DNA from: a virus
Direction: 5' to 3' (one strand)
IMG/VR virus record: IMGVR_UViG_3300043496_000020
Location: 1-40,310 of that record
DNA: 40,310 bases
Shown: positions 1-40,310 of the stretch, in pieces
How the letters are laid out: every line of letters starts with the position of its first letter
How positions within the stretch are numbered: position 1 is the stretch's first letter
The notes under the pieces: generated by a model
Database searches by the model: none
Told to the model about the DNA's origin: nothing
What the model saw: only the letters and a program-made list of their open reading frames with translations
Translations under genes and position numbers: made by a program

Positions 1-127
1 CTGTCGGCGTGGGGCGTGCTCAACGCGGTCACCGCCCAGGCCCACGGCGCCGAGTACGATCGTGCGGTCGAGTTCGAGGCGGCCGGCGGCCAGCTCCTGA
101 CGCTCGATCGCAAGGAATGGTCGCGCA
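1..127. repeat. Terminal direct repeat, copy 1 of 2 (identical to 40184..40310). This is an assembly-style overlap implying a circular or circularly permuted genome of 40183 bp.
   Basis: Bases 1-127 (ctgtcggcgtggggcgtgctcaacgc...caaggaatggtcgcgca) recur exactly as the last 127 bases of the window. The repeat lies inside a reading frame, not in an intergenic terminus. Confidence 0.95.
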
Positions 128-144
128 TGCTGGAGGCAGCATGA
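1..144 (+). CDS. C-terminal 47 codons of the DUF932-family protein whose body is at 39288..40181, joined across the circular junction
   Basis: Frame 1 reads LSAWGVLNAVTAQAHGAEYDRAVEFEAAGGQLLTLDRKEWSRMLEAA*, with high third-position GC. The stop TGA at 142-144 is overlapped by the next ATG. The sequence fits the usual C-terminal end of DUF932 proteins as I recall it. Confidence 0.7.
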   Translation: MSAWGVLNAVTAQAHGAEYDRAVEFEAAGGQLLTLDRKEWSRMLEAA

Positions 145-290
145 TCTCGAGCCGAGTAGCCGACCAGATCAATGCGTGGCTGGCAGTTCTGCTGGTCTGG
201 ATCTGGATCGCCGGGGGTGTCGCCATTGGCGGCACCCTCATTCATTTGATCGATTGGCAGGCTCTGCTGAGCTGCCAGGGGAGGTTCTGA
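141..290 (+). CDS. Small membrane protein (49 aa, one TM helix)
   Basis: GGAGG at 132-136 lies 4 nt before ATG 141, with an ATGA overlap on the upstream stop. Product is MISSRVADQINAWLAVLLVWIWIAGGVAIGGTLIHLIDWQALLSCQGRF. This is an internal start within track ORF 9..290. Confidence 0.6.
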   Translation: MISSRVADQINAWLAVLLVWIWIAGGVAIGGTLIHLIDWQALLSCQGRF

Positions 291-373
291 TGGTGCCATC
301 TGAAATGTTGCTGTTGCTGTTGATCATCGCCGTCGGCATCGGCGGCGTGCTCAAGATCCTGGGGGTGTTCTGA
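290..373 (+). CDS. Tiny hydrophobic peptide (27 aa, one TM helix)
   Basis: GGGGAGG at 277-283 lies 6 nt before ATG 290, with a TGATG overlap. Product is MVPSEMLLLLLIIAVGIGGVLKILGVF. Confidence 0.45.
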   Translation: MVPSEMLLLLLIIAVGIGGVLKILGVF

Positions 374-579
374 TGCGGACAGATAGCCGCAAAGGCCGCA
401 CGGTCGTCATCGGCGGTGCGCGCGTCAACGTGCCGCCGCGCGTGCAGCTCAGGATCGAGGCGGCGCTGCTCAGCGCTGTCGCCGATCTGCGTCTGACGTG
501 GCCCGAAAAACCCGACGCCGAGATCCGCAAGGTCGCGGCCAATGTCATTTTTGCCTACCTGATGGAGCTTATGAAATGA
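373..579 (+). CDS. Hypothetical early protein (68 aa)
   Basis: Track ORF with TGATG coupling to the upstream gene and high third-position GC. Confidence 0.55.
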   Translation: MRTDSRKGRTVVIGGARVNVPPRVQLRIEAALLSAVADLRLTWPEKPDAEIRKVAANVIFAYLMELMK

Positions 580-788
580 GTGCCTGGAAACCCGAGCTGA
601 TGGTCCTCAACAGCGACAAATGGAGCCGCAACGCCCTGGCGTTCGCCACCGAGCAGGAAGCCACCGAGTGGGCGCACGACCGCTTCATGGTCTGGACCGC
701 CTGCGAGGAGTATCGCGCCGTCCAAGATCCCGACGCGGTCGCCACCCACAGCTACATCGGCCGCGAGCTGAAGCCACTACCGGCGTAG
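576..788 (+). CDS. Hypothetical early protein (70 aa)
   Basis: ATG 576 overlaps the upstream stop (ATGA). Product is MSAWKPELMVLNSDKW...; followed by the terminator at 822. Confidence 0.6.
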   Translation: MSAWKPELMVLNSDKWSRNALAFATEQEATEWAHDRFMVWTACEEYRAVQDPDAVATHSYIGRELKPLPA

Positions 789-821
789 CTGATCCCCCTC
801 GACGGGACTGCGCTTGCAGAG

Positions 822-855
822 CCACCGCCAGCCCCGCTGGCGGTGGTTTTTCTTT
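822..855 (+). terminator. Rho-independent terminator closing the early operon
   Basis: ccaccgccag (822-831) pairs with ctggcggtgg (837-846) around a ccccg loop, followed by tttttcttt. Confidence 0.8.
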
Positions 856-873
856 GGGTGTAGCGTCCGCGCC

Positions 874-2301
874 GTGCCAACCCAGGTGATCAACCGCTTC
901 GTGCCGCAACCTAGTCAGGTGCCGTTCATCACGTCGCCGGCCGACATAACCGTGTTCGGCGGCGCCCGAGGCGGCGGCAAGACCTACGCCAGCCTGGGCG
1001 ATTTCTGGCTGCACTCCGAGATGCACGGCCTGCACGCCAAGGGCCTGATGCTGCGCAAGACCCGCGAGGATCTGAAGGACACCATCGCCACCGGCGTGCA
1101 GCTATTCGGCAACGCGGCAGAGTGGCGCCAGCACGACGGCCAGTTCTTCCAGTTCAAGAGCGGTGCGCGGCTCTATATGGCCTACCTCGAGAACGAGCGC
1201 GACGCCGAGCACTACCAGGGCTGGTCGCTCAGCCGGGTCTACATCGAGGAGCTGACGCAGTTCATGTCGCTGGCGCCGATGATGAAGCTGCTGGCAACGC
1301 TGCGATCGCCGACCGGCATCCGCTGCCAGCTCAAAGCCACATGCAACCCTGGCGGTCCTTCCCACTTCGCGGTCAAGCAACTGTTCATCGACGGCGGCCC
1401 GTTCCGCATCATCACCGACGCCGAGACCAACATCACCAGGGTGTTCATTCCGTCGAAGGTCAGCGACAACCCGGCACTGCTCAGGAACGATCCCAACTAC
1501 ATCAACCGCCTCAAGGCGGTCGGCTCGCCGGCGCTCGTTCGCGCATGGCTGGAGGGCGACTGGGACATCGTCGAGGGCTCGTTCTTCCCTGAGTTCAACC
1601 GCGAAAAGCATGTCATCCAACCGTTCCCGGTGCCGAACGAATGGATCAAATTTCGATCGATGGACTGGGGCAGCTCGACGCCGTTCTCGATCGGCTGGTG
1701 GGCGGTCGTGCAGGACGATTTCGAGCACGACAACCGCATCATCCCGAGATCCGCGATCGTCCGCTATCGCGAATATTACGGCGCCATGCCTGGGCATAAC
1801 AATGTCGGCCTGAGGCTGACCGCCGAGGAGGTCGCCCGCGAGATCGTCAAGCGCGAGACCGACGAACGCGGGCATCGTGAATATGTCGCTTATGGCGTGC
1901 TCGACCCCGCCGCCTTCAACGTCGTTTCCGGCCCGTCGATCGGCGAGACGCTCGGCCGCGGCGGCGCCGTCTTCCGCCGCGCCGACAATACCCGCGTCAG
2001 CCGCGATCGCCGCATGGGCGGCTGGGATCAGCTCCGCAACCGGCTGAAGGGCGACCTGGACGGGCGGCCGATGATGTATATGTTCAGCCACTGCCACGAC
2101 CTGATACGGACGATCGGCATGATGCAGGCTGATGCTCACAATCCCGAGGATCTCGACACCGACGGCGAGGACCACGCTGTCGACGACGCCCGCTATGCCT
2201 GCATGAGCCGGCCGTTCACGATGCGCCAGGAGGCGATGCGCGACCGCAACCCGCTGCTGGTCGCCAACGCCTTCAACTACAAGAAACTGGGGATCGAGTG
2301 A
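874..2301 (+). CDS. terL: Terminase large subunit
   Basis: Walker A FGGARGGGKT, Walker B-like RVYIEE, nuclease-type MDWGSSTPFS and DHAVDDARYA. The track ORF starts at 814 but that start overlaps the terminator hairpin, so GTG 874 is preferred. The exact start is uncertain. Confidence 0.9.
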   Translation: MPTQVINRFVPQPSQVPFITSPADITVFGGARGGGKTYASLGDFWLHSEMHGLHAKGLMLRKTREDLKDTIATGVQLFGNAAEWRQHDGQFFQFKSGARLYMAYLENERDAEHYQGWSLSRVYIEELTQFMSLAPMMKLLATLRSPTGIRCQLKATCNPGGPSHFAVKQLFIDGGPFRIITDAETNITRVFIPSKVSDNPALLRNDPNYINRLKAVGSPALVRAWLEGDWDIVEGSFFPEFNREKHVIQPFPVPNEWIKFRSMDWGSSTPFSIGWWAVVQDDFEHDNRIIPRSAIVRYREYYGAMPGHNNVGLRLTAEEVAREIVKRETDERGHREYVAYGVLDPAAFNVVSGPSIGETLGRGGAVFRRADNTRVSRDRRMGGWDQLRNRLKGDLDGRPMMYMFSHCHDLIRTIGMMQADAHNPEDLDTDGEDHAVDDARYACMSRPFTMRQEAMRDRNPLLVANAFNYKKLGIE

Positions 2302-4679
2302 TGGCGACCGACTACGAGATCACCAAGCCAGCGGTCGACGCCCCACCGTCCGACATGGGCAAGCCCGACCAGCAGCCCCAGGAAAACGACCCCTATGCCG
2401 GTGTCGACGGTGTCGACAAAGCCTACTGGATCAGTTGCCTGGACGACGCCGAGCGCACCGAGAAGGAGTGGCGCGCCAGGGGCCGCGAGATCATCCAGAT
2501 CTACCGCAACGAGACCAGTGCCGGGAAATCCAAGAAGGCCGGCGGTGAGACGACATTCAATATTCTGTACTCGAACACCGAGGTGATGGCAGGGGCGATC
2601 TACCAGCACCCCGCCAAGCCACTGGTGCGGTCGCGCTTCACCAGCGTCGAGAAGATGACGCCGATGCCGCCGCCGATGCCGATGGGCATGCCTGGGATGA
2701 TGGCGCCACCGCCAGGGATGCCGCCGATCGGCGCCTTGCCCGGTGGTCCGCCTCCCGGCATGCCGCCCCTGGGTGCGGAGCCAGCAGCCCCGCCGCCGAT
2801 GGGGCCGCCGCCGATGGGTATGCCCCTAAGCCCGCCCATCGGCGGCCCAGGAATGCCGCCTGAGGGTGGCATGGGAGGACCGCTGGGCGACCTTGGAGGC
2901 GCGACGGCGCCGATGATGGGTGCACCCAGCGGTCCACCGCCGTTTATGATGGGTCAGCTCCCGGCCGGCCCGAGCAAGCCGCTGCAAAGCGACATCGAGA
3001 CCGCCGCCAGCGTCATGCAGAAGGCGCTCGAGGTCGTGCAGGAGGACGATGCGTCGTCCGAGGCGATCAAGATGGCGATCAAGGACGTTTTGCTCCCAGG
3101 CAGAGGTCTGTGCCGCGTCCGCTGGAAGCCGCAGATGGAGAAGCGGCCGAAAAAGCCCGAGCCTGGGGAAGGCCCCGAGCTCGGCGCCGAGCCGATCGCC
3201 GGCATGGGCGACAACGGCGGCCCGCCGATGGAGGACGTGAAGGTCTGGGAGGAGACCACCGACGAATACGTCTATTGGGAGGACTTCCTCTGCGATGCGA
3301 CCCGCGCCGCGTCCGACATGGACTGGATCGCGTTCCGGCATCTGTTCACCAAGGAACAGACCGAACAGGAGTTCGCGGGCTCGCCGCAATACGACAAGAT
3401 GAAGAGCGAGAACCGGCTCGGCGAGCTGTTCCGATGGACCGACGAATCGGCCGCCAAGGCGCCTGTCGGCGGCGGGCCGGCACTGAAGAGCGCGAGCAAG
3501 CTCGGCGACCACGTCAAGAAGATGATGGCGTGGGAGATCTGGAGCCGCGTCAGCCGCGAGGTGATCTGGTTCGTGCGCGACGCCGGTGGCGTCGTCATGC
3601 GCGTCGACCCCGACGCCTACCAGCTCACCGGCTTCTATCCGACGCCGATGCCGATACTCGCGGTGACGACCACCGACACCAGGATTCCGCGCCCCTACTA
3701 TGATCTCTACGCCAAGCTGGCCGGCGATCTCGACGAGACCAGCGCCCGCATCAGCGCCCTGACCAAGAAGATCAAGGCGCGCGGCGCCTACAATTCGGCG
3801 AGCCGCGACATCGCCGATCTGCTGACCGCCGACGACGGTAAAATGATCCCGGTCGACGGCGTCGACATGCTCAACGGCGGCCTCCAGAACCACATCTGGA
3901 TGGTGCCGATCGAGATCTATGTGCAGGCGCTCCAGCAGCTCTACATGGCACGCGATCAGATCAAGCAGGCGATCTACGAGATCATGGGCATCTCGGACAT
4001 CATGCGCGGCGCCACCAGGGCGACCGAGACGGCGACGGCGCAGCGCATCAAGGGCTCGATGGGCATGTCGCGCCTGGAGGATCAGAAGGCAGCGGCCGCA
4101 AATTTCGCGCGCGATCTCCTGCGCATCAAGGCCGAGATCATCTGCAAGAATTTCGACGCCGAAACGCTCAGCCAGATGACCGGCGAGGACATCACCCCCA
4201 GCGTGATGGCGATCCTGCGCTCCGACTTCATGCGGATCTGCGCGATCGACATCGAGACCGATTCCACTGTCGTGCCGGATCTCCAGGCCGAGCAGCAAGG
4301 CATCGCGATGGTCATGCAGGCCGTGCAGATGGTCATGCAGGGCATCCAGGGCATGCTGATGACCGGCCTGATGCCGCCACAGCAAACCATCCAGCTCGGG
4401 CTCGAGCTGCTCAAGATGAGCCTGCACCCGGTGCCGTACAGCCGCGGCGTCGTGCAGCTCATCAACGACTTCCAGGCTCAGGTGAAGGCGATGCCGCAAG
4501 GCATGCCGATGGTGCCGCCGCCGCCGCCAGGGCCGCCGCCGCCGCAGGGCGCCGGCGCACCGCCGAACAAGCCGGGGGTTCCCGGCGTCGGGCCGCCGCC
4601 AGGGCGGCCGAACATCCCGCCGTCGGGCGTTTCCCGCTCCAATGGCGGTCCTCCACCCGCACCGCAAATGAACATCTGA
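2298..4679 (+). CDS. Portal (podovirus-type head-to-tail connector) with two Pro/Gly/Met-rich low-complexity segments
   Basis: 793 aa, ATGA-coupled directly after terL. Size, position and general sequence character fit a portal. Low-complexity segments are at nt 2655-2975 and 4491-4676. Confidence 0.75.
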   Translation: MMATDYEITKPAVDAPPSDMGKPDQQPQENDPYAGVDGVDKAYWISCLDDAERTEKEWRARGREIIQIYRNETSAGKSKKAGGETTFNILYSNTEVMAGAIYQHPAKPLVRSRFTSVEKMTPMPPPMPMGMPGMMAPPPGMPPIGALPGGPPPGMPPLGAEPAAPPPMGPPPMGMPLSPPIGGPGMPPEGGMGGPLGDLGGATAPMMGAPSGPPPFMMGQLPAGPSKPLQSDIETAASVMQKALEVVQEDDASSEAIKMAIKDVLLPGRGLCRVRWKPQMEKRPKKPEPGEGPELGAEPIAGMGDNGGPPMEDVKVWEETTDEYVYWEDFLCDATRAASDMDWIAFRHLFTKEQTEQEFAGSPQYDKMKSENRLGELFRWTDESAAKAPVGGGPALKSASKLGDHVKKMMAWEIWSRVSREVIWFVRDAGGVVMRVDPDAYQLTGFYPTPMPILAVTTTDTRIPRPYYDLYAKLAGDLDETSARISALTKKIKARGAYNSASRDIADLLTADDGKMIPVDGVDMLNGGLQNHIWMVPIEIYVQALQQLYMARDQIKQAIYEIMGISDIMRGATRATETATAQRIKGSMGMSRLEDQKAAAANFARDLLRIKAEIICKNFDAETLSQMTGEDITPSVMAILRSDFMRICAIDIETDSTVVPDLQAEQQGIAMVMQAVQMVMQGIQGMLMTGLMPPQQTIQLGLELLKMSLHPVPYSRGVVQLINDFQAQVKAMPQGMPMVPPPPPGPPPPQGAGAPPNKPGVPGVGPPPGRPNIPPSGVSRSNGGPPPAPQMNI

Positions 4680-4689
4680 GGAGGCTCAT

Positions 4690-4917
4690 ATGGCCAAGCA
4701 TAAAGATCTCGACGAGGACGACGGCAGCCGCGGCTACACCAAGCCGGCGCCCAAGGAAGTGCCGACGGCGACGACCACCACCGGCCTGCCCGCCGACGCC
4801 TACCTGACCGAGCAGGAGAAGGGGCCGGCAGATCCCGTCACCCCTCCTGTCGACCCGGTGCCGGCCGAGGTGCTCGACATCGCCAGGACGCAGCCATATC
4901 CGACGGCTGACAGCTAA
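4690..4917 (+). CDS. Acidic, Pro/Thr-rich small protein (75 aa)
   Basis: Strong RBS gaggagg before ATG 4690; track ORF. Confidence 0.6.
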   Translation: MAKHKDLDEDDGSRGYTKPAPKEVPTATTTTGLPADAYLTEQEKGPADPVTPPVDPVPAEVLDIARTQPYPTADS

Positions 4918-4927
4918 GGAGGCTCCA

Positions 4928-5491
4928 ATGGGCCAGAGATACCCCAGCCCGATCACCGCTGCGATGGTGAAGCCGGCCTATGTGCCGGTCTTCACCTATG
5001 ACGGCGGCGTTTATGGTGACGATGTCTACCTCTCCAAATCGGCCGTGCTGGTCGATGACCGAGGCATCGGCGACTACACGCCGCGCAACCAGGACGACAA
5101 GGCCAAGCTGCCGGGGGCCGTGCCGCCAAATGCGGTCGCAGGCGATCCTGATTACGTGATGGCGGTTGATGTCACGGCACCGCGCGGCTGGATCGGGCCG
5201 AGAGATCCGTATTCGAAGGCAATGCCGGCGGCGCCGACGATCGCCAGCCTTGCACCGAACACGGCGGTGGCAGGCAGCCCTGGTCCGCTGACAGTGGTTG
5301 TCACCGGCACCAACTTCACCCAGTGGACTAAGCTGCAAATCGGCGGCGCCGATGCGCAGAACGTGCAGTACGCAAGCCCGACCAAGATGGTGGTGCTGAT
5401 GCATCCAGAGGTGTCGGTTCCCGGCACCATTACGTTCATCGCCTGGGATCACAGCGTGGCAAGCGGCGCGGTCAACTTCACGTACACCTGA
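4928..5491 (+). CDS. Protein with a C-terminal IPT/TIG-like Ig-fold domain; possible capsid decoration or surface protein
   Basis: RBS aaggagg. The C-terminal region PTIASLAPNTAVAGSPGPLTVVVTGTNFT...GTITF...VNFTYT matches the IPT/TIG pattern I recall. Confidence 0.55.
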   Translation: MGQRYPSPITAAMVKPAYVPVFTYDGGVYGDDVYLSKSAVLVDDRGIGDYTPRNQDDKAKLPGAVPPNAVAGDPDYVMAVDVTAPRGWIGPRDPYSKAMPAAPTIASLAPNTAVAGSPGPLTVVVTGTNFTQWTKLQIGGADAQNVQYASPTKMVVLMHPEVSVPGTITFIAWDHSVASGAVNFTYT

Positions 5492-5498
5492 GGCGTCA

Positions 5499-5521
5499 AA
5501 ATTCGCGGTTTTCGCGAATTT
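5499..5521 (+). terminator. Perfect 9-bp hairpin (aaattcgcg/cgcgaattt, loop gtttt) just after the IPT-domain gene; terminator-like or regulatory
   Basis: Seen in sequence. The T-run is only the 3-prime end of the stem, so terminator function is uncertain. Confidence 0.35.
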
Positions 5522-5699
5522 CAGGAGCTGCACTGTAGTGGGTTGGAGGGTGGATCTGGTGAGAGCGCGAGCGAGGAGCTGGCGCCAGGAAATGGTCGAT
5601 CGCCTGGAAGCCTTTGCCGGCTTGAATCCCCAGGCGATCGGCGTCGGCACCGGCCCGATAAGAGGCGGTGAATTCTGGGTCAACAATAGGAGAAAGCGC

Positions 5700-5918
5700 A
5701 TGAATATCGGTGAAGCGGTGCAGAGCCTCAAGGAGGGCCACAAGGTCTCTCGCGAAGGCTGGAACGGCAAGGGCATGTGGTTGGAGCTGCAAATCCCCGA
5801 CGCGCACTCGAAGATGTCGCTGCCTTACGTCTACATGTCGACGGCGCAGGGCGATCTGGTGCCGTGGCTGTGCTCGCAGACGGATCTGCTGGCCGATGAT
5901 TGGGGAGTGGTGCAATGA
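5700..5918 (+). CDS. DUF2829-family protein (Thoeris anti-defence Tad2-like)
   Basis: AGGAG at 5688-5692 lies 7 nt before ATG 5700. Product is MNIGEAVQSLKEGHKVSREGWNGKGMWLEL...PWLCSQTDLLADDWGVVQ. The GWNGKGM and SQTDLLA-DW motifs are typical of DUF2829 as I recall it. Confidence 0.75.
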   Translation: MNIGEAVQSLKEGHKVSREGWNGKGMWLELQIPDAHSKMSLPYVYMSTAQGDLVPWLCSQTDLLADDWGVVQ

Positions 5919-6136
5919 CCAAGGGCGAATATCGCGTCGGCATCAATTTCAACCCGAGCGGCAATGAGATGGTCGACGCCATCAAGCGCGTCGGCGCCGA
6001 GGCGATCGACTACATCGAGACCATCCCCGACCAGGGCGAGGGCGAGATCCGCCGCCTGAAGGCGCAGGCGCAGACCGAGATCGAGAGTGCCTGCCACTGG
6101 GCGGTCAAGGCGGCGACCAAGCGGCCGATGGAATGA
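5915..6136 (+). CDS. Small helical protein, candidate Acb2/Tad1-hairpin-like nucleotide sponge (73 aa)
   Basis: ATGA coupling to the upstream gene. Product is MTKGEYRVGINFNPSGNEMVDAIKRVGAEAIDYIE...RRLKAQAQTEIESACHWAVKAATKRPME. The YRVG-FNPSG start and the WAVKA C-terminal helix resemble the family as I remember it; not verified. Confidence 0.45.
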   Translation: MTKGEYRVGINFNPSGNEMVDAIKRVGAEAIDYIETIPDQGEGEIRRLKAQAQTEIESACHWAVKAATKRPME

Positions 6137-6396
6137 TCACGCCGCGCGACACGCGACCGCCTCTGGCGGTCGCGATCAATTTCGAGACCGGCCTGCCGAT
6201 CACCGAACGGCAGCAAGTACATCTCGACGCCATCCGCGAGACCGGCGAGCGGCTGCTCGAGGCAATGCACTATGCTGAGGGCTCGATCGAGCCTGGAGAG
6301 CATCAGGAACACGTTTTCCAGACGCCGCGCATGCGGCGCGCGGCCGAGATGATCGAGGTCGCAATCATATTGGCCAGGAAGGCAGCACTCGAATGA
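6133..6396 (+). CDS. Diverged paralogue of the 5915..6136 product (87 aa)
   Basis: ATGA coupling. Shares the INF-x-(S/T)G start, a D-A-I-(K/R) first helix and an A-x-x-x-I-E-x-A-x-x-x-A-(V/R)-K-A-A C-terminal helix with the upstream protein. Confidence 0.4.
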   Translation: MITPRDTRPPLAVAINFETGLPITERQQVHLDAIRETGERLLEAMHYAEGSIEPGEHQEHVFQTPRMRRAAEMIEVAIILARKAALE

Positions 6397-6459
6397 GCAA
6401 CCCGGTCACACTGCCGCACATCACGATGCTGCACACGAACATCGATGCCAGGAGCCGCA

Positions 6460-6750
6460 ATGAGCGTCTACGTGATGAGAAACGGGAAGCTGATCGCAAA
6501 GCGAGACGCACCACCGACGCAGACCAGCCGGTCGACTTATCCCTGCCCGATGATCTCTCGGATCGAGGCGTTTGAATCGCCGATCACGGGCAAGGAGATC
6601 ACATCCTGGCGCGACCGCGACAGGGACATGGACGCCGCCGGCGCCGTAGATCCTCGAGATCTGCCGCGCAAGCCGTTCGAACAGCGAAAGAAGAAACGCC
6701 ATGAGCGATCAATCATCGAAGCCGCCGCAGCCATCGCCAGCGACAGTTGA
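6460..6750 (+). CDS. Conserved-looking small protein (96 aa)
   Basis: AGGAG at 6450-6454 lies 5 nt before ATG 6460, with high third-position GC. Product is MSVYVMRNGKLIAKRD...SPITGKEITSWRDRDRDM.... The 3-prime end overlaps the scaffold start by 50 nt. Confidence 0.55.
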   Translation: MSVYVMRNGKLIAKRDAPPTQTSRSTYPCPMISRIEAFESPITGKEITSWRDRDRDMDAAGAVDPRDLPRKPFEQRKKKRHERSIIEAAAAIASDS

Positions 6751-7900
6751 ACCGGCACCCGCACCGCGCTCCGTCAGGGAGGTCGCCGAAGCGGTTTACG
6801 ACGAGCTGCTGGACAGTGACGCAGCCGCTGACGAAACCACCGAAACGCCACCCGTTGACGAAACCGTCAGAGCGCGTGATGCTAGTGGCCGCTTCGTTGC
6901 CAGGGAAACGGCAGCGGAGCCGGGAGAAGCAGACGCGGTCGCAAAGCCCGTCCCAGCCCCGCCAGAAGTTCAAACCAGTGAAGAAAAGCCCGCTCAACCA
7001 GCTCCCGAACAGGGGAAGAGCATTGAGCTGCCGCCACACTGGCCTGAGGCAGATCGCAAGACATTCGGGGAACTGACACCGGGCGGCAAAGAGCTGTTCG
7101 TTCGTCGCTATTCCGAGATGGAGCGCGATTACACTCAGAAAACGCAGGCCGCTGCGCAAGCAGTCACTTTCGTGCAGACGGTCGCGCCGATCTTCCAGCA
7201 TCCGCAAATGGTGGAATCGCTGAAAACGGCGCAAGCCAGCCCGTCCGAGGCTATCGACCAATGGGCGCGCTTCCACCTGGGGATCATGCATCCAGATCCC
7301 CGCGTCAGGCTTGCCACCGTCCAGGAGATCGCGCGACGGGCGCAAATTGACCCAGCTACAGCGGCCCCAGGTCAGTCGGGCGCGCCGGCTCTCACAGCGG
7401 AAGAGCTCAAGCACCCGGCTATTCGTTTTCTCGCCGACACGCTCAGCAGAACGACACAGGAGCAACAGGCTTTACGCAGCCAATTTCAGGCGATGGTCAA
7501 CCAGCAGCAAGCCGAGAGGCAGACTGCTGTCCAAGGGGCGACGGAAGACTACGTCAATTCATTCGCTGAAGCGGTCGACGGCCAGGGGCGCAAGCTCCAT
7601 CCATATTTCGACCGCGTCATCGAGGAACTGAAAGAGTTGTTCCAGGCCAATCCCAAGCGGGACATGGCCGACGCCTACAAACGGGCATGTCGCATGAACG
7701 ACGCGGTCTACGAGGAGATGCAGCAAGCTGGGAGGCTCACCGCCGAGCAGCACGCCGCCAACCAAAGAGCCGCATTGGCTGCCAAGGGCAACATTCGCGG
7801 TCGGACGGCACCCGTCTCGACCACAGCGAATGGAGCCGGTGAAAAGAAGAGCCTGCGCGCTACCCTGGAAGCGGCTGCCGACGAGGCCGGCATCAATTAA
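6701..7900 (+). CDS. Scaffolding protein (putative)
   Basis: 399 aa, Ala/Glu/Gln-rich and apparently helical, located immediately upstream of the major capsid gene. Confidence 0.6.
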   Translation: MSDQSSKPPQPSPATVEPAPAPRSVREVAEAVYDELLDSDAAADETTETPPVDETVRARDASGRFVARETAAEPGEADAVAKPVPAPPEVQTSEEKPAQPAPEQGKSIELPPHWPEADRKTFGELTPGGKELFVRRYSEMERDYTQKTQAAAQAVTFVQTVAPIFQHPQMVESLKTAQASPSEAIDQWARFHLGIMHPDPRVRLATVQEIARRAQIDPATAAPGQSGAPALTAEELKHPAIRFLADTLSRTTQEQQALRSQFQAMVNQQQAERQTAVQGATEDYVNSFAEAVDGQGRKLHPYFDRVIEELKELFQANPKRDMADAYKRACRMNDAVYEEMQQAGRLTAEQHAANQRAALAAKGNIRGRTAPVSTTANGAGEKKSLRATLEAAADEAGIN

Positions 7901-7938
7901 TCGGGAGCCTGGAAGAGGCTCCCTGACAGGAGCCTAAC

Positions 7939-8919
7939 ATGCCCGAGCCAATTGCTGGCATCACCAATCTGGTGACGACTACCATCAACAACTACCACAA
8001 GGAGTTCGCCGACAACGTCACGAACTCCAATGCGCTCACCGCCCTGCTCAAGATGAACGGCAGGACGCGCGTCGTCGAAGGCGGCAAGGTCATCAGCACG
8101 CCGCTCACCTACGCGGAGGAAACCTTCGCTTGGTACACCGGCACGGATCTCCTGAGCCGCGCCCTGAAGGAGACCATCTCCGAGGCGGACTATTCCCCCG
8201 CCAACGCGGTCGCCTCGCTCACCCTGGACGGCCCCACCCTCGCCAAGAACCGCTCGCGTGAACGCATCCTCAACTTGCTTGAGGGAAAAATGACGAACGC
8301 CGAGAACACGATGTCGAACAACGTCACGAAGGCTGTCTATGGCGACGGCACCGTGGCCAAATCGTTCGTCGGACTGAAGGCGATGGTGTCACCGACTGGC
8401 GGTGGCATCGTCGGCGGCATCGACAGCGGCACCTGGACGTTCTGGAAGAACCAGACCCAGGACGTGGTCCGCGCTACCGGCCTGCAATATCCGGCCCTCA
8501 AGGCCGCGATGAACGCGCTGTGGCTGAAGCTGACCCGCGGCACCGAGCATCCCGACCTGATCACCGCCGACGGCGAGGTCTATTCGACCTACGAGAGCGG
8601 GCTCCAGGAAAATCAGCGCTATGCCGACGCCAAGCTCGGCAGCCTGGGTTTCGAGACGCTGAAATACAAGCAGGCGGCGATCGTCTACGACAGCCCTGCA
8701 ACCGGGCTCGGCTCGGCGCCCGCGACCAACCCCGGCGCCTTCTATCTCAACACCAAATACCTCAAGTTCGAGATCTATAGCGGCTACAATTTCGAGCAGC
8801 TCGATCTCCCCGAAAAGACCCCCGACATGGACGCCATCACCCGGCATATCGGGTTCATGGGAACGCTCACCCTGGCCAATCGTGCGCTCCAGGGCCGGCT
8901 GACGCTGTCGGGCGCCTGA
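7939..8919 (+). CDS. Major capsid protein
   Basis: 326 aa with RBS aggag. It follows the scaffold gene and is followed by a strong terminator, the usual layout for high capsid expression. Confidence 0.75.
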   Translation: MPEPIAGITNLVTTTINNYHKEFADNVTNSNALTALLKMNGRTRVVEGGKVISTPLTYAEETFAWYTGTDLLSRALKETISEADYSPANAVASLTLDGPTLAKNRSRERILNLLEGKMTNAENTMSNNVTKAVYGDGTVAKSFVGLKAMVSPTGGGIVGGIDSGTWTFWKNQTQDVVRATGLQYPALKAAMNALWLKLTRGTEHPDLITADGEVYSTYESGLQENQRYADAKLGSLGFETLKYKQAAIVYDSPATGLGSAPATNPGAFYLNTKYLKFEIYSGYNFEQLDLPEKTPDMDAITRHIGFMGTLTLANRALQGRLTLSGA

Positions 8920-8936
8920 TCGTTTGACCCCAACTA

Positions 8937-8970
8937 CTCGGCCGCTCCCAACCGGCGGCCGAGGCTTTTT
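8937..8970 (+). terminator. Rho-independent terminator after the capsid gene
   Basis: ctcggccgc (8937-8945) pairs with gcggccgag (8955-8963), followed by gcttttt. Confidence 0.75.
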
Positions 8971-8993
8971 CAACCGCAAAGGAACCGCAACCG

Positions 8994-9536
8994 ATGCAAG
9001 ACCAAGTCGACGCTCTCGTTACCTTCTACGAATCCTGGAAGCAGACCGGAATCGGTGAGGACGGCCTGCCGCTCTACGAACAGGTGATCATGCTGCGCAA
9101 GGCGAAGCCGCCGCTGCTGATGGTCGAGGATGTAGCCACCGAAGATGACCAGGAGCAATTCCACGACGCCTGGAGGCACTTCCAAAAGACCCGCAAGGTC
9201 CACGACATTTCGATCAAGGGCTACCCGCTCAGCCTCTGGCCGGTCATCTCGGCGACCGATCTCCAGACGCTGATCATCCGCGACATCGTCACCGTCGAGC
9301 AGCTCGCCGAGCTCGCCGACAAGAAGACCGCAAAACTTCCGCCCCCTGTAATGGAGCTGGCCGCCAGGGCGAAGAAATTGGTCGCCATGCAGGGCAAGGT
9401 CGGCAAGTTCGAGGCGATCATCCATGAGCTGACCGCGCAGCGCGACCAGCTCCAGCTCGAGCTCAAGGAAGCGAACGCCACGGTCACCGCGCAGAACGCC
9501 ATCATCGGCCAGATGCGTCAGCCCCAGGCTGCCTGA
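8994..9536 (+). CDS. Virion-module protein with a C-terminal coiled coil (180 aa)
   Basis: Track ORF located between the capsid and adaptor/nozzle genes. Confidence 0.55.
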   Translation: MQDQVDALVTFYESWKQTGIGEDGLPLYEQVIMLRKAKPPLLMVEDVATEDDQEQFHDAWRHFQKTRKVHDISIKGYPLSLWPVISATDLQTLIIRDIVTVEQLAELADKKTAKLPPPVMELAARAKKLVAMQGKVGKFEAIIHELTAQRDQLQLELKEANATVTAQNAIIGQMRQPQAA

Positions 9537-9537
9537 C

Positions 9538-9960
9538 ATGCCAAAGCTCGCCACCATCAACAAGCTGGTCAGCGATGCCTCGATGGAGCTGGGCATTGCC
9601 CAGTCGCCAGTGAGCAACGCGGTCAACACGCGCGACCAGGACATCGTGCAGATGGTGGCGCTGCTCTATGCGGTCGCCGACGAGATCCTGCTCGAGGAGC
9701 CGTACAAGCGCTCGCTCGGCGATGGCATCTGGATCGCCGATCGCAACGGCGTGAAGAAGGCCGAATTCACCGCCGACGACGATCTGGTGCTGTTCGACAA
9801 GCGACTGGCGATCAACGGCCTGAAGTTCCGCTTCCTGAAGGCCAAGGGCCTGGAGTTCGGCGAGGAGCTGCGCGATTTCTCATCGCGGCTCAACAAGCTC
9901 GCCGGCATCGTCAATGGCCGCGTGCTCGATCTCGACGAGGAGGTCGACCGCGACCTATGA
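9538..9960 (+). CDS. Possible head-tail adaptor / tail tubular A-like protein (140 aa)
   Basis: Assignment rests on position only: it lies directly upstream of, and ATGA-coupled to, the large nozzle-like protein. Confidence 0.4.
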   Translation: MPKLATINKLVSDASMELGIAQSPVSNAVNTRDQDIVQMVALLYAVADEILLEEPYKRSLGDGIWIADRNGVKKAEFTADDDLVLFDKRLAINGLKFRFLKAKGLEFGEELRDFSSRLNKLAGIVNGRVLDLDEEVDRDL

Positions 9961-12071
9961 GGATGCTCCCGTCCCGCTACATCGAGCCCCGCCCCGCCCA
10001 GGTGAAGAAGGACGTAGCGCAGATCGCTCACCTGTCGCCGCCGCTCAAGGGTCTCAACCTCGCCACCAAGACCAATGTCGGAGATCCACTCACGGCAGTG
10101 CTGCTGACCAATTTCGTGGTCGACGACGATCGCATCACGATGCGCGGCGGCTATCGCAGGGCGTCCGTCATCACATCGACGATCGTCAACATCACGTCGG
10201 TGAAGAACTCCAACCCGTGCGTCTGCACGGTCGCGGCCGGCGACATCGGCAAGTTCGCCAACGGCCAGACCATCTCGATCAGCGGCGTCGCCAACGCCAA
10301 CATGCTGGCCGCCAACGGCAGGCACGTCATCACCAGCGTCGGCACGCCAGCCAACACCTTCACCCTGGTGAACGTCGACACGTCGCTCGGCAGCGCTCCA
10401 CAGACGGTCGGCGTCACCGCCATCGTGCCGCCGCTGCTCGAGCCAAAAATTCCGATCTGGCACCTGATCCCCTGGCACGGCGCCGCACCGAAGCTGATGG
10501 CGGCGACCAACGACAGCCTTTTCAACGCCGAGACCGGCGTGCTGATCAAGGCCGGCTTCAATGGCGGCGACTGGCACTGGACGGCGTTCTCGAACCTGAG
10601 CCAGCAGGACTACACCGTCATGTGCAACGGCGTGGACGGCGTTTGGAGCTGGGACGGCTCGATCCTGCCGTCGGTCGACCATCCAGCCGTGACGGTCACC
10701 GCCCTGTCGAACACCAACCCGGCACAGGTCACCGTCGCGAACACTGACATCGCGAAATTCTACGAGGGCCAGATCGTGCTGATCGCTGGTGCCGACACCG
10801 CCCATGCGGCAGCCAACGGCTACCATGCGATCTCCCAGGTGAACGCGCCGGTCGCCAATGCCTTCAAACTGGTCGGCGTCGACCTGACCGGCACCACCGC
10901 TCTCACGGCGCCCACCGGCGTCACCGCAGATCCGCCGAGCACCGGCGTCGCCAAGGAGCTGGTCACGGCACCAGCGTCGGCGCCTTGGATGACGCCGAAC
11001 AATTTCCACATCGTCGTCGCTCACATGAACCGGCTTTTCCTCGCCGATGCGAGCAATCTCGCGATCTACTATCTGCCGATCCAGCAGAAGAGCGGCGAGG
11101 TGAAGATCCTGCCGCTCAACGCCTATTTCAAGCGCGGCGGCTACATCAAGGCGATGTTCACCTGGAGCGTCGATGGCGGCACCGGCATCGACGACATGCT
11201 GTGCATATTCACGTCGAACGGCGAGTGCCTGATCTACAACGGCAGCAACCCTGACACCGACTTCGCGATCAAAGGCGTTTTCCGCTTCGACGCACCGATG
11301 AGCAAGCACGCGATCGTCAACTATGGCGGCGAGCTCTACGTGCTGATCTCCACCGGCTTGGTGCCGATGTCGACGCTGATGAAGGCCGAGTCCGAGCAGC
11401 TCGGCCAAGTCGACAAGTCGGTGCTGTCGGTGTTCACGAAGGACGCCACCAGGGCGGCCGACAAGCCTGGATGGCAGGCGATCCTCAACCCGCAGAGCGG
11501 GCGCTTGTTCTGCAACATCCCCCAAGGCGCCCCGAACATCTATCACCAGATGGTGCGGCACATGCCCAAGCCGGTGTGGTCGGAGTTCAACGGCCTGCCC
11601 GCACGCTGTTGGGCGTGGGTCTATCCTTACATGTGGTTCGGTGACGACAAGGGCAACATCAACATCGGCCACACCAATTTCCTGAACGACAACGGGCAGG
11701 CGATCACGGTCGATTTGCAGATGGCGTGGAGCCAGTACAAGACCCCCGGCGTCAAGCATTTCAAGATGGTGAAAACCTACTTCACGTCCGACGGCGAGAT
11801 CCAGCCGGTCGTCGACATCAAGTGCGACTATGATTTCTCGAAGGCCGAGAACATCCCCGACGTGACGTTCCAGCAGAGCGGCGCCGTCTGGGATGTCGCC
11901 ACCTGGGATGTCGACTATTGGGCCGCAGGCCCGTTCCCCAACAGTGCCTGGAACGGCGTCGGCCGCATGGGCCGCGTCGGCGCCATCCGCCTGACCGCGT
12001 CGATCAAGGACTGCGAATTCTCGGTCACCGGCTTTGACCTGATTTACGAGACTGGAGCAGCCCTTGGTTAG
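9957..12071 (+). CDS. Tail tubular B / nozzle-like protein with two inserted ~65-aa repeat domains
   Basis: 704 aa. The N-terminal LSPPLKGLNL...DP..A..L.N...D...I..R.GY pattern and the position fit podovirus nozzle/stabilisation proteins. Internal repeats are at nt 10182-10385 and 10689-10892. Confidence 0.5.
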   Translation: MRMLPSRYIEPRPAQVKKDVAQIAHLSPPLKGLNLATKTNVGDPLTAVLLTNFVVDDDRITMRGGYRRASVITSTIVNITSVKNSNPCVCTVAAGDIGKFANGQTISISGVANANMLAANGRHVITSVGTPANTFTLVNVDTSLGSAPQTVGVTAIVPPLLEPKIPIWHLIPWHGAAPKLMAATNDSLFNAETGVLIKAGFNGGDWHWTAFSNLSQQDYTVMCNGVDGVWSWDGSILPSVDHPAVTVTALSNTNPAQVTVANTDIAKFYEGQIVLIAGADTAHAAANGYHAISQVNAPVANAFKLVGVDLTGTTALTAPTGVTADPPSTGVAKELVTAPASAPWMTPNNFHIVVAHMNRLFLADASNLAIYYLPIQQKSGEVKILPLNAYFKRGGYIKAMFTWSVDGGTGIDDMLCIFTSNGECLIYNGSNPDTDFAIKGVFRFDAPMSKHAIVNYGGELYVLISTGLVPMSTLMKAESEQLGQVDKSVLSVFTKDATRAADKPGWQAILNPQSGRLFCNIPQGAPNIYHQMVRHMPKPVWSEFNGLPARCWAWVYPYMWFGDDKGNINIGHTNFLNDNGQAITVDLQMAWSQYKTPGVKHFKMVKTYFTSDGEIQPVVDIKCDYDFSKAENIPDVTFQQSGAVWDVATWDVDYWAAGPFPNSAWNGVGRMGRVGAIRLTASIKDCEFSVTGFDLIYETGAALG

Positions 12072-12558
12072 CTTCGACCCTCTCGACGCCGACGCGGTCG
12101 CCTTCCTCAGTGGGGAGACGGGCGTCGACTTCCGCTCGGTCGATTTCGACCGGGCGGACTGGTTTTGCGCGTCTGCGCGTAACGATCACGGCGCCGTCGT
12201 TGGTGCGCTTGCATGCGAATTCAAATCTTGGTTCGACGCTGAATTTGTGGTGGCGATCGCCGACCCTGGCTGCCTGTCCTGGCGCGTCATGCACGCGGTG
12301 TTTGTCGCTCTGTTCAGCACGGCGCGGCGCATCACCGCCAGGATCGACCCGACCAACAAGCGGGCGATCGAGCAGGCCATGAAAATGGGGTTCGAGGTCG
12401 AAGGGTATCAGAAGCTCGCGCTCGATGGGTATCGCGACGCCTACGTGCTCGGCATGACCAAGGAGACCTGTCGCTGGCTTAGGATCAAGCCACGCCCAAA
12501 AGGCAGGCTGTCGCGTCGCACTCATGTTGCCGAGGTCGCCAATGGGCAAATTTCCTAA
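12064..12558 (+). CDS. GNAT-like acetyltransferase-fold protein inside the virion module
   Basis: TTG start. The C-terminal region RITARIDPTNKRAIEQAMKMGFEVEGYQKLA..GYRDAYVLGMTKE resembles the GNAT (RimJ/RimL-type) tail. No canonical Q/R-x-x-G-x-G/A CoA motif is evident. Confidence 0.45.
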   Translation: MVSFDPLDADAVAFLSGETGVDFRSVDFDRADWFCASARNDHGAVVGALACEFKSWFDAEFVVAIADPGCLSWRVMHAVFVALFSTARRITARIDPTNKRAIEQAMKMGFEVEGYQKLALDGYRDAYVLGMTKETCRWLRIKPRPKGRLSRRTHVAEVANGQIS

Positions 12559-13507
12559 GACGCCAGATCCTTACGAGGTCGCGGCGGCGCAGAGCAATGC
12601 AAATTTGCAAGGTGCATGGTCGAGCGCCATCATCGGCAACGCCAACGAGATCAATCCCTACGGCTCGGTGAACTACAAGACGATCGGCTACGAGCCGGTG
12701 ACGATCGACGGCAAGACGCAGATGGTTCCGCGCCAGCAGCGCGAGATCAAGCTGTCGCCCGAACAGCAGGAGCTGCTCAAGCTCCAGAACCAGATGCAGA
12801 CCAACCTGGGCAATCTAGGCGTCAGCCAGTCGGCTCGCCTCCAGGGACTGCTCGGCAAGAATCTCGACACCACCGGCATCACCGACTGGCAGTCGTATCG
12901 CAAGCCTGGGGAGATCCGCCAGGACACCGGCAGGACAGACCGCCAGGGCATCGAGGAAGCCATGATGGCGTCCTATGGCCGCGCCCATGCGCCACAGCAG
13001 GCGGCCGAGGACGCCACGCTCGCCAACCGCGGTCTGGCACCCGGCAGCCAGGGGTTCGGCACCGTCCAGCAGGGCCGCGAGGATGCTTTCGCCGAAGCCT
13101 CCCGGCAGGCGTACCTGGGCAGCGGCGAGGAAAGCCGCCGAGCTCAGGGCGCATTCAACACCGCCGAGGCGCAGAAGGCCCAGGAATGGGCCGCCTACGC
13201 CGACGCCATGAACACCATGCGCGGCGGCCAGTTGCAGGAGAAGGCGTTCCTGCGCAATGCACCGATCAACGAGATCTCGGCACTGATGTCGGGTTCCCAG
13301 GTGAGCCTGCCGCAATTCCAGCCGTACAGCTCGCCGCAAGTCGCGGCGGCGCCGATCGGCCAGTACATCTACGGCAGCCACGACATCGAGAGCCAGAACG
13401 CCGCGGCGAAGATGCAAGGGCTGTTCGGCCTGGGCGGCGCCGCGATCGGCCTGCTCGGGGCGCCGATGACCGGCGGCGGCAGCCTGTTCGGCAACCTGTT
13501 CGCGTAG
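12542..13507 (+). CDS. Internal virion / ejection protein (putative, 321 aa)
   Basis: GAGG lies 6 nt before ATG 12542. The protein is Gln/Ala-rich with a Gly-rich hydrophobic C-terminus, LFGLGGAAIGLLGAPMTGGGSLFGNLFA. Confidence 0.5.
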   Translation: MGKFPKTPDPYEVAAAQSNANLQGAWSSAIIGNANEINPYGSVNYKTIGYEPVTIDGKTQMVPRQQREIKLSPEQQELLKLQNQMQTNLGNLGVSQSARLQGLLGKNLDTTGITDWQSYRKPGEIRQDTGRTDRQGIEEAMMASYGRAHAPQQAAEDATLANRGLAPGSQGFGTVQQGREDAFAEASRQAYLGSGEESRRAQGAFNTAEAQKAQEWAAYADAMNTMRGGQLQEKAFLRNAPINEISALMSGSQVSLPQFQPYSSPQVAAAPIGQYIYGSHDIESQNAAAKMQGLFGLGGAAIGLLGAPMTGGGSLFGNLFA

Positions 13508-13516
13508 GAGAGCAAG

Positions 13517-14074
13517 ATGGCTGGTCCTGTCGATTCAACCTTCATGCAGAAGACCGGGCTGTTCCAGGTGCCGAAAGAGCTGTCGGTGCACCCTGGCGTG
13601 GCTAACACCGCCGCCTGGACCGACGCGCAGAGGACCGCCAAAGGCCGTTGGGAGATCCCGGTCACGCCGCCAGGGGCGACGGAAGCCATTGGCCGTCTGT
13701 GGGCGACGCCACCGCCGCCACCGCCGCCCAGGGTGCAACTGGCCAATGTCATCAACGGCGGCGGCAACAGCACAAACGGCATTTACTACCCAGGCGGCGG
13801 CAACAGTGCCTGGAGCGAAGGCGGCAGGAACGGCGGCGGCTGGGGTGGCGGCGGCAATGGCGGCAACAGCCGAGGCACCTTTGGCAATCCTGGTGCAGGC
13901 GGCACCAGCAACCCCGGCTGGGGCAACGGCGGATGGGGCAGCTCCACTGGCGGTGGATGGGGCCGCATCGGCGAAGCCTTGGGCCTGGGCGGCTCCAGCA
14001 ATGGCGGCGGCAGGGGCGGTGGTTGGGGCAGCGCCAGCGAGGGTGGCATGGGCGGGAGGGGCAGCTTCTTCTGA
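13517..14074 (+). CDS. Gly/Trp/Asn-rich low-complexity protein (185 aa)
   Basis: RBS aggag. GGC/AAC/AGC codon usage supports this frame, and it is TGATG-coupled to the next gene. Repeated GGWG / GWGNGGWG motifs follow a PPPPPPP tract. Confidence 0.6.
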   Translation: MAGPVDSTFMQKTGLFQVPKELSVHPGVANTAAWTDAQRTAKGRWEIPVTPPGATEAIGRLWATPPPPPPPRVQLANVINGGGNSTNGIYYPGGGNSAWSEGGRNGGGWGGGGNGGNSRGTFGNPGAGGTSNPGWGNGGWGSSTGGGWGRIGEALGLGGSSNGGGRGGGWGSASEGGMGGRGSFF

Positions 14075-14775
14075 TGGCTGGTTGGCTGAAATACTCCAAC
14101 GGAGGCGTGCGCTCGCAGCCGCTCAGCTCGAGGCTGGTCGGCGCCCTGAGTTTCCTGCCCGAGATGGGCATCGACATGGAGGTGTTCTCAGGCGGCCAGC
14201 CGTCGAGCGGGCCGAACAGGACCGGCTCGCACCGCCACGACGACGGCGGCGCCGGGGATGTGTTTTTCAGCAAGGGCGGCAGGCGCCTGGATTGGCGCAA
14301 CCCTGCCGACATTCCGACATACCAGGAGATCGTGCGGCGAGCTCGCGAGCGCGGCGTCACCGGCGTCGGTGCCGGCGAAGGCTACATGCAGCCTGGGAGC
14401 GTCCACATCGGTTTCGGGCCAGAGGCGACCTGGGGCGCCGGCGGCAGCGGCAAGAACACGCCTGCATGGCTGCGCGAGGCGTTCGGCGCCAGCGGCAGTG
14501 CGCCGATCACCCCGACCGGCAGCAAGCCCTACGATCTGCCCGGTGGACAGGTGGTCGCCAGCGGCGTCACGACGGCACCGAACCCGATGGCGGGCGTCAG
14601 CGGCGCCGTCGCGGATCTCGGCGGGCCGCCGCCGCGGCACAACACGCCGATCGACAACGTGCCGAACCCGGCACCGGCCGCGGCATCGATGCCGATGCAG
14701 CCCGACCCGGCGATCGCCAAGCGCAAGGCGCTGGCACTGGCGCTGATGCAGCTCAATGGAGGGATGCAGGCGTGA
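14074..14775 (+). CDS. Virion-associated peptidoglycan peptidase (M15 / hedgehog-DD-peptidase-type zinc motif)
   Basis: HDDGGAGD matches H-x-x-G-x-A-x-D (His55...Asp62), with a later GSVHIGFG (His111). This is an internal start in track ORF 13648..14775. Confidence 0.55.
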   Translation: MAGWLKYSNGGVRSQPLSSRLVGALSFLPEMGIDMEVFSGGQPSSGPNRTGSHRHDDGGAGDVFFSKGGRRLDWRNPADIPTYQEIVRRARERGVTGVGAGEGYMQPGSVHIGFGPEATWGAGGSGKNTPAWLREAFGASGSAPITPTGSKPYDLPGGQVVASGVTTAPNPMAGVSGAVADLGGPPPRHNTPIDNVPNPAPAAASMPMQPDPAIAKRKALALALMQLNGGMQA

Positions 14776-15617
14776 CACCGGCAGAGCAGTTCATTCGCGA
14801 GTATTCCGCCTCGATCGGCCTGAGCCCCGACATCGTCATGCAAGTCGTGATGTCGGAAGGCGGTGCATCGAGCCTGGAAAACCTGACGCGGCAGAGCCTG
14901 ATTGGTGGCGCCGGCACGGCGGCGCAGGAGCAGTCCTATGGGCCGCTCCAGCTCAACATCAACGGCGGCGTCGGCCAGCGCGCCCTCGAGGCGGGCATCG
15001 ATCCCCGAGATCCTGCCCAGGCGTTCCAGGCCCTCAAATTCGGGCTGGACGTGATGAAGAAGGAAGGTCTCGGCCAGTGGCACGGCTGGAAGGGCGACCC
15101 GTGGGCCGCCAACACCGGCGCAGGCACCGGCGCCGAGGTGGCATTGCCGGTCTCCAGCGATGTCTACAGGCTGCGAGAGAGCAGCGTAGGGAGCGCCCGC
15201 GACGACAGCCCTCATTCGGGCCAGCCGATCGGCAGCAAGCTCCCAGGCAGCCCGTATGACTTGCCCAAGGCACCAGCCGTGACGGTCGACGCAGGCTATG
15301 GCGGTCCTGGCGAGGGCGCGTCGCATTTCGGCGGCACCGGGCTCGGCACGCCAGCGGCGCCGCCGGTGAAGATCACGCCGCCCTACAGGAACCCGTTGGC
15401 AGGCGTCGGCGCCGCCGTCGGCAAGCTCGGAGCTCGCGGCCAGGGCGGCACGCAGATCGGCAACGTGCCGAACCCGCCGTCGATGATGCTGCCGCCGATC
15501 GCGTCGGTCGACCCGCAAGCGCAGGCCGGCCAGCGCCAGCAACTGATTGCCGCCCTGATGGCGCTCAACAGCGGCAAGCTGTTCCCATCGGCAGGCGGGG
15601 GAGGCCAGATTGGTTAA
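14772..15617 (+). CDS. Lytic transglycosylase (SLT/lysozyme-like) virion protein
   Basis: GTGA coupling. Motifs are VVMSEGG (candidate catalytic Glu29) followed by SYGPLQLN and GQWHGW. This is an internal start in track ORF 13689..15617. Confidence 0.55.
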   Translation: MTPAEQFIREYSASIGLSPDIVMQVVMSEGGASSLENLTRQSLIGGAGTAAQEQSYGPLQLNINGGVGQRALEAGIDPRDPAQAFQALKFGLDVMKKEGLGQWHGWKGDPWAANTGAGTGAEVALPVSSDVYRLRESSVGSARDDSPHSGQPIGSKLPGSPYDLPKAPAVTVDAGYGGPGEGASHFGGTGLGTPAAPPVKITPPYRNPLAGVGAAVGKLGARGQGGTQIGNVPNPPSMMLPPIASVDPQAQAGQRQQLIAALMALNSGKLFPSAGGGGQIG

Positions 15618-16758
15618 ATCAGTCAGTTTCAGCCCATATGGCGGCGACACCATCAAGGCGCTCCAGGCACGGCAGGCGTCGCTCCAGCAGAACGCGCCCG
15701 AGCTGCCGAGCGTCGGCAACATGCGGTCAGGGTGGCAGGGCGCGAGCTATCTCGCCAACACCCTGGTCAACACGCTCCAGCAGAACGCCGCCGCCGGCCA
15801 GGAGCGCAATGCGCGCACCAAGCTCGCCGAGCTGATCAGCGGCCACGCAGCCGGCCAGCCGTGGTCGCCCGAGGAGATCGGCAACGTCTACCAATACGAG
15901 CCTGAGCTCGGCGCCCACATCATGGATCTCGAGGCAGCTCGGCAGTTGGCGGCGGGCAAGCAGGAGAACTGGACGGCGATTCCGACGCCCGAGGGCGAGA
16001 ACGGCCAGTGGTTCCAGAACACTGTCACCGGCGAGCAGAAGAAGGTCGGCGGCGGCACCGACAGCAGTGCCTGGAAGCCGTCCGATATCGCCGCTCGCGC
16101 CGACGACTACACCAAGGCCGCCAGTCTCTACACGACCGCCAGTCAGTCCTGGCAGTCGATGGTGAAATCGGCGCAGATCGCGCTCAGCCCAAAGGCCGCC
16201 ACCGAGGGCAAGGGCGCGGCCGATTACGATATGATCGTCGGCTGGGCCAAGCTGCTCGATCCGAACTCCGTCGTGCGCGACACCGAGGTCGACAGTGCCA
16301 GCATGACCGGTGGCATGATCGGCCAGATCAATGGCTGGCTGAACACACTCAAGAGCAGGGGATCGCTCGACGACGCCACGCGCAAGGCGATTATGACGCA
16401 GGCCGGCTTCCGCGTGCAGAGCTACTACGATCAGGCCAAGAGCCAGCACGACTGGATCAGCGATGTCGCCACCCGCCACAAGGTCGATCCGAACGATGTC
16501 GTACCGCCGCTGGCTGAGTTCGTACCGTGGACGCCGCCAGAGGCTGCGCCAGCGGTGCCAGATCCCGACGTGCCGGCTCCAGAGGAGACGCCAGATCCAG
16601 TCGCGATTCCTTACCCGCCCAAGCCTGCCAATTGGCCGGCTGATGTCGAATATCCGAAGGAGGAAAACTGGAATCTGCTGACGGCCGAAGGGCAGGCGAA
16701 AATGATGGAATACATCAAGGTCAACACGCCGAGGCGTAAAGTTCCAGGAGTGCCGTGA
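15610..16758 (+). CDS. Internal virion protein (putative, 382 aa)
   Basis: Track ORF with a TTG start overlapping the upstream stop. The C-terminus is Pro-rich. Confidence 0.5.
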   Translation: MVKSVSFSPYGGDTIKALQARQASLQQNAPELPSVGNMRSGWQGASYLANTLVNTLQQNAAAGQERNARTKLAELISGHAAGQPWSPEEIGNVYQYEPELGAHIMDLEAARQLAAGKQENWTAIPTPEGENGQWFQNTVTGEQKKVGGGTDSSAWKPSDIAARADDYTKAASLYTTASQSWQSMVKSAQIALSPKAATEGKGAADYDMIVGWAKLLDPNSVVRDTEVDSASMTGGMIGQINGWLNTLKSRGSLDDATRKAIMTQAGFRVQSYYDQAKSQHDWISDVATRHKVDPNDVVPPLAEFVPWTPPEAAPAVPDPDVPAPEETPDPVAIPYPPKPANWPADVEYPKEENWNLLTAEGQAKMMEYIKVNTPRRKVPGVP

Positions 16759-18506
16759 TGGCTGACACTATCCAGGACATCATGGCGCGCTATTCGAAGG
16801 TCCAGAAGACCGGCGAGGAAGGCGCCGGCGGCGCCAACAAGCTGCAACCATCTGGTGGCGGGCCGATGGATCTCGACACGATCCAGAAGAAATACGAGCA
16901 GCCGAGCACGATGTCGGACATCGGCCAGACGATCCTGGGCCTGCCGCGCACCGGCGCCGAGGCACTGTCGGGCATGGGCGGCAACATCTTCGACATGGAA
17001 TCCTATGTCGCGGGCAAGGTGATGGCACAGCTCGGCTACACGCCCGAGGAGATCGCCGCCAAGCAGGCCGAATGGGACAAGGACCGCTTGCTGCCAAACT
17101 CTGGCGAGGTGCGCCAGCAGAACACCGAGCTGCTGACCGAGGCGGGCCTGCCCCAGGGCATCGAGGAAGCCAGCCGCTACCAGCCAAAGACCCGTGGCGG
17201 CCAGATCGCCCAGACCGCCGGCCTGCTTGCACCCGGCTTGATCTCGGGCGGCGGCTCACTGCCCGCCAACCTGATCAGCCGCGTCGGCGTGCCGCTCGCC
17301 GGCATCGAGGGCGGCGCCGAGATCGGCAAGGCGATGGGCGACGAGACGCTCGGCCGGCTGATCGGCGGGCTCGGCTCGATGGCTGTGCCGGCGACGTGGA
17401 ACCGTGCCTCCAGGCCGTTCCCGGCCGAACCCGGCCGCCAGGATCTGGCTCGCATCCTGGACCGCGAAGGCGTGCCGATCAGCGCCGGTCAGGCGACCGG
17501 CAACGAGGCGCTGATATCCAGGGAAAACGCCGCAGGCGGCGTCCCTGCCTTGCAGGAGCAAGGACCGGCGTTCGACGCGGCGGCTGCCCGCACGCAGGGC
17601 GGCTTTCCTCCAGGCACCAACACGTTCAGCCGCGAGGCGATGAGCACCGAGCTCGACCGCATGGGAACCGAGTTCGATCGGATGGCGCGGATCTCCAACG
17701 CGCCGATGGACAACGCCCTGCTCAACCAAATGACCGACATCGTGGCACGCTACCGCGAGAACCCACTCGTTGGCGGTCGCGTCGAGCGCATCGTCAACGA
17801 CCTATTCGACAACTCGCAGCAACAGGGCGGCAGGATCACCGGCCGGGGCTACCAGCAAGCCAACAGCGAAATCGGCAGGATCATCCGCGAGACTGAAGAC
17901 AACGCCGAGCGCACGGCGATGGTCGATCTGAAGAATGCGCTCGACGACGCCGTCGAGCGCAATCTGCCACCGGCCGAGCAGGATTCCTGGCGCACTGTGC
18001 GGCAGCAATATCGCGACTATCTGCCGATCGAGAAGGCCAAGGCGCAATCCAGCCCGACGGCAGCCAGGGGTGTCATCACGCCGTCGGCGCTGCGCACCGG
18101 CATCAAGAGCGTCGAAGGCACCCGCGAGGTCGCCAGCGGCGATCGGCCGATGACGGAGCTCGCAGAAGCCGGCCAAGGCATCATGGAGCGGCAAGCCAAC
18201 CCTGCCAGCGCCCGATCGCTGCGCGAGGATCTCGGCCGGCAGATCAGTCAGGCATTGATGGGTGGCGCCGGTGTCAGTGGCGCCGCTGCGGTCTCAGGCA
18301 TGCCGCCGGTGCTGGCGGGCGGGCTCGGGCTCGCGGCAGGCGTCGGCACCGCCCTGTCGCAGCCGCTGCGCAATGCGTTCCTGCGCTCTGAGATCGGGCA
18401 GGCAATGGCACGCCGCCAGGGGCCGGTATTCCCGGCAGGAGCTCGAGCTGGGTTGGCGTCGATTATGGCTGCCGAGCAGGCTCGGCAAGATGGAGGGCCG
18501 CGCTGA
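16755..18506 (+). CDS. Internal virion / core protein (putative, 583 aa)
   Basis: Track ORF at a GTGATG junction (alternative ATG at 16758). It is one of the run of large proteins between the nozzle and fibre genes, as in T7-like core proteins. Confidence 0.5.
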   Translation: MMADTIQDIMARYSKVQKTGEEGAGGANKLQPSGGGPMDLDTIQKKYEQPSTMSDIGQTILGLPRTGAEALSGMGGNIFDMESYVAGKVMAQLGYTPEEIAAKQAEWDKDRLLPNSGEVRQQNTELLTEAGLPQGIEEASRYQPKTRGGQIAQTAGLLAPGLISGGGSLPANLISRVGVPLAGIEGGAEIGKAMGDETLGRLIGGLGSMAVPATWNRASRPFPAEPGRQDLARILDREGVPISAGQATGNEALISRENAAGGVPALQEQGPAFDAAAARTQGGFPPGTNTFSREAMSTELDRMGTEFDRMARISNAPMDNALLNQMTDIVARYRENPLVGGRVERIVNDLFDNSQQQGGRITGRGYQQANSEIGRIIRETEDNAERTAMVDLKNALDDAVERNLPPAEQDSWRTVRQQYRDYLPIEKAKAQSSPTAARGVITPSALRTGIKSVEGTREVASGDRPMTELAEAGQGIMERQANPASARSLREDLGRQISQALMGGAGVSGAAAVSGMPPVLAGGLGLAAGVGTALSQPLRNAFLRSEIGQAMARRQGPVFPAGARAGLASIMAAEQARQDGGPR

Positions 18507-19906
18507 TGGAACGCAAAGGCAGCAAAGACGACCTGGATCTCGGCAACGAGGTCGCCGGTATTGTCCGAGGCGGCGGGTTCGGCAAAGGCGGCCGGGTGCA
18601 GGATTCGCGCGGCACCGGCGGCGGCACCGCACTGAAGCTGCCGCGCAACGTGCCGGCGGGCAAGCGGGCTGCGCTCAAGCGCGCCGAGGCAGCCAAGAAG
18701 GTCCAGGTCGAGGAAAAGCCGGAACAGGCACCGGCGCCCAAGGGACACAACCAACCACCGCCAGAGGCGAAGGCGCCGCCAAAGGCGAAGGCGCCGGCAG
18801 AGGCGTCGAATTTCGCTCTGCCGAAACCGGCCAAGCCGCCCACCAAGGCTCAGCGCGAGCAGCAACAGCTCGATGAAGCGATGGCGCGCGTCCAGGAGTC
18901 CTTCGCGCCTTACGCGGGCGCCCAGCCGAACGTGCCGCAAGAGGTGTTCAAGCGCGCCGATGTCAGCGGTCAGGGGGTCGACCCGGTCATCCAGAGGGCG
19001 ATCAGCGATCCAGCCGTCAAGGAAAAGATGATGGCGGCGATCGAGCGCGGCAAGCCGTTGTCTGATTGGTACAACATGGAGCCGACGCGGCTGCTGTGGG
19101 GCGACATCTCTGGCAGTGAAGCTGTTGGCACGCACCGCTTCAACCGCATGCAGGACTTCATGGGGCCGACCAGCTCACAGTCGCCGGTGCTCACCAATGT
19201 CGGCAATGCCTCGCGGTGGCAATATCACGACACCACCGGCACACTGCCGTCCGAGACGCTCGCCAATCCCAAGGACAAGTCGTTCGCCACGCCGCCGCCT
19301 GTCGGCTATGGCAGCAAGGGTCAGGTGGGCCAATTCAAGGCGGCAATGCCGATCTTGCAAAGCGGCCAGCCGCTCGATCCGATCGACTACCCGAAAACCT
19401 CCCGTTATGCCGGCGCCTTGAAAGGCAACATAGCCAATCTGCCGGTCGATGCCCACGCCATGCGGGCGCCGTTGATGCATCTCGGCGATCCCCAGGGATT
19501 GAAGACCAGCGTCAAGCTCGACACGGACGCCAAGGCGTTCAACGCACAGAAGCGGTTCGAGGAGGAGGGCGGCAATATCTCCGATCTGCCGGTGACATGG
19601 TGGAAGGACGTGCCGCGCAACAGCGCCGACTATTATGCGATGGAGGACTATTACAAGATGCTGGCGATGGAATCCGGTTTGAAGCCGGCGCCAGGGCAGG
19701 CCGCGTCGTGGGTCGGCAATGCAGGCTTGACCAAGGTCAAGAGTGACCCGAGCATGACCGCACAGCAGTTGTTCCAGCTCCGCGTCGCCATGCAGGCACT
19801 CAAGCAGAATATGGACCCCCGCGATCTGCTGATACGGTTGATGACCGGCAAGGGCCACGTCGAGGCCGATGTCTCGGACGTTCCCGGCTACAGCACGACA
19901 GGTTAG
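18506..19906 (+). CDS. Internal virion / ejected protein with a Lys/Pro/Ala-rich N-terminal region (466 aa)
   Basis: Track ORF with TGATG coupling. The N-terminal 130 aa are basic and low-complexity (KAPPKAKAPAE). Confidence 0.5.
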   Translation: MERKGSKDDLDLGNEVAGIVRGGGFGKGGRVQDSRGTGGGTALKLPRNVPAGKRAALKRAEAAKKVQVEEKPEQAPAPKGHNQPPPEAKAPPKAKAPAEASNFALPKPAKPPTKAQREQQQLDEAMARVQESFAPYAGAQPNVPQEVFKRADVSGQGVDPVIQRAISDPAVKEKMMAAIERGKPLSDWYNMEPTRLLWGDISGSEAVGTHRFNRMQDFMGPTSSQSPVLTNVGNASRWQYHDTTGTLPSETLANPKDKSFATPPPVGYGSKGQVGQFKAAMPILQSGQPLDPIDYPKTSRYAGALKGNIANLPVDAHAMRAPLMHLGDPQGLKTSVKLDTDAKAFNAQKRFEEEGGNISDLPVTWWKDVPRNSADYYAMEDYYKMLAMESGLKPAPGQAASWVGNAGLTKVKSDPSMTAQQLFQLRVAMQALKQNMDPRDLLIRLMTGKGHVEADVSDVPGYSTTG

Positions 19907-19915
19907 GAGACGGCG

Positions 19916-21475
19916 ATGCCTTTTGACGGCTCTGGCAATTTCAATCGCGACCGTAGCTGGGTCGACGAGGCGAGCACCAACATCAAGATCCGCTCGGACA
20001 ATCACGATCGGCATGATGACGACATCGCCAACGGCCTGTCCAACTGCATCACCAAAAACGGTGCCTCGCAGCCGACCGCCGACATCCCGATGAACTCGCA
20101 TCGGCTGATCAACCTGGGGCAGCCGTCGCAGCCCCAGGACGCCGTCACCAAGAACTACGTCGACAATTTCCGCACCTTCACGACTTCGATCTTCATCAGC
20201 GGTTCCGACGCCAACGGTTACGTGACGTTCTCGTCGCTGACCGGCGCCAACGGCCTGAGCTGGACCGGCGCGGATCTGTCGTTCCTGGCGCGCAAGGCGA
20301 CGGCGAACGAATCGCTCAATCGGTGGGTCTTCAACAACGTCGCCAACGGCGCCCCCAGCCTGCTCACCGATGTGGTGGTCATCGACGAGGCCGGCCGCAT
20401 CAACAGCAGCAGCGGCGTGCTGACCAACAACCTGTCCTATGACGGCGACGAGTGGCGCACGATCGCACCCGGTTTCGGTGCTCTGCTCTTCTACGGCAGC
20501 GGCGGCGATCTGCGCCTGTCGTCCAACGATGTCGCGTCGATCACCAACCGCTACGTCTCCGTCGTGCTGCGCGAGTTTTTCACGGCGAAGAACGAGAGCG
20601 GCAATGCCGTCATCACACTCAGCAAGAGCCTGCCGATCAGTGGCGTGCAGAAATACAATGCGATCTGGGGCCAGCGCAACGGCCAGAACCGTTGGCTGAT
20701 CCAGCTCGGAAACAGCACCGCCGAAACGGCGACCGACAAGGTCGGCTCGGACTTTTCGATCCACAGCTATATCAATGCCGGCACGACGGCGTTCCAGGAA
20801 TTGCTCATCAATCGGCTGACGCATCTGGCGACGTTCGGCGGCGCCATCCAGGCGGTGACCGTCACCTCGAACCAGAATTTCGACAGCGTCTCGACGATCT
20901 GCATCCTGAGCGCCACGGCGGGCGGCTCGATCAGGCTGCGCCCCGACGGGCCGACCGCCAGTGGGGCATCGGAAACGATCTTCGACACGTCAGGCAATAT
21001 GCTCATTTCCGCCGGTGCGGCAGCCGCCACTGGCGGTCTGTATGGCGGCTGGGGCCTGCGCAACAAGGCCGGCTATGTCGGCGCCTACACCAGCAGCTCG
21101 TACTGGTTCAACACGGTCTGGAACGGCACGACGCTCGCCCTGTACGTCAACAGCAGCGTCGCCGCCAACGTGCCGCAAGCCTGCGACCACCGCATCAAGA
21201 AGGACATCGAGCCGCTGGCGTCGACCTGGGAGAAGATCAAGGCACTCAACCCGATCCGTTACACCCAGAAGGCATTTGAGATCTGGACCGAGGATGACAC
21301 GCCGCGGTGGGGGTTCCTGGCGCATGAGCTCCAGTCGCATCTGGTCGAGAGCGCGGCGTCAGGCATCAAGGACGGCCCCGAGGTGCAGAGCCCGAACCTG
21401 TTGGCGATCGTCGCCGGCCTGACCAGGGCGCTGCAAGAGGCGATGGCGCGCATCGAGGCGCTGGAGGCTGCATGA
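19916..21475 (+). CDS. Tail fibre/spike with a C-terminal S74-type intramolecular chaperone domain (Cys in place of the usual Ser)
   Basis: RBS aggag. The N-terminus MPFDGSGNFNR...DIANGLSNCITKNG...MNSHRLINLGQP..PQDAVTKNYVD is typical of fibre N-termini. The C-terminus reads ACDHRIKKDIEPL...NPIRY...WGFLAHEL. Confidence 0.75.
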   Translation: MPFDGSGNFNRDRSWVDEASTNIKIRSDNHDRHDDDIANGLSNCITKNGASQPTADIPMNSHRLINLGQPSQPQDAVTKNYVDNFRTFTTSIFISGSDANGYVTFSSLTGANGLSWTGADLSFLARKATANESLNRWVFNNVANGAPSLLTDVVVIDEAGRINSSSGVLTNNLSYDGDEWRTIAPGFGALLFYGSGGDLRLSSNDVASITNRYVSVVLREFFTAKNESGNAVITLSKSLPISGVQKYNAIWGQRNGQNRWLIQLGNSTAETATDKVGSDFSIHSYINAGTTAFQELLINRLTHLATFGGAIQAVTVTSNQNFDSVSTICILSATAGGSIRLRPDGPTASGASETIFDTSGNMLISAGAAAATGGLYGGWGLRNKAGYVGAYTSSSYWFNTVWNGTTLALYVNSSVAANVPQACDHRIKKDIEPLASTWEKIKALNPIRYTQKAFEIWTEDDTPRWGFLAHELQSHLVESAASGIKDGPEVQSPNLLAIVAGLTRALQEAMARIEALEAA

Positions 21476-22482
21476 GCACGACCACTGCCTTGATCTTCGT
21501 CAACCCGATCGAGCCGGCGCCGCTGTCGCTGCGCGTGCCGTCGGGCGTCGAGACGCGCCTCGAGCTGTCGTTCTTCGACCAGCTCGGCGACGCCATCAAC
21601 ACCGATCTCCTGGCACAGCTCGAGCTGACCGCCCGATCGAGCGGTGCGGTGGCACTGTATGCCGTGCCGACCACAGACGTGGTCAATGGCCGCGCCAGGG
21701 CGATCCTGCCGCCCTACAGCGTGACGGACGGCAACGGCTACATCCTGCGCCTCTACGGCACCGTGAAGCAGCAACTGATGCTGTTGGCGACCGGCGTCGT
21801 CGATGTCACCCCGGCGATCGGGCCGACCAGTGCGCCGGTCGACGTGATCGATTCCATCGATCTCACCTTCACCCGCGACCAGGACGCCGTACTCAACATC
21901 GCCATCTGGGTCGACGCCACCGGCACGATCGAGGCCAGCATCGGCACATCGACGATATCGGCGGTCGTGCAGGACAGCCAGGGTGGCGGCATCCTGGCGC
22001 GCTTCACCGTCACGCCGGTCGACGACAACGAGGTGCAACTGACGCTGCCTGCCGCCACGGTCAACACGCTGCCCGATGTCTGTTGGTGGTCGATGGCGGC
22101 GTCGAGCTCGGCGGGCATGCAGACGCTGGCCGAGGGCCGCGTCTTCGTCAGCGGCACGATCGAGCTGCCGCTGCCGGTGACGATCGACAACTGGGAGTAT
22201 TTGAAGCCGGCGACCAACGACAACCCGACGATCGGCCAGATCGTTCACCCCAGCATCGCGCAGGGAACGCTGAAGATCTCGACGCAGTCGCAGCCTGGAA
22301 CCGACCAGACGGCACTGCTCACGGATCTCGAGGCAGGCGACCGCATCACCATCGGCGCCACCACCTGGGCGGTGCGCTTCACGCTCTACAATCCGCTCGG
22401 TTGGTTCGAGGTCGTCATTGCGCCGGTCGCCCAGGACGCCGTGACCGGCATCACCCCGGTGAAGTTCGAGCCGCCAGCATGA
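21472..22482 (+). CDS. Tail-associated protein of unknown function (336 aa)
   Basis: Track ORF, ATGA-coupled on both sides between the two fibre genes. Confidence 0.5.
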   Translation: MSTTTALIFVNPIEPAPLSLRVPSGVETRLELSFFDQLGDAINTDLLAQLELTARSSGAVALYAVPTTDVVNGRARAILPPYSVTDGNGYILRLYGTVKQQLMLLATGVVDVTPAIGPTSAPVDVIDSIDLTFTRDQDAVLNIAIWVDATGTIEASIGTSTISAVVQDSQGGGILARFTVTPVDDNEVQLTLPAATVNTLPDVCWWSMAASSSAGMQTLAEGRVFVSGTIELPLPVTIDNWEYLKPATNDNPTIGQIVHPSIAQGTLKISTQSQPGTDQTALLTDLEAGDRITIGATTWAVRFTLYNPLGWFEVVIAPVAQDAVTGITPVKFEPPA

Positions 22483-24458
22483 CCAAGGTCACTGTCACCC
22501 ACCCAGGCACTACGGTCGTCAAAGATGTCGTCGCACTGACGCGGCAGCCGATGTCACCCCCTGGCGGTCTGCCGCCCAATGTCGGGCTGGTCGCCATCAG
22601 CCAGTCGATGCCCACAGAGCTGATCCCAGGGCCGCCAGGGCCGAGGGGGCCGGTCGGGCCGGCCGGCGCCGACAGCACTGTGCCAGGGCCTCAGGGGCCG
22701 CAGGGCGAGACCGGCGAGACGGGTGCCGACAGCACGGTGCCAGGGCCGCAGGGGCCGACCGGCGCCACCGGCGCCACCGGCGCCACCGGGCCGGCCAGCA
22801 CGGTGCCAGGACCGCCAGGAGCACAAGGGCCGCAAGGTCTGAAGGGCGACACCGGCGACACCGGGCCGAAAGGCGACAAGGGTGACAAGGGCGACACCGG
22901 GGCCAGCGGCGCCAGTGCCTGGACGGACATCACCGGCAAGCCGGCGACGTTCCCGCCAGATCCGCACCAGCACCCCTTCACCGCGATCACCGGCACCCTG
23001 ACCGACGCCCAGCACGGGCTGCGCGGCAATCTCGGCATGCATGCGCTGGCGACGACATCGGTGCCGGGTTTCATGCTCGACGCCACCAACGACGGCAAGC
23101 CTTACGTCCGCAAGTCAGCGGCTTGGTACGACCTGACCGCCGACCTCGCCGGGAAGGTCGACAAGGCTGGCGACACCATGACCGGCGCGCTGGCCATCGC
23201 GCCCCCGACAGGCACGCCGCGCCTCGATCTGAGGTCGACCGCCGCCGTTGGCACGCTGATCTACATGGACAAGGCTGGCGGCAGCAACGACATCTATGGC
23301 GCGCATGCGGGCAAGTCCCGCTGGATCGTGCGGCTGGGCGACAGCGCCGCCGAGAGCGGCGGCGACGCTGGCACCAATTTCTACATCTACAAGTACGCCG
23401 ACGACGGCTCCACCGTGTCGACGGCGCTGTATATCAATCGCTCCAATCTGGCGGCGACGTTCGGCGGCGTCGCGATCTATGTCGGAAAGCTGGCCCTCGC
23501 CGCCAACGCCAGCATCTACAACACCACCGCCAATGACGCAGTCCAGCTATCGGGCGGCAACGGCACCAGCGTCGGAGCCTCGCTCGCCCTATTCGGCGCG
23601 ACGCACGCCACACTGCCCAACCGCGCCTATTTCGACGCCGCCATACACTATTGGAGGAGCGAAGGCGCGGCTGGCACCGTACTGCAATATACCCCCTCCA
23701 GCGGGTATCTGGTCGGGGCTGTCATGGTCACCGCTAGTGCGTTCACCTCGACGGGCAACAACTACTACGGGTCGGCGACGGCGTGGGCGGCAGGCCCGAA
23801 CGGCAACGGCACCGTCTACCTCCGCAACAACATCGGCGTCGGCACCGGGCTGACCCTGACGGCGAGCGTTATCGACTGGAGCAACGTGCTGCTTCAGGTC
23901 AACAACGCCCCGGCGGCGGGCGTGAACGGTGTCGCTTTGAACACCTATTACCTCAGGACATCGAACGCCCTCACCGCGTCTACCGCTTCTGCCGTCTTTA
24001 TGAACAACAACGGCCAAGTCGGCAGCATTACCACCAATGCCTCTGCGACCACGTTCAACACCACCTCCGACGAGACGCTGAAGGAGTTCAGGTCCAACTA
24101 CGATCCGCAGGAAGCCATCGCCATCATCCGCGCCGACCCGGTGCTTGGCTTCACATGGAAGGCGACCGGCGAGGAGGCCATCGGCTGGTTCGCGCAGCGC
24201 TCCTACGCGGTCGATCCGAACCTCGCGTCGCCGCCCGACATGAACTTGCCGGTCGGCAGGAGCATCGAGCGCCTCGACGACACCAGCATCGAGCCGAAGG
24301 TCACGGACATGCCTCCCGATCCGCAGTTGTGGGGCATCGACTACGGCAGGCGCACGCCGTACCTTTGGGCAGCTCTGACGTGGGCGCTCGACGAGATCGA
24401 GATCCTCAAGGAGCAGATGCAGACGCTCCTCGACCCAACCGCAAGGAAAGCACCATGA
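22479..24458 (+). CDS. Collagen-like tail fibre with a C-terminal S74-type chaperone domain
   Basis: Gly-X-Y repeats span roughly nt 22626-22917 (GPPGPRGPVGPAG...GDKGDKGDTGASG). The C-terminus reads TSDETLKEF...DPVLGFTWK...IGWFAQ. This is an internal ATG in track ORF 22083..24458. Confidence 0.8.
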   Translation: MTKVTVTHPGTTVVKDVVALTRQPMSPPGGLPPNVGLVAISQSMPTELIPGPPGPRGPVGPAGADSTVPGPQGPQGETGETGADSTVPGPQGPTGATGATGATGPASTVPGPPGAQGPQGLKGDTGDTGPKGDKGDKGDTGASGASAWTDITGKPATFPPDPHQHPFTAITGTLTDAQHGLRGNLGMHALATTSVPGFMLDATNDGKPYVRKSAAWYDLTADLAGKVDKAGDTMTGALAIAPPTGTPRLDLRSTAAVGTLIYMDKAGGSNDIYGAHAGKSRWIVRLGDSAAESGGDAGTNFYIYKYADDGSTVSTALYINRSNLAATFGGVAIYVGKLALAANASIYNTTANDAVQLSGGNGTSVGASLALFGATHATLPNRAYFDAAIHYWRSEGAAGTVLQYTPSSGYLVGAVMVTASAFTSTGNNYYGSATAWAAGPNGNGTVYLRNNIGVGTGLTLTASVIDWSNVLLQVNNAPAAGVNGVALNTYYLRTSNALTASTASAVFMNNNGQVGSITTNASATTFNTTSDETLKEFRSNYDPQEAIAIIRADPVLGFTWKATGEEAIGWFAQRSYAVDPNLASPPDMNLPVGRSIERLDDTSIEPKVTDMPPDPQLWGIDYGRRTPYLWAALTWALDEIEILKEQMQTLLDPTARKAP

Positions 24459-24655
24459 ACACCCAGGAATTCATCGACAAGAATCTGCGACTGGCGCTCG
24501 GCAACATGCACGTCGAGCTGATCCTGGCGCAGGCGAGGATCACCGAGCTCGAGGCACTGCTAGCAGAAGCCGCCCAGGCTCAGCAGGAAACAGCGCCGGC
24601 GCTCAACGGCAGCGGCAAGCCGAACGGCAAGCGGCCGGCCGATGCGCCCGCATAA
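24455..24655 (+). CDS. Small coiled-coil protein (66 aa)
   Basis: ATGA coupling to the fibre gene. Product is MNTQEFIDKNLRLALGNMHVELILAQARITELEALL.... Confidence 0.5.
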   Translation: MNTQEFIDKNLRLALGNMHVELILAQARITELEALLAEAAQAQQETAPALNGSGKPNGKRPADAPA

Positions 24656-24666
24656 GGAGAACCGGC

Positions 24667-24858
24667 ATGGTCGAGATCCTCGTCACGCTGCTGGTCATTT
24701 GCATCCTGGTGTCGCTGATCTGGTGGGTCTGCGACACGCTGCCCGTGCCGCCGCCGCTCAACAAGCTGCTCAAGATCGTTTCGGTGGTCATAGCCTGCGT
24801 GATCGTGATCTACGCCCTGCTCGGCCTGGGCGGCATGTCACTGCCAGCACTGCGATGA
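24667..24858 (+). CDS. Holin-like protein (63 aa, two TM helices)
   Basis: RBS aaggag. TM helices are VEILVTLLVICILVSLIWWV and LLKIVSVVIACVIVIYALLGLGG. Confidence 0.5.
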   Translation: MVEILVTLLVICILVSLIWWVCDTLPVPPPLNKLLKIVSVVIACVIVIYALLGLGGMSLPALR

Positions 24859-24986
24859 TCAACCTCCTGATGGTCATCTTCATCGTGACCGCCCAGATGG
24901 CGCTCGACGCGCCGATCGGCTTCTGGATCTCGGTGGGTGCCTTCCTGGCGGTGCTGCCGATCGGCGTCTGGTTGACGCGGGCATGA
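24855..24986 (+). CDS. Small membrane protein (43 aa, two hydrophobic segments)
   Basis: ATGA coupling. Product is MINLLMVIFIVTAQMALDAPIGFWISVGAFLAVLPIGVWLTRA. Confidence 0.4.
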   Translation: MINLLMVIFIVTAQMALDAPIGFWISVGAFLAVLPIGVWLTRA

Positions 24987-25183
24987 GCGGCGCCGCCGAC
25001 AACGTCCTGCACAGCCTGCGCGTCGACTGGTCCGTCGCCAACCGCAAGCTGGCCGACATGGTCAATCACGCCGCCCGCACCAAGACCGGCCTGCCCGACG
25101 GCTATTGGCATGAGGAGCACGACGCTCGACTGAAGCTCAGGATCGCCGAGGCGATCGCCGAGGAGACGAGGGCTCTGGAATGA
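24983..25183 (+). CDS. Small soluble protein (66 aa)
   Basis: Track ORF with ATGA coupling. Confidence 0.45.
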   Translation: MSGAADNVLHSLRVDWSVANRKLADMVNHAARTKTGLPDGYWHEEHDARLKLRIAEAIAEETRALE

Positions 25184-25359
25184 TCGACCGCATCGCCAAC
25201 ACCATCGGCGAGCTGAAAAGCTCACCCGCCCTGCTGGCGATCGTCATCCTCCAGGCTGCCACCCTGGCGGTCATCTACCTGACGGCATCGGGCAATGCCG
25301 AGCGCGTCCATGAGCGCGAGCTGGCACTGATCGAAGCATGCAAGGAGAGGGCTCCGTGA
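25180..25359 (+). CDS. Small single-pass membrane protein (59 aa), i-spanin-like in position only
   Basis: Not in the track (under 60 aa). ATGA coupling. Product is MIDRIANTIGELKSSPALLAIVILQAATLAVIYLTASGNAERVHERELALIEACKERAP*. Confidence 0.4.
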   Translation: MIDRIANTIGELKSSPALLAIVILQAATLAVIYLTASGNAERVHERELALIEACKERAP

Positions 25360-25628
25360 TGTCACCTGAGCGAGCTGGTGGGCTGCTGTTGACGATCATC
25401 GTGCTGATCATCATCGCGTTCCTGGTCTGGGGTTGTCAGGCAACAAAGAGCCAAGCGACCGGCATAGACAGCACTGTGCTGCGTCAAGTCAGTGCCACCG
25501 ACGAGGCACGGCTCAACATCTCCGACGGCAGCCTCTACCAACCGGCGTTCCGCCTGCTCGAGGACCGCGGCCGCTTGCGGCTGATCGTGCAAGACCCGCT
25601 CACCCACCATTACGTGCTGGTGCGATAG
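25359..25628 (+). CDS. Putative lipoprotein (89 aa), o-spanin-like in position
   Basis: TGATG coupling. The signal-like N-terminus is LLLTIIVLIIIAFLVWG-C, with a near-lipobox VWGC. Confidence 0.4.
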   Translation: MSPERAGGLLLTIIVLIIIAFLVWGCQATKSQATGIDSTVLRQVSATDEARLNISDGSLYQPAFRLLEDRGRLRLIVQDPLTHHYVLVR

Positions 25629-25831
25629 ATTGTTGCGCGAAAGCGGCTCCAAACGACAGATTATTAGTAGGCTCTAAATCGGCCAGGGAAAGGCGCCAGT
25701 TCGGTTGCAAAAGGCCCGTGGTGCATTTCACCTGGGAGGCTCCGAAACGCTGTACGGTGCCTCCCTGGCCTGGGAAACCGCTAGAAATTTATACCCTGCA
25801 CGCCATAGCCCGCAAGATGTTCAGCCCCATG

Positions 25832-25843
25832 CACTGTACAGTG
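25832..25843. promoter_or_regulatory. Perfect 12-bp palindrome CACTGTACAGTG in the lysis/replication intergenic region
   Basis: Seen in sequence; function unknown. Confidence 0.3.
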
Positions 25844-25912
25844 GCAGCATAGATGCAGCCGTCAAAACCGCAGGAAACGTGGGTTCCGCAATGTCGAAAT
25901 TCGGCATTAGAG

Positions 25913-25929
25913 TGTTGCCAGTGGCAACG
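25913..25929. promoter_or_regulatory. Operator-type palindrome TGTTGCC-AGT-GGCAACG (site 1 of 4)
   Basis: Perfect inverted half-sites GTTGCC/GGCAAC with a 3-nt spacer. The same motif occurs at 36677 and 38243 and, with one mismatch, at 36198. Confidence 0.6.
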
Positions 25930-26005
25930 GCACAGTAGAGAAAAGCACATCCAACCAGTATTCGCCTTGCAACCCAGCCGCAGCCGACACAACCCCAGAT
26001 AGGGA

Positions 26006-26035
26006 TTGACAGCGGCAACACCGGAATCGTAGCGT
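26006..26035 (+). promoter_or_regulatory. Sigma70-type promoter for the replication operon; predicted transcript start at or next to the rusA ATG (leaderless)
   Basis: TTGACA (26006-26011), an 18-nt spacer, then TAGCGT (26030-26035). ATG 26041 lies 5 nt after the -10 element, and there is no Shine-Dalgarno sequence. Confidence 0.45.
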
Positions 26036-26040
26036 CAGGC

Positions 26041-26466
26041 ATGCTTTTGCACCTCACACTCCTGGGCCAGCCGGTCGCCAAGGGCCGCGTCCGTTTCGCG
26101 CGCAAGACCGGCCATGCCTTCACGCCTGAGCGCACCGTCAACTACGAAAGCAAGCTGGCGCTCCTGGCGCAGGACAAGATGGCGGGCCGAGCTCCGTTCG
26201 AAGGGCCACTGGCGGTCGATGTCGTCGCCCTGATGAAGATCCCCGAGAGCTGGTCGAAGCGGAAACAGGAGCAGGCACGCATCGGCGAACTGATGCCGAC
26301 CGGGCGCCCAGATCTCGACAACTACGCCAAGATCCTCGATGCGCTCAATCTGGTCTGCTGGGTCGACGACAGCCAGATCGTCGAGCTGCACGTCTACAAG
26401 CGCTTTGCCGACCAACCGCAATTCACTGTCACCATCAGCAGACCGGGGGGTGGCTTTTTCGATTGA
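26041..26466 (+). CDS. rusA: RusA-family Holliday junction resolvase
   Basis: LLGQPVAKGRVRF...GRPDLDNYAKILDALN...DDSQIVEL matches the RusA pattern (catalytic Asp cluster D-x-D-N and DD). Confidence 0.8.
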   Translation: MLLHLTLLGQPVAKGRVRFARKTGHAFTPERTVNYESKLALLAQDKMAGRAPFEGPLAVDVVALMKIPESWSKRKQEQARIGELMPTGRPDLDNYAKILDALNLVCWVDDSQIVELHVYKRFADQPQFTVTISRPGGGFFD

Positions 26467-26514
26467 ACAAGCGCACGCTGGCAACTCTCTTAGCTGTGAA
26501 AGAATGAGGATCTG

Positions 26515-27861
26515 ATGAAACTGAAGCCTTACGTGCACCAAATCGCTGGTGGGCAACACCTCGCCGCCCGCAAAGTCGCGGCCCTGTTCGACGATCCGCG
26601 CGTCGGCAAAACGCTCGCCACAATCCTCGCCCTCGACAAGATCTGCGCAAAGCGCGTCCTGGTCGTGACGACTGTCAGCGGCCGAGCCATCATCCGACAG
26701 GCGTTCGCCGACAACCAGACCATCCCCCGCAGAATCCAGATCATATCGCCCAAGGAAGCCGTCACCGGCGATCTGGTGATCGCGAGCTGGGCGGGCATCA
26801 ACAACGCCATGCTGCGCACCAAGCTGCTGGCACAGCGCTGGGAAGTGCTGGTGCTGGACGAAAGCCACTACGCCAAATCACCGACCGCAAAACGCACCCA
26901 GGCCGTTTACGGCGTGCTGCGCCTGGACGGCCACGGGCTCGACCAGACAAAGGCACTGACCGCCAGGGCAGACCGCACTTGGCTGCTGACCGGCACGCCG
27001 ATCCCGCACGACCTGTCGGATCTCTACCCGGCAATGCGGGCGCTGACGCCCGAGCTGCTGGCCGCTCACAACGGGATGCCCGACGTGATGACGCTGTCGC
27101 GCTTCATCGAGCGCTACTGCGTCCGCAAGCTGATCAAGCCGACGCCCAGGTTTTCGAAGTGGGTGGTGATCGGCGGCAAAAACGAGAGCGAGCTCAAGGC
27201 CCGTCTCAATGGCGGTCAGCGGTTCGCATTGCGCCGCACGCAGGAGCAGATCGGCATCCTCGAGCCACGGCACTCGTTGCGGCCGCTCATCGCCGACGAC
27301 GCCGACCAGATCCCCGAGGCCGGCATGAGCCGCGAAGAGATCGAGGAGATCCTGGCCAGCCAGCGTTACAGCGACAAGGGACTGGCGCGGCTGATGCATC
27401 TGCACGGCATCGTCAAGGCGCGTGCCGTCGCCGAGGCGGTGCATGAGGAGATCAATTGCGGGCTCGATCGCATCGTGCTCGGCTACTGGCACCGCGATGT
27501 CGGTGACATCCTGCGTTCCGAGCTCGCCGAGCACGGCGTCGTCGGCATCGACGGCGCCACGCCGTTCAACGATCGCGCCAGGGTGGTGCAGCAATTCTCC
27601 ACCCTGAGCGGGCCGAAAATCTTTCTCCAACAGATCGCCGCAGCCGGCGAGTCGATCGATCTCAGCGCCTCCCAGGTGCTTTGGTTCGTCGAGTCGATCT
27701 TCCAGCCTGGGGCGATGAAGCAAGCATCTGAGCGCGTCGTGAACCTGAACAACCGGCGCGCTCCGATCGTCGAAACCTGTTTCATTTCAGGCACCATCGA
27801 CGAGATCATCCAGGGCCGACTGATGTCGCTCTGGTCTGCAATCAACAAGGTCATCAAGTGA
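26515..27861 (+). CDS. SNF2/DEAH-box family helicase
   Basis: RBS gagga. Motif I is DDPRVGKT, motif II is VLDESH, and a C-terminal helicase motif reads QQIAAAGESIDL. Confidence 0.8.
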   Translation: MKLKPYVHQIAGGQHLAARKVAALFDDPRVGKTLATILALDKICAKRVLVVTTVSGRAIIRQAFADNQTIPRRIQIISPKEAVTGDLVIASWAGINNAMLRTKLLAQRWEVLVLDESHYAKSPTAKRTQAVYGVLRLDGHGLDQTKALTARADRTWLLTGTPIPHDLSDLYPAMRALTPELLAAHNGMPDVMTLSRFIERYCVRKLIKPTPRFSKWVVIGGKNESELKARLNGGQRFALRRTQEQIGILEPRHSLRPLIADDADQIPEAGMSREEIEEILASQRYSDKGLARLMHLHGIVKARAVAEAVHEEINCGLDRIVLGYWHRDVGDILRSELAEHGVVGIDGATPFNDRARVVQQFSTLSGPKIFLQQIAAAGESIDLSASQVLWFVESIFQPGAMKQASERVVNLNNRRAPIVETCFISGTIDEIIQGRLMSLWSAINKVIK

Positions 27862-27865
27862 GGAA

Positions 27866-28462
27866 ATGAGCATGCACAACAATGATAAGCCGTGGCCGAA
27901 TCTGGTCCTGCACCTGGAAGCTGCCTCGTTCGAGGAGCTGCGCATTGCCGCCTGCAATGTGCTGGATCTGCGCATCCAGAACGCCACCCAGGCGGCTCTG
28001 AAGGTCCAGGAGCTCGGCAATGAGCTGCCTCAGACCAAACCAGCTCCTGAGACCAACCAGCCCGACCCTGATGCCGACAACGGCAAGGATGTCGCCAACG
28101 AAGCGGCCGGCCCCGGCAACGTGGAGCCTGCACCGGCAAAAAAGACCCGTGCGCCGCGCAAGCCAAAGGACAAGGGCAACGGCGCCGAGCCGTCCGTCAT
28201 CGAGACGGCTGCCGCGATCGAGGCGTCGAGCGCCAAGGTGTCGCTGGAGACGGTGCGCTCGGCGTTCGACGTGTACGTCCAGAAGTTCGGCGTCGCGGCG
28301 GCTCAGATCGACGGCCCGATCATCCTGGGCCGGATCTACGGCCCCGCGATCGGCCGCATCAAGGACATCCCCGAGGACGACACCGGCAAGATGGGCCGCG
28401 TCATCGCCGCCGTGGAAGGGGCGATCCTGACCAACGAGTTCGGCCGCGAGGCGGTGCAGTGA
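27866..28462 (+). CDS. Hypothetical replication-module protein with a central Pro/Lys-rich linker (198 aa)
   Basis: Track ORF. An alternative ATG at 27872 has better spacing from the GAGG. Confidence 0.5.
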   Translation: MSMHNNDKPWPNLVLHLEAASFEELRIAACNVLDLRIQNATQAALKVQELGNELPQTKPAPETNQPDPDADNGKDVANEAAGPGNVEPAPAKKTRAPRKPKDKGNGAEPSVIETAAAIEASSAKVSLETVRSAFDVYVQKFGVAAAQIDGPIILGRIYGPAIGRIKDIPEDDTGKMGRVIAAVEGAILTNEFGREAVQ

Positions 28463-29709
28463 TGGCAGGGGGCAAAGCACACTCGGAATGGAGCGCGTCG
28501 GCATCGGCGCGCAACATGGCCTGCCCAGGCGCCCTGACGCTGATCAACTCTCGCAAGCTGCTCAGCGAGACATCGATCTTCGCCGCATGGGGAACGGTGA
28601 TGCACGACATCATCGAGCGGTCGCTGGCCAGCAAGAGCAACCCTGTCCGCTTTCTCGGCGCCGTCGTGAAGTGCGACGGCTACGACATCGAGGTCGACGA
28701 GGAGATGGTCGACGCGGCGACGGTCTGCGCCGACTATGTCACCTACATCGGCGCCCTACCGGGCGCCCAGACGTGGCTGGAAGAGCAGTTCGATCTCTCA
28801 CCGCTCGGGTTTCAGCTCCAGGCCGGCGGCACGTCAGACGCCGTCGTCTGGATGCCTGCCGATCGCACGCTCGAGATCGTCGACTACAAGGGCGGTCGCG
28901 GCAAGGTCGTCGAGATCCACGACAACACCCAGCTCCCGCACTATGGGCTGGGCGCCGTCCTGAAGCACCCTGAGCTGCCGGTGAAGACCGTCAAGATGAC
29001 GATCATCCAACCGCGCATCGAACACGCCGACGGCGCCATTCGCTCGATCGAGTGGCACGTCAGCGACCTGATCGACTTCGCCAACGATATCGCCAAAGCG
29101 ATCGATCGATCGGTGACGGCACTCGCCAACTTCCACGCCGGCGAGGTCGAGGCGTGGGGCGAGCAATGGCTCCACCCTGGCGACCATTGCCAGTTCTGTC
29201 CTGCCGCCGGTTCCTGCCCAGCCCTGCGCAAGCAGAGCCAGGAGATGGTCAATCTACACTGGAACGACGCCACGCCTGTCCTGACCTCCACGATGTCGCC
29301 AGACGCCGTCGAGCAGGATCTCGAGGTGCTGGATCTGATGGAGCACTGGATCTCTGAGCGGCGCGCCTACGCCCACCAGCTCGCCGAGGGCGGGCATCAG
29401 TTCGCTGGTTGGGTGCTGGTCGAAAAGAACGGGCATCGCAAGTGGAATGCTCCCGACAAGGAGACCGCCAAGGCGATCGTCACCGCGACCAAGCTCTCCG
29501 AGCTCGAGCTGTTCACCCAAAAACTGAAATCGCCCGCCCAGGTCGAGAAGACCCTGGGCAAGGCAAAGGAAAAGATCGCCGGCCTGTATCACACGCCCAT
29601 CATCGGGAAGGATCTGGTCCGACGTTCGAAGGCGGGGAGCCGCCAGCCAGCACAGTCGCTGGTTGATCAATTCTTCAATCTGGCAATCTCACAGGAGCCT
29701 GTAAAATGA
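28459..29709 (+). CDS. DUF2800-type PD-(D/E)XK nuclease with a Cas4-like Cys cluster
   Basis: N-terminal HSEWSASASARNMACPGAL, and central DAVVW...IVDYKGG (D...D/E-x-K), then C-terminal GDHCQFCPAAGSCPAL. Alternative ATG at 28462. Confidence 0.75.
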   Translation: MMAGGKAHSEWSASASARNMACPGALTLINSRKLLSETSIFAAWGTVMHDIIERSLASKSNPVRFLGAVVKCDGYDIEVDEEMVDAATVCADYVTYIGALPGAQTWLEEQFDLSPLGFQLQAGGTSDAVVWMPADRTLEIVDYKGGRGKVVEIHDNTQLPHYGLGAVLKHPELPVKTVKMTIIQPRIEHADGAIRSIEWHVSDLIDFANDIAKAIDRSVTALANFHAGEVEAWGEQWLHPGDHCQFCPAAGSCPALRKQSQEMVNLHWNDATPVLTSTMSPDAVEQDLEVLDLMEHWISERRAYAHQLAEGGHQFAGWVLVEKNGHRKWNAPDKETAKAIVTATKLSELELFTQKLKSPAQVEKTLGKAKEKIAGLYHTPIIGKDLVRRSKAGSRQPAQSLVDQFFNLAISQEPVK

Positions 29710-30320
29710 GCAAAACTGTAGCATCTGCGAAGTTCAAGACCCCGGTCTGCACCCTGGCGTTCGGGGGCGGCCTGTTCTCGGCCAAGTCCGTCGTCGAAGG
29801 CGGGCCGCGCAAGTACGGCTGCACGCTGATCTTCGACGATAAGATCGACAAGACGGCGTTCCAGAAGGCGGTGATGGAAGTCGCCTCTCAAGCCTGGGGC
29901 GACAAGTTCGAGGCACTGCGCAAGGCTGGCCACATCAAGATGCCGTTCCTGGCCGGCGACGGCCCCCAGGCACACAGCCGCACCACCGGCGAGCTGTGGG
30001 CCGGTTTCGGCCCCGGCAAGTTCTTCATCCGCCCTCAGTCGGGCGAAAAGAACCCGCCGGTCGTCCGCTATCTCGATCCGAACATCCCGGCCGATGAGAT
30101 CGAGGTCTACTCGGGCTGCACCGGCTGGGCGGTCCTGCATGCCTTCAATTGGTCGCACCCCACTGGCGGTCAGGGCATCTCGTTCGGCATCGACATGTTC
30201 AGGAAGACGGGTGACGGTGAGCGCCTGGGCGGCGGCGGCACGGTAGATCCCGAGAAGTGGTGGGATGGCGATCTGCCCAAGGCCGGCAACGGCGGCGCCG
30301 CGGCTGGTCTGTTCGACTGA
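29706..30320 (+). CDS. DUF2815-family (phage ssDNA-binding-like) protein
   Basis: ATGA-coupled directly after DUF2800, the conserved gene pair. The N-terminal FKTPVCTLAFGGGLF...KYGCTLIFD pattern also fits. Confidence 0.65.
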   Translation: MSKTVASAKFKTPVCTLAFGGGLFSAKSVVEGGPRKYGCTLIFDDKIDKTAFQKAVMEVASQAWGDKFEALRKAGHIKMPFLAGDGPQAHSRTTGELWAGFGPGKFFIRPQSGEKNPPVVRYLDPNIPADEIEVYSGCTGWAVLHAFNWSHPTGGQGISFGIDMFRKTGDGERLGGGGTVDPEKWWDGDLPKAGNGGAAAGLFD

Positions 30321-30844
30321 TGAGCAAGCGGCAGGGCGGCCGGCCCAAACAGGCAAACGACTTCTACCCAACGCCGTACAAGGCTGTCCTGCCGCTGATC
30401 CCGTTCCTGCGTCCCGGCTTGCGTTTCTTCGAGCCGTGCGCAGGGGCGGGGGATCTGATCAGCCATCTCGCGGCGCACCGAATACACTGCATCGGCGCCT
30501 GCGACATCGAGCCTCGCGCCGACTTCATCGTGAGGCTCAACTGCCTGGACCTCCACTGGGTCAAGGCAGAGGCGTTCGTCACCAACCCACCACACACGCA
30601 CGAATGGCTGGCGCCGATCATCGAGAAGCTGCGCGTGATGCGGCCGACGTGGCTACTGCTGCCGCTCGACTGGTTTGCCACCCAGCAGGCGGCGCCGTTT
30701 CTCGCCTACTGCACCGACATCGTGGTGATCGGGCGCATGAAGATGGACATCCCCGGCAGCTACACCGACGGCTTCGACAATTTCGCCTGGGCGCGCTTCC
30801 AGAAGGAGCCGGCCGGGCAGACGCAGTTTCACGGGAAACGCTGA
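30320..30844 (+). CDS. Minimal gamma-class N6-adenine DNA methyltransferase (174 aa) with the motif IV variant NPPH
   Basis: FYPTP (motif X), EPCAGAGDL (motif I) and FVTNPPH (motif IV). This is an internal ATG in track ORF 30257..30844. Confidence 0.65.
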   Translation: MSKRQGGRPKQANDFYPTPYKAVLPLIPFLRPGLRFFEPCAGAGDLISHLAAHRIHCIGACDIEPRADFIVRLNCLDLHWVKAEAFVTNPPHTHEWLAPIIEKLRVMRPTWLLLPLDWFATQQAAPFLAYCTDIVVIGRMKMDIPGSYTDGFDNFAWARFQKEPAGQTQFHGKR

Positions 30845-31197
30845 TGGCAAGCAAAGCAAAACCGCCCAGGTTACCCCGCGCCCTGCTCGATGAGCTCGAG
30901 GGCCTGCCGTGGGCGCTACAGCACGGCAAGAAGCACTGGCAATTGCGCATCGGCGGCGAGCTGATCGCAATCTACCCGATGGGCAAAACGCGCGAGCCTA
31001 TTTGGGATCACAACAGCGCGAGCATTCGACGAAGCATCAGACAATGGAGCAAACGACATGACGAACGAACCAGACAACCTGAGGCAAGCAATGGAGCGGG
31101 CGGCGCAGGCCATCCCGGCTCAGATGGCAGCGGAATCGAACGTGGCGGCACCGCCAGAGGGCAGGGACGGGCAGAGGCTCATCGAGGCAGCCGATAG
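30844..31197 (+). CDS. Hypothetical protein; the last ~46 codons overlap the next gene out of frame
   Basis: TGATG coupling. Product is MASKAKPPRLPRALLDELEGLPWALQHGKKHWQLRIGGELIAIYPMG.... Third-position GC falls after about 31058. Confidence 0.45.
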   Translation: MASKAKPPRLPRALLDELEGLPWALQHGKKHWQLRIGGELIAIYPMGKTREPIWDHNSASIRRSIRQWSKRHDERTRQPEASNGAGGAGHPGSDGSGIERGGTARGQGRAEAHRGSR

Positions 31198-31408
31198 GCT
31201 GCTTCGCGTCCAGCAGGCTCGCCTGACAACAGCCAGGGGTGACCATGAACGCATGCGGGCCGATCGCATCGCTTGGTATCGCAGCGAGATGCAGCAATTG
31301 GCCGACGCGGCCGAGCATGAGCTGGTGCTGTTGGACCAGTCGCACGATGAGGCGTGCAGGCAGATCAACAAGATGATCGGCAAGCTCAAGGCATTGAGGG
31401 CTGCGTGA
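31058..31408 (+). CDS. Coiled-coil protein (116 aa)
   Basis: GGAG lies 8 nt before ATG 31058; high third-position GC. Confidence 0.6.
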   Translation: MTNEPDNLRQAMERAAQAIPAQMAAESNVAAPPEGRDGQRLIEAADRLLRVQQARLTTARGDHERMRADRIAWYRSEMQQLADAAEHELVLLDQSHDEACRQINKMIGKLKALRAA

Positions 31409-31695
31409 TGGATGTATGGGAGCAAATGATCGTGGCCCGCCGCTCGGACAGCCCAGAGGATCGTGCTCGCGTCTTTGGCAAGCTGTTGCCTCACATCATG
31501 GAGTTCCACGACGCCCACAGGGGCCAGGAATTCCATGCCGACGATCTCTACCAGTTCGTGATCGATCGCGAGCCCTGGTGCGCGCCTGAAAGCCCTGGCC
31601 GTTGCCTGCGCTTGGCACGGCAGAGGGGCTTCCTCAACTACATCGTCATCGATCGCAACAACTCGCTTTTCCAGTTTCTGGAGCAGGACGACTGA
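31408..31695 (+). CDS. Small protein, possible winged-helix DNA-binding protein (95 aa)
   Basis: GTGATG junction. The C-terminal region reads SPGRCLRLARQRGFLNYIVIDRNNSLFQF. Confidence 0.5.
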   Translation: MDVWEQMIVARRSDSPEDRARVFGKLLPHIMEFHDAHRGQEFHADDLYQFVIDREPWCAPESPGRCLRLARQRGFLNYIVIDRNNSLFQFLEQDD

Positions 31696-33791
31696 TGAGC
31701 AAGGTGCTGTCGATCGACTTCGAATCGAGATCCGCTGTCGATCTCAAGCACCAAGGCGCGCATGTCTATTGGGAGCACAGTTCGACCATCCCACTGTGCG
31801 CCGCCTGGGCGATCGACGACGGCCCGGTCAGCATTTGGGTGCCTGGGGAGAAACCTCCCCAGGCACTTGCCCACCACATCAGCAGCGGCGGCACTGTCAG
31901 CGGCTGGAACGTCGGTTTCGAAAAACTCTGTTTCGAGCATTGGATGCACCCCGAGTTCGGATGGCCGATGCCGGCCGACGAGCAGTTCGAGGACACGATG
32001 GCGATGGCTGCCGCGATGAGCCTTCCAAGAGGGCTGGACGAAGCCGCGGAGGCGATCGGCCTGGAGCACCGCAAGGACCATGAGGGCGCCTTGCTGATGC
32101 GCAAGCTGTCCAAGGCCGGCGGCTCCAACGATCCTGCCCTGCTCGAGCGCCTGTATGCCTATTGCCGCCAGGACGTTGTCGTGGAACGGGCGATGCGCAA
32201 GACATTGCTGCCGCTCTCGGAGCGCGAGCGCCGGCTCTACCTTCTTGACTCTAAAATCAACGCCCGCGGCGTGCTGCTCGATCTCGATCTGGTCGACGCC
32301 ATGCAGCGGATCGCCGACAGCGAGAAGACCCGCCTCGATGCGGCACTCGCTGTTGCCACTGGCGGTCAGGTCACCGCCGTCGGCCAATCGGTCAGGCTGT
32401 CGGCGTGGCTGACCGCCAATGGCATGTCGACGGACACGGTGGCGAAGCACGCCATCAACGACATGCTCGAGCGCGATCTGCCACCGAACGTGCGGCATGC
32501 GCTCGAGATCCGCCAGGAGGCGGCCAAGAGCTCCGTCGCCAAGCTGAAAGCCGCCGAGCTGTGCGTCTGCGCCGACGGTCGAGCTCGCGGCCTGCTCCAG
32601 TTTCTGGGCGCCGACAGCGGACGTTGGGCTGGGCGCCTGCTCCAGCCCCAGAATTTCCCCAGGCCGAGCGGCCTGATGAAGAACCCCGAGGCGGCGATCC
32701 CCTGGTTGATGAGCGGCGACGCCGAGGCGATCGAGTTCCGCTATGGATGGCCGCTGCGCGCGGTCGCCGACAGCCTGCGATCGATCATAGTTGCAGGCCC
32801 AGGCTGCAATTTCGTCGCCGCCGACTTCAGCTCGATCGAATCCAGGCTGCTGGCATGGTGCGCCGACGAGCGTTGGAAGCTCGCCGCCTATCGCGCCCAG
32901 GACGCCGGCAAAGGCCCTGGCATCTACGAGATCAACGCCGCCCAGATCTTTGGCGTGCCGGTCGAGACGATCGAGGACGGCGGCACCGAGCGACAGGTCG
33001 GCAAGGTCGCCGAGCTCAGCATGGGTTATGCCGGTGGCGTCACCGCATTGATGAAGATGGCGCGCAACTACAACGCCAAGATGGCTGTCGCCCTGCCCGC
33101 CCTCCTCGCCGCATCTCCAATGGAACGAATCGAGCGGGCAGAGCGCCGCCACGCGGACTGCGCCAAGCGCCGCGACAGTAGCGCGGACATCCTGTCACGC
33201 GATACCTGGATGGCGTGCGAGCTCACCAAGCTCGGATGGCGCGCCTCCAACGCGGCCAGCACCGACTTCTGGTCACAGCTCGAGGCCGCGGCCCGCGGCG
33301 CCGTCGACCACCCAGGCACCCAGGTGGCGACCGACAACGGCAAGGTCACGTTCCTGCTGGCAAAGGGCGTGCTGTGGCAGCGTTTGCCGTCGGGCCGCGT
33401 CCTGGCGTGGCCAAACCCCAAGATCACGCTGCTCGAGGTTCCCTGGGCCGACAAGACCAAGCCGCCAGAGCAGCGCGAGCGGCGCCGCACGGTCACGGCA
33501 CTGCGCGTCGAAGGCAAGCGGCTGCTGAGACAGCCGCTCTATGGCGGCATCTTGTGCGCCTACACCATCCAGGGAACGGCCCGCGATCTGCTGGCCGACG
33601 CGATGCTACGGGTCGAAGCGGCCGGGTATCCCCTGGCGCTCACGATACACGACGAAGCCATCAGCGAGATCCCGCAAGGGCATGGTTCGCTCGCCGAGTT
33701 CACCGCGATCGTGGAAGCTGCCGAGCCGTGGGCCGCCGGTCTTCCAATTGTGGCCAAGGGCTACCGCTCGCAGCGTCTCAAGAAAGGCTGA
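31695..33791 (+). CDS. Family A DNA polymerase with a 3-prime to 5-prime exonuclease domain
   Basis: Exo I is SIDFESRS. Motif A is ADFSSIESRLLAW, motif B is RQVGKVAELSMGYAGG and motif C is TIHDEAI. This is an internal ATG in track ORF 31602..33791. Confidence 0.9.
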   Translation: MSKVLSIDFESRSAVDLKHQGAHVYWEHSSTIPLCAAWAIDDGPVSIWVPGEKPPQALAHHISSGGTVSGWNVGFEKLCFEHWMHPEFGWPMPADEQFEDTMAMAAAMSLPRGLDEAAEAIGLEHRKDHEGALLMRKLSKAGGSNDPALLERLYAYCRQDVVVERAMRKTLLPLSERERRLYLLDSKINARGVLLDLDLVDAMQRIADSEKTRLDAALAVATGGQVTAVGQSVRLSAWLTANGMSTDTVAKHAINDMLERDLPPNVRHALEIRQEAAKSSVAKLKAAELCVCADGRARGLLQFLGADSGRWAGRLLQPQNFPRPSGLMKNPEAAIPWLMSGDAEAIEFRYGWPLRAVADSLRSIIVAGPGCNFVAADFSSIESRLLAWCADERWKLAAYRAQDAGKGPGIYEINAAQIFGVPVETIEDGGTERQVGKVAELSMGYAGGVTALMKMARNYNAKMAVALPALLAASPMERIERAERRHADCAKRRDSSADILSRDTWMACELTKLGWRASNAASTDFWSQLEAAARGAVDHPGTQVATDNGKVTFLLAKGVLWQRLPSGRVLAWPNPKITLLEVPWADKTKPPEQRERRRTVTALRVEGKRLLRQPLYGGILCAYTIQGTARDLLADAMLRVEAAGYPLALTIHDEAISEIPQGHGSLAEFTAIVEAAEPWAAGLPIVAKGYRSQRLKKG

Positions 33792-33814
33792 CACCAGCCA
33801 TCTCCGAGTAGAGA

Positions 33815-33856
33815 ATTGCCGGTTCCACCGGCGGGTGGTTTGATGGAACCGGCAAT
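33815..33856. repeat. Perfect 13-bp inverted repeat (attgccggttcca / tggaaccggcaat) with a 16-nt loop, between the polymerase and primase genes
   Basis: Seen in sequence. The loop contains a second small hairpin, ccacc-ggcg-ggtgg, followed by ttt. Confidence 0.6.
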
Positions 33857-33888
33857 GACGAAATCCCCAGACAAGGATCACTGACGCC

Positions 33889-35916
33889 ATGAACGTATCG
33901 CCTGACCGTGAGTTCGGCAACCATTCCCACAACCACCAAGTCGCGCTCGACCTAGCGGCGCACGGCGTGCGCGTCTTTCCCTGCCGGCCCGCCGATGGAC
34001 CGCCAGACAATGACGGGCATCCGAAATGGCGGGCCAAGCAGCCGATGCCGCGCGTCAAGTGGACGGTGCAGGCGACCACCGACCCGCTGATCATCAATGC
34101 ATGGTGGTTCGCAACGCCCGACGCCCTGGTCGGTATGCCGCTCGAGCCGCTCGGCATCCTCATTCTCGATCCAGACCAGCACCCTGGCGCGCCCGACGGC
34201 ATCGCCGCCTACAACGCCCTGGCGGTCAAGTATCCCGAGCTGCTCAACGCGCCCTACGTGCAGACGCCGCAGGGCAAGCACTATCTGTTCGAGCAGACCG
34301 TGCCGCCGCACGGCAACGGCGAAGGCACGTTGCCACCGGGCATCAACGTGCGCGGCAAGGGCGGCTATGTGATCGCCCCAGGCACCATATTGCCCGACGG
34401 TCGCGGGTGGGTGATGCACAATCCGAACGGCGACGCGCCGAGGCAGCTCCCGCTGGCCATCATCGACATGCTCAGAGGCGCCCAGCCGCAGCCAGATCCC
34501 GACCCCGAGACATTCAAGCAAGCAGCCTGGGACTTCGACGATCTCACGCTCCCCTCAGAACCGCGCCGCGCCGCCTACCTGATGGCGTCCTGCCGCAACG
34601 CCTATGACAAGATCTGCAACGCCAAGCCCGGCACCCGCAACAACACGCTCAACACGCAGGCGGTGAAGCTGGGTCACTTCATCGGCGCCGGTCTGTTGGT
34701 CGAGGCCGAGATCACCACCCTTTTGACCGAGGCAGCCATCCAGGTCGGCCTGGACGAAGCGGAGATCGGGCCGACCATCAGATCCGGTCTGGCCAAGGGC
34801 AAGTCAGAGCCCAACGATCCGATCGACGTGGCCAATGAGTTCTGGGACGGCGACATCCCAGATCCCGAGCCCGACGCCAAGCAACCCACCGACCGCGTCT
34901 GGAACGCCACCGATCTGTGGGACATCCCGAGATCCACGTTCCTGATCGACGGCATGATCCCCGACAATGCGCTCGGCCTGATGGTCGGCGAAACGCAGAC
35001 GTTCAAATCGTTTATCGCGCAGTCGATCGCGCTCGCCATCGCGGCCGGCCTCAAGGATTGGCAGGGCCACGCCATACGGGCGCCCCAGGGCGCGATCGTG
35101 CTCTACATCGCAGGCGAGGGCGGCATCGAAAGCGCAGCCCTCAGGATGCGTGCCTGGGCCACGCAGCACGGCCTCACACGCGACACCTTGGGCGATCGCT
35201 TCCACCTGATCCCCTGGTCAATCAATCTCCTGGACAAGAAGTCGGTGCAGCGCCTCATCAAAGCCTGCAACAGCATCGTCACCGACACATCCAAGCTCGC
35301 CCTCATCGTGATCGACACCATCAACACCGCAAGCACCGGCTCCGACGAAAATTCCTCCCAGGACATGGGCATCCTGTACACGGTGATGCGGCGCCTCGCG
35401 GCGATCTACACGACCGCCATCATGGGCGTTCACCACACCAACAAGCGCGGCGGCACGCGCGGCTCCAATCTCCTATCGCAAAACGCCGACTTCACCCTCT
35501 TTCTGAAGCGCACCATGTCGGCGTGGCCGACCATGAACGTCGAGCTCCAGATCACCAAGCTGAAGGACGCACCATCAGGCACCGAGGAGAAATACCATCT
35601 CGACTTAATCGCCCTGCCCGACGGCACCACCTCCCTGGCACCAAAGCGCATCGGCGCCGTCCAGGCCGAGCGCACCGAAACCGTCGCAGCAGGACGCCCG
35701 AGCTCGCGGGCCGACGCCATCCTCGACGTGCTCAGGCGGTCAGCGCACATCGACGGTGAGACGCCGACGGAGATCTGCAACATCCTGGACATCACGGAAG
35801 GCTGGGAAAAGCGGGCCGTCACCAAGTGCCTGCGCAGGCTGCTCGGCCAGGGCATTGTGATCCGCGACGGCAACAAGTGGACGATCGTGGACGATGGTGG
35901 CGGGTTTTTGGATTGA
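33889..35916 (+). CDS. Bifunctional Prim-Pol primase / P-loop (RepA/DnaB-like) helicase
   Basis: The N-terminal region AHGVRVFPCRP...ILILDPDQH...VQTPQGKHYLF...VRGKGGYVIAPG fits a Prim-Pol domain. The central P-loop is GLMVGETQTFKS, and IVIDT is Walker B-like. Confidence 0.8.
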   Translation: MNVSPDREFGNHSHNHQVALDLAAHGVRVFPCRPADGPPDNDGHPKWRAKQPMPRVKWTVQATTDPLIINAWWFATPDALVGMPLEPLGILILDPDQHPGAPDGIAAYNALAVKYPELLNAPYVQTPQGKHYLFEQTVPPHGNGEGTLPPGINVRGKGGYVIAPGTILPDGRGWVMHNPNGDAPRQLPLAIIDMLRGAQPQPDPDPETFKQAAWDFDDLTLPSEPRRAAYLMASCRNAYDKICNAKPGTRNNTLNTQAVKLGHFIGAGLLVEAEITTLLTEAAIQVGLDEAEIGPTIRSGLAKGKSEPNDPIDVANEFWDGDIPDPEPDAKQPTDRVWNATDLWDIPRSTFLIDGMIPDNALGLMVGETQTFKSFIAQSIALAIAAGLKDWQGHAIRAPQGAIVLYIAGEGGIESAALRMRAWATQHGLTRDTLGDRFHLIPWSINLLDKKSVQRLIKACNSIVTDTSKLALIVIDTINTASTGSDENSSQDMGILYTVMRRLAAIYTTAIMGVHHTNKRGGTRGSNLLSQNADFTLFLKRTMSAWPTMNVELQITKLKDAPSGTEEKYHLDLIALPDGTTSLAPKRIGAVQAERTETVAAGRPSSRADAILDVLRRSAHIDGETPTEICNILDITEGWEKRAVTKCLRRLLGQGIVIRDGNKWTIVDDGGGFLD

Positions 35917-36056
35917 AAAGGACCGAAAACCCGAAATGGGCCGAAATAGGCCGAAACCTATTTCGGTCACATGCAGGACGCGACGACAATGCCCGTGACC
36001 GAAATCCGAAACCCCCCCCTTAAGGGGGTTTCGGTCACGGGCATTTCGGTCCTTTT
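35916..36056. repeat. Array of nine CCGAAA/TTTCGG hexamers with nested inverted repeats; ends in a strong + strand terminator-like hairpin plus T-run
   Basis: CCGAAA occurs at 35923, 35931, 35941, 35951, 35999 and 36006, and TTTCGG at 35961, 36029 and 36044. The outer 13-bp inverted repeat pairs 35916-35928 with 36044-36056. A 10-bp hairpin pairs 35941-35950 with 35957-35966. A composite 22-bp stem pairs 35988-36016 with 36024-36045 and is followed by tcggtcctttt. Confidence 0.8.
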
Positions 36057-36081
36057 GGTCAAATGGAGAGTGAGATGGGCA

Positions 36082-36570
36082 ATGCGTGAGATCCGACTGT
36101 CACCAAAGCAGCAGGCGTTTGTGCAGGCGTTGATCAAAGGGGCGACCTATGCTGATGCATATCGCAAGGCAGGGTTCCCTGGCGGTCAATCACGTACTGT
36201 TGCCACTAGCAACGCATCAAGGATGCTCAAGACAGATGCCAACGTTCAAGGTGCGATGAGGGAAGCTCGCGAAGAGCTGCGCCAACGCTCGATGTTGGAG
36301 GCTTGCGACATCATCGAGATGCTCCGAGAGACGCGCGAAGTCGCCCAGGCGGCCGATCCTCCCCAGGCCAGCGCCGCCGTCGCCGCCGCGATGGGCATCG
36401 CTAAGCTATTGGGATTGCAGATAGATCGGTCGGAAGCGGTCATCATGCACAAGCCGGCGCCGCTGCCGACGACCCTGGTCGAGCTGTCCACGGCTGACTG
36501 GCAGCGGCAGTTTGATCCGACCATGAAGACGATCGACAGCCAGGAACCGAGGCCTGACTTCCTCGATTGA
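36082..36570 (+). CDS. terS: Terminase small subunit (Terminase_2/P27-like)
   Basis: MREIRLSPKQQAFVQALIKGATYADAYRKAGFPGGQSRTVATSNASRMLKTDANVQGAM matches the N-terminal HTH pattern of this terS family. This is an internal ATG in track ORF 35971..36570. Confidence 0.7.
   Translation: MREIRLSPKQQAFVQALIKGATYADAYRKAGFPGGQSRTVATSNASRMLKTDANVQGAMREAREELRQRSMLEACDIIEMLRETREVAQAADPPQASAAVAAAMGIAKLLGLQIDRSEAVIMHKPAPLPTTLVELSTADWQRQFDPTMKTIDSQEPRPDFLD
36198..36214. promoter_or_regulatory. Operator-like site TGTTGCC-ACT-AGCAACG (one mismatch) inside terS (site 2 of 4)
   Basis: 13 of the 14 specified positions of TGTTGCC-N3-GGCAACG match, including both flanking bases. Confidence 0.4.
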
Positions 36571-36604
36571 GTAGTGGGGCGGAACCCGTGTCCGCCATAC
36601 CTAT

Positions 36605-36636
36605 GAGCTAAGCGACTGATATTGCTTAGCTTTCTC
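36605..36636 (+). terminator. Terminator-like hairpin after terS
   Basis: agctaagc (36606-36613) pairs with gcttagct (36624-36631) around a 10-nt loop, followed by tttctc. Confidence 0.6.
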
Positions 36637-36650
36637 GATCGGTGTTTGGG

Positions 36651-36674
36651 CTGTCCCTACTTCTGTCCCTACTT
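36651..36674. repeat. Exact tandem duplication of the 12-mer ctgtccctactt
   Basis: Seen in sequence, immediately upstream of operator site 3. Each copy carries a -10-like TACTTT. Confidence 0.85.
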
Positions 36675-36676
36675 TG

Positions 36677-36693
36677 TGTTGCCGATGGCAACG
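36677..36693. promoter_or_regulatory. Operator-type palindrome TGTTGCC-GAT-GGCAACG (site 3 of 4)
   Basis: Perfect half-sites, located in the gene-free region downstream of terS. Confidence 0.6.
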
Positions 36694-36744
36694 TATCGGC
36701 AGGAGGATATGCCTATTGCTCAGTGAGCTGAAGGCTGCGCGGAT

Positions 36745-36769
36745 CTCGAGCTCGAGGCGCCGATCGGCG
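36745..36769. repeat. Two adjacent perfect 12-bp palindromes, CTCGAGCTCGAG and CGCCGATCGGCG, separated by one base
   Basis: Seen in sequence at 36745-36756 and 36758-36769. Confidence 0.85.
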
Positions 36770-36774
36770 GTCGA

Positions 36775-36842
36775 GGGCGGGCAGGGCAGGCAGGGGGCCG
36801 GCACCCACCCAGGGGGGTAGATCGACACCGGGGGCGGCCGGG
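36775..36842 (+). other. G-tract block with G-quadruplex potential on the + strand
   Basis: GGG at 36775, GGG at 36779, GGG at 36784 and GGGGG at 36793 fit G3-N1-G3-N2-G3-N6-G5. Further G4-G6 runs occur at 36812, 36830 and 36839. Confidence 0.5.
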
Positions 36843-37036
36843 GCGAAAGAGGCTCCCTGACGCGCGACACGGATCACAGCCAGGGAATTTACAATGGCAA
36901 CCCCGCCTGAGCCCCGACACGCCTACATGCTTGCAAAACAGATGAGCCGCCCGCCTGGAGGGGCTGGGCGGCTCCACCGCACGTCGCTGAGCGGTGTTTA
37001 GGGAGATGAGCAGACTTGGTGTTCGCCCGCGACAAC

Positions 37037-37071
37037 GTCTGCCGCAGAGGCAGGCTCTGCCAGACCCTTTT
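37037..37071 (+). terminator. Terminator-like hairpin with T-run in + orientation, abutting the stop of the leftward operon (convergent terminator)
   Basis: gtctg..gcagag pairs with ctctgc.cagac (11 bp with a 2-nt bulge) around a gcagg loop, followed by cctttt. Confidence 0.5.
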
Positions 37072-37282
37072 AACTCCCTGGCGGTCGCATCAGCTCTTGC
37101 ACGATGCGGGCCTTCTCCTTGGCCAGCAGGCGGTCGACCTGAGCTTTCAGCTCGCCGCACTGGGCCTCGAACCATTTCGCCTCCTGGCGCCAGGAATTGG
37201 CTGATCTGATCGCCTCGTCGCGCTGCCGCTCGGCGGCGAACTTGTCGGCCTGGAGCAGGCGCCACTCGCTGTCGGAGATCAC
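37070..37282 (-). CDS. Coiled-coil protein (70 aa), last gene of the leftward operon
   Basis: GTGA coupling at 37282. Product is VISDSEWRLLQADKFAAERQRDEAIRSANSWRQEAKWFEAQCGELKAQVDRLLAKEKARIVQELMRPPGS*. The Arg-rich N-terminal part of track ORF 37070..37426 is rejected. Confidence 0.5.
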   Translation of the reverse strand: MISDSEWRLLQADKFAAERQRDEAIRSANSWRQEAKWFEAQCGELKAQVDRLLAKEKARIVQELMRPPGS

Positions 37283-37440
37283 GGCAGGCGCCAGAGGAAG
37301 AGAGGGGTTCCATCGCCCGCCCAGGCGCACAATGTGGGGAGCTGGCCGCACCGCTCGGCGACGCCGATGATGGCGTCGTCGAAGCCGTCGGCGAGCAGTG
37401 CGTCGGGATTGAGGTCGGCGATCCACTGGCGGTCGGTCAA
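37279..37440 (-). CDS. Small protein (53 aa) with a GFDDAIIGV motif; possibly an internally deleted member of a larger family
   Basis: Not in the track (under 60 aa). The TTG start overlaps the upstream stop. Product is LTDRQWIADLNPDALLADGFDDAIIGVAERCGQLPTLCAWAGDGTPLFLWRLP*, with high third-position GC. Confidence 0.4.
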   Translation of the reverse strand: MTDRQWIADLNPDALLADGFDDAIIGVAERCGQLPTLCAWAGDGTPLFLWRLP

Positions 37441-37742
37441 TGTCGAATCCTTCTGGCGACGAGCAGCCGCTCGACTTGCGTCTTCAGCTCGTCGCGCTGC
37501 CTGCGAAGCTCTACGGCATCGGCGGCATCTCGCTCGACAAACTCCTTGAAGAATTTGTGCGCCTGTTCGTGGACCTGGACCTCCGCTGCCATGCGAAGGT
37601 CGCGCTCGCGGTCGTGCATCAGCCGCAGCCGGTCGAGTTCATTGAACACCGCCTGGAGGCCGTCGACCGAGATGAACACGTTCGCATGGTCTCGGCGCTT
37701 CTCCAGATGGGCGCGCAGCCGCTCGATGGGGTCGTCGGTCAT
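37437..37742 (-). CDS. Coiled-coil protein (101 aa)
   Basis: Track ORF with ATGA coupling. Its C-terminal ELKTQVERLLVARR echoes ELKAQVDRLLAKEK of the 37070..37282 product. Confidence 0.55.
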   Translation of the reverse strand: MTDDPIERLRAHLEKRRDHANVFISVDGLQAVFNELDRLRLMHDRERDLRMAAEVQVHEQAHKFFKEFVERDAADAVELRRQRDELKTQVERLLVARRIRH

Positions 37743-38008
37743 ATGATCTCTTCCAGCGTTGACCTGAATTCAACGCCGCCCTTCGACCTGATCCAGTCGT
37801 AGGCGTCCCTCTCGGCACGCCCCCGCCCCGCTTCGATGCGGCGCTGGTCGATGAACTTGCCGTCGGCGTCGCGCGCCGTCACCAGCCAGACCCTCTTGGG
37901 CCAGACGGCACCCGTACCGTTGCACCAGTCGCACTCCTTCAACGGCACCGCGGTATCCTCGCCGGTGCCGTTGCAGCGCGGGCAGGGGCTGGGGAGGAGG
38001 GTGCTCAT
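37739..38008 (-). CDS. Zinc-finger protein with two CxxCxGxG motifs (DnaJ cysteine-rich type), 89 aa
   Basis: ATG at 38008 overlaps the stop of the HTH gene (ATGA). Product is MSTLLPSPCPRCNGTGEDTAVPLKECDWCNGTGAVW.... Confidence 0.6.
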   Translation of the reverse strand: MSTLLPSPCPRCNGTGEDTAVPLKECDWCNGTGAVWPKRVWLVTARDADGKFIDQRRIEAGRGRAERDAYDWIRSKGGVEFRSTLEEII

Positions 38009-38193
38009 TCCAGGAACTCTTGCTGGCGTTTGCCCTCGAGCAGCTCGAGCATCATCGCGATCGTGCCTGGAACCGGCCGGCGGCCGGCTTTCCAATGCAT
38101 CACGGCATAGCGCGAGACGCGGAACTGGGTGGCCGCGGCCGAGGTGGTCAGGCCGAGCGCTTTGAGGCGTTTCTTGAATTCATGCTTTGTCAT
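38005..38193 (-). CDS. Cro/CI (Xre)-type helix-turn-helix transcriptional regulator (62 aa)
   Basis: LGLTTSAAATQFRVSRYAVMHWKAGRRPVP is a typical HTH. It is the first gene of the leftward operon at a divergent promoter region that carries operator site 4. Confidence 0.75.
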   Translation of the reverse strand: MTKHEFKKRLKALGLTTSAAATQFRVSRYAVMHWKAGRRPVPGTIAMMLELLEGKRQQEFLE

Positions 38194-38200
38194 GGGGGGA

Positions 38201-38229
38201 AATGTAAGACGTTACCCTTGTCAACGCAA
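38201..38229 (-). promoter_or_regulatory. Candidate leftward promoter for the HTH operon (leaderless or near-leaderless)
   Basis: On the minus strand: TTGCGT (38229-38224), a 17-nt spacer, then TACATT (38206-38201). The ATG at 38193 lies 7 nt after the -10 element, and there is no Shine-Dalgarno sequence. Confidence 0.4.
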
Positions 38230-38246
38230 GGATCGGTGATTATGTT
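38218..38246 (+). promoter_or_regulatory. Candidate rightward early promoter
   Basis: TTGTCA (38218-38223), a 17-nt spacer, then TATGTT (38241-38246). The -10 element overlaps operator site 4. Confidence 0.55.
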
Positions 38247-38259
38247 GCCAGAGGCAACG
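38243..38259. promoter_or_regulatory. Operator-type palindrome TGTTGCC-AGA-GGCAACG (site 4 of 4)
   Basis: Perfect half-sites covering the -10/+1 region of the rightward promoter, next to the HTH gene. Confidence 0.65.
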
Positions 38260-38282
38260 ACGAGCCGCCGGGAGAGACTGAG

Positions 38283-38576
38283 ATGACCACCACCGAACTG
38301 TTCCAGACCTATCAGGCGGCGGAAGCTGCTTCTAACGCCGCGCACGAAGCGGATGCTCCTGACGCGATCGCGCTGGGCCAAGTGTCTGACCGTGCGTTTG
38401 CGGCTTGGCGGGCAGCGGTCGCCGAGGCTCGCACCATCTGGCAGTCGTTCCCGGCAGGCGCCCGCAAGTCGAGCGCCGAGACCAACGCCGAGGACACCGA
38501 GGGCTGTGCCGAGGATGAGCTGCGTTGGTTCGATATCGCTATCCGCACTTACGAAATGGACGATTGCACTCGCTAA
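38283..38576 (+). CDS. Acidic early protein (97 aa), first gene of the early operon
   Basis: RBS ggagag; track ORF. By hand count it has about 18 Asp/Glu versus about 8 Arg/Lys. Confidence 0.6.
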   Translation: MTTTELFQTYQAAEAASNAAHEADAPDAIALGQVSDRAFAAWRAAVAEARTIWQSFPAGARKSSAETNAEDTEGCAEDELRWFDIAIRTYEMDDCTR

Positions 38577-38590
38577 AAGGAGAGACCGAG

Positions 38591-38854
38591 ATGACCAACT
38601 ACGTCGCCACCAAATACCGCTTCGCCGATGGCGTCGCCTACCGCCCGAATTTGTATCTCATCCAGACCGAGGAGCGCATCCGCTCTTACGGCGGTCTGGT
38701 CGTCTTGAAGGACAAGGCCCTGGCCTATGCCGGTTCGCCGACGCTCATCCAGGAGAAGATCGGTTCCATCATCGCGTCGGCTGACGCCTATGCCTGGGGC
38801 AGCACCCCGGCCGAGGCACTGGCCAAGATCAAGCCGCACCTGGGAGCACGCTGA
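38591..38854 (+). CDS. Hypothetical early protein (87 aa)
   Basis: RBS aaggagag before ATG 38591. This is an internal start in track ORF 38525..38854. Confidence 0.6.
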   Translation: MTNYVATKYRFADGVAYRPNLYLIQTEERIRSYGGLVVLKDKALAYAGSPTLIQEKIGSIIASADAYAWGSTPAEALAKIKPHLGAR

Positions 38855-39078
38855 TGCGTGTTCACGAAGATCCTCGCACCATCACCGTGTGGGACAAGAG
38901 CAAGTGCGTCGCCACCGCTCGCCAAACCGGGCGCGGCTGGTTGCTCAGGCTGCACGCCGCTTCCTGGGTCAATAAGAAGACCCGTGGCGTCGGCAACGAT
39001 CCTTCGCTGAAGGTCGTGCAAAACCGCAAGATCGCGCTGCATGAGATGAAGCTCCTGGCAGGAGGAAAAGAACCATGA
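38854..39078 (+). CDS. Hypothetical early protein (74 aa)
   Basis: Track ORF with TGATG coupling. Confidence 0.55.
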   Translation: MRVHEDPRTITVWDKSKCVATARQTGRGWLLRLHAASWVNKKTRGVGNDPSLKVVQNRKIALHEMKLLAGGKEP

Positions 39079-39212
39079 ACGACACCGTCAACAGGCTACT
39101 CGACGAGCTGGCGATCGTCCTGCTCGCGCTGATCGAGGGCCGCATCACCGAGGCGGCCTATGAGGCCGAGGTCGTGCGGCTGCTCGACGCCATCGAGGCT
39201 GCCCGCGACTAA
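39075..39212 (+). CDS. Small helical protein (45 aa)
   Basis: Not in the track. ATGA coupling. Product is MNDTVNRLLDELAIVLLALIEGRITEAAYEAEVVRLLDAIEAARD*. Confidence 0.45.
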   Translation: MNDTVNRLLDELAIVLLALIEGRITEAAYEAEVVRLLDAIEAARD

Positions 39213-39287
39213 GATCGAAACCAGGGTCCGATCCCCTGGTAGCGGCGTAAGGCGCCGCCTGATGAGATCAGCAACAGGAGAACGACA

Positions 39288-40283
39288 ATGAATAAGGGCA
39301 TTTCCTTGCAGGCACTGGCCGCCGAGATCGAGCGCCAGGACGACGCCAAGCACGACATGATCGCCGACACCGGCGCCGTGACCATGCACGACATGGAGGG
39401 CGCTTTCTCCCTGGCGGTCGCCGATGAGGATTTCGGCATCAACCAGACCGCCCACAGCCAGATCGCGGCTCGCCTGGGCATCCCGCTCAAATACTACGAT
39501 CGCATGCAGGCCGAGGCGCCTTCGATGCTGTCGTACAACGTCAATGAGTGGTTTCGCAGGAAACCCGAGCGCCGCATGATCAGGACACTCGACGGCAACG
39601 TGCGGGCGTTCCTGAGCGATCGATATCAGCGCATCGACAACTGGGACATCAGCAAGGCGGCGCTGCCGGTCCTGGCCAAGATCCCCGAGCTCAAGATCGT
39701 CTCATCGCAGATCACCGAGCACCGCATGTACATCCAGGCGGTGACGGCGCGGCTGACCGAGAACGTCGCCCTGAACGACGCCGTGCAGGCCGGCGTCATC
39801 ATCTCCAACTCGGAGATCGGCATGGGCTCGGTGTCGGTCGCCCCGATCGTCTACCGTCTCAAATGCCTGAACGGCATGGTCATCGCCGATCAGAAATACC
39901 GGGCGATGCACGTCGGCCGCCGCATCGAAGACTCGGCCGAGCTGTGGGCCGACGATACCCGGCAGGCCGACGACCGGGCGGTGCTGCTGAAGGTCCGCGA
40001 CATGATCGCCAAGGCGGTCGATGCCGTGAACTTCCGCGAGAACGTCGAGCGCATGCAGGGTCTGGTGCGCGAGAGCGTCACCGGCAACCCGATCAAGGTG
40101 GTCGAGGTGCTGTCGAAGCGCCTGGGCATCACCGAGGCCGAGCAGGGCGGCATCCTGCGCTCGTTGATCGAGGGCGGCGACCTCTGTCGGCGTGGGGCGT
40201 GCTCAACGCGGTCACCGCCCAGGCCCACGGCGCCGAGTACGATCGTGCGGTCGAGTTCGAGGCGGCCGGCGGCCAGCTCCTGA
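39288..40283 (+). CDS. DUF932-family protein. The frame is credible up to 40181; the conserved C-terminus continues in another frame (40184 onward, equal to 1..144), so the gene is frameshifted as assembled.
   Basis: RBS aggag. LRTLDGNVRAFLSDRYQRIDNWD and GVIISNSEIGMGSVSVAPIVYRLKCLNGM are typical DUF932 blocks. After ...LIEGGDL the track frame becomes the Arg/Ser/Pro-rich CRRGACSTRSPP.... Confidence 0.8.
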   Translation: MNKGISLQALAAEIERQDDAKHDMIADTGAVTMHDMEGAFSLAVADEDFGINQTAHSQIAARLGIPLKYYDRMQAEAPSMLSYNVNEWFRRKPERRMIRTLDGNVRAFLSDRYQRIDNWDISKAALPVLAKIPELKIVSSQITEHRMYIQAVTARLTENVALNDAVQAGVIISNSEIGMGSVSVAPIVYRLKCLNGMVIADQKYRAMHVGRRIEDSAELWADDTRQADDRAVLLKVRDMIAKAVDAVNFRENVERMQGLVRESVTGNPIKVVEVLSKRLGITEAEQGGILRSLIEGGDLCRRGACSTRSPPRPTAPSTIVRSSSRRPAASS

Positions 40284-40310
40284 CGCTCGATCGCAAGGAA
40301 TGGTCGCGCA
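40184..40310. repeat. Terminal direct repeat, copy 2 of 2 (identical to 1..127)
   Basis: Exact 127-nt identity with the window start, read by eye. Confidence 0.95.

Follow-up and report, generated by a model that had tools for sequence, protein, structure and literature searches.

The region between a gene for a TIG/Ig-like domain protein and the putative scaffold gene of a soil phage is probably a counter-defence hot spot within the head-morphogenesis operon, in which an accessory gene pair (g1, Tad2-like, and g2, Acb2-like) precedes g3, a divergent member of the hairpin family to which g2 belongs. This reading draws on gene structure, family membership, pocket-residue conservation, synteny and indels among relatives, and the recurrence of a Tad2/Acb2 pair at other loci, all of which the analysis shows. 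The window (the whole stretch of DNA analysed, 40,310 nucleotides) is a complete 40-kb soil phage genome, and the TerL, portal, head, tail, helicase, PolA and primase genes are all encoded on its + strand. An earlier sequence-only reading had taken the gene order to be T7-like, with nothing expected between portal and scaffold. Neither point survives: the gene order is not T7-like, no RNA polymerase match was found among the large ORFs scanned in the genome, and a 75-aa gene, the TIG gene, g3 and a 96-aa gene lie between portal and scaffold in every relative examined. The putative scaffold gene itself (6701-7900) has no family match and owes its label to position alone. The features of the locus are as follows.

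4928-5491, + strand: gene for a TIG/Ig-like domain protein (PF01833, 6e-6; NCBIfam CoaZ repeat, 9.6e-10)
5499-5521, + strand: perfect hairpin with 9-bp arms, AAATTCGCG and CGCGAATTT, and a 5-nt loop
5538-5699, + strand: probable in-frame 54-codon N-terminal extension of g1, composed of MGWRVDLVRARAR, SWRQEMVDRLEAFAGLNPQAIGVG and a variable tail
5597-5640, + strand: 11-bp perfect inverted repeat, CGATCGCCTGG and CCAGGCGATCG, with a 22-nt loop, within the extension
5700-5918, + strand: g1, a minimal 72-aa Tad2-like (DUF2829) domain, PF11195; the long form, 5538-5918, has 126 aa
5915-6136, + strand: g2, a 73-aa Acb2-type hairpin protein, PF24729 (Acb2_Tad1_hairpin)
6133-6396, + strand: g3, an 87-aa divergent Acb2/Tad1-hairpin family protein (PF24729 at the family level), in the same head-module slot in ~45 contigs
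6460-6750, + strand: conserved 96-aa gene between g3 and the putative scaffold gene, overlapping the start of the latter

The description of g1, g2 and g3 as three tightly coupled small genes was accurate: the ORFs at 5700-5918, 5915-6136 and 6133-6396 are all on the + strand and are linked by an ATGA start/stop overlap at each junction. Most of the sequence strings quoted for them are also present, including GWNGKGMW...PWLCSQTDLLADDW in g1, and DAIK/DAIR and WAVKAATK/ILARKAALE in g2 and g3. The exception is the INF motif, whose spacing differs by one residue between INFNPSG in g2 and INFETG in g3. Downstream, the 96-aa gene is preceded by the Shine-Dalgarno sequence AGGAG; in each of the four loci compared it has an orthologue (62-73% identity) whose start corresponds to the residue encoded at 6460, and it has no family match. 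An additional ORF (6393-6575), which overlaps g3 by ATGA, was rejected as spurious; it has no homologue in four related loci, has a lower GC3 and overlaps the 96-aa gene.

A promoter and terminator scan of 4600-7100 found no site on the + strand. The sole match in an Rfam scan of 5300-6500, c4-a1b1, is sub-threshold (E 0.21), covers a non-conserved hairpin in g3 and was dismissed as chance. NCBIfam contains no family for g1, g2 or g3, PHROGs offers unannotated families only, and in blastn searches of GenBank phages the DUF2829 gene alone was matched, in Mycobacterium phages at ~75%. Judged by these searches, there is no close cultured relative. Relatives of g3 were absent from all 185,579 bacterial and archaeal species genomes searched, which leaves no host clue.

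The related contigs, some 45 in number, separate the three genes into two classes. In all of them g3 has the TIG gene on one side and the 96-aa gene on the other, and in most its start abuts the TIG stop codon or overlaps it, usually as an ATGA overlap. The g3 orthologues are 54-71% identical, diverging at about the rate of their structural neighbours. The TIG gene, which forms the upstream border of the variable slot, has orthologues of 39-49% identity in four compared loci, and in the survey of ~45 contigs TIG-like matches of 30-78% occur at the equivalent position in most. By comparison, g2 is found among the related contigs only in L005/6 and L106/7, and g1 in the window only. Thus g3 is a fixed head-module gene of the clade, and only g1 and g2 are indel cargo; the proposal of an inserted three-gene island can be kept for the first two genes and has to be given up for the third.

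In other relatives, unrelated small genes sit on both flanks of g3. Across the ~45 contigs there are five kinds of cargo upstream of g3 and at least three downstream, and cargo of the Tad2-like/Acb2-like kind is located in the window, L005/6 and L106/7. Variable cargo between conserved flanks, with known anti-defence families included, is the pattern by which an anti-defence hot spot is recognised. The pairing of Tad2-like and Acb2-like genes is also seen elsewhere. Among 80 IMG/VR loci with a g2 homologue, the two abut or overlap in six and are ~280 nt apart in a seventh, and they also abut on contig P0023. In L050 and L069/71, the pair has the same order as in the window and is flanked by a large N-terminal portal-position ORF and by head genes, a position inferred from the matching Cpn10-Tad2 group. 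A blastn alignment crosses the g1/g2 junction. This recurrence suggests that the pair moves as a unit, as a mobile two-gene cassette.

The assignment of 5700-5918 to the DUF2829/Tad2 family was confirmed. Against PF11195, g1 scores 92.9 bits (cut-off 25; E = 1.8e-26) end to end, over profile positions 1-73 of 73, and phmmer matches it to five solved Tad2 proteins: SptTad2 (8wjd, 3.3e-16), HgmTad2 (8kbi, 1.4e-14), Tad2 8v3e and MoTad2 9eib (1.1e-14) and SPO1 gp34.65 (2.6e-12). More than 2,094 homologues were found, mostly of 71-77 aa, and the Shine-Dalgarno sequence AGGAG lies ahead of the ATG at 5700. In HgmTad2, mutants of W21, N22, G23, W87, L88, S90, T92 and D93 lose gcADPR binding (10.1101/2023.11.15.567273). 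All eight pocket residues align with identical residues in g1 (W21, N22, G23, W56, L57, S59, T61 and D62), as do M76 and V84; the pocket differences from HgmTad2 to g1 are A78 to T48 and T82 to D52. The insertion that binds cyclic dinucleotides, 41 aa in HgmTad2, is reduced to ~10 aa in g1 (residues 32-41), and HgmTad2 residues R31, S47, F70 and N85 have no counterpart. This insertion domain constitutes the cyclic-dinucleotide pocket in the HgmTad2/SptTad2 subclass (10.1101/2023.11.15.567273), and membership in Tad2 is possible without it. With an insertion of only ~10 aa, g1 is therefore missing that pocket. The protein is predicted to be a sponge for TIR-derived ADP-ribose signals: it would assemble like Tad2 and sequester TIR-made, ADP-ribose-derived (gcADPR-class) signals, with the conserved residues W21/N22/G23 and W56/L57/S59/T61/D62 forming the pocket, and it lacks the domain through which some Tad2 proteins bind cyclic dinucleotides as well.

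The second gene, g2, matches PF24729 at 39.5 bits (cut-off 27; E = 6.7e-10) over profile positions 4-57 of 58. Its homologues number 433 at E <= 0.01, and among the matches listed PF24729 is present in 120 of 120. The AF2 model (pLDDT 94.8) has one short N-terminal helix and two long ones (3-8, 18-35 and 43-68). In PaMx33 Acb2, Y11 and K26 are involved in cyclic-dinucleotide binding, and R67, A70 and T74 in cyclic-trinucleotide binding (PMC10312549). When g2 is aligned with the PaMx33 and JBD67 Acb2 proteins, K24, R47 and A50 fall in invariant columns with K26, R67 and A70, and T54 aligns with T74 of the PaMx33 protein; within the g2 family, K24, R47, A50 and T54 are invariant or at least 90% conserved. 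The equivalent of Y11 is ambiguous, either Y6 or F12, both of which are invariant. These residues point to a sponge for cyclic di- and trinucleotides. As predicted, g2 would assemble like the Acb2 hexamer, sequestering cyclic dinucleotides through Y6/F12 and K24 and cyclic trinucleotides through R47, A50 and T54.

The third gene is more difficult to place. Taken alone, g3 of the window has no Pfam match at E <= 1, no PHROG and no PDB match, and a pairwise BLASTP of g2 against g3 gives no alignment; the claim that the two are diverged paralogues was therefore tested with profiles. The g3 family consists of 19 close proteins, with 37 representatives among 1.84 billion proteins. PF24729 is matched by 14 of the 19 close relatives and by 22 of 38 family representatives (best, 1.3e-10), and the syntenic orthologues P0007, P0008, P0011 and P0268 score above the 27-bit cut-off across positions 4-55 of 58, which span both helices. 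Aligned by hhalign, the g3-family profile (A3) and the g2-family profile (A2) match with a probability of 87.8% (E = 3.3e-6); a further comparison for g3-to-g2-family homology, A1 against A2, gives E = 4.7e-4, and the g3-family HMM cross-matches g2-family ORFs at ~1e-6. Because the g3 orthologues pass PF24729 and the family profiles align, paralogy of g2 and g3 holds, on these comparisons, at the family level. The resemblance to Acb2/Tad1 that had been suggested for both proteins likewise stands for g2 and for the g3 family, and is not detectable in the window's own g3.

Structural comparison was less informative. The AF2 model of g3 (pLDDT 84) has helices at 25-49 and 65-86. Foldseek found nothing at E <= 0.001 for the g3 model in the PDB or BFVD (T4 Vs.4 at rank 40) or for the g2 model in the PDB (T4 Vs.4 at rank 2; E = 2.3, TM 0.56). 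These results were not used either way, since helical hairpins match many unrelated helical proteins. Searches of PDB sequences with g2, with g3, with the g3-family profile and with the g2-family profile gave only insignificant matches, for the last of these Acb2_43 at E 0.67.

The residues of g3 differ from those of Acb2 where ligands are held. At the R67 and T74 positions, g3 carries P65 and E72 in place of the Arg and Thr of both Acb2 and the family consensus; the K26-equivalent position (R35 in g3) is variable across the family, which has no conserved Tyr or other conserved aromatic residue. By alignment, then, g3 has lost the pocket residues known from Acb2. The polar or charged positions that the g3 family strongly conserves include H46 and, in the close subset, also PGEHQEH and R66, which adjoin the position equivalent to the Acb2 trinucleotide pocket. 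These positions also switch coordinately between two types, RRMxIAAT and PRM[RK]RAA[ED], in what looks like pocket remodelling. It may be that g3 retains the hairpin scaffold with remodelled pockets, and that it serves as a sponge for another signal or has been co-opted for another role.

The strongest competing explanation, which we consider a substantial possibility if clearly the less probable one, is that only g1 and g2 are counter-defence cargo and that g3 is a head-morphogenesis or core protein that shares Acb2/Tad1 hairpin ancestry and sequesters no signal. Presence in the same position in ~45 of ~45 related contigs, usually with ATGA coupling to the TIG gene, together with a divergence that tracks neighbouring structural genes, is unusual for accessory anti-defence cargo, and a tiny, clade-restricted family and an unconserved Acb2 pocket are also what such a protein might show. 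However, the homology of g3 is well supported, and the characterised members of the family to which it leads are all signal sponges. Variable small genes, bona fide sponge-family genes among them, gather on both of its flanks, and a position among head genes is also that of Acb2 itself, which in JBD67 is encoded inside the head module. The conserved H46, PGEHQEH and R66, next to the equivalent of the trinucleotide pocket and in two coordinated types, further argue against a purely structural protein. A counter-defence hot spot with g3 as a divergent hairpin-family member thus remains the preferred reading.

Upstream of g1, a 9-bp perfect hairpin and a 177-nt spacer had been described. The hairpin was found, with its arms and 5-nt loop, downstream of the TIG stop codon (5489-5491) and upstream of the Shine-Dalgarno sequence that would serve the long g1 form. 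It is not statistically remarkable: perfect stems of at least 9 bp occur at seven loci in the window, of which this is one, and the 15 nested matches at these loci compare with ~2.7 matches in first-order Markov simulations. It is not a typical terminator, because no U-tract follows it, and no sigma-70-like promoter was found nearby in the scan of 4600-7100. The hairpin is missing from relatives, in which no gap separates the TIG stop from the next start, the two overlapping or adjoining. It is a candidate RNA processing or stability site, or an insertion scar.

The spacer, by contrast with its description, is probably coding, as an in-frame N-terminal extension of g1. A GTG at 5538, preceded by the Shine-Dalgarno sequence AGGAG (5523-5527) and an in-frame TAG (5535-5537), opens a frame that continues into g1, giving 126 aa in total. 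Readthrough or frameshifting from the TIG gene into the extension was rejected for the window, given the TAG immediately before the GTG. Relatives contain the peptide modules of the extension, and the codon differences between them are mostly synonymous. L005 has the same first 13 residues as the window, and 10 of the 12 codons after the initiator differ there only synonymously; the leader is also present in L060, ahead of a Tad2 domain. In L106/L107, the g2 homologue carries the SWRQ..GLNPQAIGVG module (identical at 17 of 24 residues) as an in-frame fusion, which begins on the TIG stop codon. The extension has no family match, and an IMG/VR pattern search with the leader peptide found none. 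The inverted repeat at 5597-5640 encodes DRL and QAIG and is also present in L107.

Alternatively, 5492-5699 could be a non-coding regulatory spacer that gives the sponge genes their own expression, with g1 starting only at ATG 5700. In its favour, the alignments to more than 2,000 homologues of 71-77 aa cover only the final 72 residues, that ATG has a good Shine-Dalgarno sequence ahead of it, the in-frame GC3 of the extension is only 0.72, and the region folds somewhat better than shuffled sequences (z = -2.1 for 5489-5702) and contains two perfect inverted repeats. We nevertheless regard this as unlikely; the open frame has its own Shine-Dalgarno sequence, the leader and the SWRQ module are conserved as peptides in relatives, fused there to either sponge domain, and the scans revealed no sigma-70-like promoter, terminator or Rfam family. 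A coding extension is thus the reading adopted here.

If the extension is translated, it may have a function of its own. The modules MGWRxDLxRAR, SWRQ..DRL..GLNPQAIGVG and related ones are fused in frame to the first sponge domain, Tad2- or Acb2-type, after a structural gene, and could work as a functional tag. Such a tag might route the sponge to the procapsid, so that ready-made sponge accompanies the DNA on delivery, or might govern how the sponge assembles or is turned over; more plainly, the modules may be just a translated linker. For its part, g3 may represent a new specificity class of Acb2-type sponge, fixed in the clade and with a pocket rich in His (MHxAEGS..PGEHQEH, R66), whose synthesis would coincide with that of the capsid proteins by which signalling defences are triggered. 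This reading, of the modules as a tag and of g3 as a clade-fixed sponge of new specificity, is speculative and rather improbable. Targets other than Thoeris/CBASS signals, with g1 an AcrIIA7-like anti-CRISPR or the set buffering housekeeping nucleotides such as c-di-GMP, are very improbable: HgmTad2 is identical to AcrIIA7, first described as an anti-CRISPR, and binds c-di-GMP with picomolar affinity (10.1101/2023.11.15.567273), and unexpected ligands occur among Tad2 and Acb2 homologues (10.1101/2025.08.24.671296), but c-di-GMP binding by Tad2 needs the long insertion domain that g1 is without, and 65 of 84 Tad2, Tad1 and Acb2 homologues screened inhibited at least one signalling defence system (10.1101/2025.08.24.671296). 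The ligands of Tad2 homologues include 3'cADPR, His-ADPR, N7-cADPR, cUMP or cyclic dinucleotides, and some Acb2 homologues bind 3'cADPR instead of cyclic dinucleotides (10.1101/2025.08.24.671296); specificity is therefore not readable from family membership.

In the favoured model, for which we infer the sponge functions of g1, g2 and g3 from homology and in which oligomeric state, ligand binding, expression timing and anti-defence effect are likewise predictions, the slot between the TIG gene and g3 would hold the accessory pair, Tad2-like g1 and then Acb2-like g2. The ATGA chaining of g1, g2 and g3 suggests that they would be made from the late head transcript along with the portal and capsid proteins. 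Staphylococcal Thoeris TIR proteins are described as sensing phage capsids (PMC12578639), which makes co-expression of sponges with head genes plausible. If these predictions hold, one small soil phage combines, within a single block of translationally coupled genes, a sponge for TIR-derived signals of the Thoeris type with one for cGAS-like signals of the CBASS type. As a third, diverged hairpin protein, g3 is a ready candidate in the search for new sponge specificity, and the synteny series, which begins without cargo, passes through an Acb2-like gene alone and ends with a Tad2-like gene added to it, is a natural experiment on sponge gain. The practical value lies mainly in guiding the choice of proteins to test.

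Compared with known Tad2 proteins (SPO1 gp34.65, HgmTad2/AcrIIA7, SptTad2 and MoTad2), g1 keeps the GWNG and W-L-x-S-x-T-D residues that hold gcADPR. Unlike them, it is located in a head operon, its insertion between strands 2 and 5 measures ~10 aa (SPO1 Tad2, 24 aa; HgmTad2, 41 aa), and a second form of 126 aa, carrying an N-terminal extension specific to the clade, is probable. Like the Acb2 proteins (PaMx33 ORF24, JBD67 gp34, T4 Vs.4 and Acb2_43), g2 passes PF24729, is predicted to have a short N-terminal helix and two long antiparallel helices, and keeps the equivalents of K26, R67, A70 and T74; like JBD67 acb2, it lies within a head gene cluster. It is shorter than they are (73 aa against 93-108 aa), is without the extra helices between the hairpin helices, and gives only insignificant matches to solved Acb2 chains (E 0.67-1.2). 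The more distant g3 differs from Acb2 in a PRD N-terminus, a long loop rich in His between the helices, and altered residues at pocket positions. The hairpin Pfam domain of g2 and of the g3 orthologues is common to Acb2 and Tad1. In Tad1, gcADPR is held by a C-terminal region beyond the hairpin, which g2 and g3 do not have, and at 73 and 87 aa both are of a size that suits Acb2-like proteins.

Accessory counter-defence genes embedded in a structural-gene operon also occur in Mu-like Pseudomonas phages, whose anti-CRISPR locus in the head operon comes with an aca regulator and a dedicated promoter; in the present locus neither was detected. The stacked arrangement had been thought undescribed, but anti-defence islands have been reported (NAR 2024, PMC11724313), as has a three-gene anti-signalling hot spot in N4-like Pseudomonas phages, comprising Acb4-Sequestin, Bes1 and Bes2 (bioRxiv 10.64898/2026.06.04.730250). 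The present locus is thus a new example of an already published concept, stacked anti-signalling genes. As in those systems, adjacent small anti-signalling genes occupy a variable slot bounded by conserved genes, the cargo differs between relatives, and sponge domains can fuse to other peptides. The differences lie in the families, here Tad2 and two Acb2-type proteins; in the slot, which here runs from the Ig-like-domain gene to the scaffold region of a late head operon and in the N4-like phages from replication genes to the virion RNA polymerase; and in the fact that one of the three genes here is fixed in its clade.

The window begins and ends with the same 127 bases (exact direct repeat, 1-127 / 40184-40310), which marks it as a complete phage genome; this measures ~40.2 kb and either is terminally redundant or was assembled from a circular sequence. 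Its G+C content is 64%, and every large gene is on the + strand, in the following order:

814-2301, + strand, large terminase
2298-4679, + strand, portal (phrog_12082, 1.5e-113)
between the portal and TIG genes, + strand, 75-aa gene
4928-5491, + strand, TIG/Ig-like-domain gene
5538-5699, + strand, 54-codon extension in frame with g1
5700-5918, + strand, g1
5915-6136, + strand, g2
6133-6396, + strand, g3
6460-6750, + strand, conserved 96-aa gene
6701-7900, + strand, 399-aa gene, putative scaffold (labelled from position alone; without a family match)
7939-8919, + strand, major head protein (phrog_9953, 1e-74)
3' of the major head gene, + strand, tail genes, helicase, family-A DNA polymerase and primase, in that order

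The three small ORFs g1, g2 and g3 are present as proposed in the sequence-only reading, with ATGA overlaps at both joins. The gene order differs from the T7-like one suggested there, and no RNA polymerase match was found among the large ORFs scanned. The portal protein has a long low-complexity Pro/Met/Gly-rich segment at residues ~110-235 (PMPPPMPMGMPGMMAPPPGMPP...) and a Pro-rich tail of 70 residues at its C-terminus; both are also present in the related contigs L113, L117 and L122 and are unusual among portal proteins. The TIG protein additionally matches the NCBIfam 'choice-of-anchor Z' repeat (9.6e-10), and may be an Ig-like head decoration or fibre protein.

The three genes had been taken for an island inserted where, in T7-like order, nothing separates portal and scaffold, a view that the related contigs contradict. 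In all of the ~45 contigs compared, comprising those coding for g3 homologues and scanned metagenome contigs, g3 occupies an identical slot (portal, 75-aa, TIG, g3, 96-aa, putative scaffold, major head protein), and the TIG stop overlaps or abuts the g3 start in most, with ATGA at the junctions read. Where comparable, identities are 54-71% for g3, 62-73% for the 96-aa gene, 44-58% for the putative scaffold and 74-95% for the head protein, so that g3 diverges in step with its neighbours. The constant slot and matching divergence mark g3 as a fixed gene of the clade and not inserted cargo. The 96-aa gene, which matched no known family, was found wherever its position was covered (~35 related contigs; identities from four loci); it carries the motif FESPxTGKEITSWRxRDRDM..DPRDLP and has a 50-nt overlap with the putative scaffold start. 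A 60-aa ORF at 6393-6575, whose start forms an ATGA overlap with the g3 stop codon, is probably no gene: its GC3 is lower, it lies partly within the conserved gene at 6460-6750, and it is unmatched in the four related loci compared.

It is the slot upstream of g3 that varies. In the window only, it holds g1 and g2. L005/L006 and L106/L107 have a g2 homologue there, L120/L123 an unrelated 103-aa gene, and L136/L137 a 131-aa acidic gene; the insertion point of this cargo is the 3' end of the TIG gene. The slot downstream of g3 is also variable, with a HAD-like gene in L134, a 76-aa gene in L010, or a lysine-rich 62-85-aa 'IPFMDVPGSDPSA' family (..IPFMDVPGSDPSAxMKxDNAQFVKGST..) in L113 (3767-3955), L124 (3746-4003), L127 (598-795) and L126 (after the g3 homologue). 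On both flanks of g3, this indel pattern is that of a gene-acquisition hot spot, and the downstream genes could, by association, be further counter-defence candidates.

The assignment of g1 to the DUF2829/Tad2 family is borne out by an end-to-end match to Pfam PF11195 (Tad2-like; 1.8e-26), and the sequence also matches the solved Tad2 sponges SptTad2, Tad2, MoTad2, HgmTad2/AcrIIA7 and SPO1 gp34.65 (3e-16 to 3e-12). Among the gcADPR-contact residues listed for HgmTad2 (10.1101/2023.11.15.567273), W21, N22, G23, M76, V84, W87, L88, S90, T92 and D93 are all identical in g1 in the HMMER alignment, and only two are changed (A78 to Thr, T82 to Asp). The residues of both mutant sets that abolish HgmTad2 binding, W21A/N22A and S90A/T92A/D93A (same study), are kept. 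In HgmTad2 and SptTad2, an insertion between strands 2 and 5 forms a cyclic-dinucleotide pocket; it spans 41 residues in HgmTad2 and 24 in SPO1 Tad2, but only ~10 in g1. Given this short insertion and the lack of equivalents to the HgmTad2 cyclic-dinucleotide contacts R31, S47, F70 and N85, g1 is predicted to keep the ADP-ribose-signal pocket alone. Because Tad2 homologues bind differing signals (3'cADPR, His-ADPR or N7-cADPR, with cUMP bound via other interfaces in some; 10.1101/2025.08.24.671296), the ligand can be predicted to the class of ADP-ribose signals and not to its member. The 72-aa form is very common: g1 has at least 2,094 homologues, the majority of the listed ones having 71-77 aa.

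The recognition of g2 as an Acb2/Tad1 hairpin likewise holds, since it clears the curated PF24729 cut-off (39.5 vs 27 bits). Its family is large, with a PF24729 domain in every member among those listed, and its AF2 model is confident (pLDDT 94.8), with a short helix at the N-terminus followed by two long antiparallel ones. When g2 and its relatives are aligned with the founding Acb2 proteins taken from the JBD67 and PaMx33 genomes, K24 corresponds to Acb2 K26, which forms a salt bridge to cyclic dinucleotides, and R47, A50 and T54 to R67, A70 and T74 of the cyclic-trinucleotide pocket (PMC10312549). All four are invariant or at least 90% conserved within the g2 family. The stacking Tyr11 could correspond to Y6 or to F12, both of them invariant; the alignment fits either. 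Structure searches with g2 and g3 gave no informative match.

The stretch preceding g1, previously regarded as a spacer, is probably coding. A frame opens at GTG 5538, with AGGAG and an in-frame TAG upstream, and continues into g1 for 126 aa in total, and its peptide modules recur in relatives. In L005, MGWRVDLVRARAR lies immediately 3' of a TIG-like gene and in frame with a g2 homologue (L005 1603-1659); 13/13 leader residues equal those of the window, and 10 of the 12 codons past the initiator differ, synonymously only. A SWRQ..DRL..F.GLNPQAIGVG module in L106/L107, with 17/24 residues identical to the window, begins on the TIG stop codon as an in-frame fusion with a g2 homologue (L107 262-396), and the leader MGWRMDLARAR precedes the Tad2 domain of the unrelated locus L060 (2389-), beginning at the stop codon of the gene before it. 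Short conserved N-terminal modules, among them MGWRxDLxRAR, SWRQ..DRL..GLNPQAIGVG, KQTVPxMxH and SPWEPPRGLRTWNDD, are fused in frame to Tad2-like or Acb2-like domains in differing genomic contexts, usually starting on or beside the preceding stop codon. No family matched the extension. The internal ATG 5700 has a good Shine-Dalgarno sequence of its own, and as there are thousands of 72-aa homologues, both the 126-aa and 72-aa forms of g1 may be made. Possible roles for the extension are as a functional tag at the N-terminus, as a linker whose translation holds ribosomes on the operon mRNA, or in part as an RNA element. Within it, an 11-bp perfect inverted repeat (5597-5607 / 5630-5640), kept in L107, might be an RNA element overlaid on coding sequence. 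The hairpin noted at 5499-5521 is present (9 bp perfect stem, 5-nt loop), but is by itself weak evidence: perfect stems of at least 9 bp occur at seven loci genome-wide, this one included, and neither a U-tract at the hairpin nor a promoter-like site near it was found.

The pairing of a Tad2-like with an Acb2-like gene recurs elsewhere. Among 80 IMG/VR loci with a g2 homologue, seven have a Tad2-like gene within 3 kb; the two abut or overlap on the same strand in six and are ~280 nt apart in L098, and both orders are seen. In the contig of P0023, a protein 74% identical to g2, the pair is immediately upstream of terminase-sized and portal genes. In L050 and L069/71, from a different phage group, it has the window order and lies 3' of a large portal-position ORF and a Cpn10-like ORF and 5' of head genes; the sister contigs L014-17 have the same portal/Cpn10 surroundings and a Tad2-like gene without an Acb2-like partner. 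In L014-L017 (5001-5219), L050 and L069, this Tad2-like gene is 72-80 aa long and comes after the Cpn10 (GroES)-like gene in the portal-to-capsid interval. DNA-level alignments of the window with L069 and L050 run through the g1/g2 junction, which suggests that the two genes move together. A separate g3-family gene is absent from all 80 loci, and this genome is so far the only one with the three-gene stack.

The position of g3 is less straightforward. Searches with g3 alone gave no match in Pfam, PHROG, NCBIfam or PDB. The family to which it belongs is small, with 19 proteins found in a 5.8-billion-sequence search and 37 representatives among 1.84 billion. PF24729 is matched by 14/19 close relatives and 22/38 representatives (best 1.3e-10), syntenic orthologues, P0007 (71% identical) among them, lie above the Pfam cut-off with both helices covered, and the g3-family and g2-family profiles align with 87.8% probability (E = 3.3e-6). 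At the family level, these profiles make the link to Acb2/Tad1 firm. The description of g2 and g3 as diverged paralogues thus stands as common family membership; BLASTP of g3 against g2 gave no alignment. The known Acb2 pockets are not retained: the K26 position is variable, no aromatic residue is conserved, and the Arg and Thr of the family consensus at the R67/T74 positions are replaced by P65 and E72 in the window g3 and the proteins nearest to it. Helix 2 begins (window g3 residues 65-72) with one of two coordinated sequence types, RRMxIAAT in the majority of the family and PRM[RK]RAA[ED] in the window g3, P0002, P0004, P0009, P0013 and P0018, which switch at the positions equivalent to those trinucleotide-pocket residues. 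The family signature comprises an N-terminal PRD, MHxAEGS closing helix 1, R66-M67 and A70; H46 is at least 90% conserved, G50 invariant, and a PGEHQEH loop invariant in a close subset. The favoured reading, put at a little under even odds, is that g3 forms an oligomer of the hairpin family whose pocket has been remodelled and which would act as a sponge for some other signal; the chief competing view gives it a core role unrelated to sponging. The 5' end of g3 also contains a 10-bp perfect hairpin (6152-6174; CGCGACCGCC TCT GGCGGTCGCG), overlapped by a sub-threshold Rfam match (c4-a1b1, E 0.21) and missing in L001 and L007, the two relatives in which this end of the gene was read.

In the model that we favour for the pair, g1 would form a Tad2-like tetramer sequestering TIR-made ADP-ribose signals, and g2 an Acb2-like hexamer sequestering cyclic di- and trinucleotides. 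Because they are chained to the head genes, both would be made along with portal and capsid proteins. Such co-expression appears reasonable, since staphylococcal Thoeris TIR proteins are reported to sense phage capsids (PMC12578639), and acb2 of JBD67, like g1 and g2, lies within a head module.

Tad2 and Acb2 are already known families, and a screen of 84 Acb2, Tad1 and Tad2 homologues found them functionally diverse (10.1101/2025.08.24.671296); a text search of that paper found no mention of adjacency of such genes. Contrary to the earlier impression that a stacked arrangement had not been described, anti-defence islands are known (PMC11724313), and a 2026 study of N4-like phages describes a hot spot in which three anti-signalling genes adjoin one another, a fused double sponge among them (10.64898/2026.06.04.730250). 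What is new here is this combination of Tad2- and Acb2-type genes, its location in a late head operon, the clade-fixed diverged Acb2-type gene beside the hot spot and the conserved leader modules.

Follow-up and report, generated by a model that had tools for sequence, protein, structure and literature searches.

The alpha protein of the satellite phage P4 is a single primase-helicase polypeptide, with a primase of the DnaG type and a helicase of the SF3 type; its C-terminal DNA-binding domain reads short direct and inverted iterons, of which two separate clusters, ori and crr, are required. The pac sites of the phages SPP1 (repeated boxes upstream of gene 1) and P1 (4 + 3 hexamers) consist of boxes near or in terS, which are read by TerS, and DNA bending or IHF is involved. 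In SaPI elements, terS lies further downstream in the element. The Rep helicases of SaPI have a winged-helix domain at the C-terminus, by which they read penta- or hexanucleotide iterons immediately downstream of rep; a set of six to twelve iterons (5–6 nt) occurs in both orientations, and each Rep binds its own origin only (PMC9371898). For pRN1 the origin is shown, and for phage BIP-1 proposed, to be a stem-loop just 3' of a gene encoding a PrimPol-helicase-winged-helix protein (PMC4234260). This stem-loop lies beside a terminator-like hairpin, and its sequence varies between relatives while the structure is kept; according to the paper, the binding motifs of pRN1 were not identified, and no iteron array is described (PMC4234260).

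The window analysed here, a stretch of 40,310 nt, is a circularly assembled phage genome of ~40.2 kb with a terminal overlap of 127 nt. It contains an array of short repeats between a PrimPol/AAA_25 helicase gene (5') and terS (3'), and the matches of both flanking genes (Table 1) agree with the assignments made in an earlier note on this DNA. A long same-strand operon ends at the array, whose G+C content is 52% in a genome of 64%. The distance from the array end to the start of terS, which was set by alignment with relatives, is 26 nt. From comparison with the closest relative, the mini-ORF overlapping this start is the remnant of a 71-aa ORF found there. A scan for sigma-70 promoters revealed none in the array, and a DNA search with positions 33889–37000 against 50,697 phage records gave 0 matches. 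The array is probably the replication origin of the phage, with its units serving as iterons for the C-terminal winged helix of the primase-helicase.

Table 1. Features of the array and of its flanking genes (positions in the window).
Feature	Position	Strand	Evidence
Primase-helicase gene, proposed initiator, 675 aa	33889..35916	+	Pfam Prim-Pol 2.4e-20, AAA_25 4e-29 (RepA/DnaB-like); PHROG DNA polymerase/primase
C-terminal winged helix-turn-helix domain, proposed iteron reader	35707..35886	+	AlphaFold2 model; Foldseek; sub-threshold Pfam
Hairpin 1, covering the helicase stop codon (35914-35916) and the first unit	35901..35933		Inverted repeat I7; RNA and DNA folds
Four direct units GACCGAAA, cCCGAAA, GGCCGAAA, GGCCGAAA; CCGAAA spacing 8, 10, 10	35921..35956	+	Hexamer count; relatives
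Inverted unit TTTCGGTC, 5 nt past the last direct unit; makes hairpin 2 (35941-35966)	35961..35968	-	I8
Spacer between the array halves, unit-free, not AT-rich	35969..35996		Sequence
Distal composite hairpin	35988..36045		I1 and I6; DNA fold -25.4 kcal/mol, z -6.4
Last inverted unit TTTCGGTC and TTTT; right arm of the 13-nt outer repeat I3	36044..36056	-	I3
Mini-ORF of 4 codons, ATGGGCAATGCGTGA, with a GGAG ribosome-binding site; it overlaps the start of terS	36065..36089	+	Sequence; comparison with relatives
terS, neighbour, probably not the array reader	36082..36570	+	Terminase_2 4.8e-7, phrog_51 1.2e-14

The cluster of CCGAAA hexamers described in the earlier note is real, and so is the spacing claimed for it. 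Nine of the 29 copies in the window (both strands; 16.7 ± 4.0 expected, 0 of 100 shuffles reaching 29) are located within 127 bp (35923–36049), starting at 35923, 35931, 35941 and 35951 (+), 35961 (-), 35999 and 36006 (+), and 36029 and 36044 (-). The consensus of the 8-nt unit in the window is GRCCGAAA. The first unit begins 5 nt past the helicase stop codon, and the nine units, which occur in both orientations, occupy 140 bp. All 5 copies of the longer unit GACCGAAA in the window lie inside the array, and no second unit cluster was found elsewhere in the window. The three inverted repeats claimed previously are likewise present: the perfect 13-nt outer repeat I3 (35916–35928 with 36044–36056), the perfect 10-nt repeat I8 (35941–35950 with 35957–35966) and the composite stem, which is formed by I1 (35988–36007 with 36026–36045; 20 nt, 95%) and I6 (36006–36016 with 36024–36034). 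At a seed of 12 and a minimum length of 16, the whole genome yields just two inverted repeats, one of them being I1. The distal hairpin is composed of a unit (35997–36004), a half-unit (36005–36011), an inner GC stem-loop (36012–36028, C8-TTAA-G5) and an inverted unit (36029–36036). The G+C content of the spacer is ~60%, and the array of the window has no AT-rich block.

Ten related metagenomic loci were found via homologues of the primase-helicase and TerS. They share one layout, in which three to four direct units about 10 bp apart are followed by an inverted unit, a spacer and a module of unit, GC hairpin and inverted unit. Conservation of the phasing, which the earlier note had named as a check, was seen in all relatives (spacing 7–8/10/10–11), and the module equivalent to the distal hairpin folds in 10/10 loci tested. 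The spacer between the flanking units measures 21–43 nt from unit end to unit end. The units themselves belong to six unrelated sequences (GRCCGAAA, GCACGAAA, GCGGACAAAA, GTGTGCGAAA, GGACGAAA and TGCATCATAA), and direct and inverted copies are replaced in concert between relatives. This combination of a kept layout and 10-bp phasing with the exchange of every unit together strongly supports, at the level of sequence, that the array is a protein-binding array, as had been proposed. The arrays lie 10–20 points below their genomes in G+C. An AT-rich box is found in most relatives and is missing in the window and in loci L013 and L007; the window also lacks the conserved AAATCAA..GATAGG box of the relatives. 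The density of the IHF consensus WATCAANNNNTTR is raised about 39-fold in the arrays of the relatives, and the consensus is absent from the window. A scan of IMG/VR gave 0 matches with the helicase and one distant locus with TerS. A metagenome scan yielded three short loci, two of them new; a new unit type came from L011 only, and loci L016, L017 and L019 added nothing new.

Two candidate readers of the units were compared across the relatives, namely the winged helix of the helicase and the helix-turn-helix (HTH) of TerS. In the winged-helix segment, pairs with the same unit are 80–100% identical and pairs with different units 21–64%. By this measure the six unit types appear to separate cleanly, with some of the covariation signal confounded by closely related genomes. 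The C-terminus of the primase-helicase, at residues ~606–675, is predicted to be a winged helix. The AlphaFold2 model of this domain consists of three helices and a beta-hairpin (core pLDDT about 85), and nearly all of the 50 Foldseek matches listed from the PDB are winged-helix or related HTH domains (IclR/PcaR, MarR, histone H5, LexA, ArsR), all of them weak (best E 4e-3). The sub-threshold Pfam matches of the window protein and two relatives are mostly to winged-helix/HTH families; a sequence search of the domain against the PDB gave chance matches only. Column identity in the recognition helix and wing is 25–35% compared to a protein average of 50%, with some linkers being equally variable.

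The layout is also present beyond the family of the window. In Rhizobium phage 16-3 and in RHph_X2_25, which possess helicase homologues with about 25% identity, the same layout starts from the helicase stop codon with the unit GCGTGACAA, and the genes after the array encode VRR-NUC and others. In 16-3, a cultured phage of Sinorhizobium meliloti, the helicase homologue p101 and the array occupy NC_011103 54081–56620. The cos site and terS of 16-3 are annotated about 3.6 kb from the array at the genome ends, and in its array copy the stem is followed by TTTTGT. Several alphaproteobacterial genomes contain helicase homologues with arrays of their own units right after the stop codon and with other downstream genes. 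Helicase homologues of mycobacteriophages are uninformative because no intergenic space is present downstream. A profile comparison revealed no detectable similarity between the winged helix and the C-terminus of 16-3 p101, and the shared layout could therefore be convergent. A full-text literature search found no paper mapping an origin of 16-3. These observations and the correlation of unit type with the helicase winged helix fit the earlier proposal of origin iterons, since the array appears to follow distant helicase homologues even where terS is located elsewhere.

The earlier note had likewise considered a pac site, in which the units would be binding sites of TerS marking the start of headful packaging as in SPP1 and P1. 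Throughout the family to which the window belongs, the array does lie directly 5' of terS, or of a small ORF and terS, and the short repeated motifs, the IHF-like site in the relatives and the Terminase_2 type of TerS are all in line with such a site. The TerS HTH, however, does not track the unit type: its identity is 58–77% in pairs with the same unit compared to 50–86% in pairs with different units, which gives no separation. L014 has the TerS HTH of L004 (86% identical), yet the units of L004 differ, and L014 and L001 have units in common with a TerS HTH that is just 58% identical. The array of the window equals that of L013 bar one base, and their TerS HTHs differ (68–80%). Recombination boundaries also separate the array from the small-ORF/terS-5' cassette; recombinant genomes exchange this cassette and retain helicase and array, as seen for L014 and L010, which are 92–100% identical over the helicase 3' end and the array and then 36–60% from the small ORF into the 5' end of terS. 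The pac reading is not supported because the DNA-binding region of TerS is exchanged independently of the array, and together with the arrays of 16-3 and of the bacterial genomes described above this makes a pac site very improbable. The comparisons suggest instead that unit specificity is tied to the cognate primase-helicase, although another gene in the left part of the genome may encode the reader.

A purely transcriptional role, in which the replication operon would end in an intrinsic terminator or attenuator whose alternative hairpins set read-through into terS, would suit the location of the array and a GC-rich stem-loop that is kept, with a following TTT, in all relatives despite differing stem sequences. 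Folding as RNA and as DNA, proposed in the earlier note, showed a region far more stable than shuffles (z -6.8 and -8.1, respectively); mismatches in the hairpins were too few for a distinction between RNA-level and DNA-level pairing by G-U wobble counts. The T-run which that note had placed after the big stem turned out to be merely TTT, with TTTT nine bases on. The GC-rich inner stem (36012–36028) at the operon end is thus present but a T run (≥5/8) directly after it is absent, and the terminator scan makes no call because the T-tract is too short. Rfam gave no family at the gathering threshold (best, generic hairpin matches with 18–24 bits at thresholds of 56–197). For a switch between mutually exclusive RNA folds there is no positive evidence: many pairings are expected because identical units stand in both orientations, and an alternative pairing such as I2 (35960–35975 with 35990–36005) reaches, in our judgement, beyond the bare unit in the window only. 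Moreover, such a role leaves unexplained why three to four unpaired direct units keep a 10-bp spacing and why all copies change in concert with the helicase C-terminus. It is therefore improbable as the sole function; terminator activity of the distal hairpin is likely as a secondary role, and the hairpin may close the replication operon as a weak terminator. It is also unlikely that the array is an operator for another phage DNA-binding protein (late-gene activator, repressor or partition-type) with no role in initiation. Direct repeats with 10-bp spacing 5' of a gene are typical of activator and repressor sites, too, but the distance from the helicase stop codon to the array start is no more than about 10 nt throughout, distant homologues with unrelated downstream genes included (L003, with an intervening small ORF, is the sole exception), and it is unchanged while the small ORFs between array and terS differ or are missing.

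If the array is the replication origin, the 8-nt GRCCGAAA units would be iterons read by the C-terminal winged-helix domain of the PrimPol-helicase. Four direct units one helical turn apart could align several winged-helix domains along the same side of the double helix, from which the helicase ring would nucleate, and the oppositely oriented units (35961, 36029, 36044) would make assembly possible in either direction. Hairpins formed by the inverted units might extrude on strained or melted DNA, and the single strands exposed in this way could be used to load the helicase and to prime synthesis. The primase-helicase would then load itself in the manner of the SaPI Rep-ori system, and the distal module of unit, GC hairpin and inverted unit would probably serve as a weak terminator at the operon end as well. 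Binding, melting and initiation at the array are what we infer from these comparisons. The minimum of the cumulative GC skew at 35724 backs the origin weakly, since transcription direction dominates the skew in phages.

The C-terminal tails of TerS (..DFLD), the primase-helicase (..GFLD), a Gp2.5-like SSB (..GLFD) and a 141-aa protein (..GFFD) are alike. Tails of this kind attach SSB and helicase to the polymerase in T7, and TerS could therefore join the replisome or compete for it. That the origin is in addition the point of hand-over from replication to packaging, with TerS being recruited to or competing for the replisome there, is nevertheless doubtful.

The locus provides a concrete pair of origin and initiator candidates for ~40-kb high-GC phages of an uncultured group, whose hosts are probably Alphaproteobacteria, and the same pairing is suggested for Rhizobium phage 16-3, which has been studied for a long time. 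The natural specificity variants, six or more in number, represent a ready-made set for studies on retargeting winged-helix proteins to other DNA sequences, and they could also be used to construct compatible replicons. In annotation, repeat clusters beside terS should not be called pac by default.

Among the known systems, the pac sites of SPP1 and P1 share with this locus short repeats near terS, but the units in the family of the window vary independently of the TerS DNA-binding region. P4 alpha is likewise a primase-helicase in one polypeptide with a C-terminal DNA-binding domain (predicted here), but P4 has two clusters where the window has a single one. pRN1 ORF904 and the protein of Bordetella phage BIP-1 likewise combine PrimPol, helicase and a winged helix, with a shown (pRN1) or proposed (BIP-1) origin just 3' of the gene; their helicase is of the SF3 type, unlike the AAA_25 helicase of the window, and the stem-loop of pRN1 comprises about 100 nt compared to 58 nt. 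With the Rep-ori system of SaPI the locus has in common a helicase with a C-terminal winged helix (predicted here) and repeats in two orientations right after the initiator gene. SaPI Rep is an SF3/AAA+ helicase, whereas that of the window is a RecA-type AAA_25 helicase fused to PrimPol; the proteins are therefore not homologous, and SaPI is a functional analogue only. SaPI origins also have an AT-rich block at their centre that is missing from the window, and the composite GC hairpin between inverted units is a feature of the window; furthermore, SaPI is a satellite and the window a complete phage. The type of origin itself is already known, and the phage group that carries this probable example is undescribed.

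The CCGAAA array between the primase-helicase gene and terS is a real and conserved cis-element. On both strands the window contains 29 CCGAAA hexamers, where 16.7 +/- 4.0 were expected from shuffles, and nine of them fall in 35923-36049; all five copies of GACCGAAA lie inside the array. The three inverted repeats reported in the earlier note were recovered at their positions (I3, I8 and I1/I6); beyond the long arm pair listed in the Table, just one other long inverted repeat exists genome-wide. Folding of 35900-36085 predicted three hairpins (z = -6.8 as RNA, -8.1 as DNA). The T-run described after the composite stem is present but short, and the site was not called by the terminator scan; an Rfam search of the array returned no family at threshold. 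A 10-nt tandem repeat (2.4 copies) in the final helicase-gene codons, immediately ahead of the array, may be a coincidence. Array-region DNA found no match in phage records at the DNA level, and the closest TerL there is 41-43% identical.

Homology to the primase-helicase (49-63% identity) and to TerS pointed to ten related metagenomic loci, all of which carry an array between these two genes. The hexamer phasing, whose conservation the note had left to be checked, is kept within a common layout: three or four direct units spaced by 7-8, 10-11 and 10-11 nt are followed about 5 nt on by an inverted unit (degenerate in L003), which forms a hairpin with the last direct unit. After a gap of 21-43 nt, measured from unit end to unit end, comes another unit, in many cases followed at 7 nt by a half-unit, and then a GC-rich stem-loop and an inverted unit; in two clades, a further inverted unit stands after 14-15 nt. 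Composite hairpins are predicted for this distal module in every one of the ten loci tested (z -4.5 to -8.4). The unit sequence is clade-specific, and inverted and unpaired direct copies change in concert between clades, as would be expected for a protein-recognition site and not for a plain hairpin.

Positions of features and distribution of array units (window coordinates unless a locus is named)
Feature	Position or locus	Remark
terL	814-2301	
Portal gene	2298-4679	
141-aa protein	26041-26466	tail ..GGGFFD
Gp2.5/Enc34-type SSB	29706-30320	tail ..AAGLFD; replication module
SNF2 helicase, DUF2800 nuclease		replication module
PolA	31602-33791	replication module
PrimPol + AAA_25 helicase	33889-35916	tail ..GGGFLD; replication module
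Tandem repeat GTGGACGATC	35877-35900	
CCGAAA, + strand	35923, 35931, 35941, 35951, 35999, 36006	
CCGAAA, - strand	35961, 36029, 36044	
Predicted hairpins	35901-35933; 35936-35972; 35988-36048	
Long inverted-repeat arms	35988-36007 / 36026-36045	
Mini-ORF ATGGGCAATGCGTGA	36075-36089	4 codons
terS (Terminase_2)	36082-36570	tail ..RPDFLD
71-aa ORF	L013 1430-1645	
AAATCAA(N2-7)GATAGGT box	L001 7690-7712; L003 5535-5555; L004 8048-8068; L005 5138-5160; L008 3520-3542; L011 303-323; L014 1703-1727; L020 4643-4657	
Inverted pair GGACGAAAC...GGTTTCGTCC	L017 905-935 (same as L005)	
16-3 array region	L020, NC_011103.1 56240-56620	
16-3 terS	46-510	
16-3 annotated cohesive end	60186-60195	
Unit GRCCGAAA	window, L013	
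Unit GCACGAAA	L001, L007, L010, L014	
Unit GCGGACAAAA	L003	
Unit GTGTGCGAAA	L004, L008	
Unit GGACGAAA	L005	
Unit TGCATCATAA	L011	
Unit CGGGACA	L027, L030, L031	6 copies
Unit GCAACGC	L034	6 copies
Unit TTCCAAC	L038	10 copies
Unit CGTTCCC	L078	8 copies
Unit ATTTCCA	L083	8 copies

For the C-terminal ~70 residues of the primase-helicase a winged-helix fold is predicted, made up of three helices and a beta-hairpin (core pLDDT about 85). Winged-helix and related HTH domains account for nearly all of the 50 listed structural matches, every one of them weak (best E 4e-3 among those listed), and sub-threshold Pfam hits of the window protein and two relatives are mostly to winged-helix/HTH families. From helix 2 through helix 3 to the wing, the helicases of same-unit pairs are 80-100% identical and those of different-unit pairs 21-64%. 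For the TerS helix-turn-helix the two ranges overlap (58-77% and 50-86%), and the pair with the highest TerS identity, L014/L004 (86%), has different units. Within the helicase, the wing and the end of helix 3 vary more than the protein as a whole (column identity 25-35% vs 50%), a variability equalled by two linkers. In one locus, an additional inverted pair of the local unit lies within the helicase gene, in the sequence coding for the winged-helix wing insertion.

Mosaic genomes separate the two candidate readers. Between L014 and L010, identity is 92-100% from the 3' end of the helicase gene through the array, 36-60% over the small ORF between array and terS and the terS 5' end, and then again 94-98%. 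Likewise, the window and its closest relative L013 are 96-100% identical through helicase and array, 68-80% in the TerS HTH region (36147-36296) and 100% thereafter; the 71-aa ORF of L013 is deleted in the window, leaving a mini-ORF that overlaps the terS start. Judged from these comparisons, the array is inherited together with the helicase gene, and the small ORF and the TerS DNA-binding region make up a separate, exchangeable recombination cassette.

Rhizobium phage 16-3 protein p101 is 25.6% identical to the primase-helicase over 90% of the query. Its gene is followed by some 16 copies of GCGTGACAA(A), which stand in both orientations, the first beginning inside the p101 stop codon; they include three direct units spaced by ~10 nt and then an inverted unit, and close with unit, GC hairpin and inverted unit. 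The arrangement recurs, again with about 16 copies of GCGTGACAA, in Rhizobium phage RHph_X2_25, which like 16-3 is cultured. The next 16-3 genes are p102 and that of a VRR-NUC protein; terS stands elsewhere, at 46-510, and the annotated cohesive end is about 3.6 kb and eight genes away from the array. In a scan of bacterial genomes, homologues occurred mainly in Alphaproteobacteria, and where the AAA_25 helicase region is shared, a unit array specific to the locus or group lies immediately 3' of the stop codon; three arrays (L027, L078, L083) contain unit, GC hairpin and inverted unit, and in L034 and L038 inverted units flank a GC-rich stretch. The array thus goes with the helicase family and not with terS.

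Among the roles raised in the earlier note, that of origin iterons is borne out best: the unit type tracks the helicase winged helix, and arrays adjoin even distant helicase homologues. The evidence best fits a replication origin of the iteron type, with the winged helix in the adjoining PrimPol-helicase as its putative reader; we infer that this protein binds and melts the array and initiates there. A terS pac site, also proposed there in view of the flanking genes, is not supported, as TerS HTH identity does not follow the unit and the array accompanies the helicase family. If pac packaging is used, the mosaic data suggest a site within the small-ORF/terS-5' cassette. A terminator or attenuator as sole function would account for neither the phased direct units nor their concerted replacement; the distal hairpin may in addition end transcription of the replication operon.

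Anatomically, the weakest point of the origin reading is that the window array lacks an AT-rich block. The arrays have 42-52% G+C (their genomes 53-64%), and in most relatives a conserved box, a match or near-match to the IHF consensus WATCAANNNNTTR, lies immediately left of the direct units; it is absent in the window, L013 and L007. The loci, 121 kb in all, contain eight matches to the consensus; four of these fall inside the arrays, which add up to 3 kb (L003, L005, 16-3 and RHph_X2_25), in a single common orientation. Genome-wide, the cumulative GC skew reaches its minimum at 35724, which is weak evidence for an origin.

The window begins and ends with an exact 127-nt overlap (1-127 = 40184-40310) and is a circular assembly of a genome of about 40,183 bp with 64% G+C. 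Its physical ends are therefore not readable from the contig, whose arbitrary ends lie inside a DUF932 gene. terS and terL are separated by about 4.4 kb (36570-40310 and 1-814), an arrangement kept in relatives; between them lie the DUF932 gene, several small ORFs on the plus strand and, on the minus strand, a block of small convergent ORFs. Tandem repeats of 9 and 36 nt, rich in GGN codons (22620-22915, in ORF 22083-24458), suggest that a putative 791-aa tail fibre protein has a collagen-like Gly-X-Y stretch.

Four window proteins (the 141-aa protein, SSB, primase-helicase and TerS) end in a common C-terminal tail. Among the relatives checked, the helicase and TerS tails are kept in L001, L003 and L004 and the SSB tail in L001 and L004. 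T7 gp2.5 and gp4 share C-terminal tails that dock on the polymerase, and the window tails resemble these; such a tail on a TerS was unexpected.

The related loci offer a natural series of unit-specificity variants, and the 16-3 array, a candidate origin of which full-text literature searches found no description, provides a testable prediction in a cultured phage. In its mode of working, the window pair would be similar to SaPI Rep and its origin: Rep is a helicase whose C-terminal winged-helix domain binds 6-12 short iterons, in both orientations and immediately downstream of rep, with strict cognate specificity (PMC9371898). Unlike SaPI Rep, the window helicase is of the RecA-type AAA_25 and the protein therefore stands outside that family. 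In its placement downstream of a PrimPol-helicase-winged-helix gene, the array resembles the stem-loop origin of pRN1, located just downstream of such a gene, and the same arrangement proposed for phage BIP-1 (PMC4234260).

Follow-up and report, generated by a model that had tools for sequence, protein, structure and literature searches.

In this study, we propose that a 17-bp near-palindrome recurring in the genome of an uncultivated phage is probably the operator of a 62-aa HTH protein encoded by the phage itself, which would repress three promoters: the rightward early promoter P_R, the promoter P_L of the operon headed by the HTH gene, and the promoter P_rusA of the replication operon. The window, that is, the whole stretch of DNA analysed, is a phage contig of 40,310 nt; within it we infer the binder, the sign of the regulation, the promoters and their start points. 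What emerges is a testable regulatory map, comprising three promoters, six operator-like sites and one candidate regulator, for a clade of uncultivated podophages of about 40 kb that is only distantly related to the Brucella, Myxococcus Mx8 and Rhizobium phages.

The two ends of the contig share the same 127 bases (1-127 = 40184-40310), and it is therefore a circular assembly whose unit length is 40,183 bp. The genome has a GC content of 64%, carries nearly all of its genes on the + strand and is non-coding over 6.5% of its length. The genes for terL (814-2301, +), the portal (2298-4679, +) and the major head protein (7939-8919, +) are followed by tail and tail-fibre genes to position 24458 and then by small genes to 25628. 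The replication operon is opened by rusA (26041..26466, +; Pfam RusA E 3.6e-33, with PHROG matches) and continues with an SNF2 helicase, a PD-(D/E)XK exonuclease, a gp2.5-like SSB, DNA polymerase A, a primase-helicase and terS. After terS there are about 500 bp of non-coding DNA and then a short leftward operon, the first gene of which (38005..38193, - strand) encodes the 62-aa HTH regulator, our candidate binder. Rightward small genes and a DUF932 gene (39288-40283, +), which ends just ahead of the assembly junction, form a set that runs over this junction. The portal is less than 32% identical to those of Brucella, Mx8, Rhizobium and Bradyrhizobium podophages, and a megablast comparison with GenBank phages gave no nucleotide match. 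In the ORFs scanned we found no gene for an RNA polymerase, a sigma factor, an integrase, a recombinase or a partition protein (ParA), in agreement with the preliminary description of this DNA, which had seen no integrase.

A genome-wide pattern search allowing 0-2 mismatches recovered all four copies of the motif that had been reported earlier. The sequence TGTTGCC-N3-GGCAACG occurs exactly at 25913-25929, 36677-36693 and 38243-38259, and with one mismatch (TGTTGCCACTAGCAACG) at 36198-36214 within terS, all four giving the T...G reading on the + strand. Chance does not account for this recurrence, as the preliminary description had argued: from base composition, about 0.0005 exact and 0.022 one-mismatch copies are expected (P for at least three exact copies ~2.5e-11), and the nine matches at up to two mismatches compare with a mean of 0.47 in 100 dinucleotide shuffles, none of which reached nine. 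When only the 12-base core GTTGCC-N3-GGCAAC was searched at up to two mismatches, 11 matches were obtained against 2.4 expected, 5 of them within the non-coding 6.5% of the genome. This core search added two degenerate copies, at 26005-26019 (upstream of rusA) and 38211-38225 (P_R/P_L), both of which overlap the -35 of a sigma-70-like promoter. The system is thus larger than the four sites first proposed, with at least six, and the additional degenerate pair on the -35 elements is the most consistently conserved. Two further features of the earlier account need revision. Firstly, the copies do not occupy the only sizeable non-coding regions, since gaps of 180-370 bp are also present at 1-372, 580-813, 13508-13688, 24459-24641 and 38577-38853. 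Secondly, the T...G flank does not keep its asymmetry in the family, since among 31 sites position 17 is a G in 15 and an A in 11. The family consensus is the 17-bp near-palindrome TGTTGCCA-N-TGGCAAC-R, and with its T...G/A flank it corresponds across the family to the symmetric palindrome TGTTGCCA-N-TGGCAACA. A 24-mer spanning the copy at 38243 had no match in genome contigs or viral contigs.

Relatives were reached through homologues of the HTH protein, the helicase and the primase, and consist of metagenomic contigs representing about eight distinct phages. The HTH gene borders one and the same pair of sites, here designated O_R2 and O_R1, ahead of a divergent rightward operon in all eight related phages, while the flanking genes vary. 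These relatives form a shallow clade, and part of the conservation may therefore reflect shared ancestry. A primase search of IMG/VR yielded no further relatives, and neither did two conserved DNA patterns searched against IMG/VR, one of them also against GTDB genomes. Likewise, the HTH profile found no relatives in an IMG/VR scan or in 185,579 species genomes of bacteria and archaea (GTDB), and a metagenome scan returned only two short contigs, both of which lack the sites. The motif is absent from a distant relative, L019, whose helicase is 52% identical and whose portal is of the P22 type.

The region between the HTH gene and the rightward genes (38194-38282) contains two promoters and two candidate operators. 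P_R (38218..38246, +), found by promoter scan and with a -35 conserved in relatives, has the form TTGTCA-N17-TATGTT, with its -35 at 38218-38223, a 17-nt spacer and its -10 at 38241-38246; it is the sole sigma-70-like match in 35900-40310. Downstream lies a Shine-Dalgarno (SD) sequence, GGGAGAG, and then the ATG at 38283 of the first ORF of the rightward early operon (38283..38576, +), which has no family match and is not conserved among relatives. The exact copy in this region, the candidate operator O_R1 (38243..38259, +), overlaps the P_R -10 and the predicted +1, and the promoter scan and the adjoining ORF 38005-38193 bear out the earlier view that this copy sits on a rightward promoter and next to the gene of a small HTH protein. 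O_R1 is identical in contigs L002, L003 and L005; its left half, TGTTGCC, is invariant in all eight phages, and its right half reads GGCAAC, GGTAAC or GGCAC. O_R1 is retained even in L001, L015 and L023, whose -10 has shifted 2-3 nt away from it, and it is therefore not simply promoter sequence. Centred three helical turns (33 bp) upstream, the degenerate candidate operator O_R2 (CGTTACCCTTGTCAACG; 38210..38226, +), a core match with two mismatches, covers the P_R -35 together with the spacer and -35 of P_L, and an element TGTTnCC-nTT-GTCAAC occupies its position in seven relatives. P_L itself (TTGCGT-N17-TACATT; 38201..38229, - strand) is predicted from sequence only, by its conserved -10. 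In the window this -10, TACATT, lies 7 nt before the HTH ATG with no SD, and in all eight relatives a TAnnnT-like -10 (CAGATT in L001) is found 6-9 nt before the HTH ATG, again with no SD; L001 and L023 offer TTGACA as the P_L -35 at a spacing of 16-17. Because the conserved -10 sits so close to the ATG with no SD, the HTH mRNA from P_L is probably leaderless, and back-to-back promoters, as had been suggested for this region, are plausible.

The replication operon is preceded by a 412-bp non-coding gap (25629-26040), and the equivalent gap is found at 9157-9519 in L009, 9139-9516 in L010 and 1445-1907 in L020. Immediately upstream of rusA we recognize a putative promoter, P_rusA (TTGACA-N18-TAGCGT; 26006..26035, +), in which a -35 at 26006-26011, an 18-nt spacer and a -10 at 26030-26035 are followed after 5 nt by the rusA ATG, a distance so short that it implies a leaderless rusA mRNA. 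P_rusA does not reach the threshold of the consensus scan, and the promoter call rests on its conservation in the window and four relatives. The degenerate candidate operator O_rusA (GATTGACAGCGGCAACA; 26004..26020, +) has this -35 as its left half, and the arrangement TTGAC(A/G), 2 nt, then GGCAAC(A/G) is conserved in the window, L009, L010, L013 and L020. The -35 hexamer TTGACA is one base apart from the half-site TTGCCA and would therefore stand in for it, a neat example of a candidate operator half-site mimicking a -35 hexamer. An exact copy, site 1b (25913..25929, +), lies 91 bp upstream of O_rusA and has equivalents with 2-3 mismatches in L009, L010 and L020. Motif copies are present in the four relatives that have the gap, and a fifth relative has a copy in a short intergenic spacer. 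Each phage with the gap has at least one good copy, at differing positions: in L020 the exact copy stands at the start of the gap (1a) and the copy at 1b has three mismatches, in the window this order is reversed, and in L009 and L010 both positions are occupied by intermediate copies, a pattern that indicates turnover of sites between 1a and 1b. The gap as a whole is about 75% identical across phages whose proteins share only 64-75% identity, and GGnAAACCnCTAGAAnTTT, TGTACAGTGGCA, AGTAnAGAAAA and two CAACCC are among the blocks that do not vary; an sRNA, an origin and a regulatory leader are all conceivable roles for the gap. RNAalifold, applied to three sequences only, predicted for the gap a long-range helix in which a GGCARC block pairs with the left half of site 1b and one of the pairs is compensatory. 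Translation thus appears to begin on leaderless mRNAs at both 38193 (HTH) and 26041 (rusA), and the first gene under P_R has a normal SD.

The 62-aa protein is modelled with a lambda-repressor-like (Cro/CI/XRE-type) fold, more precisely an Aca2-like one. The AF2 model (pLDDT 94.9) has four helices, at residues 3-13, 17-24, 28-36 and 43-61, and its best Foldseek matches were to Aca2 (7ezy, 7vjo, 7b5j and 7vjq), with 30-36% identity over about 60 residues, TMq 0.83-0.89 and rmsd 1.0-1.3 A; TMt against Aca2 is only 0.44-0.48. Further matches were to C.Kpn2I, C.AhdI, C.BclI, HigA2, SinR, P22 C2 and 434 Cro, so that the model sustains the earlier call of a Cro/CI-type HTH. Of these neighbours, Aca2, the C proteins, HigA2, P22 C2 and 434 Cro are repressors that recognize inverted repeats in dimeric form. 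Foldseek probabilities were 1.0 and TMq values 0.66-0.9, with E-values of only 6e-3 to 0.17, which are modest because the HTH domain is short. Aca2 was also the best natural sequence match in a profile search of the PDB (E 0.005). PHROG families of transcriptional regulators and repressors matched weakly (E about 1e-5 to 3e-4), and no Pfam HTH family exceeded its gathering score, HTH_23 reaching 17.9 bits against a cut-off of 24.6. An exhaustive profile search collected about 800 representative clusters at E <= 1e-3, only two of them at E <= 1e-30, which places the protein on a minor branch of a stand-alone HTH family of modest size. In the related phages the homologues have 62-64 aa, are 60-71% identical and occupy the same position, and the helix VSR[YFH]A[VI]MHW[KR]AGRR is nearly invariant among them, in parallel with the left half-site of O_R1, which does not vary. 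Variants within the recognition helix (YAV/YAI, K/R) seemed at first, from L001/L009 and L015, to track the right half-site (GGCAAC versus GGCAC); this co-variation was refuted by L023, a V-type helix with GGCACC, and by L025, an I-type helix with GGCAAC.

That HTH and site do not co-vary at the level of specificity leaves some room for a different binder, in which case the palindrome would be the operator of a host transcription factor or of another phage protein and the adjacent HTH would recognize something else. Many small phage ORFs have no family assignment, and the half-site TTGCCA resembles a -35 hexamer, which also suits such a reading. We nevertheless consider it unlikely. Of the genes beside the sites, only the HTH gene is retained throughout the relatives, neither the zinc-finger gene nor the other neighbours being conserved, and no second DNA-binding domain was detected in the ORFs scanned. 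Moreover, for proteins of this class it is the rule that an autoregulatory site adjoins the gene of the binder (PMC6765145).

If the HTH protein is the binder, as we favour, the arrangement of the sites suggests how it might work. The regulator would act as a dimer on the 17-bp near-palindrome. O_R1 would be filled first, covering the -10 and start of P_R and turning the early genes off, and the weaker O_R2 would be filled at a higher protein level, limiting P_L in a negative autoregulation. At P_rusA the regulator would compete with sigma-70 region 4 at the -35-mimicking site and lower the expression of the replication genes, with the exact site 1b, 91 bp upstream, as an auxiliary site that perhaps helps. 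The copies in and after terS might serve as a roadblock, a looping partner or a decoy. Since no integrase or partition genes and no prophage relatives were found, the protein is likelier to serve a lytic phage as a temporal shut-off factor of the Cro/Aca kind than to be an immunity repressor, and a lytic lifestyle is weakly favoured.

The two copies linked to terS are less readily placed in this scheme. terS belongs to Terminase_2, and the long ORF spans 35971-36570; its true start is probably at 36082 (MREIRL..., as in all relatives) rather than 35971, and the one-mismatch copy (36198..36214, +) is inside the gene with either start, over the codons T-V-A-T-S-N-A of the terS HTH. All five relatives having terS retain this copy, with 1-3 mismatches, and the rare Val codon GTT (4.7% usage) within it is kept in all five phages with Val at this position, a hint of selection at the nucleotide level. 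This codon argument for a function of the copy is weakened by the low GC3 throughout the first third of terS (0.35-0.6, against about 0.8 in the remainder and 0.8-0.9 genome-wide), and the site may have been shaped by coding. The post-terS exact copy (36677..36693, +), 107 bp after the terS stop, has a counterpart in only one of five relatives: L015, where TGTTGCCATAGGCCACA stands in the same layout of hairpin, AT-palindrome, iteron and site. Thus, of the circuit first proposed, which linked early genes, replication operon, terS and the region after it, the promoter-associated sites of the early and replication operons hold up, while the post-terS copy is conserved in few relatives and the terS copy lies in coding sequence with generally odd codon usage, so that both are only tentative members.

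The region after terS has features of its own. Within 36571-36700 there are a hairpin (36578-36596), an AT-rich palindrome AGCTAAGC...GCTTAGCT (36606-36631) and two GTCCCTAC iterons, 12 bp apart (36653-36672), which the exact copy at 36677 abuts. L002 and L005 carry the iterons in the opposite orientation beside different palindromes such as TTGGCATGCATGCCAA. Further on, a GC-rich block GGCACCCACCCAGGGGGGTAGATCGACACC (36800-36829), with G-rich tracts on either side, is kept in all six phages covering the region, about 180-300 bp after terS, and is a candidate cos/pac site or genome end. The iterons, palindromes and GC-rich block may mark a pac or ori region, and a link of the regulator to packaging or replication initiation is possible. 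It could be, then, that the copies at 36198 and 36677 belong to a pac or replication-origin apparatus and that the promoter copies are a separate use of a similar sequence. The 36677 copy does lie against the iterons, palindrome and hairpin and near the shared GC-rich block, and the terS copy lies where the N-terminal part of a Terminase_2 terS is encoded, a stretch in which GC3 is abnormally low and rare T-ending codons are kept; in SPP1-type phages, pac elements are located in the N-terminal coding region of terS. However, the same 14 specified bases occur at the promoters, for which one binder is the simplest reading, and other sequences or palindromes stand after terS in L001, L002 and L005, with no counterpart found in L017. 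On balance, a separate packaging or origin role for these two copies seems to us distinctly improbable.

By analogy with Aca2/Aca1, the HTH protein might read the palindrome both as promoter DNA and as an RNA hairpin, some copies then being post-transcriptional control points or decoys; we see only a slim chance of this. Were it true, the + strand RNA targets would be the copies of terS, of its 3' region and of the leader gap before rusA, early-gene shut-off would be coupled to synthesis of the terminase small subunit and to packaging, and one tiny protein would run a genome-wide DNA/RNA regulon in a lytic phage.

The copies might, alternatively, act purely as nucleic-acid hairpins with a 7-bp stem and a 3-nt loop, as signals for RNA stability, processing or termination on the + strand or in single-stranded DNA. 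All four copies in the window do point the same way on the + strand, three of them in transcribed + strand regions, the flanking T...G could pair as U-G, and the predicted RNA energies are -5.5 to -8.2 kcal/mol. These energies are weak, however, and two of the four z-scores are unremarkable. No copy is followed by a U-tract, the terminator scan calls none, there is no Rfam match, and at P_R the predicted start falls inside the loop, which means that the hairpin would not be transcribed whole. The evolution of the sites speaks most directly to this question. Among 35 sites we counted 73 stem positions off the consensus, of which 68 were one-sided changes, 4 were changed on both sides and unpaired, and 1 was compensated, so that most changes break the pairing; furthermore, the alternation of G and A at position 17 restores DNA symmetry and does not follow a hairpin logic. 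Because stem changes are one-sided, with a single compensation in 73, and because sites turn over, a protein operator is favoured over a hairpin: the pattern fits a sequence-specific dimeric protein operator and speaks against an RNA or DNA structural element, leaving the hairpin reading very improbable indeed. A phage RNA polymerase promoter or a sigma-54 promoter was rejected, as the scans contained no RNA polymerase or sigma gene and the order of the motif is unlike GG-N10-GC.

Returning to the palindrome as an operator of the HTH protein, three known systems offer comparisons. Aca2 of the Pectobacterium phage ZF40 is a small phage HTH autorepressor associated with anti-CRISPR genes; its target is a strong early promoter, which it represses by way of two inverted repeats that differ in affinity and lie over the -35 and -10 (PMC6765145), and Aca proteins can control neighbouring operons as well (PMC13551039). 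The likeness to our protein lies in the N-terminal HTH domain, the best structural match to the 62-aa model. However, Aca2 has about 115-125 aa with a C-terminal dimerization domain, which is missing from the 62-aa phage protein, and its operators IR1 and IR2 have a TTCG core with N6/N8 spacing (PMC6765145), in contrast to the GTTGCCA-N-TGGCAAC found here. The Aca2 gene is located downstream of an acr gene, whereas the phage HTH gene is first in its operon, with no acr gene identified, and the sites in the present genome extend to the replication operon 12 kb away. We thus appear to be dealing with an Aca2-like HTH domain that lacks the dimerization domain, stands outside an acr operon and apparently controls both early and replication genes.

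With the CI/Cro switches of lambdoid phages the region may share divergent, close promoters (P_L being putative) and several 17-bp near-palindromic operators of graded quality, and the modelled fold is common to P22 C2, 434 Cro and the phage HTH. The leftward, apparently leaderless HTH message also recalls lambda cI, which is expressed from P_RM as a leaderless mRNA. In contrast to the lambdoid switches, which have a second, antagonistic repressor and three switch operators, we found a single HTH and two switch operators, with extra sites at the replication promoter; the protein lacks C-terminal domains for oligomerization or autocleavage, and the ORFs scanned contained neither an integrase nor a lysogeny module. 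The controller (C) proteins C.Kpn2I, C.AhdI and C.BclI are small lambda-repressor-like HTH dimers that match the model, and C proteins bind paired palindromic C-boxes at their own promoter and thereby time gene expression. Unlike the arrangement here, C-boxes act on a single promoter; they also differ in sequence, and there are no restriction-modification genes in this phage. By analogy, the way in which C proteins and Aca2 damp strong early promoters may resemble the mechanism we propose for the HTH protein. It is, in our view, a real but ordinary phage gene switch that leaves the concepts of phage regulation unchanged, of use for annotation and as a small synthetic-biology part made of a putative repressor and graded operators.

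The genes around the HTH gene differ from it in their distribution. The leftward small genes (37070-38008, - strand) include one for an 89-aa CxxC...CxxC zinc-finger protein at 37739-38008, and neither this gene, nor the other leftward small genes, nor the first rightward genes (38283-39212) are common to the relatives. It follows from these differences that they are mosaic accessory early genes, possibly an anti-defence set. In a whole-genome scan for direct repeats, the only repeats were collagen-like Gly-X-Y repeats with a 9-nt periodicity, at 22625-22900 in the tail-fibre gene 22479-24458. Finally, 3' of the DUF932 gene there is a terminator-like hairpin at 213-239, with a 12-bp stem, a 3-nt loop and a T-rich tail, which likely marks the end of the early rightward operon before the late genes that begin with terL.
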